From IMG/VR virus record IMGVR_UViG_3300025693_000001: 64,000 bases of DNA, one strand, 5' to 3'. This document shows positions 1-64,000 of the stretch, piece by piece. Positions within the stretch are counted from its first letter, which is position 1. Each line of letters begins with the position of its first letter. Made by a program: the position numbers and the translations under genes. The notes under the pieces were generated by a model. That model searched no databases, was not told where the DNA came from, and worked only from the letters and a program-made list of their open reading frames with translations. Source of the stretch: a virus (Duplodnaviria > Heunggongvirae > Uroviricota > Caudoviricetes).

Positions 1-12
1 AGAGAGAATACC

Positions 13-351
13 ATGTTTTATATTATGAATGCTTCAGCAATGACAGGTCCTAAAGCAATTACAGTAGAAGAAGTAATTGAACACATGGGAACCGATTGTA
101 CCATCATTGTAGGCAAAAGAGAAATATCTTATGGCAAATCATCAAAAGTATTTATTTATGGCTCAGGTCAAGGATATGATGTAAAGGTTGGTGAAGTAAC
201 AAGATATACTCAAGATACTGGTAATGGTTATAAGAACAAAGGATACTCACTTGAAATAGAAAACATCATAGAAATTGACAAAGATGGTAACATCACAGCT
301 CACAATGAAATAGATGTTGACAAAAAAAGAAGATTGTGGGTTATGAAATAA
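13..351 (+). CDS. hypothetical protein (probable early/terminal-region gene)
   Basis: 112-aa ORF preceded by AGAGAGAATA and followed by a strong terminator; A-rich, Arg codons are AGA. Confidence 0.75.
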   Translation: MFYIMNASAMTGPKAITVEEVIEHMGTDCTIIVGKREISYGKSSKVFIYGSGQGYDVKVGEVTRYTQDTGNGYKNKGYSLEIENIIEIDKDGNITAHNEIDVDKKRRLWVMK

Positions 352-369
352 TATCAAGTAATAGTTGAC

Positions 370-402
370 AGAGAGGTGGATATGGTATCCACCTCTCTTT
401 TT
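370..402 (+). terminator. Rho-independent terminator
   Basis: 13-bp stem AGAGAGGTGGATA/TATCCACCTCTCT, 3-nt loop, T-tract. Confidence 0.85.
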
Positions 403-473
403 GTTTGTTATATCAGTATAGTCTAATATTATAATATTCGAATATTCGAATAACATTATACTAATATTAATAG

Positions 474-501
474 TTGCCTTTTAATAATAATAATGTATAA
501 T
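474..501 (+). promoter_or_regulatory. sigma70-like promoter for ORF 551
   Basis: TTGCCT-N16-TATAAT in an AT-rich context. Confidence 0.55.
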
Positions 502-550
502 ATATTTTGTGGTAGGGAATTAACTCAACCACATACACAGAGAGAATAAA

Positions 551-799
551 ATGGCTAAGCTAAGAATCAAATCAGGTGACAAAGTACATGGTTGTCTAAG
601 ACTTAAAGATGATACATTTGTTGACTTAGTAGGTCAAACAGTAGATGAGTTACCAGCAAGTGTGTTCATTAAGAAGATCATTGACTATGGTACACATGAG
701 TTAGGTAAAGATGCTAACATCTTTATACAAAGAGGTAAAGAAGAACACATACTCGATACACTCAAGCAAGTCAAGCAGTACTTTAGAAACAATAAGTAA
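551..799 (+). CDS. hypothetical protein
   Basis: 82-aa ORF with the same AGAGAATA leader as ORF 13, plus its own promoter and terminator. Confidence 0.75.
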   Translation: MAKLRIKSGDKVHGCLRLKDDTFVDLVGQTVDELPASVFIKKIIDYGTHELGKDANIFIQRGKEEHILDTLKQVKQYFRNNK

Positions 800-823
800 C
801 CAACCTACCACATAACCTTACAG

Positions 824-855
824 AGGTCAACGATCAATACAATCGTTGACCTTTT
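824..855 (+). terminator. Rho-independent terminator
   Basis: AGGTCAACGAT/ATCGTTGACCT stem followed by TTT. Confidence 0.75.
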
Positions 856-1124
856 CTTATTGAGGTGGTAGGGTCACCCAAGCTCATCAGTGCATCAGCA
901 TATTCGAATAGAAGAACATTCGGATGTACTAATAAACATTTGCCTGTTGACCTGGTTTGAAAAAAGGTGGAAAATACAGGGCCGAGGCCCCTAAAAACAG
1001 CCCCATGGTTTTCTATACTTCTATGAGTACGTTTCATGGTCCCTACAAAAAAATAGTTAAGGACCTTTTTCCCCTTGGTCAAAAAATTTTTATATAATTT
1101 TTTCCACATCTGTAAAGCTTTTCC

Positions 1125-1169
1125 ATCATTCCGAATCATAAACCATCATGCGGTATCATTCCGAATCAT
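1125..1169. repeat. 15-bp direct repeat ATCATTCCGAATCAT, 30-bp period
   Basis: exact copies at 1125-1139 and 1155-1169 in a non-coding A/T-tract region. Confidence 0.8.
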
Positions 1170-1224
1170 TTTCTAAACGTGTTGTAATAATCCGCGCGGC
1201 TTAAAAAAATTTCTACCAAAATTT

Positions 1225-1725
1225 TCATATATCAAAAGCGTTTTGTTTAGCGAGGTTGATGGATGCTGGAATAACGCTGAGGTTTGTTTCTACGTGAAGT
1301 CCCGATACCAATGCAGGGTGAATTGGTATAACGTGGTCAACGTGAAATTTGATGCCGGTACATTCCGATAACCGTATTGCCTGCTTATACAAAGAAAGAA
1401 TATAATCATGGTTTGCCCACCTTACTGTCCGGTATTTCTTGGCAGCTCTTCTTTTTGCGCGAGCTGCTGCCCGTGTTTCAGGGTGTTTATCATTATGACG
1501 TTTTGTGGCGTTGCGGAAATATTCTTTATTGTTTTTATAGTATTCGGCTGCGCGTGCCTTTGAATGTTGGCTACGTTGGTATGATCGTGTATATATGGTG
1601 GTGCATTGATAGCACCGTGCAGAGCGAACTATTCGTTTACTGTCGTGACCGTGCTTGCAAGGTTTTCCAGTATAGTAGTATTTTAGTGATTGTTCTTTCG
1701 CTTCCCTGCGCGATATTAGTTTCAT
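1225..1725 (-). CDS. HNH homing endonuclease
   Basis: start reassigned to MKLISRREAK; N-terminal CKHGH..CxxC; C-terminal HVDHVIP..VSGLHVETNL..N. Confidence 0.85.
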   Translation of the reverse strand: MKLISRREAKEQSLKYYYTGKPCKHGHDSKRIVRSARCYQCTTIYTRSYQRSQHSKARAAEYYKNNKEYFRNATKRHNDKHPETRAAARAKRRAAKKYRTVRWANHDYILSLYKQAIRLSECTGIKFHVDHVIPIHPALVSGLHVETNLSVIPASINLAKQNAFDI

Positions 1726-1929
1726 TGTTTTGTATTGTGTGTACGGAGGGCTTTTGATGTATATTTTTGTTATGATGTGAAGAGCTTTTGCGAGATCATT
1801 TTTTGGTGTTATAAAAAATTTTCTCCCTCCCGTATGTGGGAGGAAGGTTAAAAAAAATTCTAACGGTTTTAATTGGTTGAATTGGGCCACCCTGTGCAAG
1901 CGAATGGCCCTGTCCGTTTATTATTCGAT

Positions 1930-2778
1930 CTATGCTACCTTACGTGCAACGCCTTGGTTGGAGACGATATGTGTTATGTTGTTATTGCATTGGTTGTTTA
2001 TGTACTTTGTGATGAAGTCGGATTGTGTTTTGTTTAGGTTTTCGATTAAGTGGCTAAACTCACGGGGTGATACCATATCGTGAATATATGTAGCCAATTG
2101 TTTTGCGTTATTGGATGTGAAAGTATTTGCCACACGGTGGGTGTCACCATTGCATTCAATGAAGATACCGTTATTCACGAACCGAAGGGATACCTGTTTA
2201 TTGTTCACCAGCATAGATCCTTGTCCGGATTCAACCTGGTTACCTGTTCCATCACCGATGGCAATATTAGTTATACTTGCATCAGCGTTACCGTTGGAGT
2301 TCAAATATTCGGCAACGTCACACATGGTGTTATTGAGCATTTCGAATGTCAACGAATCTGGTGTGAAATTTTGATGGTGACTTTTAGTTTTTGTTTTTGT
2401 TGGTTGTGGTATACGTGACGGTATAAAGTTTGTAGGTGATGATGTTGGAGTCAATGCACCGAAAGCTCTGGCGGAGAAGTCTTTTACGCCTTGCGACTTA
2501 ACTTTTGATCGTTTTTTACCAGGTGTACCGGTAATGATTTCTGATAATGACGGAAATACGTTTCGTCGTTGTACAGCTTGTGATCTTGTGTATCCCTTCC
2601 ATGTGTCAACGGTGAAGCTCATACATTCTGGAGTATGTCGTGTACATGCTAGGGATGCGTTATTTAGTGAGAGGATGCGGGCTGTACGATTATCAACACG
2701 AATGTCTGCTGCTGGAAATTTACCGTTGCTCTCTACGTGGATGATTGTTGTATTGCTTAGGAATTTCGAAAGACTCAT
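1930..2778 (-). CDS. hypothetical protein
   Basis: 282-aa ORF; upstream TTGATC-N17-TATAAT; shares a motif with ORF 7569. Confidence 0.75.
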   Translation of the reverse strand: MSLSKFLSNTTIIHVESNGKFPAADIRVDNRTARILSLNNASLACTRHTPECMSFTVDTWKGYTRSQAVQRRNVFPSLSEIITGTPGKKRSKVKSQGVKDFSARAFGALTPTSSPTNFIPSRIPQPTKTKTKSHHQNFTPDSLTFEMLNNTMCDVAEYLNSNGNADASITNIAIGDGTGNQVESGQGSMLVNNKQVSLRFVNNGIFIECNGDTHRVANTFTSNNAKQLATYIHDMVSPREFSHLIENLNKTQSDFITKYINNQCNNNITHIVSNQGVARKVA

Positions 2779-2838
2779 ATAATTATTGTGGGTTTTGAAT
2801 TAATAGAAACATTATTATACTAAACAATACAATATAGA

Positions 2839-3147
2839 TCAACTTGGTAATTTGATAGCATCATTGACGTGGTGGATGTATCGGAGGCCATCAACTTTAT
2901 TGATATCGGATGTTAGTACGGAGCACATTGGAGTATCAAGAAGGTGACCACCATCTATATTTGCCCAGTGTCCACCGAAGAAGTAATCGTATCCAGATAT
3001 TGTTTCGCATATTGCGCTGACGGTGAAGACATTGCACATATCCAAGCAATCGGTGCAAGGTGATTCATCGTTGCACTGATTGTTATCGGAGCAGTATGAT
3101 GCTTTGAGTACGAACCTATCGCCAACTTCGAACATTTTGTATGTCAT
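2839..3147 (-). CDS. hypothetical Cys-rich protein
   Basis: CSDNNQC..PCTDCLDMC cluster; AGGA RBS. Confidence 0.7.
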   Translation of the reverse strand: MTYKMFEVGDRFVLKASYCSDNNQCNDESPCTDCLDMCNVFTVSAICETISGYDYFFGGHWANIDGGHLLDTPMCSVLTSDINKVDGLRYIHHVNDAIKLPS

Positions 3148-3151
3148 GTTG

Positions 3152-3379
3152 TTATCCTGGTACTATTTTATCTGGCCACCAATTGTGTTCCATGTACACA
3201 CCTTTTTGTATATAGAATTTGGACAATCCGCCAAGCCAAGTGCTTTGTTTTGGTGTTATGCCGTCTTTTTGTAATATATTAGTCACGAATGATATTTCAA
3301 AGTTTTTCATTGAGTGTTTAGTTAGAAGTATATTGCACACATCCACTACTTCTGGTACCATAGGGAGCCACACAGTCAT
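3152..3379 (-). CDS. hypothetical protein
   Basis: ATGA overlap with the upstream gene; GAGG RBS. Confidence 0.65.
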   Translation of the reverse strand: MTVWLPMVPEVVDVCNILLTKHSMKNFEISFVTNILQKDGITPKQSTWLGGLSKFYIQKGVYMEHNWWPDKIVPG

Positions 3380-4266
3380 TGTGTTACCTCTTGTTGTAAG
3401 TTTTCAATTAATTCGAACGTGCAATTGCCGATAGATTTCAGTTGGCCATTTGGGTAGAAATTTGTTGAAGTAATGTGTACCCGACCATTATGGTCATTGT
3501 ATTTGATTGCGTTACCGACGTGGTCGTATTCTTTAGTCCACCATTCTCCATCGGAGTCATTGAATTTGGTTGTGTCCCCGTTTGAGTTGTATTCTTTAGT
3601 CCACCAGTCTCCATTGGAATCATCGTGTTTGATTTTGTTGTTATTTGAGTCGTATTCGGTTGTGGACCATGAGCCGGAGGTTGATACATATTTCGTTATA
3701 TTGCCATTTGAGTCGTATTCGCTATCCCATCCCCAACCGTCAGATGTTCGGTATTTGGTGATATTGCCATTAGAGTCGTATTCTTTGGTCCACTGGTGTT
3801 TGTCAGAGTCTGTGAATTTGATTGCGTTCCCATTTGAGTCGTATTCTTTGGTCCATTGGTATCCGCGTTCATTATGAAGTTTGATTGGGTTATTGCCATC
3901 ATACTCTGTTATCTGTAGCGCACCCATGTAGTCTTCGTGTTTGATTAAGTTACCATCGGTGTTATATTCATTGGTCCACCAACATCCGTCACGATCGTTG
4001 TGTTTTGTGATATTGCCCTTGTCGTCATATTCACGAGACCACCAATCACCATCACCACCAACATCTTCACACCTTGTTACATTACCATTGGAGTCTTTTG
4101 ATATTGTTAGTTTTTGTTTGAGTAATACCCACGCAACAAACTCTTCGTAATCGCCGTTGATGTCTTTAATTTTATCGAGTGGGTATCCGATTAACTTATT
4201 TCTAATCGCGAAGTTGATTCCGTTTTTGCAGGCAATTCTGTCTTTAAGCCATTGTTCTGTTAGCAT
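3376..4266 (-). CDS. YD-repeat (RHS-like beta-hairpin repeat) protein
   Basis: about 9 copies of a 21-aa repeat WxxEYDxNGNxxKxxDSxG. Confidence 0.85.
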   Translation of the reverse strand: MLTEQWLKDRIACKNGINFAIRNKLIGYPLDKIKDINGDYEEFVAWVLLKQKLTISKDSNGNVTRCEDVGGDGDWWSREYDDKGNITKHNDRDGCWWTNEYNTDGNLIKHEDYMGALQITEYDGNNPIKLHNERGYQWTKEYDSNGNAIKFTDSDKHQWTKEYDSNGNITKYRTSDGWGWDSEYDSNGNITKYVSTSGSWSTTEYDSNNNKIKHDDSNGDWWTKEYNSNGDTTKFNDSDGEWWTKEYDHVGNAIKYNDHNGRVHITSTNFYPNGQLKSIGNCTFELIENLQQEVTQ

Positions 4267-4291
4267 TTGTTATCCTATCATTTTGGTGGAG

Positions 4292-5107
4292 TCATTGTTG
4301 CATAGTTGCAATCAATTCGAAAGTGCAATCGCCAATAGATTTCAGTTGGCCATTTGGGTAGAAAGTTGTTGGGCGGTGGTTGATGTCTTCATCAAACGAG
4401 TCTACGTATTTTGTGAGATTACCGCTTTGGTCGTATTCCCTTACCCAACGCGATCCATCCGAATCGTTATATTCGGTTTCGTTGCCAGCGGCATTATATT
4501 TGTGAGTTGACCATGAGCCATCAGAGTTATCTTGTTTTGTGATGTTGCCGGTTGCGTCGTATTCCATCACCGCTTGGTATCCAGATGCCATTACCCGTTC
4601 GATTTGGTTATTATATGAGTCGTAGACGGCGGTCCACCCATATCCATCTGATGTTGTGCGTTTGTGTATATTACCGTTTTGGTCATACTCACTGGTCCAC
4701 CAATATCCTGAAGAATCGTCGTATCTTATTACGTTACCGTTTTGGTCATAATCGTTGGTCCACCAATTTCCAGTTGAATCCATGCGTTTGATGACGTTAT
4801 TATTTGAATCGTATTCTTTTGTCCACATTAATCCATTTGAATCGTCGTGTTCGATTTGGTTATCGTTCGAGTCGTATACAGCGGTCCACCAATCACCATC
4901 CGGTTCTTCGTATTTGGTTATGTTGCCCGAAGAGTCTTTTGTTATTTTTGTATCGATGTTATCCAATACCCATTCAACGAAGTTTTGGTAATCCCCGTTG
5001 ATGTCTTTAATTTTATCAAGTGGGTATCCGATTAATCGGTTTTTAATCGCGAAGTCGATTCCTTCGGTGCACGCATTTCTGTCTGTAAGCCATTGTTCTG
5101 TTAACAT
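4292..5107 (-). CDS. YD-repeat protein, tandem paralog of 3376..4266
   Basis: start reassigned to MLTEQWL; about 8 repeats; near-identical N-cap and FYPNGQLKSIG C-cap. Confidence 0.85.
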   Translation of the reverse strand: MLTEQWLTDRNACTEGIDFAIKNRLIGYPLDKIKDINGDYQNFVEWVLDNIDTKITKDSSGNITKYEEPDGDWWTAVYDSNDNQIEHDDSNGLMWTKEYDSNNNVIKRMDSTGNWWTNDYDQNGNVIRYDDSSGYWWTSEYDQNGNIHKRTTSDGYGWTAVYDSYNNQIERVMASGYQAVMEYDATGNITKQDNSDGSWSTHKYNAAGNETEYNDSDGSRWVREYDQSGNLTKYVDSFDEDINHRPTTFYPNGQLKSIGDCTFELIATMQQ

Positions 5108-5123
5108 TTGTATTTCCTGTTTG

Positions 5124-5372
5124 TTAGTATTGGTAGATGCCCCATTCAACATTAACCACATTTGGTTGATTGACATCTACGGTATTGACGTTGAATGTTT
5201 CGGCTTCGGGTTTGTTGTTGAAATATGCGCGATGAAGCATGCCCCCATATTCGAAGCTAGTGTACCATACTGGTCGTTTTAATTCGCATATATTGGTCAA
5301 GCCGTGTTCAGTTGTAATCGCACCAATTAGTGCTGGTGTTCCTGGATATGAAACTTTTGTAGTTTTGTTCAT
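5124..5372 (-). CDS. hypothetical protein
   Basis: likely start MNKTTK; promoter TTGTCT-N17-TATAAT at 5437-5409. Confidence 0.6.
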   Translation of the reverse strand: MNKTTKVSYPGTPALIGAITTEHGLTNICELKRPVWYTSFEYGGMLHRAYFNNKPEAETFNVNTVDVNQPNVVNVEWGIYQY

Positions 5373-5445
5373 GTGTTGTAATATGTAGTCCAATATATAA
5401 AGACCCCAATTATACATCATTACATCATGGTAGACAACGACCAAG

Positions 5446-5453
5446 TATAAATA
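5446..5453 (+). promoter_or_regulatory. T4-type late promoter TATAAATA
   Basis: exact T4 late box about 30 nt upstream of ORF 5483. Confidence 0.65.
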
Positions 5454-5482
5454 CATATCACACAATTACAAAGGAGAAGAAC

Positions 5483-5728
5483 ATGTTAGTTAAAGATTTA
5501 TTTGAAGCGGATCATTTGGATAGAAAGAAACCATTCACCAACGCAGAATTCAAAGCATTAAAGCGAAATGCCGATGGGGATATTGTTGATATGTCCACCG
5601 CATTTATTTGGATGACCAAAGGTCAAATTGCACAATTGAGTGATGATGATTCGAGTCGTTACCATGAGCACCAAGAAGAGTCAGCGTATGATGTAGCACA
5701 AGCACGAAAAGAATTCGGTTACACATAG
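5483..5728 (+). CDS. hypothetical late protein
   Basis: AAGGAG RBS, late box upstream, terminator downstream. Confidence 0.8.
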   Translation: MLVKDLFEADHLDRKKPFTNAEFKALKRNADGDIVDMSTAFIWMTKGQIAQLSDDDSSRYHEHQEESAYDVAQARKEFGYT

Positions 5729-5735
5729 TACAACG

Positions 5736-5773
5736 AAAGCCCCGATGCAGGTAATACTGGTTGGGGCTTTTTT
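5736..5773. terminator. terminator between convergent genes
   Basis: AAAGCCCC...GGGGCTTT followed by TTT. Confidence 0.75.
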
Positions 5774-5780
5774 GTGTCTG

Positions 5781-5981
5781 CTATTTGCGTATTATAAATC
5801 GTATCGCATTAATGATAGAGGTTACGATGATTATCAATACCAGAGTGGGGGTGCCCAAAACATAATCAACTATGCGGTCCCACGTAGTCATCCGTTTATG
5901 CTTAACTCCTAAGTTGGCTATTATGTACCAGATGCTAACTATTAGCCACACCACTAAGAAAATTATTATATTTGTTATCAT
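5781..5981 (-). CDS. small membrane protein (2 TM)
   Basis: two hydrophobic stretches. Confidence 0.65.
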   Translation of the reverse strand: MITNIIIFLVVWLIVSIWYIIANLGVKHKRMTTWDRIVDYVLGTPTLVLIIIVTSIINAIRFIIRK

Positions 5982-5986
5982 GTTTG

Positions 5987-6322
5987 TTATAATCGTTGGA
6001 TGTTAATGATTTCTTGTTGCAACCATATGATGTATTGTTGGGATGCATAATTATATGCATTTGTGTGGTCTTTAAACGCTTTGAATTTGATATTGTGGTC
6101 AGGGAAGTGCACATACCACAGATGTGGTTTTGATGATACATTTTGACCACTATCGTTGTCAAACCAGAAAGTATCATCACCTTTTCTAATATCACACGGG
6201 ATTGGTGTGTTTAATGTTAGGTGGGTACCGTCGGTTGGATACCCAGTGGAATGAGACAAGAACACAAACTCATTTTCGAATGGTATGGATCTCAATTCAT
6301 CAGCCATCTCGTTTATCACCAC
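5987..6322 (-). CDS. hypothetical protein
   Basis: ORF in a tightly packed minus-strand run; start may be 6307. Confidence 0.6.
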   Translation of the reverse strand: MVINEMADELRSIPFENEFVFLSHSTGYPTDGTHLTLNTPIPCDIRKGDDTFWFDNDSGQNVSSKPHLWYVHFPDHNIKFKAFKDHTNAYNYASQQYIIWLQQEIINIQRL

Positions 6323-6500
6323 GAGGATCTAGTTGTCCTTCCGTACCAAATATATCATTGTCGGTCATAGTATCCAGCATGTTATTCAAGTGGTGCTCGA
6401 ATGGTTCTGCTAGATCCGGATTGTTGTGTATCGCTGCCCGAATATTAATCAATATCTGATCAGTTCGTGTTCGTTGGATATCTTCTGCGAATTGTGACAT
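6300..6500 (-). CDS. hypothetical protein
   Basis: TAATG coupling to sspB. Confidence 0.65.
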   Translation of the reverse strand: MSQFAEDIQRTRTDQILINIRAAIHNNPDLAEPFEHHLNNMLDTMTDNDIFGTEGQLDPRGDKRDG

Positions 6501-6877
6501 TATTTAACCACCGTTAGCTTAGGTTTCTTTGGAGCTGGTTTTTTCTCAGGTGGGGGGTCCATCTCTCCGTTTTCTGGGGTAAACACCATACCTTGTCCTG
6601 TTTCTTTTGCGTACACAGATTTTACGGCATCTATTGGTACGTATATGTCATATGGTTCTCCAGAGAATCTAGCCGAAAATGAAACAGCTTCGTCATCTAT
6701 TACCCAATGTTCAATAGCGGACGGACTGATATCAAGTATTATGTGCCCATCCTTAATAAGGTGCTCTGGTACCGCAACCGCATCTACTGTGGTGTTCACC
6801 AGCAGGTATGGAGTCTTTTCGTTTTTACAAATCCAAGCTAAAAGCGCGGTTATTAAATGAGGTGCGATTGGTGTCAT
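6500..6877 (-). CDS. sspB: stringent starvation protein B (ClpXP adaptor)
   Basis: W..N..TPYLLV..DG.I.L.I...A......FSARFSG.P..YVP..AV..YA.E.GQGM.F; C-terminal ClpX-binding-like tail KPKLTVVK. Confidence 0.92.
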   Translation of the reverse strand: MTPIAPHLITALLAWICKNEKTPYLLVNTTVDAVAVPEHLIKDGHIILDISPSAIEHWVIDDEAVSFSARFSGEPYDIYVPIDAVKSVYAKETGQGMVFTPENGEMDPPPEKKPAPKKPKLTVVK

Positions 6878-6899
6878 GTTAAGTCTCCATCTGTACGTA

Positions 6900-7298
6900 T
6901 TAATTGCAAGTGATATTACCCATGCCAGTTTTGGCGTTACCAGCTACGCTGGTTGCTTGTATGTTGCCCTGGCCTGTTTTCACATCACCGGTGACATTGT
7001 TGCACTGTACATCGCCTTGTCCTGTTTTCACATCACCGGTGACATCACGACACGTTAGGTCACCCTGTCCGATTTTCAATTGTTCAACATCACCATGTAT
7101 CTCGATGTTCAGTTCGGGGAGTTTACTAATGTTCAATACGGTATCGCGTACTCCGGTAATATGGAGTGTTTGACCGTCGTTTGATATGTGTATCGAGTCA
7201 CCGGTGTAGTCGACACCATTCACGGATACCGTTGATAGCGATTGCAATTTAGCTAATAGTGGCTGCATAAGAAAGTTCCATATATTGCGGTAATTCAT
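6900..7298 (-). CDS. beta-strand repeat protein (DUF4097-like)
   Basis: 16-aa repeats VTGDVKTGQG(D/N)VxC. Confidence 0.7.
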   Translation of the reverse strand: MNYRNIWNFLMQPLLAKLQSLSTVSVNGVDYTGDSIHISNDGQTLHITGVRDTVLNISKLPELNIEIHGDVEQLKIGQGDLTCRDVTGDVKTGQGDVQCNNVTGDVKTGQGNIQATSVAGNAKTGMGNITCN

Positions 7299-7567
7299 TA
7301 CAGAGTGCTACGCACTTCCATAAGGCGGTCATACAATGTAGTCATCGTTTGTTTATCGTCAATGTTTAATTCTATTGACATCGCGCGACCAACAGCAATA
7401 CGTGTTTGTTCGAATTCCGCGTTAGTGAATTCGAGTTCGTATGTTTCTTGGAAAGTTTCAACGTCCAACTTCTGCAATATCGTGTGTTTCGTTAATTCCA
7501 GATGTGGTTGGTTGTCTACGGCAGTGTAGGCAAGTTGAATGTCGTCGATTGATAGATTTAGTTTCAT
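7298..7567 (-). CDS. hypothetical protein
   Basis: operonic ORF, TAATG coupling. Confidence 0.65.
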   Translation of the reverse strand: MKLNLSIDDIQLAYTAVDNQPHLELTKHTILQKLDVETFQETYELEFTNAEFEQTRIAVGRAMSIELNIDDKQTMTTLYDRLMEVRSTL

Positions 7568-7568
7568 A

Positions 7569-8330
7569 TTATATCCATAAAGTTATTGTGGCTAACACAG
7601 CTAGCAATGTTATAGCTATTGCCACCATGTGATGTTTTGGTTTCTTTGGTGTTTGTGGAATTAAATCAGACATTTTGTCATCAAATTCCGCGAGTACATC
7701 GTCGAGTGTTCTTTCGTGAATCAACGGTTGTATTGTTGGTTTAGGTATCACCGTAGGATACGTGAATTTATCATCTTCGTCAACTGGTGATTTGTCATCC
7801 GGTATACGAATATTAACATCTTCGGAATTGGCAATCGATGTGTGGCTGAATCTGAGGTTTACCGATGGTAAATCGAACACCGAGTTTGGTGGTGGCATTG
7901 AGCCTGTATTGAGCCCATGTTCCGCAATATCAACCCACGTTTGTTCCTTGTTTGGTTCGATGCTGTTACGATCAAACGCGGATCTAGTCCAATCGTTCGC
8001 ATGGTATGAGTCGCGAGGTCCTCTTGTTTTGCCGCGTTTACCAGTAACAATTTCGGTTAGAGTTTGATATGTTCCACCTGCAGCTAATATGTCTGTTGCT
8101 GCTTCTGCGTTAACGGACTTAATCCGTACAGTCTGATGATGTGTAGTGCGTTTCGCCCACGATAATTCAATTTGATGAACTTGTAAGTGGTGTGCGATAT
8201 CACGATCGACGAAGATGTATGAATTATTTTCGCTGATCGTGGATGTATCGTATTCGTTTTGATGTACATACACCCATTCGAATTTTGAATTAAACAACGG
8301 GTGTATTGAATCGTGGATGAGAGCTTTCAT
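7569..8330 (-). CDS. hypothetical C-terminally membrane-anchored protein
   Basis: start reassigned to MKALIHDS (AGGA RBS); hydrophobic C-terminus. Confidence 0.7.
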   Translation of the reverse strand: MKALIHDSIHPLFNSKFEWVYVHQNEYDTSTISENNSYIFVDRDIAHHLQVHQIELSWAKRTTHHQTVRIKSVNAEAATDILAAGGTYQTLTEIVTGKRGKTRGPRDSYHANDWTRSAFDRNSIEPNKEQTWVDIAEHGLNTGSMPPPNSVFDLPSVNLRFSHTSIANSEDVNIRIPDDKSPVDEDDKFTYPTVIPKPTIQPLIHERTLDDVLAEFDDKMSDLIPQTPKKPKHHMVAIAITLLAVLATITLWI

Positions 8331-8381
8331 ATTTGTTCCTGTATAATATACTACCAGTATACAGCAATCACACAATATACA

Positions 8382-8597
8382 CTACTGTGGATGTATCCGT
8401 GACGCACTGTTATATGCAAATAACCACAGTAGTATTGCTACACATATATGAGCATACATCAAGTTGGCGTATGGTACGTTTTCAGCTGTCAGTCGTATGT
8501 GGATGATGGCAAGCGTCGCGTTAAACGTACCCATCACCAACGAGAACACAAACCAAAATGGGTTGTGAATGATAACCGTTTCGGGAAAGTCTTTCAT
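8382..8597 (-). CDS. small membrane protein
   Basis: two hydrophobic segments; ATGA overlap. Confidence 0.6.
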   Translation of the reverse strand: MKDFPETVIIHNPFWFVFSLVMGTFNATLAIIHIRLTAENVPYANLMYAHICVAILLWLFAYNSASRIHPQ

Positions 8598-8857
8598 CGT
8601 AAACCATCTCCCGATCGTTTAATACGGTTTCGTTTAATGGTGGGGATTGTTAATGCTAGTCCACTGACAAATGCTACGAACGACAACAAAAACCCACTCA
8701 CCCAATTATCCGGTATATGAGTTGCTGTGCTGGTCATGTATGTCATTATGTATGCTAACAAAACACACATACTAAACAACACAACAAAAACACTACACCG
8801 AAAATGCGCCTTACGCTTCTCGCGAACAGACAAAGTATACCCACATACATCAATCAT
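8594..8857 (-). CDS. small membrane protein
   Basis: two hydrophobic segments; ATG overlaps the stop of 8854..9021. Confidence 0.6.
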   Translation of the reverse strand: MIDVCGYTLSVREKRKAHFRCSVFVVLFSMCVLLAYIMTYMTSTATHIPDNWVSGFLLSFVAFVSGLALTIPTIKRNRIKRSGDGLR

Positions 8858-9021
8858 TCCCACACTCCCATCTCTTTACAGTTTGTTATAAATTCCTGAG
8901 TCATTTGTTCTGTAGGTACTAGGTGTGCAGGAATTTCAGACACATCGTCGCCATCAACATCAGGGAAGTCCAACTGCTCTGCAGTGGTCCCCGTGATTGG
9001 TTTTTTAATGAATTGTAACAT
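8854..9021 (-). CDS. small acidic hypothetical protein (55 aa, absent from the ORF track)
   Basis: MLQFIKKP...EMGVWE; GGAG RBS; promoter TTGACT-N17-TATTAT upstream. Confidence 0.65.
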   Translation of the reverse strand: MLQFIKKPITGTTAEQLDFPDVDGDDVSEIPAHLVPTEQMTQEFITNCKEMGVWE

Positions 9022-9083
9022 TTGGTCTCTCCATTTCGTTATACGATGTAGATATAATACCGAAATAGGGTGAAGAAGTCAAC

Positions 9084-9120
9084 AATAAAAAAGCCGGTGT
9101 TTTAAGCCGGCTTTTTTATT
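9084..9120. terminator. bidirectional Rho-independent terminator
   Basis: AATAAAAAAGCCGG...CCGGCTTTTTTATT. Confidence 0.85.
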
Positions 9121-9139
9121 GTTAAAAGATGTTGCGGAT

Positions 9140-9715
9140 TTAGATTGTAACGCCTGGAGCTGTTTGTGTTGGTGAAGTTGTTGCACCCGCTGGAGCTTGT
9201 TGTTGCTGTCCACTTGGATTTTTGTTTTTCTGTTTAGCTAGTAATGTGCGCATTGTTTGATCGATTTCCCCTTTTGCTTTTTGTGCATATTTGGCGAATG
9301 TTGCAGGATCGGTCATTGCTTGTGCTGCTTGTTGTGTGTACGTTCTAGCTGATTCGTGTCTACCAATTTCGCGTAATCGTTTTAATGCTGCGTTCGACTC
9401 CTGAGGGTTTTGAGAAGATGCTTTGTACAATACTGTACCAAGGTCTCCTTTCTCATCGAAAGCTGCTGCTGTATCTGCATTACCAAGAGCTGTAACAGCT
9501 CCAAGAATTTCGGATACCGATTTAGCTTTTTCAGGATCCAGTTTACCACCACCAACAACGTTTCCAACTTTTGCTAACCAATTGGTAATTGCTTCGGTGA
9601 TGAACTCAGGGCTTTCGTTTATATCTTCTGATAGTAATACCACATTCATCGTGAATACATCAGCTTGTTGTTCGTGTAATTTGACAGATTTGTTAATATC
9701 TTGAATTAAGCTCAT
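9140..9715 (-). CDS. hypothetical late (possible virion) protein
   Basis: start reassigned to MSLIQDINK (GGAG RBS); CATAAATA box at 9761-9754. Confidence 0.75.
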   Translation of the reverse strand: MSLIQDINKSVKLHEQQADVFTMNVVLLSEDINESPEFITEAITNWLAKVGNVVGGGKLDPEKAKSVSEILGAVTALGNADTAAAFDEKGDLGTVLYKASSQNPQESNAALKRLREIGRHESARTYTQQAAQAMTDPATFAKYAQKAKGEIDQTMRTLLAKQKNKNPSGQQQQAPAGATTSPTQTAPGVTI

Positions 9716-9804
9716 AATAGATCTCCGTAAATAGCTTATATTTGTGTTTGTTGTATTTATGGGTGAGGATGCATCTGGTGACAAATCCCCACACATATAT
9801 CGGC

Positions 9805-10761
9805 TTATGCGTACAATTCGCTAATGGACTGTCTGCTCTGCATCCGACGGATGGTTTCGGCCAACAGAGGTGCAATTGATATAACACGAACTTTCGGAGC
9901 TGTTTTGAATTCCGCTGATAACGGAATTGTATCGGTTACCACAACTTCATCCAGATCAGATGACATGATATTATCGTACGCAGCACCAGAAAACACCGGA
10001 TGTGTTGCATACGCTACCACTTTTGTTGCACCAGCAGCTTTTAATGCAGCAGCACCTTTAGATAGTGACCCCGCGGTATCGATCATATCATCAATCATGA
10101 TGCAGGTCTTGCCTTCAACGTTCCCGATAATGTTCATGACTTGAGCCACATTCGCTTTGGGACGTCGTTTATCGATGATTGCCAGGTCAGCATCATCTAG
10201 TTGTTTGGCTATGTGTCTGGCTCGTACCACTCCACCAGTATCAGGGGATACCACAATGATATCATCCATTTTATACTTTCTCCATATGTCACCAACGATT
10301 TCCGGAGCAGCTGAGATGTTGGTAACTGGTATGTGGAAGAATCCTTGTTGTTGACCAGAATGTATATCCACCGTAACAACTCGATCAACACCAACCGTTT
10401 CTATCATATCAGCTACAACTCTAGCTGTTATTGGGGTTCGTGTGTAATCCGGTCGTCTATCTTGTCTGGCATATCCAAAGTATGGAATAACTGCAGTCAT
10501 GGTACTACAAGAAGATCTTCGTGCAGCATCCGCCATGATAATCAATTCCATCAGATTGTCATTTGCAGGCGCACAAGTTGGTTGGATGAAATACAACTCA
10601 TGACCACGAATAGTTTCGTGTATTTCAACACGAACTTCCCCATCACTAAATTGCTCTATTTCAGCCTGTCCTAAGTCCAAGTGAAGATAGTTGGTTACGT
10701 CTTTTGCTAATTTTGGGTTAGCTGTTCCTGTGAAAATCTTTGCTGTAAAGGGTCCGTTCAT
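9805..10761 (-). CDS. prs: ribose-phosphate pyrophosphokinase (PRPP synthetase)
   Basis: [33 protein letters not shown] and DDMIDTAGS motifs. Confidence 0.97.
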
Positions 10762-10789
10762 AGTTATTCCGACTGTGTTGTTTGCTTAT

Positions 10790-11011
10790 TTATACCGAGG
10801 TATTTGAAGCTTTTCTGACCCACGCTTTATGAGAGGTGTAGTCATGGAAATGTAGTATACATGGAACATGGTATAAAGTCAGAGCCATAAGGGGGTGGGC
10901 GATTAAATCGTGAATAACAGCCCATACGATATGCTGCGTGAAGTTGACACAATATTTATTCGGATCTAATTTCATACAATTTGTGTGGTTACGATGGAGC
11001 CGAAGCTCCAC
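10790..11011 (-). CDS. hypothetical protein
   Basis: His-rich WAVIHDLIAHPLM..FHDYTS; start uncertain. Confidence 0.6.
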   Translation of the reverse strand: MELRLHRNHTNCMKLDPNKYCVNFTQHIVWAVIHDLIAHPLMALTLYHVPCILHFHDYTSHKAWVRKASNTSV

Positions 11012-11022
11012 CTATATTAATG

Positions 11023-12075
11023 TTATGCTTGTGCTAAGTCACCAAAGAATGCACGGTCAGGATCGGAAAACATATTCAATGATGGAGCTTGTTTACCATC
11101 AATAGATGTGTTTGGATTAGCTTTTCTGTCAAAAATTAAACCATTAGCTAATTTATCCAATGCTGCCACTGTTGATAATGCATTTTCATTTGTGTGTGAA
11201 CGTACTTCGGTGGCCATGTTATACACATCGTAAGTGGTAAGATGTGATGGTAACTGCTTAGCCACATTCATGTTGGTGAATGCATCATCTCTGTACACAT
11301 CACGAAGATGCATCTCAGGTGAAGCGATATTAACAATACTGTGTAACCGATCTGTATTGTTTTCGTTTTCGTTTTTTAAACGTTTTTGAGCATGCGTTGC
11401 CAATGCAATTGTCTCAGCAAGTGTTGCACGTTCCGTACCCATCTGACTCATGCGTTGTGTCACCATGTTAGATACTTTGTTCTGTATCTGTGCATTAGCG
11501 ATCTCCAAATGTTCTTCCCAACGATTCACTAAAGGGATTTTGGTATTTAAAAATGAACGCAAGCCCATCATACCATTGGCACAAACTAAGCGATACAACA
11601 TAAAAGCACTGTTGACAGTTTTCACAAAAGGGTTCCACGAGAAGTGCAATTCACTCGAGTAACGACCACCTTCGTCATATTCTGGAATAACGATACCGTG
11701 ATCTGACCACTTTGAGCTTAACGACACTGGCCCGAATGTGGTATGTGACATTGGACTGCGATGATCGACACGATCATCAGTCATACCAATGACTTTAATC
11801 AAGTTTTCAATCGATTGATCAGTATGAACAAAACCATTGTAATTCCCATCACGGAAATCTGTCAGTTGGTCATCAACCATGAAGAAGTTACCACCTGATA
11901 AACGGTGTGATAATTCAGCTTCGGTCATCAATCCCAATGCTTTTGAGATTCGTGATGTGTGATCAAATGTGTGTTCGTGTTGATCGTTGATGTTAATAGT
12001 TGCAATCGGATGCCCTTTACTATCGTAAGTTGCTGATGCTTTGATTGCTGCGTTTCTGATTAATTGGTGTTGCAT
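11023..12075 (-). CDS. DUF932-like protein
   Basis: YRLVCANGM motif and C-terminal YDVYN..TE; GGAG RBS. Confidence 0.6.
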   Translation of the reverse strand: MQHQLIRNAAIKASATYDSKGHPIATININDQHEHTFDHTSRISKALGLMTEAELSHRLSGGNFFMVDDQLTDFRDGNYNGFVHTDQSIENLIKVIGMTDDRVDHRSPMSHTTFGPVSLSSKWSDHGIVIPEYDEGGRYSSELHFSWNPFVKTVNSAFMLYRLVCANGMMGLRSFLNTKIPLVNRWEEHLEIANAQIQNKVSNMVTQRMSQMGTERATLAETIALATHAQKRLKNENENNTDRLHSIVNIASPEMHLRDVYRDDAFTNMNVAKQLPSHLTTYDVYNMATEVRSHTNENALSTVAALDKLANGLIFDRKANPNTSIDGKQAPSLNMFSDPDRAFFGDLAQA

Positions 12076-12185
12076 GATTTAGATCTCCTGAATATGTAAC
12101 GGTACATATAAAAAGTTAAAATTAAATTTGTGTGTTGATGTATCCAACTCGGTCTATTATACTCAAACAATAGACTAAGTCAACA

Positions 12186-12404
12186 TTATGGTGTTAAATG
12201 TATCAACTCAACCATCGCTAACGCTTGTACAGCTGCTCGGTTGGGTGCTGTTTTTGCGAATAACACAACATTATCCTGTGCAGCTTTTAGCTCATATCTG
12301 TTGGTTATCAGACGTATGACCGATGTCCGATGAAGCACACCTTCGTATTTCTCCGGGTGTGCATTAACCCAATCGATTTCCCACTGACATAAATCTGATA
12401 CCAC
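12186..12404 (-). CDS. hypothetical protein
   Basis: GTG start with AGGAG RBS. Confidence 0.6.
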   Translation of the reverse strand: MVSDLCQWEIDWVNAHPEKYEGVLHRTSVIRLITNRYELKAAQDNVVLFAKTAPNRAAVQALAMVELIHLTP

Positions 12405-12416
12405 GATATGCTCCTA

Positions 12417-13571
12417 TTATGTTGCGTCGAATAACGAACCAACAGCCGATACATCCGGTGTACGATCGTTTCGTCTGTTGCGAATGTTGTGAATGTCCAT
12501 AATATCTTGCATCGATTGATCACCCAATCTTTCGGTTACAGCATCAATAGACAGTAACGGAACATCATCGTATGCTTTTTCTTCTTTGAAAATGGATACG
12601 GTTGATAACGATTGGCTAAAGAACACACCCTGTGTTGTCAAGAACTTTAACAACGAACGAATAGTTCGGTACGAATCTAATGTTTGTGTTCGATGTCCCA
12701 GTCCAATCAACCACGACATTGCGTGTGTGAATGGCATACCAATATCAAACGTACGTTTGATGTGCTTGTCTTGATTTGGTAGATTGACGGTATTCAACCT
12801 GATCATTAAATCATCCAGTGCTAGTGGTTCGATAGCATCATATCCATACATTTGGCTCAATTCGTTGGCTGCTTTCAATGCAAACGATAAGTTGACCGAT
12901 AACGCGTCATTCACTTTATCAAATTGAAATGGGTTCGATGTTTCTTCGCTGTCGTCATCGTCGTCATCTTTCATTTGTTTAGCACCGATTGTTGTCAGTG
13001 TTTTCCAAATTGGTGGTGATGTTGCTTCTTGGCCATCTCCAGTAGTGAATCGCACGCAAACACGATTGGTATCAACCAATGGTCCCGATATATTCAACGA
13101 TGCAAAGCTTATAGCTTCCACAGGGATTGATTTGAATTGACCATCTGATGTTAAGTCATCTGGAGCTTCATCGATAAAACGATACATGAATACACCATCC
13201 GTTAGCCATTCATAGTTTGACATGAAACGATCCAACTGCGTTGTAATGGATTTTTCGATTTCCGATTGCCACACGGTCATCTTTCCATCAAACCCTTTAG
13301 CTGTTTCCGTACCAATACTACCAAGTGGGTGACGTTCCATTGCAACGATGTCACCATCGTATCTAGCAACAGCTGTAAGGACTGGCTTTAAATATGTGCT
13401 AATCTCGTGCTTCTTTATAAATTGTCTCGTTAGAGAGAACGGTACTTTGATTCTTGTTGTTACCGTGCTATCCACATCAGGGACAACAACCATTGCACCA
13501 CCAAGTGCTGTAGTAATCGATTTTAGATATACGTGGTCTATCGTTAATTTTGATGCTTCAAATGGAATCAT
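12417..13571 (-). CDS. hypothetical protein
   Basis: 384-aa ORF; promoter TTGACC-N17-TATAAT upstream. Confidence 0.8.
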   Translation of the reverse strand: MIPFEASKLTIDHVYLKSITTALGGAMVVVPDVDSTVTTRIKVPFSLTRQFIKKHEISTYLKPVLTAVARYDGDIVAMERHPLGSIGTETAKGFDGKMTVWQSEIEKSITTQLDRFMSNYEWLTDGVFMYRFIDEAPDDLTSDGQFKSIPVEAISFASLNISGPLVDTNRVCVRFTTGDGQEATSPPIWKTLTTIGAKQMKDDDDDDSEETSNPFQFDKVNDALSVNLSFALKAANELSQMYGYDAIEPLALDDLMIRLNTVNLPNQDKHIKRTFDIGMPFTHAMSWLIGLGHRTQTLDSYRTIRSLLKFLTTQGVFFSQSLSTVSIFKEEKAYDDVPLLSIDAVTERLGDQSMQDIMDIHNIRNRRNDRTPDVSAVGSLFDAT

Positions 13572-13626
13572 GACAATCTCTCTTTAATTGATAAAAACAA
13601 CATTATATCACCCTAAGAACCAAAGG

Positions 13627-13941
13627 TCAACGGTGTCGAGGTAGTGCTCCGGCTTCTGCCATTAGTGGCATTAGCTCGTTAATCAATTGGTTGATGCTTG
13701 GTGAATGTAAGAAAGATGGGGGAAAATCGTTATATGTTGCTGTTGCATCAGTAATCACCGATTCCACTGTCAAATCAACTCCAGCGGCCAACACATCAGC
13801 CCACATCTTGATGTGGTAATCTTTGTTGTGTTCTTCAATTACACCCTGATTCGTTAGTTGGGTGATGATGTGTATACCCAATCCAACTTTAACAAGCGCT
13901 TGTTGATATTTTGCGTTAAATGCTTTTTCATCTTTACTCAT
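13627..13941 (-). CDS. hypothetical protein
   Basis: ATGA coupling to the helicase. Confidence 0.65.
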   Translation of the reverse strand: MSKDEKAFNAKYQQALVKVGLGIHIITQLTNQGVIEEHNKDYHIKMWADVLAAGVDLTVESVITDATATYNDFPPSFLHSPSINQLINELMPLMAEAGALPRHR

Positions 13942-15047
13942 GCTGGTGTCCCTAAATTAGATACAGAATCTACCCACAACGCTAGTTTGGTTGTAGTGTA
14001 GTCAAAAACTTGTTCGATCCACTTTCCCCTTTTCTTGCTAATGAGTCTGTGCGTAGCTGGCGTACCAACAACAATCGTAGTATCTAGATTTCTGTTGGAT
14101 AGTGGGTTGATTAATTCCCAAACATTACACTCCGAATCTGGTCTAGCAGCTCTACCAATTACTTGATTCAGTTGAGGATAGCTACCGAACTGTCGACCTA
14201 AGTATACATCCGTGCAATTGGCAACATCAACACCCTCGTTGATTTTATTACAGTTTAGAATGAATTGAAACTCTCCACCACTAAACGAATCCAATGTGGC
14301 ATCCAATTCTCGTTCTGACATATCCAACACAGCAACCGCTTTATATCCCGCATCTGTTAAGTATTGTGTTATCGTACGAACTTCCTTTTTTGTTCGAAAG
14401 AACATCATAGTTTGACCGAATTCATGACCGAATTCATCGATGATCATTTTGGTCACTTCCGTTTTATCTTTAGTTGGTGTATCAACTATTGTGTTTAGAT
14501 TTGTTTCAGCTAACCACCCCTCAGCGACTGCTTGGTCACGTGATAATGGGCTAATAATAACTTCGAATTTAATCAAACAACCATCTGCTCGATCTGATGT
14601 GGCTGTCATACCCACGATAGGAGCATTGCCAAGTTGTTCAAGTTGATATTGAAACGATGAACACGCTTCATGGTGGCACTCATCCAATATAGCTATATCC
14701 CACCCAGAATCGATTGTTTCTTTGGGTAGATTCGAAAACATGCTATGTAATGTTAATTCGACGTTAGCATCATCAGCCATAGTGCGTTCCGCTTGTGTTA
14801 ATAAACGGTGTTTGTGTGCAGTAAACAATACCCGCAATGGGCGATCATCGAGGACACCCAATGCACTACGAATATCAGGATGGTTCAATGAAGCAGCAAT
14901 AGTTATGGTTTTTCCACTACCAGTTGGCATCTCAACCAATATACGCTGCACCCCCGCACTTAGAGATTCCGCTATTCCATTTCGTACAGCAATCTGAAAC
15001 CACCGTAATTCTTTTTCACCGTAATATTCTGTTGTATTTGTTGTCAT
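13938..15047 (-). CDS. superfamily 2 DExH helicase
   Basis: Walker A MPTGSGKT, ILDECHH, GMTAT, EGVDV, QVIGRAAR. Confidence 0.9.
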   Translation of the reverse strand: MTTNTTEYYGEKELRWFQIAVRNGIAESLSAGVQRILVEMPTGSGKTITIAASLNHPDIRSALGVLDDRPLRVLFTAHKHRLLTQAERTMADDANVELTLHSMFSNLPKETIDSGWDIAILDECHHEACSSFQYQLEQLGNAPIVGMTATSDRADGCLIKFEVIISPLSRDQAVAEGWLAETNLNTIVDTPTKDKTEVTKMIIDEFGHEFGQTMMFFRTKKEVRTITQYLTDAGYKAVAVLDMSERELDATLDSFSGGEFQFILNCNKINEGVDVANCTDVYLGRQFGSYPQLNQVIGRAARPDSECNVWELINPLSNRNLDTTIVVGTPATHRLISKKRGKWIEQVFDYTTTKLALWVDSVSNLGTPA

Positions 15048-15119
15048 AAATAGCCTCGTGATGCAAATGTTAAATGTGTAAAAACACTACAATACGACAA
15101 ATACCGATAGGGGTCAACG

Positions 15120-15692
15120 ATGACTACAAAGATAATACCAAAACACGAAGCAATTGAGCAGGGATTGAAACATTACCACACAGGAAAGTTGTGCAAACAC
15201 GGTCACGACAGTGTTCGTTTGGTGTCTACTGGTAAATGTTGTCAATGTGCTAAGATATACCACGACAAGTACATCAAACATTGGCAAGCAAAAAACAAGA
15301 AACGTGTCAATGAAGCAACATCCAAGTGGAGAAGAACGCATCCCAATCGCGCCAAACAAGTATACAAAAAATACTACGACGAGAACCGAGATCAAAAATT
15401 ATCATACAACCACAAATGGAGGGGAGACCATTGTGATTTGTTGGCATCGTATAACGCAAATCGTCGAGCTACAAAATTGAAAGCAACACCAAAGTGGATA
15501 GACATAAATGCCGTACAACAATTGTACATTGAATCCAACAACTTGTACCGCTCCACAGGTATTCCCCACCATGTAGATCATATCGTTCCATTAATCCACA
15601 CTTTGGTGTGTGGATTACATTGTGAACACAATCTACAAATAATAACTGCAGAGGAAAACCTGGCGAAAGGAAACACATTTGAGGTGAGTTGA
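15120..15692 (+). CDS. HNH homing endonuclease
   Basis: paralog of 1225..1725; HVDHIVPL..VCGLHCEHNLQII..N; CATAAATA at 15045-15052. Confidence 0.88.
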   Translation: MTTKIIPKHEAIEQGLKHYHTGKLCKHGHDSVRLVSTGKCCQCAKIYHDKYIKHWQAKNKKRVNEATSKWRRTHPNRAKQVYKKYYDENRDQKLSYNHKWRGDHCDLLASYNANRRATKLKATPKWIDINAVQQLYIESNNLYRSTGIPHHVDHIVPLIHTLVCGLHCEHNLQIITAEENLAKGNTFEVS

Positions 15693-15702
15693 TAGTCAAC
15701 GA

Positions 15703-16773
15703 CTATTTGATACTCCACAATTTTGCTTCCACTTCACTGTCGCTTTCGGCATCATCTTCCAGTTCCATGCGATATGCGTCATCAGGATCCGATACTTTTG
15801 TATTTTTGTGTGTCGCCCACACCCAACCAAAGCCACCTGTTGATTTGCGTTTACCATTACAGACTCTTTTAATAGCTGCTTTATTGATGCCAGTAGCTTC
15901 TGCAGCTGCGTCAACCGAATCGTGCGTCATTAATACCAGTTGAAGATTTGGGAAACGTTTATCCAGTTGTATCTGTCTAACCGCACCAGGGTTAACCACC
16001 ATAACTTTCGTATCTTCAATTCTAGCTGATTCCACTGGCATTGCTGTCGTTGCTTCTTTTTCCATTTCACTAACAACAACATACCGGCAACATCGACCCT
16101 TCGCATCATTATAATCAGATGGGATTGCAACAACATCACTTGGATTGATTTTAATCATGATGGTTCGGTTATCACGACAGTTGGCGTACGACGGTAAGTA
16201 ATCATGCGAACAGAAATGCAACCCCGTAGAACAGGTTTGATCCTTGTCTTCGTTTACACCATTACGCTCCATGCTTACCAACGCACCAGGAGAATTATCA
16301 AATGTTCCTGTTCGGATGTCTTTGAAGTCTGCCGAAACACGCTTATACGCTAAGAAATGGCCATCGTCCGTAATTGGTAATTTCGACTTTTCCAAAAAAC
16401 CATACAACTCATTAACCGCTCTAAATGATGGATTTGTGTGAAGATTTGCTAAAAAATGAGCCATTGGGGTAACATCAAACCCTTCGTCGATCATGGCCAG
16501 CATACGATCCACCAACGTACCATGCATAGCTTTATCGCCTAGGTAAACAATACCATGCTCAATGCGAACTTTGTCGGTGATGCTGGTGGCTGTGTTAATT
16601 TGTTCTTTAATTTCATTAACAGGAAAGGCAATGCTTCGTGCCAATTCCCACTGTTTAGCTTTTGCCGCATCAACGATTGCATCAAATGATGGTTGGCTTT
16701 TGTATACTGTGGTTGATTGACCACAATCAAAAACAATATGAATGTGGTCGGGGGATTTTATAAAGGATGTCAT
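15703..16773 (-). CDS. rIIB: rIIB-like protein with C-terminal NUMOD1-type HTH
   Basis: NPS..AV.ELY.FL...PITDDG.FLAYK.V..TCS.GLH.C..Y..INP.DVV.IP.DY..K.RCC.Y; directly downstream of rIIA. Confidence 0.85.
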   Translation of the reverse strand: MTSFIKSPDHIHIVFDCGQSTTVYKSQPSFDAIVDAAKAKQWELARSIAFPVNEIKEQINTATSITDKVRIEHGIVYLGDKAMHGTLVDRMLAMIDEGFDVTPMAHFLANLHTNPSFRAVNELYGFLEKSKLPITDDGHFLAYKRVSADFKDIRTGTFDNSPGALVSMERNGVNEDKDQTCSTGLHFCSHDYLPSYANCRDNRTIMIKINPSDVVAIPSDYNDAKGRCCRYVVVSEMEKEATTAMPVESARIEDTKVMVVNPGAVRQIQLDKRFPNLQLVLMTHDSVDAAAEATGINKAAIKRVCNGKRKSTGGFGWVWATHKNTKVSDPDDAYRMELEDDAESDSEVEAKLWSIK

Positions 16774-18959
16774 GATTTGTTCTTCTCGTCCATTAGGGTT
16801 ATATATTCTACAACTGCTTCGAATTCATCCACAGTTGTTGGTAAGGTTTCCAACACTCCAAACAATGGGTATTGTGTGTAATCATTATATCCGAAATACG
16901 GCTCAACGTCAACACGCCCAATCAACGATTGATACATATCAGCACAAAAATTGTAGTATGATGATCTGTCCGATATTTTGTCCCACGCAGCAACAGCGTC
17001 TGCTGTGGCGACCACGAATGGTGATGATGCCGGTAGTGTCTTGATAACCTCACGGATCGGTGCCTGTTGAATGCACTTCATAATTCCATACTGTCCCAGC
17101 GTCTCGTTCGTTCGTTGTATTGTGGTGATGTTGTCTGATATCTTCGGCATCCCCCGCGTCAATGCATCAAACCCATCAACCCACTGCGATTCATCTTTAA
17201 TCTTTTTCCATGTAGCCACAGAAACACCAACAACATCACTCATTTTATATGATGTTCCACGATCCGCATTCACGAAATTTGTTAAGTGTTGCAAATACGC
17301 GTGGGTACGTTCAGGCTCCCAATGTACGTTGCGCTCGTTGTTGTCGTAGCTTGCAACCATTTGTGATCCTTGTTTTAATACGAAGTATATACCACCACGG
17401 TTGACATTGACATCATACTTATCCCAAACAACCCGTTTGTTGTAACCAACCCATGTTGTACGTCTATACGAAAACGCTTTCAATGTGCGTACAGTCTTCG
17501 CTTTCGGTAACGGTGGACATAAGTCTTTCAAGCTACTCACCACAGGATCACCTAACTCCTTGATTATATCGAGGTATTCACACTCAGGATAATCCGCGTG
17601 ATTCGGAATTGCTGCTTTTTGCTCATCACTGAACACATGTGGGTGTTCTTTGATGACGATCACCCGTCGGACACCCCTCTCATTTTGGGCATATTCCACC
17701 AAACGTCCAACACCACCCGATTTTACATCTGATCGCAATATGATAATACCTGCAGATGGTTCAAATGCATCGGACGTTTTATCCCGAGAGTATTGACTAG
17801 AGGAGTACCCAGTGTTAACGGTGTAAGTATAAACTGAGTGACAATGTAGCACACTCGGTAAGTGCACATCTCCATTGTTTTCAAGATATCGTTCCAAAAT
17901 GGGGTGGTTTACATCCGAGGCTCGGATTACATTGCGCATCGCATATCGATCACCGAATAAATCACCAGACACTTTGGACAATTCCAAACATGCCTCCCAA
18001 TACGTATCATACGTCTTGCACTGGGCGACTACCTTTTTCGATAATTCACGCATCATCGTTTTTACAAATTTGCTCAATGCTTGTTTTGTTTTTGGGTCGT
18101 ATCGAATTTCCTCTCTGTTGGCTGCCACTTCCAGTTCACCAATATCAAAGTAACCAACAACAGACAACTGCCCGAATAGTGATCTGTCATCATCCGTCAA
18201 TTCCTCGGATAGTTGCCCGATGTTAACTCGATATTGTACATTTCCCTGCACTGCCGTGAATTTGGATGGGTAATAACTACCCGATGAATCAAATGCACAC
18301 CAACGTTCGCTTTCAATTTTGTTTGTGGGTAGTGGATCAAATGCGAAGTGCAGAGCACCAACGATATCTGGTTTTACCGTGAAGTGTTTAAGACACGATG
18401 CAGTTTTGTTGGTAAACAATCGAAAGTCCGATGGATCAACACCAATCTTAACTTCCAATCCGTTTTCTTCTGTTGTTGGTTGTGTGGCCATTTTGACAAC
18501 ATCAGGTATGCCGTGCTCGTTTATGAACATATGGTATGAACGGAAATAACCATTGTACCTTGATATAACCTCATACGACTTGGTATAACTAAAAGGACTC
18601 TTTGAGCCCAATCCTAAAGCGCCTATATAATCGTTTGAATTTGTTTTAGTTGAATCGAAATATGTCGTGTATAGATGCAACACATCTTCGTCGGATAATC
18701 CTGTACCAAAATCTCGAATGGATAAGAACGGTTCTAACGAGTTTGGGAGGTGTATTCGAAATGGGATATCTACCTTTCCAGCTTCAACGTGGGAGTCGTA
18801 AGCGTTGCAACTCAACTCTCTGATGATGGCAGTTATGGGATCGGTGTAGAGCCCCGAACTTAGAATTTCGAAACTCTTTGCAGTTGATTTAATAGTAAAC
18901 GAATTACTATCCTCAACACCAAAACGTTCGATATTGTGAGTATTCTGTGTTATTTTCAT
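16770..18959 (-). CDS. rIIA: rIIA-like protein (N-terminal GHKL ATPase)
   Basis: LSSGLY.D..AIIRELSCNAYDSH, IRDFGTGL, STK..SND.IG.LGLGSKSPFSY, REEIRY. Confidence 0.9.
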   Translation of the reverse strand: MKITQNTHNIERFGVEDSNSFTIKSTAKSFEILSSGLYTDPITAIIRELSCNAYDSHVEAGKVDIPFRIHLPNSLEPFLSIRDFGTGLSDEDVLHLYTTYFDSTKTNSNDYIGALGLGSKSPFSYTKSYEVISRYNGYFRSYHMFINEHGIPDVVKMATQPTTEENGLEVKIGVDPSDFRLFTNKTASCLKHFTVKPDIVGALHFAFDPLPTNKIESERWCAFDSSGSYYPSKFTAVQGNVQYRVNIGQLSEELTDDDRSLFGQLSVVGYFDIGELEVAANREEIRYDPKTKQALSKFVKTMMRELSKKVVAQCKTYDTYWEACLELSKVSGDLFGDRYAMRNVIRASDVNHPILERYLENNGDVHLPSVLHCHSVYTYTVNTGYSSSQYSRDKTSDAFEPSAGIIILRSDVKSGGVGRLVEYAQNERGVRRVIVIKEHPHVFSDEQKAAIPNHADYPECEYLDIIKELGDPVVSSLKDLCPPLPKAKTVRTLKAFSYRRTTWVGYNKRVVWDKYDVNVNRGGIYFVLKQGSQMVASYDNNERNVHWEPERTHAYLQHLTNFVNADRGTSYKMSDVVGVSVATWKKIKDESQWVDGFDALTRGMPKISDNITTIQRTNETLGQYGIMKCIQQAPIREVIKTLPASSPFVVATADAVAAWDKISDRSSYYNFCADMYQSLIGRVDVEPYFGYNDYTQYPLFGVLETLPTTVDEFEAVVEYITLMDEKNKS

Positions 18960-19000
18960 TTGTTAATGTGTCTCGTGGATTATATGACATAAATATCTTT

Positions 19001-19810
19001 ATGAATTATAACACAATATACAACAATCTGATATCAAAGGCAAGCCGTCGTCTTGCCGAATCGACGGCATACTACGAAAACCACCACATAATTCCTAGGT
19101 GCATGGGTGGTGGGGACGAGTCAACAAATTTAGTGATGCTGTTACCCGAAGAGCATTTCTTGGCTCATTTGTTGTTGGTGAAAATCCACCCATCAGAATT
19201 TAAGTTGTGGTATGCGGCCAACATGATGCAGAATCGAGTAAAATCAAATAAGGAATATGGGTGGTTTCGTCGAAAGTTCGCGAAGATTAATAGCCGGGAT
19301 AGAATGGGTGTGAAGCGTTCCGCCGAATCGATATCCAAACAAAGAGACACCATTGCAGCAAAAATGAAATCGGGGTATCACCATCCCAATCGGGGGCGCT
19401 CATTAACCGATGAACATAAACAAAAAATATCAGACTCTAATACAAACAAATCAATTCCGATCAAATATCGGTCATCATTGGAGGGGTATGTGTTGCGTTA
19501 CGGGGATGCTGGTATAGCTAAATACAACGAAGATTGCAAGAAAAAAGATAGTATGTCCATTACGGCGTTTATTAAGCGATACGGAGACCAGGAAGGACGA
19601 TTGCGATATGCAACCCGTCAAGCCCAGATGAAGGCACGCAAACGTGAATCGAATCCTTTTTTCGGAAAAACGCACTCATCAACATCCAAGGACAAGATGA
19701 GGGCATCTGCATTAGCCAGACCCAAAATCACGTGCCCACACTGTGCACGCGTTGGATCAGCTCCGTTAATGAAACGATGGCACTTTGATAAATGTAAAGA
19801 AAAAATCTAA
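19001..19810 (+). CDS. HNH homing endonuclease with NUMOD3-type motifs
   Basis: YENHHIIPRCMGG.D...NLV.L.PEEHFLAHLLL; NPFFGKTHS; C-terminal CPHC..RWH..C; start reassigned to 19001. Confidence 0.88.
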   Translation: MNYNTIYNNLISKASRRLAESTAYYENHHIIPRCMGGGDESTNLVMLLPEEHFLAHLLLVKIHPSEFKLWYAANMMQNRVKSNKEYGWFRRKFAKINSRDRMGVKRSAESISKQRDTIAAKMKSGYHHPNRGRSLTDEHKQKISDSNTNKSIPIKYRSSLEGYVLRYGDAGIAKYNEDCKKKDSMSITAFIKRYGDQEGRLRYATRQAQMKARKRESNPFFGKTHSSTSKDKMRASALARPKITCPHCARVGSAPLMKRWHFDKCKEKI

Positions 19811-20202
19811 CCTGGTTTTTCTTGGTCTATGTGACCATCTTTGTGCTCTGGTGGTGTATAGACTGCATAGAGTTTTAAGTCATCGTTATCGGATGTATTG
19901 ATAACATTATGCTCAACGCCCTCGGGTATAATGATAGCATCACCATCCTCAAGCGAAGATTCAACACCTCCCATGATAGCTTTACCAGTACCAGATTCAA
20001 CACGAATGAATTGATCACCCTTGTGCGTCTCCATACCAATTTCCTGGCCAGGTTTAACACACATTAACACAAGCTGCATATGAGCAGCAGTGTACACAAC
20101 TTTGCGATATAACTTGTTGTTTTCAGTGTCCTTTTCCATCTGGATGGTGAATCCAGATTTAGTATCGACACCTGCCAACTCGAGTAATCTAGTACGTTCC
20201 AT
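19807..20202 (-). CDS. cupin-domain protein
   Basis: QLVLM...GQEIG.ETH..DQF.RVE.G.G; IP.G..HNV.N; LY..Y.PPEH. Confidence 0.85.
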   Translation of the reverse strand: MERTRLLELAGVDTKSGFTIQMEKDTENNKLYRKVVYTAAHMQLVLMCVKPGQEIGMETHKGDQFIRVESGTGKAIMGGVESSLEDGDAIIIPEGVEHNVINTSDNDDLKLYAVYTPPEHKDGHIDQEKPG

Positions 20203-20204
20203 TG

Positions 20205-20504
20205 CTACTTACCCGCTTTTTTAGCTTGGTATGCTGCCCCATCGCTTTGCATTTTCACAGCACGTTCCACCGTAGAAATCACACTAGACAATTCCTTTTC
20301 GCTAGCGCCTTCCATACCTGGAATGTTTTCCAGAGCTTGACCCGCTAGTTCACCAGCACCATCCTTACTACCATCTTTTTGTTGCTGGATGACATATCGA
20401 ACGATCTTTCCAATCTCAGCAGCCGATAAGTCGCTAAGATTTTCGGTAACCAGTCGGTCCTGGTGTTGTGCTATATTCGCGTTGATTTCGTTAAACAACT
20501 TCAT
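20205..20504 (-). CDS. hypothetical protein
   Basis: start reassigned to MKLFNEIN (ATGA overlap, AAGGA RBS). Confidence 0.7.
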   Translation of the reverse strand: MKLFNEINANIAQHQDRLVTENLSDLSAAEIGKIVRYVIQQQKDGSKDGAGELAGQALENIPGMEGASEKELSSVISTVERAVKMQSDGAAYQAKKAGK

Positions 20505-20653
20505 TGTAATAATTCCTTTTTCCATTCTCGTTTTTGGCGCTCGCGCGATGCGCGCACGCCTTGTTTTTCCTTATGTACAATGGTATCACTATACACGGTG
20601 TGTTTAGCAACAAAGTTTCTAACTTTCTGTTTCTGTGGTTTTTGTATTGACAT
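20501..20653 (-). CDS. small basic protein (50 aa, absent from the ORF track), weakly ArfA-like
   Basis: MSIQKPQKQKVRNFVAKHTVYSDTIVHKEKQGVRASRERQKREWKKELLQ; GGAG RBS; stop coupled to the next ATG. Confidence 0.7.
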   Translation of the reverse strand: MSIQKPQKQKVRNFVAKHTVYSDTIVHKEKQGVRASRERQKREWKKELLQ

Positions 20654-20767
20654 TACCGCTCTCCAATTGAAATAAGTTTACCCTGAGTGATAATATCCAA
20701 CCATTCAGGGTAATTGTCAAGAGAAAGTTCACACAAAGTTAAACTCTTCGTTGTTTGTTATACCTAT

Positions 20768-21397
20768 TTATGCTGGTCTGGAATATACCGCGCGGGACTT
20801 TGGAGTCTCGTTCCAAGAAATTTTCGATACATTAACACCAATTAGTGACATTTTAGCGTCAACCGCTTCAAATAACCATTTGGCTAGATTTTCGGATGTT
20901 GGTACAAACGTAACAAACACGAACCCTTCATAGAACTCTCGTTCTGGTCCACTCAGACCACTAACATCAACCGTGTGTCCAACTAAATGTTCCGTACCAG
21001 GAACGTATACCGGTACGATGTTCAGCTGTCGACCCTCTGTGGTATTCAAAGGTTGCATTGCCGTCAGTGACTCAAAGTAACCTTTAACGTGGTTTTGTTT
21101 AGCGTTCACGATATTAGCAAACCAAGGATCATTTATATCCAAGATGAACTTGTGGTCCAGTGTGTCATCCAAGAAGTTTTTAACCCAACCCAGATTAACG
21201 AAATCCTCAACCATCCCTTGTGAGTTTAATTTGTCACCTGATAGGAATACTTGAATCTTCCCTTCGTGCCCATGGAGATGACGACATTTTGGACAGGTGT
21301 GTCCTTGTTCTGTATAGTCCACGTTCAATACTTGCGAGTGTACTCGATGCCCATAACAAAACGCGAAGGTCTTGTCTATTTCCCATTGTTCAGTCAT
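20768..21397 (-). CDS. queD: 6-carboxy-5,6,7,8-tetrahydropterin synthase
   Basis: GHR...C..LHGH, GMV.DF, LDHKF, PTSENLA, ETP.S.A. Confidence 0.92.
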   Translation of the reverse strand: MTEQWEIDKTFAFCYGHRVHSQVLNVDYTEQGHTCPKCRHLHGHEGKIQVFLSGDKLNSQGMVEDFVNLGWVKNFLDDTLDHKFILDINDPWFANIVNAKQNHVKGYFESLTAMQPLNTTEGRQLNIVPVYVPGTEHLVGHTVDVSGLSGPEREFYEGFVFVTFVPTSENLAKWLFEAVDAKMSLIGVNVSKISWNETPKSRAVYSRPA

Positions 21398-21417
21398 TAC
21401 TTTCCTATTATAAAATG

Positions 21418-21855
21418 TTATTTGTTTTCGAACTTAGATTGTATTACCCGCACTGCTGCTTTGACAACAGGCTTGTGAATTTTTCTACCATTCTCTTGGA
21501 ATTCTTCTGGAGTCATCCAAGTGGTTTTTTGTGTTTCATTTGGTAGGGGATCACCAAACATATCTTGGTCTTCGATCTCAGCTAGATATATGTGAGTACG
21601 GCCAAGGAAGGTACCTAAGTCGTGCGTAGCCGTTATATTGCCTTTGAACAACCCAAGTTCTTCGTTAGCTTCACGAAACGCTGCTTCTTCAGTATCCTCA
21701 CCTTTTTCGATCTTACCTTTAGCGATTTGAAAACACTCACCACCAAATTTTCCCTTGGGATCATTTGGCATCATGAACATCATACGAATCACCTTTTTGT
21801 CCTCTACTATGTATGGAATAACTCCAGCACGGTGAACCACTTTCTTGTTTTGCAT
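21418..21855 (-). CDS. Nudix hydrolase
   Basis: Nudix box GKIEKGEDTEEAAFREANEELGL. Confidence 0.9.
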   Translation of the reverse strand: MQNKKVVHRAGVIPYIVEDKKVIRMMFMMPNDPKGKFGGECFQIAKGKIEKGEDTEEAAFREANEELGLFKGNITATHDLGTFLGRTHIYLAEIEDQDMFGDPLPNETQKTTWMTPEEFQENGRKIHKPVVKAAVRVIQSKFENK

Positions 21856-21900
21856 ATTTTTATCCTTTGTTGTGGATTGTATGCATATTTATGATTTCAC

Positions 21901-22104
21901 TTATATGCTTTTTGCTGCATCCGACATTTCTTGTTTTAACAGCTCAACTTGCTGGCTTAGATACATGATACGATCTCTAGCGGCAGTACATACAGCCTCG
22001 TGGTCCAAGTCTGTTCGATACAACATACGGACCTTGTGTGCCACATCAATATCACTGAGGTGACCCATACACATGCGTTCTTTGATTACTTTATCACCTG
22101 TCAT
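21901..22104 (-). CDS. hypothetical protein
   Basis: GGAG RBS; TTGACC...TATAAT promoter upstream. Confidence 0.6.
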   Translation of the reverse strand: MTGDKVIKERMCMGHLSDIDVAHKVRMLYRTDLDHEAVCTAARDRIMYLSQQVELLKQEMSDAAKSI

Positions 22105-22274
22105 TCGTTATGTCTCCGGTTGCGTTATATGTTGATACCATATTATATACGATGTCGCCAGGTCAGGTCAACGGTATTCGGCTATCTGGCATGGTCCCAT
22201 ACACACTCCAGGTCTGCAACTTCCGATTGCTCATAAATACAACCAACCAAACACAAGCATATACAGGCAAAAAT

Positions 22275-22814
22275 ATGGATATCGTAACACGACAGGAAGC
22301 AATTAAACACAAATTAACCAAATACTTTTCGGGCATTCCTTGTAAAAATGGTCACACATCGGAACGCACCATTACTGGGTCTTGCATAGCATGCCGAGCG
22401 GAGTGGGGGCAGTCAAAAAAAGGAAAACAATACCGGAAATCGTACTATCAAGAATACAAACACACCGACGCAAACAAAAAAGCAGCAAAAAAAGCTATGG
22501 ATGACCACAGAGAACGTCGCCGACAACAATTATTCGATATGAAAAAAGAGATGTCGTGTGTGTATTGTGGAGAGTCAAATCCGTTGTGTATTGATATGGA
22601 TCACATCGACCATTCATCCAAAACAGGAACCCCCGCCACCATGGTAATGAGTGGTACCAAATGGGAGGCTGTATTAGATGAGCTGGATAAATGTCAACCA
22701 GTATGTCGCAATTGCCACAACATCAAGACCATCATCGAGGCGGGAAAACTCAAAAACCAAAACATAGATCAATACGTTCCCGCGTCAATGAAGCATCTCA
22801 TGCGGTATACCTGA
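22275..22814 (+). CDS. HNH endonuclease
   Basis: start reassigned to MDIVTRQEA; CxxC..DHID..C...CxxCH; CATAAATA at 22232-22239. Confidence 0.82.
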   Translation: MDIVTRQEAIKHKLTKYFSGIPCKNGHTSERTITGSCIACRAEWGQSKKGKQYRKSYYQEYKHTDANKKAAKKAMDDHRERRRQQLFDMKKEMSCVYCGESNPLCIDMDHIDHSSKTGTPATMVMSGTKWEAVLDELDKCQPVCRNCHNIKTIIEAGKLKNQNIDQYVPASMKHLMRYT

Positions 22815-23777
22815 TTAGGTACCGATAGCATTACCGAACACATGCGAGTGGAGACGACCACTAAAGTGATACCCCCGTTTCATCGCCTCCATAGCGATTT
22901 CGGCAATTCGACTTTCTTCTTGAGATTCTTTTGTGGCTCCCACCACCATAATATAGACGTCCCAGAATACTCCAGCTTGTCTAAATATCTTCACATACCG
23001 ATCAACTTCATCCCAACTTTCCTGGGTACCATTAACAACAAACTTCAATTGGCCATGATTGGATGCAGCTGCGTATTGAGTCAACACCTCTGGTTTGATA
23101 GCCTTGCTTTCCGGTTCACCACTCGTAGACCACAGTTTGGGACTAACCGACCAGAACCACTCATTCGAGTCTCTACTGTAGTTATCAGCTGCATGTGGTC
23201 CAGATGACCATCGGGGTGGTAGTGTTCCAACATTACCATACATTGCTGAAATAGTATCAAACATATCATCTGACAATTTTTGTGTACCATTAGTTTCAAC
23301 AGTAACACATCGAGGGAAGTTGTTGCGGTTATTGAACTCTGCCAAAATGTCTTGAATAGCTGGTTGATTGAGCATAGGCTCCCCACCAGTAAATGCCATG
23401 TGTGTTTGTTGTCTAGTGCGTGGATGACAAAACAAACCATTGGTATTGGATGGATGCATCAATGATCGTTGAATATCGTTGCATATCACTTCGGCTGTAT
23501 CATCATGCGCTAGATGTCGATATTTCTTTGCCCAAGTATAACTAGAGTCACAACCCTGAGCAAATACCGGTAAATCTTCTATCTTGTCAAACTTGCTAAC
23601 ATCCAGATCTTTATACGGAAGAATGTATGTATCTGGATTGGTCGGATCTTTCTGACCGAAGCCATCACAACTCATGTTACACAGAAAGAATCTTATCCAT
23701 GCTGTGCTACGTCCAGTGTATGCACCTTCACCTTGAAAACTGTGAAATATTTCACTATATTTGTATTTTTTTGTCAT
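22815..23777 (-). CDS. queE: 7-carboxy-7-deazaguanine synthase (radical SAM)
   Basis: EIF.SFQGEG..TG...IRF..CN..C..F...CDS, TGGEP, ETNGT, SVSPKL, KFVV, R.H..FGN. Confidence 0.92.
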   Translation of the reverse strand: MTKKYKYSEIFHSFQGEGAYTGRSTAWIRFFLCNMSCDGFGQKDPTNPDTYILPYKDLDVSKFDKIEDLPVFAQGCDSSYTWAKKYRHLAHDDTAEVICNDIQRSLMHPSNTNGLFCHPRTRQQTHMAFTGGEPMLNQPAIQDILAEFNNRNNFPRCVTVETNGTQKLSDDMFDTISAMYGNVGTLPPRWSSGPHAADNYSRDSNEWFWSVSPKLWSTSGEPESKAIKPEVLTQYAAASNHGQLKFVVNGTQESWDEVDRYVKIFRQAGVFWDVYIMVVGATKESQEESRIAEIAMEAMKRGYHFSGRLHSHVFGNAIGT

Positions 23778-23872
23778 TTATCTACCTTAAAAAATTTTAG
23801 ATTGTTATACATCTTCCCCGTTTTCAGTCTGTAATTCAACACACAATATGATATACCCAACTAGTTGCTTTG

Positions 23873-24532
23873 TTATGCTTGTGTAACCCAAGAGGCAAAT
23901 TGCTGAAACCAATTAGGGGGGCCCTGTTCGTACCCCGCACCACCGTTCATGTACCGTCTGATTGTGTCCGAGTGTGTTGTAAATGTTCGCTTTGTCTCTT
24001 TACCATACGCAATAATGCGATCTATAACAGTTATCAGCGGCAACGACTTGAGAACTATCCGATTCCGTTCCCACGTATCTATGTATTCAAATGCGTGAAC
24101 GGAAGTGTACGGCTTGGTTTGTTTTGTAGCACTAGTAGTACTAGTAGTACTACGCGAAGAGCCAGTTACCACAGTGATCGATGCTGGATCAAATCTATTA
24201 ATATCAAGATTGGTAATATCAAAACCATAACGGACCATGTCTCGATACATCGTTTGATACGCTGGCCACCAATAACGCGACTGATCTTTGTTATACACAG
24301 ATACGCGAGCTACGTTTTCCATTATGGATAGCCGTTTATCTATAGCCGCGACGGTGTTATGCCTACCACTAAAAAGGTTAGCTGTTAATAATTGTTGTAC
24401 TATATCGTCAGAGGTACGCTTAATGTTGTGAGATACCATGTAATAACACAATATTTGGAAATCTGTATAAGGTGTGCCCGGATACACAACATCCCACGAA
24501 TAACGTTTATTTGCACTAGACACCATCATCAC
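23873..24532 (-). CDS. hypothetical protein
   Basis: 219-aa operonic ORF with an S/T linker. Confidence 0.7.
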   Translation of the reverse strand: MMMVSSANKRYSWDVVYPGTPYTDFQILCYYMVSHNIKRTSDDIVQQLLTANLFSGRHNTVAAIDKRLSIMENVARVSVYNKDQSRYWWPAYQTMYRDMVRYGFDITNLDINRFDPASITVVTGSSRSTTSTTSATKQTKPYTSVHAFEYIDTWERNRIVLKSLPLITVIDRIIAYGKETKRTFTTHSDTIRRYMNGGAGYEQGPPNWFQQFASWVTQA

Positions 24533-25016
24533 CGATTGATTCTCTCCAGATCATTAGCACTCCGGATTCTTTATTTTTCTTAACACGAATTTGACCACGA
24601 TCACCAAATGGATCGAATCGTTTGCTCTGTCGCAATACTGCCATAGACACTTTATAGTCTACAGCAAATTGCTCAGCACTGGTTGGTTCACTCGGAACCT
24701 GATCAAATGCGGTTTGAATGTTGTTCCCTTTTCTACCACGTTTCAGCACTTTTCTCGTAGCTGTTTGTGGTTGGTTGGATTGAGGTTCTGTTGTCATTGT
24801 TTGTTTCGCTTCTGGTTGGTTAGAGGAAAACGACGATGCGTATGAATTATAATCCAAGTTTTTGGCTGGTACCAACGTACCAACCATTCTCAGATTCCGA
24901 GCTGCACTTAGTTCGGGATTCGTCACACCAAATACCACCAAGATGGTATTATCGTTTGGCTTAAATTTATCTATCAATGCAAACCTATCATTCCATGTTA
25001 ATACCTTAGGAATCAT
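24516..25016 (-). CDS. hypothetical protein, possibly DNA-binding
   Basis: start reassigned to MIPKVLTW (GGAGG RBS); basic C-terminal domain. Confidence 0.7.
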   Translation of the reverse strand: MIPKVLTWNDRFALIDKFKPNDNTILVVFGVTNPELSAARNLRMVGTLVPAKNLDYNSYASSFSSNQPEAKQTMTTEPQSNQPQTATRKVLKRGRKGNNIQTAFDQVPSEPTSAEQFAVDYKVSMAVLRQSKRFDPFGDRGQIRVKKNKESGVLMIWRESIGDDGV

Positions 25017-25488
25017 CACTAGCCTCCCATGGGTACACAATCCACTGATCTTCATCGGATATAACAGTGTGGAACACATCTGGCGTAATAACAGCACCAG
25101 TTTTATGGTGTATTGTTGCTGTTACAACATCATAACCCATAGATTCGTAGAACTTTACTACTTCGAATAATGTGTGACCACTGTCACAAATCTCATCAAC
25201 TACCAATATTCTGTAGTTTGAATAATCTGTGTGGATACCACTAATAGGTTGCAATTCCATATCACTATACATGGTTTTTGACCCATTGCCAACCGAGGAT
25301 GTGTAAGATACTGGTACCAATGGTATATTCATGAGGTGCGATATGATCGTTCCTGGTACTAGCCCACCTCTGGTCAGAGCAACAACACAATCTGGTTTCG
25401 TTCCCCCCATCGTTGTTATAATACCTTCGTGCATCCACACACACGCTTCATCCACTTCCTGCCATGTTACGTATTTCTTTTCGCTCAT
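25006..25488 (-). CDS. type I purine phosphoribosyltransferase
   Basis: LTRGGLVPG, ILVVDEICDSGHT, WIVYPWE; start MSEKKYV. Confidence 0.9.
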   Translation of the reverse strand: MSEKKYVTWQEVDEACVWMHEGIITTMGGTKPDCVVALTRGGLVPGTIISHLMNIPLVPVSYTSSVGNGSKTMYSDMELQPISGIHTDYSNYRILVVDEICDSGHTLFEVVKFYESMGYDVVTATIHHKTGAVITPDVFHTVISDEDQWIVYPWEASDDS

Positions 25489-26117
25489 GTTTCCAACCCC
25501 ACCATATCTGTCCATAATGTTTTGATCGTTCTGAATGAACCCAGCGACATTTTGCAATCATCGAGTGCATTATGATCTTCTCGTTCATCGTTACCCATTG
25601 TTTCGAATAGCGCGTTTGAAGTGAAAGACCCAACGGTTCCTGCTCCCAGCGAGCATGAATCAAAATGTCTGTTTGCGAATTTTAGAGGTACACCAACACG
25701 ACGAAACAACGCTCGTAAGAATGGCATATCGAATGTAGCGACATTGTGGCCCAGTGTTGCGATTGCATTATCGGTTCCCCAATACTTGATGATCATGTTA
25801 GCGATTAGCAGTACAGCTTCTTCTTCATCCATTCCGTTTTCTTCCAGATGTTTGAAAGACAGACCGTGAATTTTTTCAGCGTGTGTACCGAATTTTGGAT
25901 CCAGTTTTCTGGATTGAATGCTAACGGGATTCCATTTGATTTCGACGTAGAGTTCTTCTACTGGTTTGAATGTTACGGTATCGGCTACGATAATACCCCA
26001 TGATACTGCTTGGTGCCCATCCGATGGATCATCTCCACTGAAGTTGAGACCTGTGGTCTCACAATCCATTGCTAGCACATAATTGAAATAGCCTGTTTGA
26101 TTTTTTTGTGATTTCAT
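25485..26117 (-). CDS. DEDDh 3'-5' exonuclease (DnaQ-like)
   Basis: DCETTG, GHNVATFD, HNALDD. Confidence 0.9.
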   Translation of the reverse strand: MKSQKNQTGYFNYVLAMDCETTGLNFSGDDPSDGHQAVSWGIIVADTVTFKPVEELYVEIKWNPVSIQSRKLDPKFGTHAEKIHGLSFKHLEENGMDEEEAVLLIANMIIKYWGTDNAIATLGHNVATFDMPFLRALFRRVGVPLKFANRHFDSCSLGAGTVGSFTSNALFETMGNDEREDHNALDDCKMSLGSFRTIKTLWTDMVGLET

Positions 26118-26202
26118 TAACGACTCCTTGACTGCATAGTATACAGTAAGGAGTCACCAATGTCAACGGATGTTTTGTGAATAGATCCGTGTGGTGTGTT
26201 TG

Positions 26203-26709
26203 CTACCCATCCGTGTGGTGAGTGCCCTGTTCGTGATTGTAACCACCTGCATATAACCCAGCTTTATCAGATGTCATAAACATTATCTGACCAACACGAA
26301 CACCCTGCTCGATTGCTGCTACACCCGATCTATTGTGTAATGCAAATGCGATGTGACCTTTAAAACCTGAGTCATACAATCCGCTTGTCAGATATATACC
26401 ATTTCGATTGAGTGTGCTTCTGATAATCAATTGAGCGACTACACCTTCAGGTATATCAACAAACATATCCGATTGACCATCAAATACTGTATGCCCAGAT
26501 AGCATCCAGTTGCGATCATCATCCGGTAGCATTTCACTACCACCACGCATTTGCTTGTTATCTTTGGTTAATGTGAAGATGTTATCGTCAGTGATCGAAT
26601 ACAACCGATCTAACGTGAAGTCGATTGCGTTGGGTTGTACTTGTGTTGCTGGGTCGGTAAAGCCTGTGATCCAGCCTTCATCTATTGCGGTTTGTGGAGA
26701 AATAAACAT
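26203..26709 (-). CDS. trimeric dCTP deaminase/dUTPase family protein
   Basis: QPNAIDF, RSTLNRNG, GLYDSGFKG, RVGQ. Confidence 0.85.
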   Translation of the reverse strand: MFISPQTAIDEGWITGFTDPATQVQPNAIDFTLDRLYSITDDNIFTLTKDNKQMRGGSEMLPDDDRNWMLSGHTVFDGQSDMFVDIPEGVVAQLIIRSTLNRNGIYLTSGLYDSGFKGHIAFALHNRSGVAAIEQGVRVGQIMFMTSDKAGLYAGGYNHEQGTHHTDG

Positions 26710-26962
26710 CGTGTGTTCCTGAGGGTTTTGTTGTTGTTATGTTCGGACGTAGATCGAACATGTTGGTTTGTATTACGTGCGATAAAAACTCACGACGCTT
26801 ATCCAAGCACCGTCTTCTGTTTCTATTCGTTCGATAAGAGTACCAATCTTGTGATTCTATTTTACAAAATTGTTTTTCAGCTGTCAAAAATGCTGCCTGG
26901 TCGTGGTTCGCGATAACATCAATCCACAACGATTCAGACAGCAGGTCGAACCATTTGTTCAC
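26678..26962 (-). CDS. hypothetical protein
   Basis: GTG start overlapping the upstream stop (GTGA). Confidence 0.55.
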   Translation of the reverse strand: MNKWFDLLSESLWIDVIANHDQAAFLTAEKQFCKIESQDWYSYRTNRNRRRCLDKRREFLSHVIQTNMFDLRPNITTTKPSGTHDVYFSTNRNR

Positions 26963-27108
26963 GGCAGTAGCAGTACAGCACCAATCAGTATAACGCCACA
27001 TATACCCAATCCGAGTATCAGCCGCCCCACGTGAATTATTGGTGTATCCTTGTAATTGTCGACTTCTCTCATGTCTGGTGATTTGGTGCCTTTAATTTCT
27101 GAGTCCAT
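26959..27108 (-). CDS. small membrane protein (49 aa, absent from the ORF track)
   Basis: MDSEIKG...LILGLGICGVILIGAVLLLP; AGGA RBS; TTGACT-N17-TATATT promoter. Confidence 0.6.
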   Translation of the reverse strand: MDSEIKGTKSPDMREVDNYKDTPIIHVGRLILGLGICGVILIGAVLLLP

Positions 27109-27181
27109 ATTAATATTCCTATTATTGTGATTAGTGTATTTGAATCAACCAATATACCACATTACTGCACAAAAGTCAACA

Positions 27182-28024
27182 TCACTCTTGTGCATACCAT
27201 GCGCCTCGTTTGTACCCATCAAACAACAATTGTGTTAGGTGTATGTTGCGCCAGATTCGTTGCGTTGTTGCGTCATCCATGGTTGGTGGTTGGTTGAAGT
27301 TGACGGGCATCTTCAATTTTGCTGCCATTTGAAAGCTATCCGCGTTCGTTGTATATTCATGGCCGAGAATACCAGCCCAGATAGGACCGGATGAATCAAT
27401 GGTATCCAATGCATTCATTTCAATCAACGATGGTATCTCCAACGCAGGACCAGAATTTAATCCCAAGAAGTGGTGATGTTTATCGAATTCAAATCTGTTA
27501 TCATTGATCAGGTTTTGTGCCATTACAACTCTAGCATATGCTGGATGGATGTGTGGAAGCGCGTTAGGAATACCCAAAATGGACATACCAATAATGTCTA
27601 TATCTGGATGTTCTGCAGCCCAAACATATCCACTATACCAATCTTCGATATCGCCTTTCTCTGATTGTGGCACGAAGAATGTATGGAATCCTTCCTTCTT
27701 GAAATCGCCAACAAATTTATTTGCAGCTCGGATGGTAACGTCGGATGGTTGGAATGGATAATCCGGTAACACGATAGCATCAGCACCACATTTGTGGCCT
27801 AGTGCAATTAATTTTCCCGTATCATACGGTACTTTTAACTCGTACGCTGAGTTATCCATAATGATATAATCACCATAAGAAGCTCGTTGTTTGTAGAAGT
27901 TTGCGTACGTATCACTAGCATCAACCAAATGAGCCAACACCAGATGTGTCGAACTAGCGGTAGTAAAATGCAAATATTCGATTGGAGCTATGTAGCAAAA
28001 TTCTGGTTTGTTATCATTTATCAT
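27182..28024 (-). CDS. TGT/DpdA-like TIM-barrel protein, candidate 7-deazaguanine insertion enzyme
   Basis: IMDNSAYE (cf. DSG.F), VLPD, FVPQ, HFLG and IDSS motifs in TGT-family order; located inside the que cluster. Confidence 0.65.
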   Translation of the reverse strand: MINDNKPEFCYIAPIEYLHFTTASSTHLVLAHLVDASDTYANFYKQRASYGDYIIMDNSAYELKVPYDTGKLIALGHKCGADAIVLPDYPFQPSDVTIRAANKFVGDFKKEGFHTFFVPQSEKGDIEDWYSGYVWAAEHPDIDIIGMSILGIPNALPHIHPAYARVVMAQNLINDNRFEFDKHHHFLGLNSGPALEIPSLIEMNALDTIDSSGPIWAGILGHEYTTNADSFQMAAKLKMPVNFNQPPTMDDATTQRIWRNIHLTQLLFDGYKRGAWYAQE

Positions 28025-28274
28025 TTATCAGTCCTTCTGTTGTTTGTTCGAATCTGATAGCCAATTCCAAAGCATCAATTATCATTTCGTTTATACCGGC
28101 TTGTGCGAATGCTACGTCTATCGTGTCACCACTCTCCAGCACATCTACCATAACTTGCCTGGATTCCGCACGGAAGTGTTTAGTTGCGTACACACGAAGA
28201 TATTCAGTCCGTTCATCTTCTGAAATTTCTATAGTGATTGGTTCACCAACTTTTGTTGAAGTCATCACACTCAC
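28014..28274 (-). CDS. hypothetical protein
   Basis: GTGA-coupled operonic ORF. Confidence 0.6.
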   Translation of the reverse strand: MSVMTSTKVGEPITIEISEDERTEYLRVYATKHFRAESRQVMVDVLESGDTIDVAFAQAGINEMIIDALELAIRFEQTTEGLINDK

Positions 28275-28645
28275 CCGAAAAGCACGAAAGTTACAGTGGC
28301 ACCATTCTCACCATCTTCGCTAACTTCACACTCAATCAAACCAAATTCAACAAACAGTTCGCTAGCGATCATCTCACATGACATTGCACCAAATTCATAG
28401 CAATGCATCAAGTTGTTGTAATATTTGTTTCGCAAATACTCAATGACCTGGTGCTTCAACATAATGAATTCCGTATCACGATCGGTATGCGTTACTATTT
28501 TAGTCGCTTTGATGTGAAACATATGGCGGTGTGGATCGCGTAAATATGCCACTTCATCAAATGGACATTCTGGCCAATTGTGTGTACCATCCAGTTGTGT
28601 AGTACAAAAGACGGTGGTTTGTGTATTAGTTAATTTGCTTGTCAT
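28271..28645 (-). CDS. dpdL: QueD-like T-fold protein, DpdL-like (candidate CDG decarboxylase)
   Basis: LRDPHRHMF matches the LxxxHRHxF signature; also DRD.EF, SCEMIA and SEDGENGA. Confidence 0.7.
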   Translation of the reverse strand: MTSKLTNTQTTVFCTTQLDGTHNWPECPFDEVAYLRDPHRHMFHIKATKIVTHTDRDTEFIMLKHQVIEYLRNKYYNNLMHCYEFGAMSCEMIASELFVEFGLIECEVSEDGENGATVTFVLFG

Positions 28646-28896
28646 AATAAAATTATTTTTTTAGTTTTACTTTGTTCCCACTTCATGTAGTCTTTTTCCG
28701 CTTCTTCCGTCCACTCATCCAATTCTTGCATGAGTTGTCTGGCTAACTCAAAATGACCTTGAGTGTGGTGGATAAATGCTAGTTCACGCTTTTGAGCTAA
28801 CACATGATCGGTTGCTTCTATTTCAGTGAGGTCGAAATTACGTTGCAATTCAGAAACGATGTTCTGTTCACCCACTGATAGTCTTGGTATTTTCAT
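28642..28896 (-). CDS. hypothetical protein
   Basis: operonic ORF, ATGA coupling. Confidence 0.6.
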   Translation of the reverse strand: MKIPRLSVGEQNIVSELQRNFDLTEIEATDHVLAQKRELAFIHHTQGHFELARQLMQELDEWTEEAEKDYMKWEQSKTKKIILL

Positions 28897-29458
28897 GTAA
28901 TAAATTATCTATAATTGTGGGATATACTAATCGCTCCCGTATCTTAACAGCTTTTGATAAATTGTCAACGGTGTCATTGTCAAGTATATCAAATTTAGTC
29001 TGGTAGATAATCGGACCTGAATCCAATTGTTCGGTTACATAATGAACCGTGAACCCATGTTCAGCATCACCCGAATCCAATGCACGTTGATGGGTGTTGA
29101 GACCTTTGTGTTTTGGTAACAATGATGGGTGGATGTTTATGATGTCAACCCCAGCAGACTTCATGTGTGATATGAAGTCTGCTGGTAGTATTTTCATGTA
29201 TCCAGCCAACACTATTAACTTTGGCACAATGCCACAGCGATCTACCATGTATTCATATGCATTGATGTGATTCAATTCACCGGAACCAAAATGAGCTAGA
29301 CGAAAAACACCAGCATCACGTGCCACCGTTAAGCCCATTGCATCACTTTGATCACTGAACACATACTCAACCTTCGCGACAGTGCACCCCCGAACAATAG
29401 CTTCGAGGGTTTTACCCGTTCCCGAAAGGAAGACAAATATCGGCTGTCTGTCGGTCAT
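28868..29458 (-). CDS. purN: phosphoribosylglycinamide formyltransferase-like (PurN/DpdN family)
   Basis: FLSGTG, VLAGYMKIL, INIHPSLLP..KG, G.TVHYV...LDSGPII; start MTDRQP. Confidence 0.85.
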   Translation of the reverse strand: MTDRQPIFVFLSGTGKTLEAIVRGCTVAKVEYVFSDQSDAMGLTVARDAGVFRLAHFGSGELNHINAYEYMVDRCGIVPKLIVLAGYMKILPADFISHMKSAGVDIINIHPSLLPKHKGLNTHQRALDSGDAEHGFTVHYVTEQLDSGPIIYQTKFDILDNDTVDNLSKAVKIRERLVYPTIIDNLLHENTKTISG

Positions 29459-29459
29459 G

Positions 29460-30503
29460 TTATCTTGGTGTAATATCTTCGTGTTTGTGAACGATTGCAA
29501 TTGCTTGCCAAGGATGCAACGACTCTTGGTGTTCGGTGACGATTGAGTAGTTGGAGATCTTGTCAGCATCATACATGTCATCCAATGCGTCCGCTACGAT
29601 TCGTACAGCATCTTCACTAAACAACAAGTTCGCACCATTAAGCTCGGCAAATGCTTGTTCATCACGACGCTTAACCACCACCTGTACTTCTGTAGGAATG
29701 TGTTGTCTGTGGATGTCAATCAAATCTTCGATATATACGATGTCACTCGCATCAAATTCAACTGTAGTTTTCATAATAGATCGTTGGCTGTGAGCATTAG
29801 CTGCTGCTGCACGTTTTTCGGTAGCGTTGTGAGCTAATTCAAAACTACACGGACAAGTTGAACTGTAAACATATTCAGTCGTTAGGAAGAAACGAACTTC
29901 ATTGTCTTCACCTTTGTGGTACTGACCTTCCAATACACAACGGTACGCAATATGACCTTCTAACTTACGGAGACTGATTCTGTCACCATTATCCAATTCT
30001 TGAAAGTGACCATGCTCAACATCATCCGCAGTCAATGGTTGTCTGGATCGCAATGCTTTTTGTGTCATTGGATATTTGAAACGAAGTTTACAATAAGCAT
30101 GTTTACTGCCTTGCTTCGCTGCCATTTCTTCCAACGTATCTGCAATACCTTCAATAGATACGTGATCTTTTATAGTATCATGCATCAACAAATACAAACG
30201 GCTCAGGTTCAACCCTTTTGCATTTGGATTGTCTAATGAGCAATACAATGACGCTTCCGCTTGCAGTGTTTGTGTGTTTCCATCTTTACGAAGCACTTTA
30301 ATTGGTAAGTCTACTGGACCGATACCAACTTTATCCAATGCTACTCGTGCACCAGGGATGACAGGATCGACTTGTGGATCCGGCAGATCTTCATCATTAG
30401 GATAGAAATCTTTGTCGTAGTTAAAAAGCAAGTCTTCCATCTTTTCAGCGTAATCGACTCTGTTGTATTCGCCACTCGGGGCTTGGTGTTCGTGTTGTGT
30501 CAT
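29460..30503 (-). CDS. folE2: GTP cyclohydrolase IB
   Basis: KG.N.SR, STCPCS, AHSQRS, VKR.DE, N..F.EDAVR, ESLH. Confidence 0.92.
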   Translation of the reverse strand: MTQHEHQAPSGEYNRVDYAEKMEDLLFNYDKDFYPNDEDLPDPQVDPVIPGARVALDKVGIGPVDLPIKVLRKDGNTQTLQAEASLYCSLDNPNAKGLNLSRLYLLMHDTIKDHVSIEGIADTLEEMAAKQGSKHAYCKLRFKYPMTQKALRSRQPLTADDVEHGHFQELDNGDRISLRKLEGHIAYRCVLEGQYHKGEDNEVRFFLTTEYVYSSTCPCSFELAHNATEKRAAAANAHSQRSIMKTTVEFDASDIVYIEDLIDIHRQHIPTEVQVVVKRRDEQAFAELNGANLLFSEDAVRIVADALDDMYDADKISNYSIVTEHQESLHPWQAIAIVHKHEDITPR

Positions 30504-30518
30504 GTGTATATTTTCCGT

Positions 30519-31073
30519 TTATCGGTTGTTTAAAATTGCGTCCACTCGTCCACTTACTGTGCACTCGTTTAGTATAATGAGATTGGTCTCGAAGGCTGCT
30601 TTTGTATATTTCAACATCAATGTATCGACCATGTCGCTGTAGTGTTTGTTTTCACCACGAACACCATCAGCTTCAACTTGAAAACATCCTGTTTTCAAGA
30701 AATACGTCATATTGGTTGCTTGGGAATAAGCATAACACGTGTTGTAATATTTGTTCAGCCAATCACTATATTTGTTGTTTTTTCCCAATGCTACCAATGC
30801 GTATGTGAATAAATCCATATGTGAGCGTTCGGTAAACACGATATTATCAGAAGCCGTAGCTGCCAATTCATCTTTCCACTTGCGTTTGGTTATTTCATCC
30901 TGAAAACGTACGGTCAAATCAAGATCGTGATTAACGTCATCTAACGTAACACACCAATCAGATAATATCGAACGGGAAGTCTTGCGAGTAATCGTTTCGT
31001 ACCCTGCTTCTTTCAGCTTTTCAATCACTGTTGATTTACCCGAACCCTGAGACCCTGCTATTGCTATTAACAT
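30519..31073 (-). CDS. P-loop nucleotide kinase (AAA_28/NadR-like)
   Basis: IAIAGSQGSGKST, ERS..D...Y, EADGVR. Confidence 0.8.
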   Translation of the reverse strand: MLIAIAGSQGSGKSTVIEKLKEAGYETITRKTSRSILSDWCVTLDDVNHDLDLTVRFQDEITKRKWKDELAATASDNIVFTERSHMDLFTYALVALGKNNKYSDWLNKYYNTCYAYSQATNMTYFLKTGCFQVEADGVRGENKHYSDMVDTLMLKYTKAAFETNLIILNECTVSGRVDAILNNR

Positions 31074-31101
31074 TTAATATCCTATAAATTTGTTGTTGGT
31101 A

Positions 31102-31521
31102 TCATGATACTGCAAATTCGTCATTGGTGCAACGAAAATCTATAACGTGTTCTGGTCCGAAATAATGTATACCAGGTGTATACTGTTTTATAGCCATCAA
31201 CATTTCCATCGCTTTGTTCATTACATGGTCGGTAACTTTGTCGCATTTGATAGCAATTGTTATTTTGTCAGCAGAGACGGATACGTGTTCTCTGCTTATT
31301 TGGTATTCGGCTGTGGATAGTTCGTTTGCGATTTGAGCGTCGACGTCTGTTATCGTGACGATTCGATCAAGCACATAATCGGTAGCTTTGTCAATTGCTG
31401 CTTGTCGCAGAGTGACGACTTCGATATCGTGCCAGTCAAATTCATGGCTCAGTGGAGATAGTATAGCGTTGGTGAGTGTTTGTTGGTGGTGAGTGTGGTC
31501 GCTGAAACTGGTACCGATCAT
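31102..31521 (-). CDS. hypothetical protein
   Basis: operonic ORF. Confidence 0.65.
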   Translation of the reverse strand: MIGTSFSDHTHHQQTLTNAILSPLSHEFDWHDIEVVTLRQAAIDKATDYVLDRIVTITDVDAQIANELSTAEYQISREHVSVSADKITIAIKCDKVTDHVMNKAMEMLMAIKQYTPGIHYFGPEHVIDFRCTNDEFAVS

Positions 31522-31817
31522 ATCAATCCCATCGTAGCGCTATCATTGTTATCACCAGCAGCGATAAATGCATCAATCCTATTCAATCCAAGTTGCATTT
31601 GAGCGATTGTATCGGGGTGTCCGGAATTAGCTGTCACCAGGTGTAACCTAGATTGTAAGAATGATCTCTGTTCGTATAGTTCGCCAGTGGTCATCGTAGA
31701 CCACTTATCTGCGGTTATTTGTTCGATTGGTTTTCTTGTTATTGGAGTCACCGAACCATTCACGTTGATTGGTCCGGAATTGTCTTTTTTTGTATTTTCC
31801 ATAATTAAATCTTCCAT
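31518..31817 (-). CDS. hypothetical protein
   Basis: promoter upstream; start may be 31802. Confidence 0.65.
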   Translation of the reverse strand: MEDLIMENTKKDNSGPINVNGSVTPITRKPIEQITADKWSTMTTGELYEQRSFLQSRLHLVTANSGHPDTIAQMQLGLNRIDAFIAAGDNNDSATMGLI

Positions 31818-31866
31818 ATTGGTTTGCTAGCTTATTATATATGGAAGATCGTATTGTGGTCAACAA

Positions 31867-32682
31867 TTAGTTTTGGAGCCCTTTTATATGAAGGTATTGA
31901 GCGTTCCCCATTGTCGTAACAGTAAATGTTTGCGTACCATCCGGTGACTTGGATTGCTTTGGAGGTATATCGGTACCCGCTAAGATATCTCGCTTGACAT
32001 CAAGGTCACCCTGACCTTTACCGATGTTGTATATCCACAACTCGTCAAATGAACCAGTTTCCGTTTGCTGCTTGTATATCAAGTGAGCGTTTGCTACCGT
32101 ACGGATAACTCCGGTGCGATCTTCATCTTCACCATCATCTTCATCTTCGCCATCACCCAATTCCAATTCAGCATCCGGAGCTAGACTAGCCGATCCACCA
32201 CTAGCAACCATATCATCATCACCAATACCACCACCACTACCGATATCTTGATCACCATCTTTACCAGTCAGCCCAGCTTCTTTAGCTAATCGTTCGTAAT
32301 ACGACACTGCAGTTGAGTGGGTAACATTGATTTTCTGCTCGAATTGCTGTATGATGGCTTGACGCGATGCATCCGGTCTATTAATCAACGCTTGAAAAAG
32401 CTGCCGAGCTGTATCAATCTTGTTGGGGCCACCTTTGCTACGGCCTGCAGACGTTTCCTCATCCTCTTCCGTTTGGTTGGGGACAGTTGATAGCACGTTG
32501 GAAGTGAAAGCACTTCGTCCCCCACCCACCAATTCACACAACAAACTTTCAGAGAGGCTGGATACGTCAGCAGAACCACCATGATTCATTCCACGCCCGT
32601 GTTCGGAAGTGGATGTTTTATTCAATTTTTTTGTCTGTTTTAAACGCATGTACTCGTTTAAACCTAAATGTTCTTTAGCCAT
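31867..32682 (-). CDS. acidic hypothetical late protein
   Basis: AAGGA RBS; GATAAATA box at 32718-32711. Confidence 0.75.
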   Translation of the reverse strand: MAKEHLGLNEYMRLKQTKKLNKTSTSEHGRGMNHGGSADVSSLSESLLCELVGGGRSAFTSNVLSTVPNQTEEDEETSAGRSKGGPNKIDTARQLFQALINRPDASRQAIIQQFEQKINVTHSTAVSYYERLAKEAGLTGKDGDQDIGSGGGIGDDDMVASGGSASLAPDAELELGDGEDEDDGEDEDRTGVIRTVANAHLIYKQQTETGSFDELWIYNIGKGQGDLDVKRDILAGTDIPPKQSKSPDGTQTFTVTTMGNAQYLHIKGLQN

Positions 32683-32794
32683 TATATGATCCTTGTTAAT
32701 CTTGTATTGGTATTTATCGTCACATAACGTAGGCGAACGGAATTAGCAGCGAAAAAACGCCCATAAATAACAAAAAACAATGAAAAGGATACAC

Positions 32795-33256
32795 ATGACA
32801 ACCACTACAACGAAAAAACGGATTAGAGGCAATCCAATCCCGCTAATCATAGAAAAGCACCCACCGGAGTACAACGGGTACCCTTTTATTACACTATTGC
32901 AATATCGGGATGCTCAATTATTAACGATAGTTGATAACATAACAGACAAGCACGTTCGCACGTATGTGTTGGATTATTGTGGGCCTGCAGGGGTGCACGA
33001 AGAGCAGATTATAAACGCTGCATCAGATTGGTATTCAAATCACAAAGACGACTATCCAATCTCATTTGCGTTCTCTCAACTGGGTATTTCAGATGAGGTT
33101 AGCAAGATTTATAGAACACTCAACATTGAATTTGTTACGAGAGTGATTGGACCATTGCCCAAATTTGAAATGAACGAAGTTCACAGTATCAAGAGGAGAC
33201 GACGAAAAGCGATTCCTCTTGGTATGGAAGTTCACAAGAAACTATTGGTGTGTTAA
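32795..33256 (+). CDS. conserved jumbo-phage hypothetical protein
   Basis: YPFITL..Y, WY...YPI, IGP and C-terminal KRRRRK; CATAAATA at 32762-32769. Confidence 0.7.
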   Translation: MTTTTTKKRIRGNPIPLIIEKHPPEYNGYPFITLLQYRDAQLLTIVDNITDKHVRTYVLDYCGPAGVHEEQIINAASDWYSNHKDDYPISFAFSQLGISDEVSKIYRTLNIEFVTRVIGPLPKFEMNEVHSIKRRRRKAIPLGMEVHKKLLVC

Positions 33257-33702
33257 AGTCGTGAGATGTTAGCGAGTGCGTTGATATCTTTAAACAAGGA
33301 AAGCGATTCACCTAAGGGTGCATCGCCTTGTCCATCCCCATCAGTATCCGGCGCTGGTGGTGCATCCGACGGCTGCTGGTTATCAACTTTGGCCAAATCA
33401 CTAAGATCTTTTGCGTCTGCAAATTTCTGACCTTCTGGAGTCAAGGCTCCGGTGTCATCGGTCATATTCTCATCAGCCATAGTTTTGATACCTTTGTCAG
33501 TGAGAGTAGCCCCAGAGTCATCAACAGCAATCAAACCCAGCTTTGCTAGAGTTTGTTGCGCTGATGCCATGTTGGTGCTATTGCGAGCTTGTTCACCAGC
33601 CACATTCGAATTAGCTGATGCTTTGATTTTCGCCATCACCAATTTTTGCGAATCGGATAGATGTACGTTTGTTAATACTTTAGTTTCGGTTAGTTTTTTC
33701 AT
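33253..33702 (-). CDS. hypothetical late protein
   Basis: start reassigned to MKKLTE; CATAAATA at 33715-33708. Confidence 0.7.
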   Translation of the reverse strand: MKKLTETKVLTNVHLSDSQKLVMAKIKASANSNVAGEQARNSTNMASAQQTLAKLGLIAVDDSGATLTDKGIKTMADENMTDDTGALTPEGQKFADAKDLSDLAKVDNQQPSDAPPAPDTDGDGQGDAPLGESLSLFKDINALANISRL

Positions 33703-33710
33703 ATTGGTAT

Positions 33711-34739
33711 TTATGCATACCAATAGTACGCTCCTATGGCGGCAGTGATTAAACATGCTATTAACAACCCCAATATGCCAATCATATGCGAGATCTTAGT
33801 ACCAAAGTACATATTTGATATGCCCAAGCATTTGTGTGTTGGGGATATTAAATATCCCGCAAACTCAAAAACGATCACCAACGGCAATAGTGTGATGTTT
33901 GTTAAACTCACTATCAGTGCACCGATACCCGCATACTTCGATGACGATCCCATTATAACAGCCATTAAAGTACCAATAGCCAGTAACACAGGTACGGCAA
34001 ATTCACCATTCGTTATAAATGACGTAAACTCAGCATTGTATGTTTTCGCGTATGTACCCAATCCAATAATAACCCCTATACTACCCAACATCTTCCAACG
34101 TATGAACGACAATACGGTTTTGAGCGACGCATTTGATATGATTATTAACGCTGTTGCTATTATTGGGAACTGAACATAGAATGGATACGTTGCTGGATCG
34201 TACAACATCAACCCCAATCCTGAGAACATAATAGCTCCCACCCCAATAGTTTCTTTGGTACAAGGACTGGAGTCGTACTCTGGTGTTTCAACGTCTACAT
34301 CTTTCACGTAAAACATCACGATACCAAGCATAAACAACAAATACACAATCAGAGGAATAATCGTGGCTTGCATAAAGGTAAACCACGATATACCCAACAC
34401 ACTCATAAAAATCAACACACTCGGTTCTAACGGGCTCCACAAATAATAATGATGTGTTGCTATATAATCCAGTATACCCATCTTCTCGCGGTGTTTGCTT
34501 TTGCACAAACTGTCCATAATCGGAGCACTAACAGTACAGCGTCCCTCGATTGGGAATATACCACTCAAAGCCGATACTATAACGAGCGATGCTTTTTTAC
34601 TTCGCAGCGTGTTATTGAGCCATCGGTATAACGGAACGAAGTAATTTTCTGTTTTCACTACACCACCAATAATCATGGCGGCTAGCAATCCAACTAAGTA
34701 AATTTCTTTGTGTGCTATGGTTAACAATAAGTCTATCAC
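33711..34739 (-). CDS. multi-pass membrane transporter, DUF401/ion-transporter-superfamily-like
   Basis: about 9-10 hydrophobic segments; P..G...SAP, HH...WSPLE and GY.ISP.H.C motifs; GTG start coupled to the upstream stop. Confidence 0.7.
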   Translation of the reverse strand: MIDLLLTIAHKEIYLVGLLAAMIIGGVVKTENYFVPLYRWLNNTLRSKKASLVIVSALSGIFPIEGRCTVSAPIMDSLCKSKHREKMGILDYIATHHYYLWSPLEPSVLIFMSVLGISWFTFMQATIIPLIVYLLFMLGIVMFYVKDVDVETPEYDSSPCTKETIGVGAIMFSGLGLMLYDPATYPFYVQFPIIATALIIISNASLKTVLSFIRWKMLGSIGVIIGLGTYAKTYNAEFTSFITNGEFAVPVLLAIGTLMAVIMGSSSKYAGIGALIVSLTNITLLPLVIVFEFAGYLISPTHKCLGISNMYFGTKISHMIGILGLLIACLITAAIGAYYWYA

Positions 34740-35311
34740 ATCAACCCCCCTGCAACAAGATGCAATTGGATTACAATGGTTAGCGCATACGCAATCGCGT
34801 GGCATTGTTTGAAATAATACGTTTCGTCATCTGGTTTCATATATATGTATTTCCTAATTTTGTCTGGGTTTTTGATGTAGTTATCTATTAACCGGCGTTT
34901 TGCTGGTCGTATGAGAGCTATAGCATCCGCTAATGTAATTACTGATGTTGGTTTGATTCTGTAAATGAGATCGTAATGTTTCTTAATTTGGAACAACCGT
35001 TCGACCACTTCTTGCGATTCCAGCAGTGTCCAATCGGGTTCAATTTTAAGTAACTGCCGTATGTCTTCTTTGTTATCAAAGTTATCCAAGAACGATAGAT
35101 GCAGAAAATCAATTTTGAAGTAATCGAGATCCTCAGCCTCCTTGTACGGAATAGCTGCTAACTTTGATATTGTGTCTTGTGGTATGTTTTGAAAATAAAC
35201 ACCAGCTGGGTGTTTGGTTAATTTGCCATCTTTTGTAACCATCGATGCTCCGATAGCTTTGAAGTGGTCCATTGGATTAAATGTTGTTGGTAAATCTAGG
35301 TCGACATCCAT
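34736..35311 (-). CDS. dnaE: DNA polymerase III alpha-like catalytic fragment (part 2)
   Basis: begins with DVDLD; contains HPAGV, FKIDFL, A.IRP and F..CHA.AYA. Confidence 0.8.
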   Translation of the reverse strand: MDVDLDLPTTFNPMDHFKAIGASMVTKDGKLTKHPAGVYFQNIPQDTISKLAAIPYKEAEDLDYFKIDFLHLSFLDNFDNKEDIRQLLKIEPDWTLLESQEVVERLFQIKKHYDLIYRIKPTSVITLADAIALIRPAKRRLIDNYIKNPDKIRKYIYMKPDDETYYFKQCHAIAYALTIVIQLHLVAGGLM

Positions 35312-35333
35312 ATTTTGATATAAGTTGTGGGTG

Positions 35334-35381
35334 GTACAATCACGCGCGTGATTATAATGTTATAGATACGCGTGATTGTAC
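35334..35381. repeat. 13-bp inverted repeat with a nested 16-bp palindrome
   Basis: GTACAATCACGCG/CGCGTGATTGTAC; AATCACGCGCGTGATT at 35338-35353. Confidence 0.75.
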
Positions 35382-35429
35382 ATAGGTTTGGTGAATACAT
35401 CAACTGCACATTTCTGTGCTACCCACTCA

Positions 35430-36401
35430 CTATCCCAATCCGTAAAACTCAACCAGTTGTCCAACTGTTGGGATTGACCCACCATTGAATGTTACGGTAG
35501 ATGGAGCAGTAGAAACGTAGTTGTGCGAGCCGCTATCAATTTGTTTAATACCATCAACGAACGTAAGCAGTGTTGCAGCTCCCACCGTTGGAGTATTGAA
35601 TGCAAATCCAACAACAAAAACATCTCCCGCATCGCCCTGTTGTGTTACCGCAACCGAGAATCCCGTGTCAACATCAAGTGCATCAGCAACAGGCCCAGTC
35701 GAAGCGTTGGTAACGGTCACAACAGCCCCCAAGACGGAAGCTCCCAAGCTACCCTCCCCATCAATTACCGATTGCATCTGGGAAGCAATAGAAACATCAG
35801 TCACATCGCGTGCAACCGATACCGCCAACCCAGTACCACCAGGAGCGGGATTTACACTAGGTGCGATGCCTTGAGTTGTAGTCGTGATCACGAATGTTGT
35901 GTTGAAATCGGTAGCATCCGTTGCTACATCAGCCACAGCATTCGTTACTGTTACTGTATTCGTGACCACTGATGCGCTAAAGGCTGGCAAGCCGGTTATT
36001 GCTGCTTGTGTCAGTCCCGCTATAGTATCAGCAGTCGCTCCAGCGGTATACACCACAGGAATCGCCGTACCACCCGGAGCAGGGTCAACACCCGTACCAT
36101 CAGAATACCATACGTAATATGTTACTGTTGGAGAATATATGAAAAAGTATTGATTGTTTAAGCTACTCGCGACGTCCGCCACGGTAACTATATCTGTAAT
36201 TTCAGACACACCAGCAACATCCAACCACACATAATAACTTGTAGTGGTTGATGTTAATGTGAAATGAGTTCCACCCAAACTACCAGCCACATCCGCAATG
36301 GTTGTGACATCTGTAATTTCAGGTAACGGTCCAACTGCAGTTTGAAGTTCATATAGAGCTTCTTTTTGAAATTGTTCCGTTCGTAATTTAGTTTGTACCA
36401 T
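35430..36401 (-). CDS. virion structural protein (fibre-associated)
   Basis: T/V/A-rich; repeated EITD...ADV..SL...F.....YYVW module. Confidence 0.75.
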   Translation of the reverse strand: MVQTKLRTEQFQKEALYELQTAVGPLPEITDVTTIADVAGSLGGTHFTLTSTTTSYYVWLDVAGVSEITDIVTVADVASSLNNQYFFIYSPTVTYYVWYSDGTGVDPAPGGTAIPVVYTAGATADTIAGLTQAAITGLPAFSASVVTNTVTVTNAVADVATDATDFNTTFVITTTTQGIAPSVNPAPGGTGLAVSVARDVTDVSIASQMQSVIDGEGSLGASVLGAVVTVTNASTGPVADALDVDTGFSVAVTQQGDAGDVFVVGFAFNTPTVGAATLLTFVDGIKQIDSGSHNYVSTAPSTVTFNGGSIPTVGQLVEFYGLG

Positions 36402-36410
36402 CGTTTAATC

Positions 36411-39400
36411 CTATTGTTCGAATGCGTATATCACTACGATATCATCCACCACCAATGCTGCGGTAAATGTTAATTGGTTCGCTCCAGTTACTGTGTAGTT
36501 TCTGGCAGCTCCTTCCATTTGCAGCAATCCATTCAAAAACACTTGCATGTATGCTCGTGACGCTGTGTTTGCTGTTGTTTTTAGTGTGGTATTGATGATA
36601 GTTTCTCCACCAACACTCACGAATTCTTCATACGTCGGTATAGCTCTATCATCAACATATGCTTTGTTTGGTATATCGTTTGCAGCAGTCACCAACGCTT
36701 CGTAGCTGGCAGTACTCGAACTTAATGTACCATCAACCTCCACAACAAATCTACCAATACCAGCTGTACCCAATGTGATATCAGTTACGGCATCGATAGT
36801 CAATTGACCGGCAGCTGAGGTTGTGATGGCTGTTGATGTGTCGCCTGTGAATGTGTATGTAACACCTTCATTCACTCTATCCGTTGATACTGCTGTTGCG
36901 GTTACCGAAAGTCCAACTAGCCCACCGAAAGTTAAATCAACAGATGTTGCTGTCGCATACATTCCAGTCGTCTCGTCGGTGGTGAACGTGTATGAAGGTA
37001 TAGCTGCTGTGCCATATGGCGTCAATACTTTAGTTGTTGTTTGTATATCACCTGCAACATTCAACCACACATCTAATGTTGGTGGTATGGTGTTTATACC
37101 AACTCTACCATCAAATTGAACATCAGGCGTGAATATCGTTTTTGCTGTGCTCATAGTGTATACATCTACACCATCAACCGCCATTGATAACACACCAGCG
37201 TTCAAATACATTCCAGTATCCAATGCACTGGTAAATGAATATGTTGGGCTGGCTGCTGTTTGATCCGACCCACGGATTTGACTGTTAACTTGCACATCAC
37301 CAGTCACTTCAAGCCAAACAGGAGCACCAGATGGTGGAACATTGTTAATACCGATAGGTGAGTTGAATCGAGAAGATCCTGTCACATCAAACGCATATGA
37401 TGGTACCATATTAATACCAACCCTATCCGCTGCGGTATTGATATACAACGTGTCGGTGTTGACATACATTTTGTCATTGTCAATGTGCATACGAACAACA
37501 GATCCGACAGTAGAGTCTGTCCCCGATCGAACTTCGAAACCACCTGTCACTCCGCCATCGGATTCATAATTCACGTACATGTTGTTTTCTGCAGCGATTA
37601 TCCCATCACCAGTGAATCGAACATCGGACCCCACCGCAGCATTCCCATCACCTTCATTGAAATACAAATTTTCTTTGATCTGCAATAGTGCTGTTGGGTT
37701 AGCTGTCGTATTGATTCCAACATTACCACCACCATTAACCATGCGGATGTGGTTTGTCACATTCGAGTTAATTTCCAGAGGAGTACCAGTTGCTGTACCA
37801 TCTACTGAAACATTGCCATGTCGAACACCCGCAATATCAAAGTGCACGTCAGATGCCTGTCCAGCCAATGCATTTAATTCCAACTCAGCGTTTAGGCCAG
37901 TATCAGCGTTTATGGTTATTCCATTTCCCTCAACTGTTAATGTGTTGGCTATGGTTGGCAATCCATCGTTACCTATTCCAACTTTACCGTGGAAATACGA
38001 TTCAACGGAACCATTACCACCACCGATAACTTCCAAATTATCCGCAGTACGAATCCACCCATCATGTTCAACGCGTAATCGTTCGGTTCCATTCGTTGAC
38101 ATTACTCGAAAAATAGGATCCAGTGCGTTTGGGTTGACCTCGGTCCACACAACAACACCAGCTTCATCTGTGCCGGTATATCCAACTGGCAATCCAGCTT
38201 CGTCCGCCGTTATGTATATGTCGGTCGTTGGATCTAGTACATTTTGTGGATCGCGGAAGATTAGGGCTCCATTATCCAGATCAAAGTGATTTGACCATAT
38301 GGTACCATCATAAAACTTAAAGCCTTCTTCACCAGCTAGAGTCTTATACCACCATTGCCCAACAAGTGGATCACCAACTGGTGTAGTACCAATATTTGAG
38401 TTCAATTCTGGTGACAGATCAGCTGCAAAATTTTCAGTCATCCTAACCATATTCTCAACGATCATCTCACCATAATTCATCACACCACGACCTGGTAATT
38501 TTAGTGATGTATTCGGATCCAAGTTCACATATTCAGCATAACCATACGGTAGTGTAATTGGAGTGTTTAAATTATCCCGAATAGTACCATGGGTAACAGG
38601 GATTATCGTCTCGGTTGTGTTTATTCCTGGTAGCACAGACACAACACTAAATGATGTATTGACATCCATTGCTGTGGATGTGATCCCAATATCCGTTGCT
38701 GTAACGGTAACTGTATCAGTCAACACCGAAGCTCCAAACGAAAGAACCAAGTCGATAGCCGCCTGTGTTAACGATGCTATCGTAGCGGCTGTATCGTTTT
38801 GGGTGTATACTACAGGAATTGCTATACCACCTGGAGCCGGATCGGCACCCGTACCGTCCGAATACCACACATAGTACGCTGCATTTGGTGAGTACAACAT
38901 AAAGTATTTGTTGTTTAGGCTACCCGTCACATCATCTACCGTGGTAATATCCGTAACTGCTTGTGCGCCGGATGCTGGTCCAAGTGCTGTTATCGTATAT
39001 GTGGCATTGATGTCACCCGATTGAGCAACGGTGAACTGGAACCCACTAACAAATCTAGTGGTTACATCACCCCCGACAACGAACACGTGAGCCATCACAA
39101 CACCATCAGCGACCGCACTAACAAACGCTTCAACTGTCACGATAAGTGTGCTTCCACCAACGTATGATACTGATTGAACGGTATACGTACCGTTGTTGCC
39201 CGATGAGTCCGCTATTTGGAACTGAAACCCCACACGAAATATTAGTGTTTCGTCTCCGATCACTGATATGGTGTTCGTTCCAGGTGTTGCCACCGTTACT
39301 GGGAACGTTGGTCGAGCTTGTAGTATCTGTCTTGGTGTTGATGTATTATCTGGTCCATTGAATTCCAATGGGTGTAGCGTAGCTAGCACACTACCATTCG

Positions 39401-39428
39401 ATAAGTTTATATCATATTGACTTGTCAT
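36411..39428 (-). CDS. tail fibre / baseplate-associated protein
   Basis: 1005 aa; L.G.G..NYGE..EN..M.ENFA, GQWW, GNVGINT and P.Y.F..D..TGMY repeats. Confidence 0.8.
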   Translation of the reverse strand: MTSQYDINLSNGSVLATLHPLEFNGPDNTSTPRQILQARPTFPVTVATPGTNTISVIGDETLIFRVGFQFQIADSSGNNGTYTVQSVSYVGGSTLIVTVEAFVSAVADGVVMAHVFVVGGDVTTRFVSGFQFTVAQSGDINATYTITALGPASGAQAVTDITTVDDVTGSLNNKYFMLYSPNAAYYVWYSDGTGADPAPGGIAIPVVYTQNDTAATIASLTQAAIDLVLSFGASVLTDTVTVTATDIGITSTAMDVNTSFSVVSVLPGINTTETIIPVTHGTIRDNLNTPITLPYGYAEYVNLDPNTSLKLPGRGVMNYGEMIVENMVRMTENFAADLSPELNSNIGTTPVGDPLVGQWWYKTLAGEEGFKFYDGTIWSNHFDLDNGALIFRDPQNVLDPTTDIYITADEAGLPVGYTGTDEAGVVVWTEVNPNALDPIFRVMSTNGTERLRVEHDGWIRTADNLEVIGGGNGSVESYFHGKVGIGNDGLPTIANTLTVEGNGITINADTGLNAELELNALAGQASDVHFDIAGVRHGNVSVDGTATGTPLEINSNVTNHIRMVNGGGNVGINTTANPTALLQIKENLYFNEGDGNAAVGSDVRFTGDGIIAAENNMYVNYESDGGVTGGFEVRSGTDSTVGSVVRMHIDNDKMYVNTDTLYINTAADRVGINMVPSYAFDVTGSSRFNSPIGINNVPPSGAPVWLEVTGDVQVNSQIRGSDQTAASPTYSFTSALDTGMYLNAGVLSMAVDGVDVYTMSTAKTIFTPDVQFDGRVGINTIPPTLDVWLNVAGDIQTTTKVLTPYGTAAIPSYTFTTDETTGMYATATSVDLTFGGLVGLSVTATAVSTDRVNEGVTYTFTGDTSTAITTSAAGQLTIDAVTDITLGTAGIGRFVVEVDGTLSSSTASYEALVTAANDIPNKAYVDDRAIPTYEEFVSVGGETIINTTLKTTANTASRAYMQVFLNGLLQMEGAARNYTVTGANQLTFTAALVVDDIVVIYAFEQ

Positions 39429-39447
39429 TTTTTGTTATTTCCTTATA

Positions 39448-41757
39448 TTATGGTTGTGGTGTGCGATCATATAATGGTACATTAGCCACATTTACTTCTA
39501 TCGGTGTTGCAATTGGTGGTATGTTACCAGCGGAGAATACGAATTTGGTTGATGCCCTTCCGACCCGACCAACTTCTCGATATCCCCACGTCGATGGAGC
39601 CGGTGGATTGCCACCCGCTGTCCCATTTCCGTCATTTGCCTTGCCGCTATTAATGGATGCTGCTGGTATTGTGTATGTGTATGTCCGTCCACCTTCATCT
39701 GTTCCACCAATTATGGCTGCAAACAATGGAGTGTTAGCTCCACCATCACCATCAATCAACGTTACTGATGACTCAGCACCAGGGAACGATGAATAAAATG
39801 TTATGTGGGCATCTGTTACAGCAACACCAAACGGTGGGATAGCATCTGTCGACTGACCACTAAAATTAATCGGATTTGCGTCAGCGACTGTCAGCATCTC
39901 GCCAACCAACGACCCGATGTTACTCGCATTCGCCCCATCAACCAACACTGTAATCACACCCGAATCACTAGCCGTTCCAGCGTTTAGTTGTATTTGGAAC
40001 GCATAGGTAACAGCTGAACTCAATCCAGTTGGCATGCCTGGCCAGATTTGATCCGTGTCAGTCAGCACATCAACAACACCCATTGTTGCGTTCACTTCAA
40101 GAAAACCATACTCATCAGCGTATTGTTTAACACCATTCACGTACAGCTCCAAATTTCCGTAACCAGGCACATAATCATACCCCAAATCGCCGTGTGTACC
40201 AGATACTGAGTTTCCGATATCAACTTCACTAACACCTTTCGATGCTATTACCGCTCTATTCGGACGGCGAACCATATCACCGAGGGTCTTATTCAGATCA
40301 CCCAACACATTATCCAGAGGAATGTTTGGATATTCTGGATTGTCATAAAAAGCATGCTCAAGGTACAGATCGAACATCCCCTGAAACAGATTTGGTTGCG
40401 CAATTTGGTGGAATACCGAATCGGAGGTTGTTCCACCCGCAGCGAAACCAGCTACAACAATCTGTGGTAATCCGTTCGTTCTCGTTAGTGTTAATTCTTG
40501 ATTTATGTTATCGAAAAAGCCACCATTGACAACCCCATCACCCGATGCTGATATCGCACCAGCCAATTCAACATCAACGTATTCTTTCGTTGCTGCTTGT
40601 AAGTTTGTTGTTGGGTTGGAATTGAGGAACAAATTGCCAGACATTGTCCCACCTGTGGTGAATAGTACATTCGCGTTTGTTAAAAACGATGATGCTCCAA
40701 CATTCGTCCAAATGGCCCCATCGAATTGTAGCAGGTCATCCTCCGCGATGGGATCACCGTAAATGACATCATATAGATCTGTAACAATCGTGGGGATGGC
40801 AGCTTCTACATCAACCGCAACACCATCGACGTATGCTTTTGTTGCAGCGTCTTGTGCCGAAATCGGAGTTGTCACTCGTCTGATTAGGTTATCATTCATA
40901 TCGATTCCCACACCCCCACCAACAGCACTCACCATGGTGCCACCGGTCAACGGCAAGAATCCGGTATCACTACCCGTTTGGTTTCTCCAAATCGATCCAT
41001 CATATATCAACACACTACCCAATACTGGGGATGATAACTGAACATCTGTCAATTCGCCGAGTTCGTTGTTGGCAGCAATCTGCGTATCAACGTAACTTTT
41101 GTTTACAGCATCGCTTGTGTTGAATGGTGTTGCCAGATCAGTAACCGTAAATCCATTTGCTGATATGTCACCATACAATCCGGTGTTGTTCTGGATAAGA
41201 TATTCCCACCCCCCAATGTACTTACCGATTAGTCCCGATGGTGGTGCAGGTAACAACGACATTACTGTGTTACCGCTACTATCGATGGCAGATGTGGATA
41301 TCAGAAACTCACTCTGAGCATCTGTGGTACCAGCTTCAATGATCCGTAGTTGACTTCCAGGTACCAATCTAGCCGTCTCATCACCAACGATCGTAATGTA
41401 ATTGACAAGAGAATTGTGTGGAGCGACATTCGGTAGGATAACATGCTTACGTGTATTGAACACTCTCAGCACGTAGTCGTCTGTTGACCGGTCTAACCAC
41501 ACCTGCCCCCCGATCGGATATGTTGGTTCTATCGCACCAGCAAAATGCTCCATGGTGTGTAGGATATCTTCCTGTATTCGTTCGCCGTAGTTTGGTGAAC
41601 CCTTACCATGCAACAGCAAGCTTGTTGCAGCGGAAGCAGCTTTTGAGTCTAGTGTGTTGGTTGTTGGATTTTCTGGACCATTTGTAGTGTACGCGTTTAA
41701 CTGGAAACTGCGATTCTCATTTTTGTCAGTAAAATCAATTGTGTAGTTATTTGCCAT
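39448..41757 (-). CDS. tail fibre / baseplate-associated protein
   Basis: L.L.GKG..NYGE....E.FA, GQVW, repeated A(A/V)(T/N)K.YVD; CATAAATA upstream. Confidence 0.8.
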   Translation of the reverse strand: MANNYTIDFTDKNENRSFQLNAYTTNGPENPTTNTLDSKAASAATSLLLHGKGSPNYGERIQEDILHTMEHFAGAIEPTYPIGGQVWLDRSTDDYVLRVFNTRKHVILPNVAPHNSLVNYITIVGDETARLVPGSQLRIIEAGTTDAQSEFLISTSAIDSSGNTVMSLLPAPPSGLIGKYIGGWEYLIQNNTGLYGDISANGFTVTDLATPFNTSDAVNKSYVDTQIAANNELGELTDVQLSSPVLGSVLIYDGSIWRNQTGSDTGFLPLTGGTMVSAVGGGVGIDMNDNLIRRVTTPISAQDAATKAYVDGVAVDVEAAIPTIVTDLYDVIYGDPIAEDDLLQFDGAIWTNVGASSFLTNANVLFTTGGTMSGNLFLNSNPTTNLQAATKEYVDVELAGAISASGDGVVNGGFFDNINQELTLTRTNGLPQIVVAGFAAGGTTSDSVFHQIAQPNLFQGMFDLYLEHAFYDNPEYPNIPLDNVLGDLNKTLGDMVRRPNRAVIASKGVSEVDIGNSVSGTHGDLGYDYVPGYGNLELYVNGVKQYADEYGFLEVNATMGVVDVLTDTDQIWPGMPTGLSSAVTYAFQIQLNAGTASDSGVITVLVDGANASNIGSLVGEMLTVADANPINFSGQSTDAIPPFGVAVTDAHITFYSSFPGAESSVTLIDGDGGANTPLFAAIIGGTDEGGRTYTYTIPAASINSGKANDGNGTAGGNPPAPSTWGYREVGRVGRASTKFVFSAGNIPPIATPIEVNVANVPLYDRTPQP

Positions 41758-41796
41758 TTGCTGTCCTCTGAATAAGTCGAATGTGGCTGTATTCTT

Positions 41797-42246
41797 CTAT
41801 TTATGGAGGTTCGCGTTGGTAAAATAAGGATTCGGATTTAAGAAAAATTCTTGAAGGAAATAGTCGGTTGTTGCTTTGACTTGAGGCAAGTTGTATTGCA
41901 GACCGGTACCCAGTCGGGCGGTATTAATAATAGTATCGTATACGTCGGGATTCAGTTGATATGATTTGAAGTGCAAATCATTTCCAAACAGCAAGTTATC
42001 GTCCCGAATCGACGTATCAAACGGAACACCAAAATACAACTCCAGTAGATGCGAGTAAATGACAGCAACGGAATACGATTTAGCAGGGTATAGGATTTCG
42101 TGTGTAGCGTTACTAAAATAATCAATCGCGTGTTTAGCTAGTTGATCATCATCCATCTGTTTGACCGGCACATCAATGTTGACATCCGATGGATGTGGGT
42201 TCAAATGGTGGAATAGCTCCTGTCTTATTTTGTGGTCCGATACCAT
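41797..42246 (-). CDS. hypothetical accessory protein of the radical SAM operon
   Basis: last gene of the rSAM run, overlaps the upstream rSAM gene; YPAKSY motif. Confidence 0.7.
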   Translation of the reverse strand: MVSDHKIRQELFHHLNPHPSDVNIDVPVKQMDDDQLAKHAIDYFSNATHEILYPAKSYSVAVIYSHLLELYFGVPFDTSIRDDNLLFGNDLHFKSYQLNPDVYDTIINTARLGTGLQYNLPQVKATTDYFLQEFFLNPNPYFTNANLHK

Positions 42247-43163
42247 TCCAACAACCCCTTGAGTCCACTACACGATTCAACATCAAAGTTTTTAATTGGT
42301 CGCAAATGCTCACTCATGCACCTACCACGAAATTCACAATCACCACAATGTTTATTTGTATTGAATGTTAGATACTCATCCATTACCCACTTGAGGTAAT
42401 CAAACCAATCATACACTGGGAGGAAATACTCGTGGCCATTTCGATCAAATTCTAGTACAGCAAAGTCACCATCCGGTGTCACGTATATATGATCATCAGA
42501 CCAAGCATGACCCTTACCATCCAACACTCGGTTTATGTTCGATTCGGTAACAAATTCATAACCCCGTGACTCGATTGGACTTAATTCTATCCACCTGCGC
42601 ACAAATCCTTCATAATCTTTGAAAGATGTGTCATCGGTATTGGCTTGATTTGTTGAGTATGGTTTTATCTCAACAGATTGCAACTTGGGTAACGTGTTGC
42701 ACACCGATATAGCTTCCATCATTGTTGCATCGTCCCACTCAATCATTCCTTTGCTAGCCAACATAAGCACATGAAATGGTGTATCCAATGCCACCATGTT
42801 ATTCATGACTATGGTGTTTTGTTCACGTTCAGTGTAATCCCAGCTAACCGATAAATCGATATCAGGGCCTGACAACCACGCAGGAACGGTTGTTAGGTTG
42901 GTTATGACAGAAACCTTACCACTATAGTGGTTCCTGATTACATCGATGGTACCTTGTATATATTCACCGTCAAGCAATGTTATTTCACCACCATACAAAT
43001 CGACGTGGGTTATTTTCTTATATTTGGATATTTCTACCAACTTATCGTTCAGCACCGATAAGGGAAGCAACGTGGGGTCTTTTAGTTGGTCCTTGGATAA
43101 ATAACAAAACGAACAACGAAGATTACAACGCAAACAACTATTGATGGACACGGAAAATGACAA
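42225..43163 (-). CDS. radical SAM protein
   Basis: CNLRCSFC, LYGGE, TNL, C-terminal CxxC-x5-C..C; probable TTG start at 43163 with AGGTG RBS. Confidence 0.85.
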   Translation of the reverse strand: MSFSVSINSCLRCNLRCSFCYLSKDQLKDPTLLPLSVLNDKLVEISKYKKITHVDLYGGEITLLDGEYIQGTIDVIRNHYSGKVSVITNLTTVPAWLSGPDIDLSVSWDYTEREQNTIVMNNMVALDTPFHVLMLASKGMIEWDDATMMEAISVCNTLPKLQSVEIKPYSTNQANTDDTSFKDYEGFVRRWIELSPIESRGYEFVTESNINRVLDGKGHAWSDDHIYVTPDGDFAVLEFDRNGHEYFLPVYDWFDYLKWVMDEYLTFNTNKHCGDCEFRGRCMSEHLRPIKNFDVESCSGLKGLLEWYRTTK

Positions 43164-44044
43164 ACTATTACACCTATAAATTAATTGATCCCAGATCACA
43201 CAAACCCTTTTATGTTGGAAAAGGGAAAGGATCCAGAATGTACGAACATAAAACCAACCACTCAAAAAAACGTCACAAACGGTCAAACCCAATGAAGTGC
43301 AAACGTATTAAAGATATACTGGATGCGGGATATGATATTATATATGAGAAACACGAGATGTTCAACGAGGACGACGCATATGCAATGGAGAAACGGTTAA
43401 TCGAATCACTCGGGAAGATAATAGATGGGACTGGTATCCTTACCAACATCGCTGATGGAGGCTTGGGTGGTAACCCACCAAAAACACCAGTCGATCAATA
43501 CACACTTGGTGGCGACTTAATCGCGACATACTCATCCATCATTGACGCGAGTGAGCGAACAGGGATCAACGGACCAAACATATCATCGAGTATCACAAAC
43601 AGAAACACGAAAAACAAATCAGCCGGTGGATTTGTTTGGACGTACAGAGGGGCAGCATTCGCACCCCCATCACCAAAAACAAACTGCAAAACTGTGTTTC
43701 AATTTGACACCACCGGCTCGATAACAGCGGAATACCACTCATCCGCCCAGGCATCAACAGTGTCGGGTGTTGATCGAGCTGGAATCATTAAGTGTTGTAA
43801 CAGTACCCAACGAACCGCTGGAGGGTGGCGGTGGTCGTATGATGCAGTTGCACCAAAGAACACGAGAAAAAGCGAATCATTAACGAAACGTGTTTGTAGG
43901 CTGTCCCTGTCCGGTGGTATCACGATAGAGTACGAATCACTAAAGGACGCCAGTATAGCGAATAATATTCCAGTTTCTGGCATATCAACATGCTGTCACA
44001 ATCAGACCAAGTCGAGAGGTGGGTTTCGCTGGAAATTTATTTGA
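43157..44044 (+). CDS. GIY-YIG homing endonuclease with three NUMOD1 repeats
   Basis: YTYKLIDP..PFYVGKG..R..H, E..LI, LTN..GG; 3x V.Q....G.....Y.S...A....G.....I...C......GG(F/W).W. Confidence 0.88.
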   Translation: MTNYYTYKLIDPRSHKPFYVGKGKGSRMYEHKTNHSKKRHKRSNPMKCKRIKDILDAGYDIIYEKHEMFNEDDAYAMEKRLIESLGKIIDGTGILTNIADGGLGGNPPKTPVDQYTLGGDLIATYSSIIDASERTGINGPNISSSITNRNTKNKSAGGFVWTYRGAAFAPPSPKTNCKTVFQFDTTGSITAEYHSSAQASTVSGVDRAGIIKCCNSTQRTAGGWRWSYDAVAPKNTRKSESLTKRVCRLSLSGGITIEYESLKDASIANNIPVSGISTCCHNQTKSRGGFRWKFI

Positions 44045-45113
44045 ATCCTGGTTTGTTGGTTGGAATTTGATTTTTGTTTGTTTCTATGATATCAGAAGCT
44101 AGACTTTTCATCAACGTACAATGATCTTCAACGATGTTTTCATCTTTCATATCTTTGATGGTTTTGCGACAACCGTTGCAGATACTAAACATTGGACACG
44201 CATAACATTCTGTTTTTAATGCGGCGAGTGATAAATCATCATCCAGTGGAGTGGCTGGCGTATCCGAAGACATTTCTTTCTCGAAGTTAATCGGTTTGTC
44301 GCGATCATCACCAAAAGCCCCACAACTATAGAAATCACCACCTGGGTTTATGGCACGGATTCCCCGATCGCAGTTACGCGATTGTGGACAAGTGGTACTA
44401 CCTTCGTACAATCGACGTACCATTTGCTTGGTGTTGTATTCCCAATCAATTAGCCCCTCATTGTATACATCCAGATATATTTTATATATTTTCGATAACT
44501 GATATGATGTCGATAAATCGCCAGAGGCCATACCGTAATTAAGTTTACACTCAACCCCCATCCGTTTTGCTAATCGAACATTATCGATTGCGGTGTCTTC
44601 GTTTTCATCAGTGATAACAGAAATGAAATCCGGTCGGTATCCGATGTGTTCAAGAAATGAATTCGACACATCCCAAAAGTCGTTCTCGGTGAATACTCTA
44701 GTTGGTGTTATCCTACGGGTATCCCCATAATTAAACGACGTGGTAACACCAACGCGTTCATGTTTAAATAACTCGATCCATGGTGTAGGGTTTTTAAGAA
44801 AAGGCCACAGATTCGATGTAAACGATAACGTAGCTGGCATATCATTCGCATCCAAAAACGCAATTATATCCCAGTAGTATTTTGGTTTAATCATCATCGG
44901 ATCACCCCCGTTTATAATGAGGGTGTTCGTTTTTGGGTATTTGCGTAAAAACGTGAAGATGTATTCCAAATCAAGAACACGGAAATGTTGGTCCGATATC
45001 ATAGTTGAACTACAGAATGTACAAGCAAAATTGCAGGCTTCCGTGGGTTTAATGATGAACTCCATTGGAGCATTATGTTCGACTATTTTTATCTGATTAA
45101 GTTTTGTTATCAC
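44037..45113 (-). CDS. radical SAM/SPASM protein
   Basis: IIKPT..CNFACTFC, NGGDP, SPASM-type Cys set (CPQ..C, SC, CxxC-x5-CxxC, C). Confidence 0.9.
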   Translation of the reverse strand: MITKLNQIKIVEHNAPMEFIIKPTEACNFACTFCSSTMISDQHFRVLDLEYIFTFLRKYPKTNTLIINGGDPMMIKPKYYWDIIAFLDANDMPATLSFTSNLWPFLKNPTPWIELFKHERVGVTTSFNYGDTRRITPTRVFTENDFWDVSNSFLEHIGYRPDFISVITDENEDTAIDNVRLAKRMGVECKLNYGMASGDLSTSYQLSKIYKIYLDVYNEGLIDWEYNTKQMVRRLYEGSTTCPQSRNCDRGIRAINPGGDFYSCGAFGDDRDKPINFEKEMSSDTPATPLDDDLSLAALKTECYACPMFSICNGCRKTIKDMKDENIVEDHCTLMKSLASDIIETNKNQIPTNKPGFK

Positions 45114-46297
45114 AAAATACCTTTACTGTGTGCGAATTCATGGTGTTTTTTGTTCCCTTGAGCTATCTCATCTGCGGTGGTATATCCACCCCAGTCGTAT
45201 ATATCATACGTCAAGTTTCCCATATTCTTCGGGTACATATCAAGGACTTTTTTTGGTAACATACAATCCACGATGTCGTACTGTTTCATATAATATAGCA
45301 CGTGTCTGGATACACACGTATCCAAATAGCGACAATCCTCACACTCGGTGGTACCAGATGCATACGCATATTGGGTTTTTTTCGATTCGGTAGCCATCGC
45401 AATCAAATCATCAACCGTGTATTCACCGTCGTGTGGCACTTTAAAAGCTTCCGTCGTGTTTGCAACATTCTCATGTATGAATGGACTCAGATATACTTCA
45501 CCGTCAGACAAAATCCAATTTGAATAGTTGTGTCCACCATGAGACCAATCTGCCACAACCATTTGAATGTCTAACCGATTGGATGGGGTTACTTGACGCT
45601 CAAGCTCGTTATTCCAGTGCCGGATCATGGTTCTAACTGTTCTGGGTTCATGCGAACGAAAGAACGATGGGTTGTAATCTATGATCGTATTAAACTGGTC
45701 CATAGCCAACAACGACATAGTATGCAACGATATCCCTGTCAATTTTTGGATATTAATCTGCATCGTGTAACAGACTCTTGCAGACATAGCATCGAATAAT
45801 CGTATTTTGTGTTTGAGATCGTCCAGGTAATCTTGGTTGTCGGTATTGAATTTTTTCGGATGCACAACTACCTGAATTTCAAACTCCATATATTCGTGTG
45901 GATAATACTCATTAAACAATTCAATAAAATCTAGAATCGTTTGATCATCACACATTAGTGTGGTCGGGATGGCAAAAATAGGTTTATGCTTGGCCATAAA
46001 TTGCTGGAGTTTTGGTTCCATCAACAACTCTTTTGCATTTACAGCTCCGAAGAAGTCAACCGGCCCAATTACAAGCTCATCGAATAGCATACCCGCGTCA
46101 TTAACCTCTTGGGCCAACTTCTCGAGAAGATCCAAATCTCGTTGTGTGTATGGAGTGTTACCTTTGTTGACGAAGCAACCCCGACAGCTATGCACGCAAG
46201 TGGTCAGAAAATCTGCAGTAGCTCTGTGGGCTACTACAGGTTTTGTTGCTGTCTCTGATGTTTTTTCGTAAAGTAAATTATTTGTTATTATCGGCAC
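45110..46297 (-). CDS. divergent radical SAM protein (paralog 3 of 3)
   Basis: CVHSCRGC; GPVDFF; PSFFR; CxxC-x5-C..C. Confidence 0.8.
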   Translation of the reverse strand: MPIITNNLLYEKTSETATKPVVAHRATADFLTTCVHSCRGCFVNKGNTPYTQRDLDLLEKLAQEVNDAGMLFDELVIGPVDFFGAVNAKELLMEPKLQQFMAKHKPIFAIPTTLMCDDQTILDFIELFNEYYPHEYMEFEIQVVVHPKKFNTDNQDYLDDLKHKIRLFDAMSARVCYTMQINIQKLTGISLHTMSLLAMDQFNTIIDYNPSFFRSHEPRTVRTMIRHWNNELERQVTPSNRLDIQMVVADWSHGGHNYSNWILSDGEVYLSPFIHENVANTTEAFKVPHDGEYTVDDLIAMATESKKTQYAYASGTTECEDCRYLDTCVSRHVLYYMKQYDIVDCMLPKKVLDMYPKNMGNLTYDIYDWGGYTTADEIAQGNKKHHEFAHSKGIL

Positions 46298-47417
46298 AAC
46301 GTTTTATGCGGGCAGTGGTTGAAGGGGTGGTGCTTGTGTTGTATAAGTCCAGAATTTCTTTTGGATATACACACTCGGTTATGTCTTTTGCTTCCATGAA
46401 ACTCAGCACATTTCTACCAACACACGTTGGTAAGTAGTGACAAGTTGTACACTCATCCGTCTTAGTCACGTACGCAAACTGTTCGGCTATTAGCCTGTGG
46501 TTTGTATCCATCACTTCATCAACGGTTGTTCCAGTTTCCATCGAAGGATAATCGAATAATATCTGTTCATATATAAACGGACTGATGAACATTTTATTTT
46601 TCTTGTAATTAACTACAATCGTATTCATCACATTGTGACTTTGATCAGCTATAGTTAGCATGATATCTTTGTAGTTTGCTTCTGAAATTGTGGCACGTAG
46701 AAACTCTTTCCACACATCCAGGTGAGCTGATATTAACTTATCATTACCCGTACGAAAGAACGATGGTAAGAATTCAATAATAGTATCAAACTGTTCACGA
46801 ACGATTTGAGTTATCTTATCGTAGTGTGTAATCATATCGACGTCATGATGCACGTTTACAGCGAATGACCAATCCACCACTTTTGGTGTTTCATGCTTGA
46901 GATAATGCAGAGCTTTGCTAAAATCTTTGTAGTATTGTTCGTCTCCACTCAACAACAAGTCAACATCCAACGGCACCAACAACTCGATAATCATATCCGA
47001 TCTGTATTTTGATGGGTCATCCAATATAGCAAAAACGGCATCCCATTGTTCTTGGTCGACTTTATGGAACATCGCAGTTGTTGTTATTCTGGTTTTGGGG
47101 TGTATGCTTAACAATTCTTGAAACTTTGGATTGTCAAGAACTTCAACAGCATTCGATGCACTGAATATATCTGTTGGCGAAATGATAACCTCGCGGAACC
47201 GTAGCCCACGTTCGTTCATGTTATGTGCTAGTGTTAATGCAGCATCCAAATCAACATCGTTGATATCGTTGCGTCGGTTTACGAAGCAACCAGGGCAAGC
47301 ATGCGCACAATCACGCAATACTTCAAGATTTAATACAAAATCCATGGTGTGATCGTCCCATCCTGCGGCAACATTGGGGGTGCTTTGTAGTGTAAATAAG
47401 TTTGGTTCAATGCTCAT
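46278..47417 (-). CDS. divergent radical SAM protein (paralog 2 of 3)
   Basis: CAHACPGC; SPTDIF; PSFFR; CxxC-x5-C..C. Confidence 0.8.
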   Translation of the reverse strand: MSIEPNLFTLQSTPNVAAGWDDHTMDFVLNLEVLRDCAHACPGCFVNRRNDINDVDLDAALTLAHNMNERGLRFREVIISPTDIFSASNAVEVLDNPKFQELLSIHPKTRITTTAMFHKVDQEQWDAVFAILDDPSKYRSDMIIELLVPLDVDLLLSGDEQYYKDFSKALHYLKHETPKVVDWSFAVNVHHDVDMITHYDKITQIVREQFDTIIEFLPSFFRTGNDKLISAHLDVWKEFLRATISEANYKDIMLTIADQSHNVMNTIVVNYKKNKMFISPFIYEQILFDYPSMETGTTVDEVMDTNHRLIAEQFAYVTKTDECTTCHYLPTCVGRNVLSFMEAKDITECVYPKEILDLYNTSTTPSTTARIKRCADNNK

Positions 47418-47456
47418 GTGGGTAGATTCTCCTGAAAGCTGTGGTATATGTGCGTG

Positions 47457-47464
47457 TATTTATA
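47457..47464 (-). promoter_or_regulatory. T4-type late promoter TATAAATA inside the rSAM operon
   Basis: exact box in the only sizeable intergenic gap between operon genes, 40 nt before ATG 47417. Confidence 0.6.
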
Positions 47465-47503
47465 CTAATAGATCATCTACTATACCCAACCCATCACGAT
47501 AGG

Positions 47504-48622
47504 TCAAATATATTTGGTGCCATCCCATATGTTATCTCTCGGAACGATGCAATCTATTAGATCTCGACTCTCCATGTAAGCTATAACATTACGACCAATA
47601 CAAGACGACAACAGATTACAATGTGCACACCCTGTTGTCTGTGAGGCGTACATATACTGAGATGTGACTAACTCTCCTAGCTTTTTTGTGATATCATCTG
47701 CTGTGTGTGGTTTATCGATCTTGAATATTTCATTTGTTTGAGGTATACCATCAAACAAATACGGCATCACATACAAATCTCCATCCTTGTACGATAGGTT
47801 TATGAAGCCCTCACCACCAAAATATTTATCAAACATATTGAAACTCACGTACTCAGGTAGTGGTTCGTCTGGTGGTAATTGTGCAACTAGCATAGTTTTA
47901 AACGCAGACACCCGACGTTCCACCATGTCAGTTGAATTCGATCGAAAGAAACTTGGTATGATCCGTAATGGCACGTTAAACTCTTCGTGTATCTTTTCTG
48001 CTACCGCAAGTAACGTAGTACCATTAAACATCTGGTCGTGATAATTAACCACAAACACCACGGTATCCTTTGCAAATAAGCACAAATGTTCGGTAAGTTT
48101 ATCGATGTATTCCCGATCGTTACTCAGGTATTTCGCCAGATCAAACGCAACAAACAACTCAAAGTCTCGAGCTGCTGCATTGTTCAAATGTTTTTGCAGG
48201 GTGTGCCATCTCATCTTTAGCGTTCTGGTATCGCACATCAGGGTGGAGCTAGCACTAAGGGAGAAATTTGATGTAAGTTCATACATCAGAGGATTGTCCA
48301 TTATCTCGTCGAAATTCGTTGCTGTGAAAATATCCGTTGGTCCGATGAATACTTCTTCGCACGCCACAGACATACTTTGAAGCGTATCAGCGATTGCAAT
48401 GGCTGACGATATGTCGTCTGGAGTACATGTGTTCCGTCTGGGTATGTAACACCCAACACAATTGAAAGCGCATCCATCTAGTATGTCCAATACCAGTTCG
48501 GACCGTAGCATATCCGTGTATTGTAGTTTTGCGGGATTGTGTGGTCCGATCGTTGCGGATCCGATATCACCAATATTGACACCATCTGATAGTGTTTCTT
48601 TTTGGTAGGTGTTCATTTTCAT
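47504..48622 (-). CDS. divergent radical SAM protein (paralog 1 of 3)
   Basis: CAFNCVGC; GPTDIF; PSFFR; CxxC-x5-C..C. Confidence 0.8.
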   Translation of the reverse strand: MKMNTYQKETLSDGVNIGDIGSATIGPHNPAKLQYTDMLRSELVLDILDGCAFNCVGCYIPRRNTCTPDDISSAIAIADTLQSMSVACEEVFIGPTDIFTATNFDEIMDNPLMYELTSNFSLSASSTLMCDTRTLKMRWHTLQKHLNNAAARDFELFVAFDLAKYLSNDREYIDKLTEHLCLFAKDTVVFVVNYHDQMFNGTTLLAVAEKIHEEFNVPLRIIPSFFRSNSTDMVERRVSAFKTMLVAQLPPDEPLPEYVSFNMFDKYFGGEGFINLSYKDGDLYVMPYLFDGIPQTNEIFKIDKPHTADDITKKLGELVTSQYMYASQTTGCAHCNLLSSCIGRNVIAYMESRDLIDCIVPRDNIWDGTKYI

Positions 48623-49734
48623 TGGGTGGTACGTATCCCCTTTGTTGTGTAGTCAAAAAATGCACGCATGGTGCAATCACTCATGTTTCTATCTCTAATT
48701 TTCCAATCATGCTGGGTAAAACATCTAAATCCACACCGCTTGAAGTATTCACACGATAAGCAACCATGCTCATCCATAAAGTTCTGCATCATCCCAGCAT
48801 TATCGGCTTTATTGTAAGTGGTAACAAAATCGGATTGATCATATCGGTTCCATCTACAATTCGATGTTGAACCATCCGGAAATATTGTTATTTTGTTTAA
48901 CGACAAACAATGCATCTGGTTTTCGGTATTCTCGATCAGTTCTCGTATTGGTGATATCAGTGGGTAGTTATCCGCCACAAAAGTATACCAATCATATATC
49001 ATCCGATCGGATGGAATCTCATCACTAAAACCTTTATCCGGAATGTAGTCATCGAAGTACACCGGAAATGTTGCGTATAGCCACTTGAAATACTCATCAC
49101 CATCTTGCATAAAATTGGTGATGGACGATACCGTACCGACACAATTGATAGACAAGATGTATTCTGGTCCAAAAAACTTCACATTGTCTCGGTATCGATT
49201 CGACATAGGACGTCCATCAAAATCGTATGATGCAATCAGATGGGTGTCAATGTTTAATGATCGCATCCGATCGATAAGTGACTTTACCAGCTCGATTTTT
49301 TTAAACAGAAAATTACTAACCCACACGACTTTCATTGTGTGTCCATACAAATCGAATATGGGTTTCAGTTTCTGCATCAATCGCCAATATGCGTCAATTA
49401 ACTGCTCCATTTGTTGATCTTGGAATAATTCACCACCAACCACATTGATCTGCATATAGTCGACGGTATTCTGTTTCTCTTTCAGAAATTGTTCTATTGT
49501 TGGTATCTTATCAAACATATCCTCGTCCGACATACCAACAATAGAATCTTTATCATGGTGACAAAAATCACACACGATGTTGCAGTTTTCGAACAACGTT
49601 AGTTCGATTTCTCCATTAACGGGACGTTTCGTCTCTAATATTTGCTTGGTTGTATCGGATGGGACTGATGGTGTAATTCCAATTGCCGTAATATCAGCAA
49701 TTGGAATTATGGGGATAGTCTTATACTGCGTCAT
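48619..49734 (-). CDS. radical SAM/SPASM-like protein
   Basis: CNIVCDFC, VGGE, SN, C-terminal C..C..CLSC-x5-CGFRC..C. Confidence 0.87.
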   Translation of the reverse strand: MTQYKTIPIIPIADITAIGITPSVPSDTTKQILETKRPVNGEIELTLFENCNIVCDFCHHDKDSIVGMSDEDMFDKIPTIEQFLKEKQNTVDYMQINVVGGELFQDQQMEQLIDAYWRLMQKLKPIFDLYGHTMKVVWVSNFLFKKIELVKSLIDRMRSLNIDTHLIASYDFDGRPMSNRYRDNVKFFGPEYILSINCVGTVSSITNFMQDGDEYFKWLYATFPVYFDDYIPDKGFSDEIPSDRMIYDWYTFVADNYPLISPIRELIENTENQMHCLSLNKITIFPDGSTSNCRWNRYDQSDFVTTYNKADNAGMMQNFMDEHGCLSCEYFKRCGFRCFTQHDWKIRDRNMSDCTMRAFFDYTTKGIRTTQ

Positions 49735-50494
49735 CTGGTATTGGTAGCATTGCCTGCATATCGATCATCAGTTGTTTAATCTTATCGCCCGCCACTGTAT
49801 CACCGGCGTCCATTTCAGCGGCAAGAGTTATTAACCCAGCGTAAGCGCTTTTGTCGTTGAACACGTACGAGAATATATTACCACCGTTGAACATATATTC
49901 ATCAAAATACCGCGTGTAGTATATTTGATCGGATAATGGAATGTTTGTGCATAAGTAAGCCATCAGAAAATCTTTAATAGTAAACAACTTAACAACGGAG
50001 TATCCGATCTCATCAAATTGTTCATCAGTGACAGTAGTAATTAATGTATCATGCAGTGGTCCAAATTCTTCTCCCTCACCGGCACCTAGCTTGGTTAACA
50101 TGTACAGGGGGATGGAATTAACAAATGCCATCTGTGGTATCAACAAAGAGTGATGCTGTGTTGCAAAGTCGATACACTCATCGATGGACCACAAGTGGGG
50201 ATGATCAGTATAAAACATGTCGCCATGCTTGGCTAATCCTAAAATATTCGCATGTGTAATCTTTAAGTTTTGCACTTCTGAAAATTCCTTAAGCCGCATG
50301 TACTCATCCATGAGTTCGTGCGTGATCACGTCAATGTTGCAATTCAGCCCCAAATTAGCAATGTACATTAATAGAAATTTCGGATTTGATAGATTTGCAA
50401 GTGATGCATGATAATCTATCAAATATGCCTGGTTTTTATCCTTAAAGAATTCCACCATATCGGTGGGTGTTAATGGTAATACTATTTTTTCCAC
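49721..50494 (-). CDS. hypothetical accessory protein of the radical SAM operon
   Basis: 257 aa; GTG start with AAGG RBS; overlaps the next gene. Confidence 0.75.
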   Translation of the reverse strand: MEKIVLPLTPTDMVEFFKDKNQAYLIDYHASLANLSNPKFLLMYIANLGLNCNIDVITHELMDEYMRLKEFSEVQNLKITHANILGLAKHGDMFYTDHPHLWSIDECIDFATQHHSLLIPQMAFVNSIPLYMLTKLGAGEGEEFGPLHDTLITTVTDEQFDEIGYSVVKLFTIKDFLMAYLCTNIPLSDQIYYTRYFDEYMFNGGNIFSYVFNDKSAYAGLITLAAEMDAGDTVAGDKIKQLMIDMQAMLPIPDDAV

Positions 50495-50510
50495 TTATGG
50501 TACCTTCGTG

Positions 50511-51725
50511 TTATTGTGTTCTTCGTTTCTTCGGTTCACTCCAAAGACTTGGAATGGTCGTAGATGCAAACTGAGAGTATGATTTAACTGAATCGATATT
50601 AGCCATCATTGCTTTTTTTGTTTTGAATTTATCAGACGTAACGATTATTTCATCGTTATCATCGACCAGTTCCCACATCCATTTATCAGCTATGTGTTTG
50701 GTTACAAACGTACCGGCAGTTTCTTCACCAGTCGGATACAATGTAGTCAATAATAATGTGTTAAATTTCTGTCCCGCTCCACTTATAAAATCGTGCTGAG
50801 AGAATGGTATAATGTTATTGATGACCAAGTCAACGTCACTCGTCTCAAACAAACGGTAGAATAAATCGTGTTCATACAAATGTCGTGGGTGTTCCTCGGG
50901 ATAATCAATATCATTCGTCACGCACAATCTAGTCCAATCTTTGATCCGTTCCAACAACACAGGGTCATTGAAGTCCAGACTCTTTGGGTTAAAGAACAAA
51001 GCTCGTAGTAGTGCATTGTTTTCGATGGCAGCGATGGCCTCACCGATGGAATCCAAAGAATCAGCACCCAAGAATGTAGCCAAGACCTTGCGATCAATAG
51101 CCATGTCGTTCCTGATATTGAGAGTGACCGCATGCACCAGACCTCGCAACATGGGTGTAGCAATTGCTGACACTTTTGTGTCGGCTATTGATTTTTCTAT
51201 GTATCCATTTTTGTACAGATACAATACATACTCCAATGGTAGGTCTTGTGGGTTATCCACCAAACCACCAACTGCCGTATACAAACCTGGTTTCAGCAAT
51301 CGGTATGCATCACCGATATCGTATGTAACAGGTCGCCCAACGAAGTAATTTTTTAACTGTTGAATGCTTAACAATTCCGTCATGTGCTCTTCAGATATTG
51401 CATACCGTACTTGCAGCTCTATCAACATCATGGCAAACAATCGAGCATAGTCATCATCACGCGATACGACTATCCATAATTTGGTTTCTGTGCTTAACCA
51501 ATTATAAAAATCGGTATCACTTCCATTGAATTCCAACGCTATCATTTCCAGATAGCTGTTGAACTGCATCACCACCCCTTTTGCGTTGGGGTTATTTGCA
51601 TCCGCTCTAATCATTTCATCAATAGGTGTATCACTCGGTGTTAACACCACTGTGCGGTGTTCACCTGATAGAACGTGAACATCCTCGGGATATGTCACAT
51701 AAATGCTGTTTCGTATATTGAACAT
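50511..51725 (-). CDS. hypothetical accessory protein with C-terminal YegP/DUF1508-like domain
   Basis: start MFNIRNS, TAATG-coupled to the precursor; C-terminal W.W.L...N.EII.TS..(F/Y)..K......I.SVK. Confidence 0.7.
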   Translation of the reverse strand: MFNIRNSIYVTYPEDVHVLSGEHRTVVLTPSDTPIDEMIRADANNPNAKGVVMQFNSYLEMIALEFNGSDTDFYNWLSTETKLWIVVSRDDDYARLFAMMLIELQVRYAISEEHMTELLSIQQLKNYFVGRPVTYDIGDAYRLLKPGLYTAVGGLVDNPQDLPLEYVLYLYKNGYIEKSIADTKVSAIATPMLRGLVHAVTLNIRNDMAIDRKVLATFLGADSLDSIGEAIAAIENNALLRALFFNPKSLDFNDPVLLERIKDWTRLCVTNDIDYPEEHPRHLYEHDLFYRLFETSDVDLVINNIIPFSQHDFISGAGQKFNTLLLTTLYPTGEETAGTFVTKHIADKWMWELVDDNDEIIVTSDKFKTKKAMMANIDSVKSYSQFASTTIPSLWSEPKKRRTQ

Positions 51726-52309
51726 TAGCGTCTTCCTCTTGCGCTGTGGCACACACTATGGCAACTGCTGTGGCAATAGCTAATTGTGGCATCTGTTTTG
51801 TTTGAATTTGTGGTAATAACGCCACGCAATGATGCTATTACAGCCTCATAATTTGAGCGATCGATGGAATCTGCATTCCCAATGTTGTCATATGCTCCGC
51901 CTGGTGCACCATCACTAGCCGTTAACACGCCTGGACTGGTTTTATATGCGGTCCGAGTGTAATCTGCTTTCACACCCGAAGTATTTCCATTGCCCCATGA
52001 TGATCGTCTGCGGTGGAATGTAAATATTCGCGTCTTACTGTACAAACTCAGAAACGAATTTAGCGTTGCTACCAAATTACCACTACCAACGCTACTCGTC
52101 AACGATGATGTAGCGATGTTTGTTGGTATTGACACTCCCAGTGATACACCAGTAGCAGCTGCTCGCGATACATCAGTGCTATTTGCAATAGCAGGTGATC
52201 CAGGGGTTAATTCAGTAGTCGCTTGTTGACGTAGTGTTGTAACACCACCCACAGCTGATGTTGAGCTTATCAACCCACCCCATATTGTTTTTGTTATTTC
52301 ATTTGCCAT
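51725..52309 (-). CDS. candidate rSAM substrate: Ser/Thr-rich protein with C-terminal (CHSx)3-RGRR
   Basis: ends YCHSSCHSVCHSARGRR; all three Cys are in this tail; directly downstream of an rSAM/SPASM gene. Confidence 0.75.
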   Translation of the reverse strand: MANEITKTIWGGLISSTSAVGGVTTLRQQATTELTPGSPAIANSTDVSRAAATGVSLGVSIPTNIATSSLTSSVGSGNLVATLNSFLSLYSKTRIFTFHRRRSSWGNGNTSGVKADYTRTAYKTSPGVLTASDGAPGGAYDNIGNADSIDRSNYEAVIASLRGVITTNSNKTDATISYCHSSCHSVCHSARGRR

Positions 52310-52321
52310 GTTGCAATCCTT

Positions 52322-53401
52322 TTATTCCTGTCCCATAAACCCACCTAGTATTGTTTTATACAGGGGTATATCGTTATCGTTTTTCATTTTGGTCATCATG
52401 GTTTTTGGTGCAGCACACACGTTACCTTGCCAAGCCAATTGGTGACAATCACCATTACACACGTCATATACCGGACAAATAGAACAAGCTGGATGTCTAA
52501 TTATCTCAGCGGATATGTTACACATTCTACCTTCGCTAGTCATCAGAGCCTCGACGTCGTCGTGGATCGTACCAAATGTGTTGTCTACGGCTGAGTTTGG
52601 GCAGCCTCCGATTGATCCATTTGCGTTGATGGTTAGTATCTTTTGTTCACACTCTCGGCACCGACACCCTGCATGTGCATTGTGTACTAAACTCGTTAAT
52701 ATTGAATCGAAAAACATGTTATCGATAAATTCCCAAGTCTTGTGTTCCAGTGTTTGTTCCCACAACTTCAAAAACCACATATCTAGCGCTTCATTCGACG
52801 GCATTATACCCTGTTCAATGAATTGCAATGCGTTACCATTTGGGGTTACTCGCTCGAAGTTAATGTGGTTAATACCAAGGCTAGCCATATCACGTATAAT
52901 GTCAATTGGCTCCATGTGATTTACAACATCACCAGACAGGCAAACCATTACCGTGATATCATACCCATCGTCAGTTAGCTGTTTCACATTATCTCGCCAC
53001 AGCTGTTCTTGTTTCGGTTTTGGCCATCGGATATTCTTGTCCCAAGAGGTACCAAACGATTTCCCACATATTTCATCAAACACGCGAATTTTATCCGGTG
53101 TCAGTGGATAGGTCAGGTTCGTTTGCACTGACCACCATATGTTTGGCCATAAGTCCTTTACCCCATTCCAAACATCGAATAGTTTTTCGGTGGGAGCGAG
53201 CATCGGCTCACCACCATGGAACGATATGTTACCATGGTCATAGTTCGGGTTGTATTCGTGCAAGCGTTTGAAGAATGCTACAGTTGCGTCAACATCGAAC
53301 CACCCCTTTCGCCCATTGTGACCATTAGTAAAGCAGTGGTCACAATGCAGGTTGCAGGTATCGGTGGTTTTTAAGTAACACATGAAATCGTTAGTTGCCA
53401 T
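52322..53401 (-). CDS. radical SAM/SPASM maturase
   Basis: LKTT.TCNLHCDHC, FHGGEP, QTNL, SPASM C..C, GCPN, CxxC-x5-CxxxC..C. Confidence 0.92.
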   Translation of the reverse strand: MATNDFMCYLKTTDTCNLHCDHCFTNGHNGRKGWFDVDATVAFFKRLHEYNPNYDHGNISFHGGEPMLAPTEKLFDVWNGVKDLWPNIWWSVQTNLTYPLTPDKIRVFDEICGKSFGTSWDKNIRWPKPKQEQLWRDNVKQLTDDGYDITVMVCLSGDVVNHMEPIDIIRDMASLGINHINFERVTPNGNALQFIEQGIMPSNEALDMWFLKLWEQTLEHKTWEFIDNMFFDSILTSLVHNAHAGCRCRECEQKILTINANGSIGGCPNSAVDNTFGTIHDDVEALMTSEGRMCNISAEIIRHPACSICPVYDVCNGDCHQLAWQGNVCAAPKTMMTKMKNDNDIPLYKTILGGFMGQE

Positions 53402-53417
53402 TTAATCCTCTAGTCTG

Positions 53418-54584
53418 TTATGCAGAATACAGAGCTGGCCACACTTGGACCCATCCTGTTCCCGCTAAGTACATTTGTATTGTTGCTCCAACCGCTTGAG
53501 TATCCCCTGTTTGAGCGGGTTGCCCTTTGCCGGTCGGATTGTATTGCATAAAATCACCAGCAGCAACTTTATCATCTACATAACCCTTCGTCGATGCTTC
53601 ATACGTTGATACTGGGTGTCTACCTAATGTTAGCGTTGCTGATCCATTCATAGAATCACCAGCTCGACTGATCTTATCGTTCAGTTGCGTTTGAACATTA
53701 CTGGTCAACCCAACGTTAAAATTTGTTTCACTTGCCGTTAGTGTTGGTAGATCCAACGCATCCAAGTAAGCGTTCTGCAACGATGTTAGATGAACAATTT
53801 CGTCGGATAAATGGGTTCCCATATCCCCAACAAAGTCGTCAAACGCTTTTTTGTGCATTGCATCATATGGATCAACAGGATCACCCAAATTGATAATTCG
53901 GTGTCTCGCTGTAACTCCAGCATCATCCCCACCCATATCCAATTCACCACTCATCCAATCACCACACTGTCGTAGAAAACTTTCTCCGACTAACACGAAA
54001 CCATCAGGAGCCGCTTCAGTGTGGTTTGGGTTGTATATCTTCAATAGTGGTTCAGTGATACAACCATTTGTATCTCCAGCGATACTGGTATCATACCACA
54101 AATCCCCAACTGTTGGGTTTGCGGGTTGTGCGGTGTTAACATATATACCAGATGTTACCTTCCATAATGGTACAGGTGGGTTATTTTCAACCCCCAGATC
54201 ATCCAATATGTCTGCGTCATACACGTATAACAACCGACTAGTAACATTATACCACAATTGCCCGTCGAGGGGAACTGTTATCCCATTTCCTGGTCCCAAA
54301 TCATTCGCATCTTTGGGTAGAATGGGGCTTGTTGTTGGGTCATAATCATATGACCCAGTAGATGGATTGTAATCACCTGCTTGTTTTTCAGGGCAGTTGA
54401 AATTCTCTGCCAACCTATAGACGTTCTCGTCCATTCCCTCACCCCACTGTAATGCTCCCATGCCGTATAACCGCATGTCACTGTCGTGGTGTGTACTTCC
54501 AGGGCCATTCAATGCTCCTGGTTTTATAGTAAGACTTTTTGAAGAAGCTCCATCTGTACTATCGATAACATAAACTGTTGCCAT
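53418..54584 (-). CDS. tail fibre / baseplate-associated protein
   Basis: LYG.G...WGE...EN.YRL.ENF, GQLWY, GDLWYD, STKGYVD; CATAAATA at 54623-54616. Confidence 0.8.
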   Translation of the reverse strand: MATVYVIDSTDGASSKSLTIKPGALNGPGSTHHDSDMRLYGMGALQWGEGMDENVYRLAENFNCPEKQAGDYNPSTGSYDYDPTTSPILPKDANDLGPGNGITVPLDGQLWYNVTSRLLYVYDADILDDLGVENNPPVPLWKVTSGIYVNTAQPANPTVGDLWYDTSIAGDTNGCITEPLLKIYNPNHTEAAPDGFVLVGESFLRQCGDWMSGELDMGGDDAGVTARHRIINLGDPVDPYDAMHKKAFDDFVGDMGTHLSDEIVHLTSLQNAYLDALDLPTLTASETNFNVGLTSNVQTQLNDKISRAGDSMNGSATLTLGRHPVSTYEASTKGYVDDKVAAGDFMQYNPTGKGQPAQTGDTQAVGATIQMYLAGTGWVQVWPALYSA

Positions 54585-54618
54585 AATATATTCCTATTTT
54601 CGTTTTGATCTTATCTAT

Positions 54619-55197
54619 TTATGCGGTTATAGAATCCAACAAATTACCAAAGTCGGAAATAGCTGTTTTTATTTCCGTGCTTGTTGCTGACGCATTAATA
54701 GCGACTTGTGTTTGTAACCGATATTGTTCCACTAAAACATTATACCCCAACGTGGCATTATACTCAGCTATAATATCATCAGCAGCAGCTGTTGCTGTTT
54801 TTGATAATGCTATAACATCCCCCGCTATGAATGGGTATGGTGTTGTATCAACAGGATATCCAGCGGCTTTATATGCTAGAGCTTGTGTATTCTTTTCCAA
54901 ATATACCAAATTCTGAATAGCATGTTGAGTGATTTGTTGCGTGCGATGTTGTTCTGCAGATGCATTGATACTCGATATTGCTAGTACCTTATCTGCCGCC
55001 AGTGTGTAGTTGGGATCATCTATTTCCACCCACGGTCCAACACCATTCGTGTACGTAACTAACTTACCCTTACCAACGGATATTGGTTTTTCGATTGTGT
55101 ATCCTGCTATACCAGTTTTATTAGTAGCAGATCGTGATACTCCAACGTACGTGTAATCGGTTGTGTCGAATTTATAAAATGTGTATATAGTGATCAT
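54619..55197 (-). CDS. probable tail-fibre assembly chaperone
   Basis: start reassigned to MITIYTF (ATGA-coupled to the fibre gene); helical C-terminal half typical of fibre-adjacent chaperones. Confidence 0.6.
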   Translation of the reverse strand: MITIYTFYKFDTTDYTYVGVSRSATNKTGIAGYTIEKPISVGKGKLVTYTNGVGPWVEIDDPNYTLAADKVLAISSINASAEQHRTQQITQHAIQNLVYLEKNTQALAYKAAGYPVDTTPYPFIAGDVIALSKTATAAADDIIAEYNATLGYNVLVEQYRLQTQVAINASATSTEIKTAISDFGNLLDSITA

Positions 55198-56789
55198 GAG
55201 AATATCTGTACCTCTAACGTGGATTCTATGTTTGGATCTGCAACAGGATTGTAATCCTGTGTGGTGTTCAATCTCGTATTCTGACCGGCGTTGAGTGATG
55301 AATTGCGTGCCATAACACGGAACGTATATGTTGTGTTTTGTTGAAGCGTTCCTGACGCCATTGGGCATATGCTGTACGTGAGTGAGCTTGCATCGTTTCC
55401 CTCTGATGATTTTGTGTCAATCACCGTGAGTGACGCGTATTCTCCACCAATCACACCCAACTCCCAATACGTCGGATTGTATGATTTACGGTGATGCACA
55501 TTCAACGCGCTCTTGACAACGAAAGTTACCGGTGCGCTTGTAACCACCACATCAACATCGAAGTTGGGAATGATAGTGCTCGTCGATGCAACAACATCAT
55601 AATATGATGCGTATGCTATGGTTTGAAGATCAATTAACCTACCATCACTCGGTTGTCCTGTTAATTGGTTATCGACGTACTGTTTAGTTGCAGCTTCTAA
55701 CGGAATTATGGGATCGTGGGCAAGTAATACACCCCCACCCGACATTTGAATATTTCCGGTCGAGGTGGTTGTTCCGGCTAGACGCACGCTTTTAAAAAAC
55801 CAAGCATCTTCACCAATCCGTAACATAGGTGTCCCGAATGGATGGATCGTCATGACATTCTTAACACCACCACCACCGTAATTGGTTGTGAAAGCTAACT
55901 CCCCAGCATTGGTGTATTCAATCTGGATATTACCACCTTTGGTGTATGAGCTACCAGCATCGAATATAACAGATTTGGCTGTACTAGACACATCGAATGA
56001 CAGGTTACCTGTCATGGTATCCCCAGATAACGCGACATACGCACCACCACCGCCACCACTGGCTACAGAATCAACGTATTGTTTTGTGGCAGCATGTAGC
56101 GCGTTTGTGGGGTTAGCATTCAGTGTCAAATATCCCGACATAATGTCACCAACTTTTGCCACAGCATTGCTACCGATGGTGTCCGCATATTGTTTTGTAG
56201 CGGCGTGTAAAGCATTTACGGGGTCGGCGTTTAGGGTTAAGTACCCCGACATGATGTCACCACTCAAGCTAACGTATCCGCTACCGGATGAAGAGGCCAA
56301 AGCCACCCACACACTACCATTGTAAAAATTGATCAGATTTGTTGAGCCGTCATACCACAGATCACCCAACAATGGGGTAGTTGGTTTCGTTGTGCTAGAT
56401 GAAGCGGTGTTCCGCCAATACCCAACAACAGGATCCGCGTTTGGATCGATGGGAGCATAGATGTATAGTTTGCCATCCGTTTTGTTGAACCACAATTGCC
56501 CTAGGACGGGACTGTTGATACCCAGACCAGCAGTTTCAGTTGTGTTTCGTGGAGTTGGGGATGTTGTGTCAAGTGGGTCGAAAGTTGCATTTTGATCCAC
56601 TGCAAAGTTTTCCAACAAACGATAGAAATTTTCGTTGAATCGTTCACCCCAACTAGGCGTTGCATTGCCGTATAGTGTTAGGTCAGTATTTGATTGCACC
56701 CCACCAGTCCCATCGAACGTACGGGGTTGGATAGCAAAGGTGGTTCCACCATCGGTGCTATCTATTAAATAAATTGTTGTATTAGCCAT
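55194..56789 (-). CDS. tail fibre protein
   Basis: start MANTTIY; WGE.FNENFYRLLENFA; repeated GD.M.G.LTLNA.P..ALHAATKQY.D. Confidence 0.82.
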   Translation of the reverse strand: MANTTIYLIDSTDGGTTFAIQPRTFDGTGGVQSNTDLTLYGNATPSWGERFNENFYRLLENFAVDQNATFDPLDTTSPTPRNTTETAGLGINSPVLGQLWFNKTDGKLYIYAPIDPNADPVVGYWRNTASSSTTKPTTPLLGDLWYDGSTNLINFYNGSVWVALASSSGSGYVSLSGDIMSGYLTLNADPVNALHAATKQYADTIGSNAVAKVGDIMSGYLTLNANPTNALHAATKQYVDSVASGGGGGAYVALSGDTMTGNLSFDVSSTAKSVIFDAGSSYTKGGNIQIEYTNAGELAFTTNYGGGGVKNVMTIHPFGTPMLRIGEDAWFFKSVRLAGTTTSTGNIQMSGGGVLLAHDPIIPLEAATKQYVDNQLTGQPSDGRLIDLQTIAYASYYDVVASTSTIIPNFDVDVVVTSAPVTFVVKSALNVHHRKSYNPTYWELGVIGGEYASLTVIDTKSSEGNDASSLTYSICPMASGTLQQNTTYTFRVMARNSSLNAGQNTRLNTTQDYNPVADPNIESTLEVQIFS

Positions 56790-56834
56790 AGGATTCGTAT
56801 TCCTCAAAGTATTACGATATCCCGTATTTATACG

Positions 56835-57515
56835 TTATAGATTTAGTTCCACTACGATTTCTTTTATCTGCTCAACTTCCGTTTTGTGTTTGGAGAATTT
56901 CTTGTACCAAAACTCGTGTTTGATAATGGTTGTTAGAATTATACGCTCTTCCGCTGATACGCTATTTTTATAAAATGCAGCGAATTTCGGAGACTTGAGA
57001 AGCAACCAAGGTGATAGTTTTCTGCGTTGGATTAGTAATATTAATTCATTGGGTGATATAACATCAAACAACTGGTGGATGGGAACGTCATATTCTTCCG
57101 CCAAGTCGAATAGGGTATCTACCGATATTCCCACCATTTGCAACGGTGTTATAAGTCGATCCAGTTTGTTTAAATACAATGCATGTGCTTCAGGTAAGGT
57201 CCACATGCTAGGGGGGACATTACCTTCTTTCAGCATGATCTTCACAAAGGCATTCACATCAGCCATTTGCACTCGTCGCGCGTATTTCACAAACTTCATG
57301 AAATACACGTATTGAGATGACGCCAAAAATGCCTCCGGTGATGGTTTAAATCGTTTGGAAGTGTACATCCAATTTTCATAACAAGCCCACGCCTGCTGTC
57401 CAATGATGCTCTTGAATTCTTCGTCACGAATCATTTGTTTGCACTTATGCTTCATGAACGTTGATTCACGAACATATCGATTATCACAAAATGGGCATTT
57501 AAACCGTTTTTTCAT
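56835..57515 (-). CDS. conserved protein with N-terminal zinc finger
   Basis: CPFC-x12-H.C; coupled to the clamp-loader small subunit. Confidence 0.75.
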   Translation of the reverse strand: MKKRFKCPFCDNRYVRESTFMKHKCKQMIRDEEFKSIIGQQAWACYENWMYTSKRFKPSPEAFLASSQYVYFMKFVKYARRVQMADVNAFVKIMLKEGNVPPSMWTLPEAHALYLNKLDRLITPLQMVGISVDTLFDLAEEYDVPIHQLFDVISPNELILLIQRRKLSPWLLLKSPKFAAFYKNSVSAEERIILTTIIKHEFWYKKFSKHKTEVEQIKEIVVELNL

Positions 57516-57985
57516 TGGTTGTTGCGTTGTTTGATTTCTTTCTTTACGTTTCTGATTTCGTCTTTCTGAAATCCCAAGTGATCAGCATACTCCAATAACT
57601 GATCATCCGACAACAACGGAATAACGTCCACAGCTTTCTGTGTGCTGTAATCAAATACACGTTTAACGATATCCGTTAGTGTTGGATATTTGGTGGTTTT
57701 TCCTTTTTTTAGTTTAGTCCACTTATATCGTGTGCGGTGCCCATCTGCACAAATAGTCAATAATTTCATCACCAACGGTTTGTGTCTGTGTAGATTGAAC
57801 GCATACGGATTTACCACTTCATTCAACATTGTGGTTTTCATCGGATCTGTGGTCCCAGCCATCCACTTCATGAGCACCAAAGGGTGCTCAGCTTTTTGGA
57901 CTGATTCCGATAGATCATCATAAAAGTTCTTATCCTTTGCATCTATCCGTGCAAGAATATCAAAGATTGTTACTTTGTTGTCCAT
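57512..57985 (-). CDS. clamp loader small subunit (T4 gp62-like)
   Basis: F..L..I..K..Y..L.....P..LM.W...NE..N....H..L...L; close to the gp44-like gene. Confidence 0.65.
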   Translation of the reverse strand: MDNKVTIFDILARIDAKDKNFYDDLSESVQKAEHPLVLMKWMAGTTDPMKTTMLNEVVNPYAFNLHRHKPLVMKLLTICADGHRTRYKWTKLKKGKTTKYPTLTDIVKRVFDYSTQKAVDVIPLLSDDQLLEYADHLGFQKDEIRNVKKEIKQRNNQ

Positions 57986-58320
57986 TCAGTCACACTTATT
58001 TTACGGTTACAAAATTTACACGAAACAACGTTATCATCGTCACCCATGGTCAAATATTCGAATGGGTGGACACACTCGCGCACCATCGTTTTTCTCAAAT
58101 CGCTTATATCATCCATGATTGGTGTTTTCTTTGTTCTGATGATTTCAAGAATTTCAAGCTCTACGGGTTCGAGTAATGTCATCAACTTGACGAGATTATC
58201 CATCTTTCTGTTCCAGGATGTCTTCTCGCTTCGATTTGCTACATTAGCCATATGCTCCAAAATTCTACGAATCTCAGTTTCACGCTCTGTTTCGTTCTCG
58301 GGTTTTTTTTGTCTTGCCAT
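57970..58320 (-). CDS. hypothetical protein with C-terminal CxH..CxxC
   Basis: AGGAG RBS; coiled-coil-like N-terminus. Confidence 0.7.
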   Translation of the reverse strand: MARQKKPENETERETEIRRILEHMANVANRSEKTSWNRKMDNLVKLMTLLEPVELEILEIIRTKKTPIMDDISDLRKTMVRECVHPFEYLTMGDDDNVVSCKFCNRKISVTEWTTK

Positions 58321-58331
58321 GTTAGTGCTCC

Positions 58332-59276
58332 TTAAATCATTGATAATCGTATGAATAGTGCAGCTGCATTGATCTCTGGCGCTGCGACTAGTTCGTGTTT
58401 ATATGCATGCTCAGCTATTGCCAACATACCCTGTTCCCAATTGCCACCATTTTCGTCGAATTGTTTGGCTTTGTGTAAGTTCTCATATAAGAATTTGTAT
58501 AAATCGTACCACTCTTCCCCAACGACGGAAGCACACACCGTATTTCGTGCTGCTACCCAATTACCCTTTTCCATCATACCCAACAGAGAGAATTTATAAT
58601 CAGAAGATTCTTCTGCCGCAGATGATGGGGACAGTAACTCACCGTCGATAACGTTTTGTTGTAGTAAGTTGATTATCTTGCGAACGTCAGGATACCCAAC
58701 TGTCACGTAGGCGTCAAGGTCATCCAAATCAAACGCAACACCTTCTTTCACCAAAATGGTTGCGGCTAATTCGGTGATGTCGTCTACATTCGGTGCTTTG
58801 AACCGTAGGTGTTGTAACCTGGATTTGAGAGGATTTATTAGTTTGTTTTCGTAATTGCACGTCAATATAAAGCGAACATTATCGGAGTTATTTTCCAATA
58901 TGTGGCGTAGTATGGCTTGACCGGCTTGTGATATATAATCTGCTTCATCCAGGATGACTATTTTGAAGTCTCCCAACGCGAATGTGGAAACGAAGCTTTT
59001 TAATTTATCACGCATGACGTCAACGGAATTTTCATCCGATGCATTCAGAATCATGACGTCCATATCGGACACACCCAATTCTGAGCACAATAATTTTGCT
59101 AATGTTGTTTTACCGGAACCTTGGATTCCTGATAATAACAAATGAGGAATGATACCATCTTTTATCATACGAGATATCGTTTTGCGATGAGTCTCGTCAT
59201 GAAAGATGTATTGATCTATAGAGGTTGGGCGATATTTCTCGCACCAAATGGTTGGGTTAATGTTCATAATATCCAT
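58332..59276 (-). CDS. clamp loader large subunit (T4 gp44/RFC-like AAA+)
   Basis: W.EKYRP, G.QGSGKTT, NASDE, ILDEAD, F.LTCN, L.SR. Confidence 0.93.
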   Translation of the reverse strand: MDIMNINPTIWCEKYRPTSIDQYIFHDETHRKTISRMIKDGIIPHLLLSGIQGSGKTTLAKLLCSELGVSDMDVMILNASDENSVDVMRDKLKSFVSTFALGDFKIVILDEADYISQAGQAILRHILENNSDNVRFILTCNYENKLINPLKSRLQHLRFKAPNVDDITELAATILVKEGVAFDLDDLDAYVTVGYPDVRKIINLLQQNVIDGELLSPSSAAEESSDYKFSLLGMMEKGNWVAARNTVCASVVGEEWYDLYKFLYENLHKAKQFDENGGNWEQGMLAIAEHAYKHELVAAPEINAAALFIRLSMI

Positions 59277-59330
59277 ACGTTAAAAAAGTGATATGGATAT
59301 TATACACTAGGTATTTAGCTCACACAACAA

Positions 59331-59648
59331 CTAACTGTCATATGCTAACACGCACGAGTCGTCGGTACGCCAAATAGTCTCACCATCGAATGGGATTCCA
59401 TTTGTCCATTTTAAATTGTCGATTAAGATGCGCATGCCTTTGCGGATTATTGGATCAGTATCAGGTCCGGTTTCAACCACAACACCCCACCTAGGGCGTG
59501 ATGCACTTTCGTCGAAATTCTTAAACTCGAATCCCCAATCTGTCTGCTCTTGGAATGCAGTAGAGGATGTTCCAGCCTCTTGCACCTTAACGGACGATTG
59601 CTCAAATTGAAAAATGATATGATTGTGTATTGCGTTGATATTTTTCAT
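59331..59648 (-). CDS. groES: co-chaperonin GroES-like (gp31-type)
   Basis: RPRWG.VV.TGP, WT.G......W..D....L. Confidence 0.7.
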   Translation of the reverse strand: MKNINAIHNHIIFQFEQSSVKVQEAGTSSTAFQEQTDWGFEFKNFDESASRPRWGVVVETGPDTDPIIRKGMRILIDNLKWTNGIPFDGETIWRTDDSCVLAYDS

Positions 59649-59653
59649 TCTAA

Positions 59654-59947
59654 TTACTTCTTGGTTGATCTAGCTTTTTGTTTTGTGGTTGCTTTAGGGT
59701 CAGATATCGTGGCTTTTGATATCACAACATCTTCTTTATCTGCATCTGCTACACTCGGTACGTCTTTATCAACAACAATGGGAGCCACAACCGCTACGGC
59801 TTTTTTAGTACGACGACGCAATCGATTCTCGATAAAGTCCTTTCGTCTGGTAACATCTGTTGATGGTGGTGCGGATGCAATTTGTTGTTTGATTTTAAGT
59901 AAATCGAAATCTACTATCTCTCCTCGGGCGCTTCTACCTTGGGTCAT
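59654..59947 (-). CDS. conserved hypothetical protein
   Basis: RSARG..VDFD N-terminus; GAGG RBS; CATAAATA at 60109-60102. Confidence 0.7.
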   Translation of the reverse strand: MTQGRSARGEIVDFDLLKIKQQIASAPPSTDVTRRKDFIENRLRRRTKKAVAVVAPIVVDKDVPSVADADKEDVVISKATISDPKATTKQKARSTKK

Positions 59948-59967
59948 GTGTTAATCCTCTTAGTTGG

Positions 59968-60516
59968 TTAGTGTAGGAAGTCGGATATCGGTAGCTGGTA
60001 CGAAAAACTATCCACGTCGTGTACTCCGATCAAGTACAACACGTACGATGATACGCTACTACCTCTACCAACTCCCCACACTACGTTATTGGTTTGAAGG
60101 GTATTTATGATATAAATTAGGACCGTTAAAATGTCTAAAAGTCCCAACTCTTCATACAACACCAATTCCTCCGCAACCCTGGTTAACCGATCTCTTCGAT
60201 CATCACCAGTAATGTTACGGTCAGCTATTTTAAGTATGTGTTCAATCGGATCCAGTTGTTTAAACTCAGCAGGTATTATCCACTCGATTGGAGCAATATC
60301 AACCGAATGCTTAACAGTAATCTTTGCATCACCTTTAACGAACGCATTATATTGTTTTATGTCGTTTGATATTTCATCGACGAATAATCCGGATACAGAA
60401 ACACCCGAAGCGATCATGTGCAACAGTTCACTCTCTGGTATAGTGGAGTCACCATCATACCAGAGAGTTCTGTCATTTAGTTCCGTGTTAATTGAAGTTG
60501 CTTTGGTAGTTTCCAT
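59968..60516 (-). CDS. dnaE: DNA polymerase III alpha-like fragment (part 1)
   Basis: R..EEL......WGVGRGSSVSSYVLYLIGVH.VD...Y.L...FL. Confidence 0.82.
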   Translation of the reverse strand: METTKATSINTELNDRTLWYDGDSTIPESELLHMIASGVSVSGLFVDEISNDIKQYNAFVKGDAKITVKHSVDIAPIEWIIPAEFKQLDPIEHILKIADRNITGDDRRDRLTRVAEELVLYEELGLLDILTVLIYIINTLQTNNVVWGVGRGSSVSSYVLYLIGVHDVDSFSYQLPISDFLH

Positions 60517-60871
60517 CTGCGGTATCTATGTTGGGTGTTACACTCTTCCCACCTGGGGTCGTTGTCATCATAGCTGTCGCTTCCGGTGACATGGTTACTT
60601 GTCCCGATGGAACCCCACCCATTACTGGAGGCGGTACCATTCCTGGTGGGAGTGGTTGTTCGTTTGTGTGAGGTGCTTGCATCATTGGTGCCGCTACCTG
60701 GATTGGTTGAGGGTGCTCTACTGGTTTTGGTATCGTAATGTTATCTATTTTTGCTCGGATCAAAGCCCATTGAGCAGCGGATGGTGTCCACCCTTTCACT
60801 TGCAATTCTTCTACGCCTTCTAACCATGCTCTAAATTCGTTAAGTGTTACTCTTTTTCGTTTCGCTGCCAT
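60488..60871 (-). CDS. hypothetical Pro-rich protein
   Basis: EFRAWLEGV N-terminal domain. Confidence 0.7.
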   Translation of the reverse strand: MAAKRKRVTLNEFRAWLEGVEELQVKGWTPSAAQWALIRAKIDNITIPKPVEHPQPIQVAAPMMQAPHTNEQPLPPGMVPPPVMGGVPSGQVTMSPEATAMMTTTPGGKSVTPNIDTADGNYQSNFN

Positions 60872-61235
60872 TTGTACTTCCTGTAAATGTTGTATTTGGT
60901 ATTATGTTACCCATAGTCGTTGTCGAATCGCACCACACCGGCGGGATTCCTGGATACTGCTCCCGATCGGGTACCTGCCACGGTGTCCGTGGAGATGTTG
61001 GTTGATAAGGTGTTGGTTCCATAGGTCTTGGTATTGGATGGGGTGGTATTGGTGGAAATGTTGGGTCAGAATTCACACGCAGAGTCATCCCAACAACTGC
61101 ATCGGTTATGTCAGATGTCATTGGGTTGTCACCCAACACCATGAGCACTCCAGCCAACCAAGCTCTAAACTCAGCCGGTGTTATGCGTGATTGGTCGTTA
61201 AATGTGGCCACAGTCTGTTCAATGTTATCACTCAT
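60840..61235 (-). CDS. hypothetical Pro-rich protein, paralog of 60488
   Basis: EFRAWLAGV N-terminal domain. Confidence 0.7.
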   Translation of the reverse strand: MSDNIEQTVATFNDQSRITPAEFRAWLAGVLMVLGDNPMTSDITDAVVGMTLRVNSDPTFPPIPPHPIPRPMEPTPYQPTSPRTPWQVPDREQYPGIPPVWCDSTTTMGNIIPNTTFTGSTNGSETKKSNT

Positions 61236-61717
61236 ATGATATCCCCAGCGACTTTGTTCTTTAAGTATTTGTTATACGAATCGGATGGTGCTACATTAAT
61301 CCACAATTCTGGTGAAATCGGATGACACAACATTTGATGTTTGTTCAATGAAGGTCCAACATTGACAAAATTTGGATGATAGTTTGTAACCGTGATAACT
61401 TCGGTTTCTATTCGTTTCTGTTCCGGTCCATACACCAATGCTACAAATTCTTTGCCAGCTAATTCGGATACTTCAACTACATCGATTTGCATTGTTTCCG
61501 TATCAACAACCAATATGTTCCAATTGGTTGGTAAAATAAAAGAAAACCCAGCGATGAGCAATTCTATGGACGGGGATATCACCTCTTCCAATACCAGAAG
61601 TGGAGCTAACGTGTAGTCCATCATTGTTAAATCTAACACCCACACATGCTCAGTATCAGTGGGTGTGTATATGCTCTCCAGCACCACAGCTTCGTTATCG
61701 TTATCGAACACTAACAT
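61232..61717 (-). CDS. conserved beta-rich hypothetical protein
   Basis: AAGGA RBS; follows uvsW. Confidence 0.75.
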   Translation of the reverse strand: MLVFDNDNEAVVLESIYTPTDTEHVWVLDLTMMDYTLAPLLVLEEVISPSIELLIAGFSFILPTNWNILVVDTETMQIDVVEVSELAGKEFVALVYGPEQKRIETEVITVTNYHPNFVNVGPSLNKHQMLCHPISPELWINVAPSDSYNKYLKNKVAGDII

Positions 61718-61764
61718 ATTATTCCTTTATTTTTGATATTATAACATGTAGTATACCACAATTA

Positions 61765-63264
61765 TTATTTGTACTCAACAGTTCTTTTCGTGTATGGGTA
61801 TTTTGCTTCTTTGTAATATCGAATACGGTCTTGCATGTGCCGTTTTGAGTGGTACGCATCACTACATATATCCGTGATGTGTACCGAGTCTTTATCGGAC
61901 GCTTTTCGCAGACCTCGCCCTATTCCCTGTATCGTTGTGATGAATGATTTACCGATGTCCACTAACATCATATTGAAGATGCGCTTTATGTTTAGTCCAG
62001 TACTAGCAATTTTTGCGTTTGCGATAACGATCATATTATCATTTGTTTTAAACAAATCATATATTTCCTTACGTTCATCCACCGGATCCTGTCCATACAA
62101 ATATACCGCATTTGGTATCAGCTTAGCCAACCGTTTACCAAAAGCGACACCAACAGTCAAACAGAACACGTTACCGTGTGCACTCTTGAGTGTTATGTAA
62201 TCAGCTATCCACTCCAATCGCTCTTTCTCATTCTGGAAGAAGTGTTTTTCGGCTGGCCAGTCCGGAAAGTATGAGTTCTTGAATTTGATATAGGTCAATG
62301 CTTTTTCTGGAATGTTAGCTCGCTTGTGATCCGCAAGATATTCTTCATACACATCTTTTAAGTTGATGGACAATTGCATGACATCAATATGCAATTTAGC
62401 CAAGAATCCCTCGTCAATCAATTTGTGAGCAGGAATTTCACACAACACATCCCCCAACGCAATACGAACAGCCATCAATTCCGCTGGTTCTTTTGGTAAT
62501 GTACCCGTCACACCAAACCGGAATGGGATTCCAACACCATGTTTATTCAACAGTTCGGATATCACAGTACCTCTAGCACCATGACACTCATCAACAATGA
62601 TAACATCAAAGTCTCGAACCACCATTGGGTTGTGTTGCAATGCTTGCCACGTGGATACTATGTGTGTGTGATTTGTATCTTTTGTTGTTCCACTGTATTC
62701 ACCAACATCCAACCCAAAAAATTCGTAATCATCGAAAGTTTGTCTTGTTAGTGTTTTGTCTGGTACTATGATGATAGATCGTAGTCCGTTTGATAGTTCA
62801 TACGCTTGGGCTAATGCAGCAGTCATGCTAGTTTTACCAGCTCCTGTCCCTGCAACACCAACTCCACATCCAGCAGCGATAAGTGTGTTTACTAGCTCAA
62901 CTTGATAGTCTCGAAACTCCCACGGTTCGCCCGTATCCGGATTGGTGATGTGACTAAAGAAGTCTTTATCAATCGGGTCTACTGTAATGTCCAATGCTGG
63001 TGGGCGTTTATCATCCACATCGATTTTGTATTTTAGTCCAACTACTCTGGGAATTATGTCTGGTAGTAGGTTCACAAACGTAGCTCCAGTCTTTCTGAAG
63101 TACCGAAGCTTTCCATCCCATGAACCCAACTTGAACTTGGGGTTGAATCTGTACCCTGGTGCAAATTCTGAATATTCTTCGTACAAATAATCCATGTGGT
63201 TTGGTTGCAATCCTGTGAGTACACAGTTTGCATTATCTAATATTGTCAGTTTACAAGTTGCCAT
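61765..63264 (-). CDS. uvsW: UvsW-like DNA helicase
   Basis: WDGK..F, RDYQ, TGAGKT, STWQ, VDECH, GVTGT, TG.NI..I, Q.IGRGLR. Confidence 0.92.
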   Translation of the reverse strand: MATCKLTILDNANCVLTGLQPNHMDYLYEEYSEFAPGYRFNPKFKLGSWDGKLRYFRKTGATFVNLLPDIIPRVVGLKYKIDVDDKRPPALDITVDPIDKDFFSHITNPDTGEPWEFRDYQVELVNTLIAAGCGVGVAGTGAGKTSMTAALAQAYELSNGLRSIIIVPDKTLTRQTFDDYEFFGLDVGEYSGTTKDTNHTHIVSTWQALQHNPMVVRDFDVIIVDECHGARGTVISELLNKHGVGIPFRFGVTGTLPKEPAELMAVRIALGDVLCEIPAHKLIDEGFLAKLHIDVMQLSINLKDVYEEYLADHKRANIPEKALTYIKFKNSYFPDWPAEKHFFQNEKERLEWIADYITLKSAHGNVFCLTVGVAFGKRLAKLIPNAVYLYGQDPVDERKEIYDLFKTNDNMIVIANAKIASTGLNIKRIFNMMLVDIGKSFITTIQGIGRGLRKASDKDSVHITDICSDAYHSKRHMQDRIRYYKEAKYPYTKRTVEYK

Positions 63265-63723
63265 TTAATACGCTACGTCTTCTATTGATGCAATGGCCAA
63301 CTTTGTTAAGTTGTTAATGGCATATCCCCTACTCTGGAATGCCGAACCAATTGCTTGGAATTTCTCATACATTTCTTTTACCGCCAAAGCTTTCTCTTGC
63401 ATATCCAAGAATGCAGGTTCTCCGTCGATGTATATCTTCTTACCAGCTTCGGTCAGGTCTCTATCGTGTGTTTGTGTATAACTAACATACAGCTTACTAC
63501 GGGTAGAGGCAACTAACATATCCATATGTTTTGATAGTGCGTGTAGTTCTGATTTCTTCTCATCATAATACAACTGCCATCCGGCATTTTTTACGTTAGC
63601 TTGTCCCAACATGCTTGGGTTTATCTCCAAGTGTTTTTTTGCACCTTGCACATCACCTTCGTATTCAGACAACACAGCCGGCAATATATCCAAATTTTTA
63701 CTCACTTGTCCTATGATGCTCAA
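63265..63723 (-). CDS. uvsY: UvsY-like recombination mediator
   Basis: helical; Y.......L......YIDGE and RGYAINN..KL; adjacent to uvsW. Confidence 0.75.
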   Translation of the reverse strand: MSIIGQVSKNLDILPAVLSEYEGDVQGAKKHLEINPSMLGQANVKNAGWQLYYDEKKSELHALSKHMDMLVASTRSKLYVSYTQTHDRDLTEAGKKIYIDGEPAFLDMQEKALAVKEMYEKFQAIGSAFQSRGYAINNLTKLAIASIEDVAY

Positions 63724-63989
63724 TGCGCCCGTCCTTGTGGCTCAGGAAGAGCTTCCAACAGTTCGCGTTGATCGTCAGATAGGACGGATAGGTCAAAATC
63801 TGAAAGCACACCTGCTTGTTCCTCAGCAGCTATACGTTCTTCACTCTCATTGAGATTAACCAGATATGTGTATACAACATCGGATGATTCTGATATAGCA
63901 ATGTCCATTGGAACTCCTATTCGGATCATTTGGTGGAAGTATTCGTGGTTATCTTCCGTGATATCCATCATTTCATCATCAACCATCAA
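63720..63989 (-). CDS. acidic hypothetical protein
   Basis: ATGA overlap with uvsY; start near the window edge. Confidence 0.6.
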   Translation of the reverse strand: MMVDDEMMDITEDNHEYFHQMIRIGVPMDIAISESSDVVYTYLVNLNESEERIAAEEQAGVLSDFDLSVLSDDQRELLEALPEPQGRAH

Positions 63990-64000
63990 TTGCGTACCTG

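Follow-up and report, generated by a model that had tools for sequence, protein, structure and literature searches.

Why should a phage devote a long gene run to radical SAM (rSAM) enzymes, and on what would they act? The question is raised by a stretch of 64,000 nucleotides (hereafter the window) of the viral sequence IMGVR_UViG_3300025693_000001, the source of which is a T4-like large phage in which seven rSAM enzymes are grouped around one small tailed protein. A first-pass annotation had proposed a possible system for the modification of a virion protein, and our sequence comparisons make it rather probable that the cassette matures the tail of a virion-associated protein.

All eleven genes previously described were confirmed at their coordinates on the minus strand (41797-53401), and they encode seven CxxxCxxC proteins, a 194-aa tailed protein and three proteins without a known family. 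The claim of seven rSAM proteins with this motif and C-terminal Cys clusters was also borne out, as an N-terminal CxxxCxxC was found in exactly seven of the window's ORFs (150 aa or longer), with its first Cys at C16 (P0001), C51 (P0005), C51 (P0006), C37 (P0007), C34 (P0008), C27 (P0009) and C56 (P0010). The run had been considered co-oriented and tightly coupled. The junctions are indeed tight (TAATG at P0002/P0003, ATGA at P0005/P0006 and GTGA at P0008/P0009), but the run is not wholly co-oriented, since a GIY-YIG/NUMOD homing endonuclease gene lies on the plus strand (43157..44044) between rSAM_D and rSAM_E, filling the 745-bp space between the 44037 and 42225 genes. Its matches to PF22945 (42.4 bits), PF22083 (30 bits) and PF07453 (26.6 bits) all exceed the cut-offs; it is a mobile passenger outside the system. 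The rSAM gene reported at 42225 (rSAM_E, P0010; 42225..43163, minus strand) is present, but its start is probably near 43163 (TTG) and not at 43292, to which the ORF is open, since homologues begin 11-18 residues before CxxxCxxC.

The annotation had further placed the operon between tail-fibre genes. A fibre-like ORF of 388 aa (53418..54584, minus strand) is positioned 16 nt before rSAM_A, and another of 769 aa (39448..41757, minus strand) follows P0011 after 39 nt; these two and ORF 55194-56807 have the phrog_15511 N-terminal domain in common. Fibre-like neighbours are thus present, but the evidence within the window is weak: the tail-fibre PHROGs 2710 and 11393 match ORF 39448-41757 over a short length (about 4e-9 to 2e-8), and Pfam gave no family for this ORF.

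The full SPASM pattern (Cx9-15Gx4C ... Cx2Cx5Cx2-3C ... C), which comprises seven or eight C-terminal Cys, was observed in rSAM_A (P0001, 359 aa; 52322..53401), rSAM_B (P0005, 371 aa; 48619..49734), a member of the core set, and rSAM_D (P0009, 358 aa; 44037..45113), all on the minus strand. In P0006-8 and in rSAM_E, which has a partial SPASM/twitch Cys set, only the Cx2Cx5C...C half was found, and it is invariant in families A4 and A5. The cut-off of Pfam Radical_SAM (PF04055) was passed by P0001 (31.1 bits) and P0009 (31.3 bits) only; P0010 was just under it (28.6 vs 29.5 bits; phrog_1802, 7.5e-32), P0005 was below it with a phrog_1802 match of 2e-26, and P0006-8 were sub-threshold (E 0.04-0.07). 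For the SPASM model TIGR04085, P0001 scored 27.1 bits (cut-off 27) and P0009 24.5. The rSAM_A family retains 43 invariant columns across 41 homologues, including 8 auxiliary Cys, and among solved structures anSME (4K36-4K39; E 7e-9, residues 12-318) is its nearest full-length relative. Its best full-length relatives (anSME, DynA, DarE, PapB and CteB) all act on peptides or proteins. Homologues of rSAM_B occur in Atu_ph07, RSL2 and most loci, and rSAM_D is the best-conserved cassette member, with 52-57% identity to homologues from cultured phages. A QueE-like rSAM is also encoded elsewhere in the window.

The three divergent proteins rSAM_C1 (P0006, 372 aa; 47504..48622), rSAM_C2 (P0007, 379 aa; 46278..47417) and rSAM_C3 (P0008, 395 aa; 45110..46297), all on the minus strand, had been called paralogous, and the relationship is genuine (26-31% identity, E 3e-40 and 2e-48, the latter for P0008 against P0007 at 31%). 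Because their scores are sub-threshold, their membership in the radical SAM superfamily is probable, not proven, and is supported by CxxxCxxC and by the fold of the P0007 Atlas model, which aligns about 300-330 residues with bacterial rSAM/SPASM clusters (TM 0.58-0.66). The rSAM_C paralogues lack the GGE motif, and their placement rests only on such fold-level evidence. In rSAM_C1 (phrog_31457), CxxxCxGC and four C-terminal Cys are invariant and IGPTD replaces GGE. In a quick tree, rSAM_C1 formed a separate clade with orthologues from other phages (SH-aLRT 97), rSAM_C2 fell in a clade (n=22, SH-aLRT 100) that takes in Bdellovibrionota members, and rSAM_C3 was sister to a 13-member clade (SH-aLRT 94).

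The candidate substrate is P0002 (51725..52309, minus strand), predicted to have an alpha/beta body and a flexible C-terminal tail, which ends in CHSSCHSVCHSARGRR. The 16 tail codons, CHSS-CHSV-CHSA-RGRR, occupy 51728..51775, followed by the stop codon at 51725-51727; the (CHSx)3 tail is as first described, and all three Cys of the protein are within its last 16 residues. In the AF2 model (pLDDT 81.8, pTM 0.79), the tail is a low-confidence extension (pLDDT 49-60) with a weak helix prediction on a confident fold. For this fold, Foldseek revealed no solved-structure relatives (the best VIA Z was 4.6), and Pfam and NCBIfam searches gave no family. The family comprises 875 clusters at 50% identity (E<=1e-3) matched over the full length of the body, which diverges to about 20% identity while the tail stays fixed. 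The last 16 residues are near-invariant across hundreds of phages and some predatory bacteria, and an alignment of 56 homologues shows no variation at C, H, C, H, C, H or RxRR. Among the 148 best family representatives, (CHxx)3 is present in 145 and the body is free of Cys in 102; the repeat number is almost always exactly three, and Ser/Asn is conserved as the fourth residue of each unit. Synonymous sites of the tail are saturated, and its unconstrained position 13 is Arg in 149/149 sequences. Selection on the tail acts at the peptide level, and codons vary freely.

Does this tail travel with the enzymes? A degenerate 51-nt DNA pattern of the tail, with an arithmetic estimate of about 44 bits, was found at no fewer than 118 viral loci and at 22 genome loci. 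A pattern of this content would give about 0.07 chance matches in the 596 Gb of genome_contigs against the 22 found, and the recurrence of the tail is far beyond chance. The co-occurrence of tail protein and rSAM genes, on which the first-pass annotation had staked its proposal, holds in both directions: the tailed gene is accompanied by homologous rSAM genes in conserved order in 105 of 109 viral loci, the four exceptions being loci that end before the full neighbourhood, and a (CHxx)-type tail was found on the next gene in 59 of 70 loci recovered through rSAM_A alone. The 22 genome loci likewise combine the tailed gene with rSAM genes. In the window, rSAM_A immediately precedes the tailed gene at a distance of 12 nt, and the two are translationally coupled in phages and bacteria alike. 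Divergent paralogues of the rSAM_C type vary from 0 to 6 per locus; a correspondence of one paralogue per CHxx repeat was considered and found no support, as repeats are almost always three.

The cassette was also identified in the large phages Atu_ph07, Phosso, RSL2/RSF1/FLC/SURPRISE13 and pPa_SNUABM_DT01, in line with the suggestion of similar clusters in other jumbo phages, but its distribution extends to chromosomes of predatory Bdellovibrionota, where it lies beside fibre- or adhesin-like genes. For example, it abuts a Peptidase_S74 fibre protein in Halobacteriovoraceae and a 2355-aa RCC1/Big_2 protein in Bacteriovoracaceae. A tail-fibre C-terminal domain is common to 9 of 10 sampled upstream neighbours, and an HMM of this domain recovered 60 loci, the virion protein gp176 of Atu_ph07 among them; the domain, common elsewhere, is absent from the neighbours in this window. 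In pelagimyophages, rSAM cassettes have been noted within the host-recognition cluster (PMC7029224). Some cassettes add cupin and 2OG oxygenases, and RSL2-type cassettes hold two dihydrofolate-reductase-like genes.

The counterpart of P0002 in Atu_ph07, gp170, belongs to the published virion proteome (PMC6102473), where 8 unique peptides cover 35% of it; the particles were PEG-purified, in a preparation that also contained replication proteins. Its computed mass of 31,894 Da equals the 31.89 kDa of Table S5, and gp171, gp169, gp168, gp165 and gp164 are not on the particle list (PMC6102473). As gp170 is in particles and the enzymes are not, the earlier preference for a structural-protein target over a secreted RiPP is favoured, although the only virion evidence comes from a distant counterpart, with only 22% identity to P0002 outside the tail. 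The RSL2 counterpart is annotated as hypothetical only, and its neighbouring genes are marked virion structural.

Three further proteins accompany the enzymes. P0004 ('unk4', 257 aa; 49721..50494, minus strand; phrog_20767, 5e-25) adjoins the tailed gene in nearly all loci, is present in most of the 109 and appears to be a non-enzymatic partner: its AF2 model (pLDDT 85) is mostly helical, no residues other than P, Y and G are invariant in it, and fold searches revealed neither a known fold nor a structural RRE, a null that does not exclude one. P0011 ('unk11', 149 aa; 41797..42246, minus strand; phrog_20737, 2.9e-22) is the conserved terminal cassette gene, comes after rSAM_E in many loci and has a homologue in RSL2 ORF081 (3e-12). 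P0003 (50511..51725, minus strand; ORF open to 51752) probably starts at the ATG at 51725, giving about 404 aa with a C-terminal DUF1508 (PF07411, 34.8 bits). It is outside the conserved core, with homologues solely in the two closest loci. Family X, with about 350 aa, takes up the same neighbourhood in other cassettes, and P0003 might correspond to it remotely, the hhalign probability being only 1%.

We propose that the phage makes the small folded P0002 with a flexible tail of (Cys-His-x-Ser/Asn)x3 followed by RGRR, and that this tail would be the substrate of the cassette enzymes. In the infected cell, four core rSAMs would act on the tail, three of them (A, B and D) equipped with SPASM auxiliary clusters and the fourth (E) with a partial set. 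They would be joined by rSAM-like paralogues of ancient divergence, variable in number and three in this phage, and assisted by two or three helpers (P0004, P0011 and perhaps P0003). The enzymes would stay behind, and the finished protein, P0002 itself presumably being virion-borne, would enter or coat the particle, probably with the host-recognition fibres. Our best guess for the chemistry is radical H-abstraction at Cys, Ser or His, leading to thioether-type cross-links or to oxidation of Cys or Ser; if so, the product could lock an oligomer or make a metal-binding or reactive tip.

A metal or Fe-S site without covalent modification, in which one face of a helix presents the three Cys and three His, perhaps layered in a trimer, is a less likely reading of the same tail; the rSAMs would then have another target, such as a small molecule or the fibre proteins nearby, with the tailed protein as scaffold, carrier or adaptor. 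The period of four suits helical metal sites, Cys/His at i, i+4 and i+8 could bind metal without any enzyme, the unit count is almost always three, and the tail is weakly predicted as helix. Large fibre proteins are directly upstream in many loci, and in the Atu_ph07 gel, for which no reducing agent is stated, gp170 peaks in the top band (PMC6102473), as a metal- or disulfide-held oligomer could. However, such a site leaves the conserved Ser/Asn fourth positions, R-x-R-R and the coupling of rSAM_A to the tailed gene in phages and bacteria unexplained, and for the core enzymes the nearest relatives have peptide chains as substrates.

It is also conceivable, though doubtful, that the 178-residue body is an oversized leader and that the 16-residue core, once modified, is cleaved from it to serve as a free peptide or as a peptide-derived cofactor or metallophore. 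Several SPASM rSAMs around a short invariant C-terminal core are the layout of PqqA/PqqE in PQQ and of MftA/MftC in mycofactocin synthesis, and the cupin and 2OG oxygenases recall multi-step cofactor routes. Against this, the body has a confident fold and belongs to a conserved family whose matches span its full length, and in Atu_ph07 it is found in particles. In agreement with the first-pass annotation, family-model searches recognised no RRE/PqqD, peptidase or exporter/transporter family in any cassette protein, and no peptidase, RRE or exporter was found in the window or the conserved core. That the rSAMs are auxiliary metabolic or nucleic-acid-modification genes only incidentally linked to the tailed protein is very improbable: earlier papers took phage rSAM genes as metabolic (PMC2853527), and the dihydrofolate-reductase-like genes of RSL2-type cassettes and the QueE-like rSAM could be so read, but the linkage is kept in hundreds of divergent loci as well as in bacterial chromosomes, DHFR is missing from the window and most loci, and QueE is 20 kb distant and unrelated to the cassette families.

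The proposed tail maturation on a virion-associated protein has partial parallels among known systems. The cassette resembles anSME in that a compact, RRE-free rSAM carrying a complete SPASM domain would target a folded protein, and the Cys-to-Arg spacing of the last tail unit, C-H-x-S-R, equals that of sulfatase C-x-P-x-R. It differs in that P0001 (52.8 bits) and P0009 (38.8 bits) stay far below the TIGR03942 cut-off of 349.45 bits, no Pro/Ala stands at the third place of P0002 C-H-x-S/A-R (anSME motif, C/S-x-P/A-x-R), a sulfatase domain is absent, the target is a C-terminal repeat, and four to ten rSAM genes stand in place of one. In the profile alignment with 4K37, the invariant C267-P268-N269 of rSAM_A aligns with anSME C276-D277-F278; Asp277 of the C. 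perfringens enzyme was reportedly proposed as the general base by Goldman et al. in 2013. As rSAM_A is without Asp after the third auxiliary Cys, anSME chemistry is not simply transferable.

PapB (freyrasin), the CXXX-repeat system (TIGR04114/04115) and QhpD acting on QhpC are thioether systems built on Cys repeats; in these, as in SCIFF/CteB, SPASM rSAMs act on Cys at every fourth residue, as would be the case here. CteB (5WGG) and PapB are among the rSAM_A matches, over the generic rSAM core only and far below family cut-offs. The Asp/Thr/Asn acceptors of those systems, at defined spacing, are unconserved here, and His is invariant instead. TIGR04114/TIGR04115 gave no match for P0002 or P0005-P0010 at E<=0.01 and were absent among the best 25 of 40 P0001 matches; the weakest of those 25 being 3e-4, any such match would be far below the cut-off. 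Whole proteins are cross-linked by QhpD, and likewise by a methanogen enzyme reported recently (PMC13692751).

In the HXS antiphage system, HxsA, an effector with tandem His-x-Ser repeats, is matured by the rSAM enzymes HxsB/HxsC with HxsD (Li et al., Nat Commun 2026, PMC13128918). As is proposed for our cassette, several rSAMs, together with a small helper, mature an effector of protein size at His-x-Ser, and the product is basic. The tail here, C-[H-x-S] x3 then RGRR, differs in its period of four with an invariant Cys. Among the HXS models TIGR03976-03979, only P0009 matched, to HxsC at 23.2 vs 267.9 bits and over the N-terminal core only; the Hxs models gave no match to P0002, P0004 or P0011, and no HXS-type peptidoglycan-binding domain was detected in P0002. 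HXS is a periplasmic defence factor, whereas this cassette is phage-encoded, with one counterpart particle-associated and no apparent signal peptide processing. Classical RiPP traits are likewise missing, the precursor being a 194-aa folded protein. By these model scores and motifs the cassette is outside the anSME, HXS and CXXX-repeat families, our literature search found no functional description of it, and it most likely represents an enzymatic step, so far undescribed, by which a protein of the virus particle near the tail fibres is finished.

The cassette under study (41797-53401, minus strand) is read from 53401 to 41797 in the order rSAM_A, P0002 (the small tailed protein, 194 aa), P0003 (a DUF1508-type neighbour), P0004, rSAM_B, rSAM_C1-3, rSAM_D, rSAM_E and P0011. 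When every ORF of the window that reaches 150 aa was scanned, an N-terminal CxxxCxxC was found in exactly seven proteins, the same seven that the first-pass annotation had taken for radical SAM (rSAM) enzymes; the full SPASM Cys pattern is present in P0001 (rSAM_A), P0005 (rSAM_B) and P0009 (rSAM_D), and Cx2Cx5C...C in the remaining four. The run had also been described as co-oriented and tightly coupled. The coupling stands, with junctions that overlap or are separated by a few bases (TAATG, ATGA, GTGA), but the co-orientation is interrupted by a free-standing GIY-YIG/NUMOD homing endonuclease gene (43157-44044, plus strand), which fills the 745 bp that separate rSAM_D from rSAM_E. There is an 8-nt overlap between the end of this gene and the rSAM_D stop, and the gene begins right next to the probable rSAM_E start, which therefore most likely lies near 43163 rather than at 43292; both rSAM genes are intact despite the insertion.

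The surrounding genes, including rIIA/rIIB, a clamp loader, helicases and a QueE-like rSAM, mark the genome that carries the cassette as that of a large T4-like phage, and P0002 is entered in the protein index on a 324,905-bp contig. A megablast comparison of the whole cassette region with cultured phages gave no nucleotide match. The QueE-like gene (22815-23777, minus strand; phrog_2076, 1.7e-47) is an eighth rSAM in the window, positioned outside the cassette; the first 130 residues of its product lack the standard CxxxCxxC, and its family assignment suggests 7-deazaguanine chemistry in the phage. The T4 late-promoter word TATAAATA is not enriched in the window (4 observed versus 4.8 expected). 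Three minus-strand copies (47457-47464, 56825-56832 and 10787-10794) each lie 18-40 nt 5' of a minus-strand gene start, namely those of P0007 (rSAM_C2), a fibre-like 537-aa gene and a PRPP synthetase-like gene.

P0002 ends in CHSS-CHSV-CHSA-RGRR, and the same ending is found on otherwise barely alignable proteins of the phages Atu_ph07 (296 aa) and RSL2 (186 aa), both encoded directly 3' of an rSAM_A homologue. A degenerate 51-nt pattern (CHSSCHxxCHxxxxRR plus stop; ~44 bits, with ~0.07 chance matches expected in 596 Gb) had at least 118 matches in viral sequence and 22 in prokaryotic assemblies. As this pattern presets most tail residues, two pattern-independent checks were applied. Loci were first retrieved by rSAM_A homology alone, and among the 70 with a complete downstream ORF, that ORF ended in (CHxx)3-RxRR in 29 and in (CHxx)3 plus a single Ile or Leu in 27; three carried a tail without the third Cys, and another cassette gene occupied the place in 11. 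Second, a whole-protein profile of the P0002 family, run against 1.84 billion representatives, matched 875 clusters (counted at 50% identity) at E<=1e-3, of which 650 reach E<=1e-10; most are matched end to end, and the family occurs in soil, freshwater and marine phages as well as predatory bacteria. Three CH units were present in 145 of the best 148 of these 875 clusters, RxRR in 132 and a Cys-free body in 102. A word-indexed protein search with P0002 returned only nine close relatives, the wider family being visible only to the DNA pattern and the profile.

Among 149 distinct tail DNAs, all Cys, His, Ser and Arg codons are used about evenly, and position 13, which the pattern leaves unconstrained, is Arg in 149 of 149; both features point to selection on the tail peptide and not on a nucleic-acid element. 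Variants of the tail include (CHxx)3 with a single Ile or Leu replacing RGRR, loss of the third Cys (CHSSCHSSHSSRNRR) and a doubled form with six CH units, and 127-aa tailed genes may be arranged in tandem pairs (cassette loci L161-L187; L156-L158; L082, L083; L012, L036, L085, L104). The real tail core is (C-H-x-S/N)x3, with a common but dispensable basic RxRR end.

The proposal that the tailed gene and the rSAM genes occur together was borne out, since homologues of the window-type rSAMs lie in the stretch fetched around the tailed ORF in 105 of 109 viral loci, and in the other four that stretch stops within one or two genes of the tail. The expectation that other large phages carry the cassette also proved correct, and cultured carriers are Atu_ph07, RSL2/RSF1, FLC6/8, SURPRISE13, pPa_SNUABM_DT01 and Phosso. 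The common order is rSAM_A, tailed gene, unk4 (the P0004 family), family X (~350 aa), rSAM_B, rSAM_D, rSAM_E, none to several rSAM_C and unk11 (the P0011 family); in a second layout, a giant ORF is followed by one or two 127-aa tailed genes and then by up to six rSAM_C genes. The number of rSAM genes ranges from four in Atu_ph07 and five in RSL2 to ten in locus L104. Many cassettes also contain a cupin 5' of rSAM_A and 2OG oxygenases. The only sign of a cupin/2OG oxygenase in the window is a marginal match far from the cassette (19807-20202, E 7e-4), and no counterpart was found there of the genes that occupy the rSAM_D-rSAM_E gap in other cassettes; thus, the window carries an all-rSAM version. 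The window lacks family X and has P0003 in that neighbourhood; P0003 was rejected as a core member, since the two closest loci alone carry homologues and hhalign against family X gives a probability of 1%. In RSL2, the cassette is interleaved with two dihydrofolate-reductase-like and four cupin/2OG-oxygenase-like genes (20027-21176 and 22264-25555 of its locus), a block that brings O2-dependent and O2-sensitive enzymes together. In the literature searched, the cassette genes appear in annotation lists only.

Membership of the radical SAM superfamily is firmer for some of the seven proteins than for others. P0001 and P0009 pass the Pfam Radical_SAM cut-off, P0010 (rSAM_E) falls one bit short and P0005 is matched by the phage rSAM family phrog_1802. 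P0006-8 (rSAM_C1-3) are far more divergent (Pfam E 0.04-0.07; profile-profile probability of only 12% against the rSAM_A family) and carry IGPTD at the usual place of GGE. In 29 rSAM_C family members, CxxxCxGC and four C-terminal Cys do not vary, and the Atlas model of P0007 aligns with bacterial rSAM/SPASM clusters at TM 0.58-0.66 over ~300-330 residues; P0006-8 are thus probable, if unusual, superfamily members. They are paralogous, as first supposed, and at 26-31% identity the paralogues are old. A quick-search tree of 98 sequences, with long branches, placed C1 and C2 in clades with SH-aLRT of 97 and 100, respectively, both including orthologues from other phages and the second also Bdellovibrionota sequences, and C3 as sister of a third clade (SH-aLRT 94). 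This placement of old paralogues in clades of their own argues for distinct, retained roles of rSAM_C1-3 and not for a recent amplification. The notion of one rSAM_C paralogue per CHxx repeat was rejected, as the three repeats of Atu_ph07 are accompanied by no rSAM_C, and others have up to six rSAM_C genes. Tblastn against the phage collection detected no relation of the rSAM genes of Campylobacter phages (PMC2853527) to rSAM_A or rSAM_D.

The cassette had been placed between tail-fibre genes. Fibre-like genes do lie on both sides, and three flanking proteins (39448-41757, 53418-54584 and 55194-56807, all minus strand) share an N-terminal phrog_15511 domain (residues ~30-125), which may be a common attachment module of alternative fibres; the conserved fibre C-terminal domain seen elsewhere is absent from the window. 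That domain (~110-130 aa, no Pfam family), matching phrog_22593 and the tail-fibre family phrog_19602, was found in the upstream neighbours of 9 of 10 sampled diverse loci (loci given for it are L013, L022, L034, L035, L038, L039, L051, L015 and L097). Its HMM matched ORFs in 60 loci, including gp176 of Atu_ph07 (10605-12428 of its locus), a virion protein detected with 14 peptides (PMC6102473); the HMM had no match in the window, in RSL2 or in any Bdellovibrionota locus. In addition, a metagenomic study of pelagimyophages placed rSAM cassettes within the host-recognition cluster (PMC7029224).

At least 13 of the 22 genome matches belong to predatory Bdellovibrionota, contigs of 1.29, 2.45 and 2.84 Mb among them. 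In one Bacteriovoracaceae chromosome, the cassette lies amid ordinary bacterial genes (a DinG-like helicase, matrixin peptidases, signal peptidase II), and a gene for a 2355-aa RCC1-repeat/Big_2 protein (L144 1865-8932, minus strand) comes after the tailed gene and unk4; the rSAM_A of this cassette is 59% identical to that of the window, above any cultured phage. In one Halobacteriovoraceae chromosome, a 2OG oxygenase and a JmjC cupin form part of the cassette, which has serine dehydratase and Mrp/NUBPL ATPase genes at its flanks and abuts a gene for a 413-aa protein with a Peptidase_S74 fibre-chaperone domain (L145 7764-9005, minus strand); this protein recalls the trimeric fibre adhesins reported from Bdellovibrio (PMC10769870). 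The cassette accompanies fibre- or adhesin-type genes in viruses and predators alike. Within ~40 kb around either bacterial cassette, no other window phage gene was found except one: the PRPP synthetase-like gene of the window (9805-10761, minus strand; phrog_619) has a close relative (E 1e-91) in Halobacteriovoraceae at L146 9235-10179, ~9 kb from the cassette, probably merely a host-type housekeeping gene.

Evidence on whether the tailed protein is structural comes from ESI-MS/MS of Atu_ph07 particles, in which gp170 (31.89 kDa) was identified by eight unique peptides at 35% coverage (PMC6102473, Table S5). The RefSeq gp170 (15053-15943 of the Atu_ph07 locus) is the tailed protein; its calculated mass is 31,894 Da, and the masses of the neighbouring gp176 and gp177 agree too, so that the numbering of the table is that of RefSeq; gp170 and P0002 have only the tail and ~22% of the body in common. 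The rSAM proteins gp171, gp168, gp165 and gp164 and the P0004 homologue gp169 are missing from the list of this PEG-purified preparation, in which replication proteins are also present (PMC6102473). Gp170 was recovered from gel slices 1-9 and mostly from slice 1, the gel top, where proteins of 87-139 kDa peak (PMC6102473). Since the described loading buffer contained no reducing agent (PMC6102473), disulfides, SDS-resistant oligomers or enzymatic cross-links may lie behind this high apparent mass. The AF2 model of P0002 shows a confident alpha/beta body and a poorly ordered tail. Neither it nor that of P0004 had a Foldseek match in PDB at E<=0.001, a wide VIA search gave no convincing relative (best Z 4.6 and 4.5, respectively) and an Atlas look-up of P0004 returned nothing above 0.87; a complex prediction of P0004 with P0002, with a family alignment for each, scored 0.00 and informs neither way.

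We favour, with some reserve, a scheme in which the rSAM enzymes would modify the C-terminal tail of P0002 and the finished protein would then become part of the particle, probably within the apparatus for host recognition. That the Cys-His units form a plain metal site is unlikely, and a peptide or cofactor cleaved from the tailed protein is a poorer candidate still. A metabolic or nucleic-acid role for the enzymes is very improbable. On the preferred scheme of tail modification, a phage that puts ~10 kb (up to ten rSAM genes in relatives) into finishing 16 residues of one of its own particle-associated proteins would be employing this chemistry in a novel way. So far, maturation by radical SAM enzymes has been described for secreted peptides, for a small number of enzymes (sulfatases, for example) and, from 2026, for a single bacterial antiphage effector. 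More speculatively, and we consider this unlikely, phages and predatory Bdellovibrionota could share an enzyme-built, non-proteinogenic Cys/His 'tip', cross-linked or metal-bearing, made by up to ten rSAMs at the end of a small fibre-associated protein and required to engage the Gram-negative envelope or get through it; if true, this would be the first radical-SAM-matured virion component and an attack device common to viruses and bacterial predators. The large family, its wide habitats and its usual site in the host-recognition region mean that the system may bear on the attachment and entry of large phages and Bdellovibrio-like predators into Gram-negative cells. A further puzzle is that phages whose hosts are aerobic, plant-associated bacteria encode oxygen-sensitive enzymes, at times along with O2-dependent cupin/2OG oxygenases.

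Among known systems, anSME is the best full-length solved relative of rSAM_A, and the last tail unit has a Cys-to-Arg spacing like that of the sulfatase motif. However, rSAM_A scores far under the anSME cut-off, and where anSME has an Asp after its third auxiliary Cys, the rSAM_A family has an invariant Pro. Thioether systems with a Cys at every fourth residue offer a further analogy, without membership. No HXS family model was matched by the cassette proteins. The nearest functional analogue is HXS, in which several rSAMs and a helper modify a protein effector at His-x-Ser (PMC13128918).

Follow-up and report, generated by a model that had tools for sequence, protein, structure and literature searches.

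What role does a tailed phage give to a small protein that ends in three evenly spaced Cys-His pairs and is encoded beside a radical SAM (rSAM)/SPASM enzyme? The gene of such a protein, hereafter T, lies in a 64,000-nt stretch of viral DNA (the window; Caudoviricetes, IMG/VR record IMGVR_UViG_3300025693_000001) within a cluster of rSAM genes. Small RiPP peptides and a few cellular proteins, namely QhpC, CrpA, HxsA and sulfatases, are the known substrates of radical SAM/SPASM maturases. The features concerned are listed below by position.

39448-41757 and 55194-56807: tail-fibre-like paralogues; the fibre genes bracket the module
41797..42246, minus strand: i136 (149 aa), usual last gene of the module; the L020 representative of its family matches phrog_20737
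42225..43292, minus strand: rSAM of the R9 type (355 aa), usual penultimate gene of the module
44037..45113, minus strand: rSAM/SPASM protein (358 aa, phrog_1802)
45110..48622, minus strand: three tandem paralogous rSAM-like genes (R6 type, phrog_31457; 372, 379 and 395 aa), each with CxxxCxxC
48619..49734, minus strand: second rSAM/SPASM protein (371 aa, phrog_1802)
49721..50494, minus strand: B240 (257 aa, phrog_20767), universal non-enzymatic partner of the module
50511..51725, minus strand: 404-aa protein with a C-terminal DUF1508 domain, in the position of the A376-type partner; its ATG overlaps the stop codon of T (TAATG)
51725..52309, minus strand: T (194-aa protein), predicted globular alpha/beta domain (residues 1-179) followed by a C-terminal (CHxx)3-RGRR tail
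51728..51775, minus strand: codons of the T tail (CHSS-CHSV-CHSA-RGRR, residues 179-194); the stop codon is at 51725-51727
52322..53401, minus strand: R, rSAM/SPASM enzyme (359 aa), 12 nt upstream of T
53418..54584, minus strand: tail-fibre-like protein (388 aa, phrog_15511 N-terminus), directly upstream of R

T is coded by the minus strand, the plus-strand frame of 51725-52309 being crowded with stops. Its start codon is supported by an AAGGA Shine-Dalgarno sequence 8 nt 5' of the ATG and by the N-terminal MxNE(V/I)TKTIWGG kept among homologues, and the protein terminates in ...ISYCHSSCHSVCHSARGRR followed by the stop. A sequence-only reading of this DNA had described a 194-aa protein rich in S, T, G and A, with Cys and His gathered at its end in a strict 4-residue period, and this description was borne out on every count: S+T+G+A make up 94 of the 194 residues (48 %), 3/3 Cys (positions 179, 183 and 187) and 3/4 His (180, 184 and 188, the other being at 99) fall within the last 16 residues, and the period is exact. 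The pattern CH..CH..CH was present in 0 of 200,000 shuffles of the protein, and the entire window, translated in six frames, contains it a single time, i.e. the tail is far beyond chance.

The family defined by this tail is large, unnamed and essentially phage-only. At 50 % identity it forms 126 clusters, and it is represented at more than 130 IMG/VR loci; nearly all of the 126 cluster representatives are 166-265 aa long, with a match extending to the C-terminus. Conservation of the tail among homologues, on which the sequence-only reading had made its interpretation depend, was checked in 110 full-length members and holds: C-H-x-x-C-H-x-x-C-H-x-x-R-G-R-R-COOH is nearly invariant, its three C and three H and the terminal RR never vary, and at least 90 % of members retain R-4 and G-3. 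The consensus of the repeats reads CH[SA]S-CHS[SN]-CH[GS]S, the length of the tail is fixed to the residue, and the remaining columns of the family alignment average 12-14 % identity. Across nine homologues of 55-79 % identity the tail is invariant, and in pairwise comparison tail identity amounts to 75-88 % versus 22-69 % for the body. Since synonymous codons switch freely at the invariant tail residues (TGT/TGC, CAT/CAC, AGY/TCN for Ser and AGA/CGN for Arg), selection acts on the protein. RGRR was lost in one lineage, where the neighbouring rSAM carries no compensating change (one differing column in this one lineage). Longer fused proteins bearing the tail were not found, which is weak evidence by the rating of the search tool. 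No Pfam domain was detected in T, apart from three isolated chance-level matches (E 0.003-0.008), each in 1 of 141 members, nor did any NCBIfam model match it, and a literature search retrieved no published description of the family. Neither tblastn of T and of a marine T against INPHARED nor megablast of the 15-kb region gave a match, and cultured carriers were found solely via the rSAM and B240 proteins.

Structure prediction divides T into two parts. AlphaFold2 (AF2) with 141 sequences gave a pLDDT of 86.8 and a pTM of 0.83 for residues 1-179, and a pLDDT of 55-58 for the tail; this run was used instead of one with a shallow 10-sequence alignment, whose pLDDT of 33 made it unusable. Helical turns appear in the tail in both AF2 models. 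The body is thus predicted to be a confidently folded alpha/beta domain and the ~15-residue tail a flexible appendage, so that the body is not a leader peptide, and the N-terminal part (~178 aa), described in the sequence-only reading as much longer than a normal leader, is not to be taken for an over-long one. No fold relatives of T were retrieved by Foldseek against the PDB, by a wide VIA-align search or by an ESM Atlas shape search (best Z 4.0, TM at most 0.32), solved fibre structures did not match the body (best VIA Z 4.0), and a BFVD search with the fold returned only members of the T family. T stands for a new family of protein fold, marked by an unusually sharp motif at its C-terminus.

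The genomic neighbourhood of T is conserved. In distinct IMG/VR loci, an rSAM gene lies directly upstream of T in 56/70 and within -3 to +4 genes in 69/70, with gaps between T and the rSAM of -26 to +29 nt; at tandem-T loci without the usual R, an R6-type rSAM is adjacent or a few genes downstream. The R type and B240 match exactly the same 15 of 50,697 cultured-phage records, and T sits between R and B240 in all four cultured lineages read. As in systems of the rSAM/SPASM class, the maturase therefore shows conserved co-localisation with a candidate substrate bearing a core motif. This near-universal, operon-tight linkage to rSAM/SPASM genes makes T the most plausible radical SAM substrate and lends support to its earlier designation as a candidate substrate, the modification itself being putative.

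After a tail-fibre gene, the conserved order of the module is cupin, rSAM, T, B240, A376 and more rSAMs. The module also holds other types of protein-modifying enzymes (cupin/JmjC-like proteins with HxD..H, 2OG oxygenases and B12-rSAM), the B12-rSAM and 2OG oxygenases being additions of the modules of marine relatives. Among its universal members that are not enzymes, T alone has a flexible motif that is conserved, and the body of T evolves faster than the module enzymes in 99.6 % of pairs. For the B240 and A376-type partners no fold was recognisable by sequence, and beyond DUF1508 an ESM Atlas feature search gave no clue to B240 or to the 404/413-aa partner. No recurring protease or exporter family was found in the module, the sole peptidase-like match being the intramolecular-chaperone domain of the fibre. 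The targets of the many remaining module enzymes could be the neighbouring fibre proteins rather than T.

R carries both the rSAM cluster CxxxCxxC and the SPASM domain (CX2CX5CX3C and partner Cys) that mark rSAM/SPASM-matured systems, and scores at or above cutoff with Pfam Radical_SAM and with TIGR04085 (SPASM). C16x3C20x2C23, GGEP and eight SPASM Cys (C248/C251/C267, C306/C309/C315/C319 and C329) are invariant in 48 orthologues, and by its sequence R has the full Cys set for three [4Fe-4S] clusters. The protein starts straight with the rSAM core, and searches of R, B240, A376 and i136 detected neither an RRE/PqqD-like domain nor another leader-recognition domain. R matches only peptide- or protein-modifying SPASM maturases (anSME, DynA, PapB, DarE, YhhB, HxsB, FxsB, QhpD and the CXXX-repeat family). 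Its best full-length NCBIfam match is anSME (residues 13-321 against 8-326 of 363), and TIGR03942 (anSME) also gives its top score against any model in the single-protein scan, i.e. 52.8 bits for a cutoff of 349. The HxsB model weakly matches 37/48 R orthologues (best E 2.9e-11), the QhpD model matches 16/48 with R far below the QhpD cutoff, and the sequences in the PDB that match R include the solved CteB structure 5wgg (E 2.8e-8). As R stays below every curated family cutoff, chemistry is not transferable to it from a known enzyme. A predicted complex of R, T residues 140-194, three 4Fe-4S clusters and SAM gave scores of 0.44, 0.02 and 0.10 for a mark of 0.32, which speaks neither for nor against binding.

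We compared the pair with known systems. In QhpD/QhpC, the gene directly upstream of that of a small protein substrate codes for an rSAM/SPASM enzyme; the substrate receives several Cys-based crosslinks and remains a subunit of a larger assembly. T is likewise a small protein directly downstream of an rSAM/SPASM enzyme; unlike QhpC, which belongs to a periplasmic enzyme, it occurs in a phage particle context and would be targeted at a C-terminal CH repeat, and the two share no similarity. In Methanococcus, CrpC, an adjacent SPASM rSAM, makes ranthionine crosslinks on the Cys-rich protein CrpA (PMC13692751). T resembles CrpA as a protein-sized rather than peptide-sized candidate substrate beside a SPASM rSAM, yet it has only three Cys, all in the tail, whereas CrpA is Cys-rich throughout, and no RRE was detected in R, in contrast to CrpC, which bears an RRE and N-terminal engagement domains. 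The analogy with SCIFF/CteB-type ranthipeptides drawn in the sequence-only reading holds for the CxxxCxxxC period, in which small or polar residues separate the Cys, but does not extend to membership: SCIFF precursors (TIGR03973) have ~45 aa and six Cys, whereas T has 194 aa, a predicted fold, three Cys and a His after every Cys, and R scores 23.4 bits against the 425-bit cutoff of TIGR03974.

The bacterial HXS anti-phage system offers a parallel in size, its effector HxsA being a ~200-aa protein with tandem HxS repeats that is matured by rSAM enzymes (+8 Da on SHRSS) and acts at phage DNA entry (PMC13128918). Besides a peptidoglycan-binding domain, HxsA carries a signal or processing region; its repeats are N-proximal and Cys-free, unlike those of T, a phage protein with C-terminal repeats that contain Cys. 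The earlier His-Xaa-Ser analogy thus stands in part, i.e. for HxS in repeats 1 and 3 of the family consensus, but in the window HSS/HSV/HSA keeps the +2 Ser in the first repeat only, and T and its neighbours are not members of the system, which joins an HxsA-type effector to paired HxsB/HxsC maturases and HxsD: in a scan of ten module proteins the HxsA, HxsB and HxsD models matched none, and a single Hxs match was obtained, that of HxsC to the rSAM at 44037-45113 (23.1 bits, cutoff 267.9). In triceptides, a 3-CyFE rSAM (YhhB, FxsB or AmcB type) crosslinks an aromatic residue or His to C-beta of the residue two positions further on. The H-x-[S/N/A/V] units of T are chemically compatible with such a crosslink, and the YhhB, FxsB and AmcB models match R only over its N-terminal core and far below cutoff. 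With anSME, R shares its size, the apparent lack of an RRE and eight SPASM Cys, and the third repeat of T, C-H-[GSA]-[SA]-R, loosely recalls the anSME target C/S-x-P/A-x-R. Unlike in this target, position +2 is occupied by S in the window protein and by G/S in 77/110 members, not by P/A, and repeats 1 and 2 carry Cys rather than Arg at +4; T contains no sulfatase domain and, given the R score quoted above (52.8 versus 349 bits), an anSME/formylglycine system was rejected. The CX3CH motif of c-type haem was likewise discarded for T, a cytoplasmic phage product without a maturation system.

Published proteomics bears on the location of T. In Atu_ph07, the T homologue gp170 (31.89 kDa) was identified among the virion proteins from 8 peptides that cover 35 % of it, and peaks in gel band 1, the zone of 76-139 kDa proteins; the rSAMs gp171, gp168 and gp165 and the B240 protein gp169 were undetected in these virions (PMC6102473 Table S5). 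The loading buffer of this SDS gel of boiled virions lists no reductant (PMC6102473). The presence of a homologue in purified virions indicates that T is probably a virus-particle protein, in agreement with the virion-like look attributed to it from the sequence. The papers on AP-J-162, FLC6, SURPRISE13 and RP12/RP31 contain no usable proteome data on T.

We propose that T belongs to the virion and that the adjacent rSAM matures its tail, a reading based on genomic association and to which we assign a probability of about 0.6. T would be a virion-associated accessory protein of the tail-fibre/host-recognition module of large myoviruses, made of a fast-evolving globular domain and a flexible, nearly invariant C-H-x-S-C-H-x-x-C-H-x-S-R-G-R-R-COOH peptide. 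Late in infection, this tail would serve as substrate for R, encoded upstream, and probably also for further rSAMs of the module; the late timing receives no statistical support from the T4 late-promoter consensus TATAAATA, since it occurs 4 times in the window versus 4.8 expected. The enzyme may receive the tail as a free C-terminal peptide, the basic RGRR-COOH end being a likely register or anchor element, and radical H-abstraction would install one modification per CHxx repeat, the most plausible products being Cys thioether rings (sacti-, ranthi- or QhpC-type) or His-to-C-beta cyclophanes (triceptides). The modified tail could form a rigid end-piece, possibly metal-binding or covalently cross-linking, and mature T would enter the particle, the enzymes and the B240/A376 partners being left behind. 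The motif with its conservation, the gene linkage, the enzyme class and, from published data, the virion presence of a homologue are observed, and the architecture of fold and tail is predicted; what we infer is the modification of the tail, the enzyme responsible and the chemistry.

The tail might instead be an unmodified metal site (Zn, Fe or Cu), maybe stacked in an oligomer, that anchors or stabilises T while the rSAMs act elsewhere, e.g. on fibre proteins. T4 fibre tips hold metal sites made from repeated His motifs, and the invariance of both Cys and His with fixed i/i+4 spacing, the helical turns of both AF2 models and the nature of T as a virion protein encoded beside fibre genes would all suit such a site, as would a high-mass species seen without a listed reductant, which fits free thiols. 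We nevertheless regard it as rather unlikely, as it leaves unexplained the extreme C-terminal position with its invariant RGRR, the Ser held at +3 through AGY/TCN codon switches and the near-obligate, translationally coupled rSAM/SPASM linkage across unrelated phage lineages. The T4 gp37-type tip, a trimeric needle domain whose HxH repeats coordinate metal ions, in particular does not apply, the CHxx tail being devoid of HxH and the body having no solved-fibre match. Far less probable is a long-leader RiPP precursor whose ~16-residue tail is modified, cleaved and released as a bioactive or metal-chelating peptide: a short conserved C-terminal core beside SPASM maturases recalls RiPP logic, and marine modules hold a proteusin-like set (rSAM, B12-rSAM and 2OG oxygenase), but the N-terminal part is predicted to be a confidently folded domain, the homologue reaches 35 % coverage in virions and the module contains no recurring protease or exporter family.

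In several metallochaperones a flexible C-terminal tail rich in Cys/His is appended to a folded domain, an architecture like that of T, which could accordingly be read as an enzyme helper, i.e. an Fe-S/iron carrier or electron donor serving the module rSAMs. The module would need many [4Fe-4S] clusters, and T4-like marine phages rich in rSAMs also carry Fe-S assembly genes (PMC5332604). We give this reading very little credence: T is found in virions and none of the rSAMs is, a body that outpaces the enzymes in 99.6 % of pairs is unexpected in a conserved enzyme partner, and metallochaperone tails are usually length-variable, whereas that of T is fixed to the residue.

If the tail is matured by the adjacent rSAM, the product might, as a speculative extension that we consider improbable, be a radical-made covalent staple to a fibre or baseplate virion protein or to T itself. 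A covalent staple would explain why a 32-kDa T homologue peaks at the top of the SDS gel of boiled Atu_ph07 virions; the high-mass form could also reflect ordinary disulfides of free tail cysteines, which would count against thioether formation. If true, virus-particle assembly would for the first time be seen to use a radical crosslink installed by an enzyme, and the cassette that carries it, in the host-recognition region, would be horizontally mobile.

The many rSAM genes of marine T4-like and jumbo phages have so far figured only as 'cassettes' without explanation or as consumers of Fe-S (PMC7029224, PMC5332604), and our literature search found no rSAM/SPASM maturase acting on a virus-particle protein. 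The T family provides a concrete, universally linked candidate substrate with published virion evidence, and T is probably a jumbo-phage virion protein, new to the literature, whose tail is modified by neighbouring rSAMs. This would suggest that phages spend heavily, with as many as 7 rSAMs in the present case, on post-translational chemistry of the apparatus for host recognition. With cultured carriers available (Atu_ph07, RSL2/RSF1, FLC phages and pPa_SNUABM_DT01), in which T is ORF068 of RSL2 and PA10_00065 of pPa_SNUABM_DT01, the puzzle of rSAM annotation is now directly testable. A possibility as speculative as the staple is that the bacterial HXS defence and the phage module of T are evolutionary counterparts. 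Finally, tandem copies of T have near-identical tails and different bodies, an arrangement that by analogy recalls multi-precursor clusters.

T, a 194-aa protein with a Cys/His-rich C-terminal tail, is encoded within a co-directional run comprising, in order along the minus strand, a fibre-like gene, the radical SAM (rSAM)/SPASM enzyme R, T, a DUF1508 protein, B240 (a non-rSAM partner family), an rSAM, three R6-type rSAM paralogues, an rSAM/SPASM, an R9-type rSAM, i136 (another non-rSAM partner family) and another fibre-like gene. The features discussed here are as follows:

52322-53401, minus strand: R (359 aa), 12 nt upstream of T
51725-52309, minus strand: T
50511-51725, minus strand, with probable start ATG 51725-51723 (overlapping the T stop): 404-aa protein with a C-terminal DUF1508 domain
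45110-48622, minus strand: three tandem R6-type rSAM paralogues (phrog_31457)
43157-44044, plus strand: GIY-YIG/HNH-type homing endonuclease (phrog_314, phrog_20162), inserted in the minus-strand rSAM run, where it overlaps two rSAM genes at their ends

Translation bore out the tail described in the sequence-only reading, which had left the strand unstated: the plus-strand frame is interrupted by stops, and the minus-strand product ends in ISYCHSSCHSVCHSARGRR before the stop codon, with Cys at positions 179, 183 and 187 and His at positions 99, 180, 184 and 188. The claimed richness in Ser, Thr, Gly and Ala was also correct (48 % of residues). Shuffling the protein 200,000 times never produced CH..CH..CH, and translating the whole window in six frames gave this pattern a single time. 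An AAGGA ribosome-binding site lies 5' of the T ATG, and the T stop and the following gene's ATG overlap (TAATG); this ATG, at whose Met the ESM Atlas has the DUF1508 protein beginning, is most likely its start rather than the GTG at 51752.

Non-conservation of the tail had been named beforehand as part of what would count against crosslinks or metal sites in it. The tail proved invariant in nine close homologues (55-79 % identity) and near-invariant in 110 full-length members, where the three Cys, three His and terminal RR are invariant, Arg -4 and Gly -3 are retained in at least 90 % and the +3 position of repeats 1 and 3 is mostly Ser; columns outside the tail have a mean identity of 12-14 %. 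Synonymous codons are free to vary at the invariant tail residues, including AGY/TCN serine switches, and selection therefore acts on the peptide. Searched with a profile, 1.84 billion representatives yielded 126 matching clusters, almost all of 166-265 aa and with the match extending to the C-terminus. Comparison of 141 members with Pfam and NCBIfam gave no family match except three isolated chance-level ones, the sole library match of T was PHROG 35144 (function unknown), and literature searches found no publication describing the family. As judged from these alignments, the final 16 residues are what defines the large, unnamed family to which T belongs. Rare tail variants (among L034, L036, L045, L065 and L068; P0095, P0109, P0091, P0126, P0029 and P0122) lack RGRR, ending in CHGSI/L, carry four to five CHxx repeats or have a degenerate third repeat (CHSNCYAN...RVRR).

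In comparisons of locus pairs, the body of T is the faster-diverging protein in 99.6 % when set against R and in 77 % when set against B240, and the tail is 75-88 % identical across the compared loci. This pattern is compatible with a conserved enzyme-recognised peptide attached to a structural or host-facing domain that adapts rapidly.

AlphaFold2 modelling was unusable with a 10-sequence alignment (pLDDT 33); with 141 sequences it reached a pLDDT of 86.8 and a pTM of 0.83. Residues 1-179 were modelled as an alpha/beta domain, whose last strand (172-179) continues directly into the tail; since tail confidence is low (55-58), the tail is probably flexible. The N-terminal part, seen initially both as an over-long leader and as resembling a virion protein, is therefore a folded body and not a leader peptide; the resemblance to a virion protein was upheld by the proteome described below. 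No relatives of the fold were detected by Foldseek against the PDB, in an exhaustive VIA-align search (best Z 4.0) or in the ESM Atlas (TM at most 0.32). The viral structure library BFVD returned family members only, aside from weak matches (Foldseek probability 0.25-0.85) to larger proteins of Myoviridae sp. ctijX18 (A0A8S5USJ7, A0A8S5USJ8 and A0A8S5USV2; 504-660 aa), which may be fused or expanded T relatives.

Detection in purified virions, a check proposed in the sequence-only reading, is provided by the T homologue of phage Atu_ph07, gp170, listed in the virion proteome (Table S5) at 31.89 kDa with 8 unique peptides and 35 % coverage (PMC6102473); the homologue as translated here has the identical mass. 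The neighbouring rSAMs (gp171, gp168 and gp165), B240 (gp169) and other small neighbours are absent from that list (PMC6102473), so T is in the particle and the enzymes are not. Gp170 was found in gel bands 1-9 and was most abundant in band 1, so much of it migrates as a high-mass species that withstands heat and SDS; the maxima of other proteins near 30 kDa fall in bands 7-8, and the remaining band-1 peaks are 76-139 kDa proteins plus two weakly sampled entries of 1 or 2 peptides (PMC6102473). The loading buffer as described contained no reductant (PMC6102473), so a disulfide, some other covalent link or a stable oligomer could each account for this species.

In 48 orthologues of R, the radical SAM Cys triad, GGEP and eight SPASM Cys are kept, the latter sufficing for two fully ligated auxiliary clusters, and no N-terminal RRE was found. 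The best full-length match of R is anSME, far below cutoff; the orthologues are roughly equidistant from DynA, PapB, DarE, YhhB, CbpB, HxsB, FxsB, QhpD and the CXXX-repeat-target family, always far below cutoff, and PDB sequence relatives are 8vpo, anSME, CteB and ChlB. By these comparisons R is assigned to the peptide/protein-modifying SPASM maturase class, outside every characterised family, so that homology gives no chemistry.

Taken together, we favour, with a probability of roughly 60 %, T being an accessory protein of the virion that offers its free C-terminal tail as substrate to the adjacent rSAM/SPASM enzyme, and perhaps also to the module's other oxidative enzymes. Each CHxx repeat would receive one modification, for which the most plausible candidates are Cys thioethers or His-C-beta cyclophanes, and Cys-to-formylglycine, suggested by the anSME likeness of R, would be a weaker one. 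That the invariant Cys and His instead form an unmodified metal site seems unlikely. A cleaved long-leader RiPP and an Fe-S or electron helper are both hard to reconcile with the folded body and the virion data, and we hold both to be very improbable. The closest functional analogues are QhpD/QhpC, CrpC/CrpA (PMC13692751), SCIFF/CteB, bacterial HXS defence (PMC13128918) and anSME; T and R were rejected as members of each on the membership criteria. Proteins matured by rSAM enzymes are already known as a kind; what would be new here is that the candidate belongs to a virus particle and that both its fold and its motif are novel.

The gene order is kept in two distant metagenomic contigs. Among eighty IMG/VR T loci (70 distinct), all had an ORF ending in the tail; of the 70, 56 have an rSAM directly upstream of T and 69 have one no more than a few genes away, and intergenic gaps range from -26 to +29 nt. 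Clustering of all neighbours yielded a canonical module that opens with a giant VrlC-like protein, followed by a small virion protein, a tail fibre bearing an intramolecular-chaperone domain and a cupin/JmjC-like protein containing HxD..H; then R, T, B240 and A376 (a further non-rSAM partner family); then at least one further rSAM, optional B12-rSAM and 2OG-Fe(II) oxygenases, R9 and i136. The R type and B240 match an identical set of 15 of 50,697 cultured-phage records (Atu_ph07, Phosso, RSL2, RSF1, FLC phages, RsoM3USA, SURPRISE13 and pPa_SNUABM_DT01), T lying between them in each lineage read. Carriers include phiKZ-related (PMC5468394) and Rak2-like (PMC6102473) lineages; the window's phage has T4-like replication genes, and some other carriers are T4-like marine phages. 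Given this spread, the module is a mobile cassette. Among 185,579 prokaryote species genomes the only matches were 5 MAG contigs labelled Bdellovibrio-like (L088-L092); four visibly carry the same module and so are either binned phage contigs or prophages, and the fifth, L090, spans 5.4 kb and shows no recognisable neighbours.

A variant module (L050, L064/L071, L077, L082 and L084) carries a tandem pair of short T genes, 126-138 aa long, whose tails are nearly identical, with R6-type rSAMs (phrog_31457) adjoining or a few genes downstream and without an R-type rSAM. R6-type enzymes form their own family, present in only 17 of the loci and frequently in 2-4 copies, which suggests a lineage-specific expansion. 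The T4 late-promoter consensus TATAAATA is not enriched (4 copies in the whole window versus 4.8 expected by chance); one copy lies inside the module (47457-47464, minus strand). No B12-binding rSAM, 2OG-Fe(II) oxygenase or cupin/JmjC-like protein was found among the scanned ORFs of the window's module. Marine versions additionally encode a B12-binding rSAM, 2OG-Fe(II) oxygenases and a cupin/JmjC-like protein in which an HxD..H triad is conserved (L024 12977-14668, 14670-15191, 8108-8557; L020 12112-12741). Unexplained 'radical SAM cassettes' have been reported in the host-recognition cluster of pelagimyophages (PMC7029224), as have 12 rSAM genes in one T4-like marine genome (PMC5332604).
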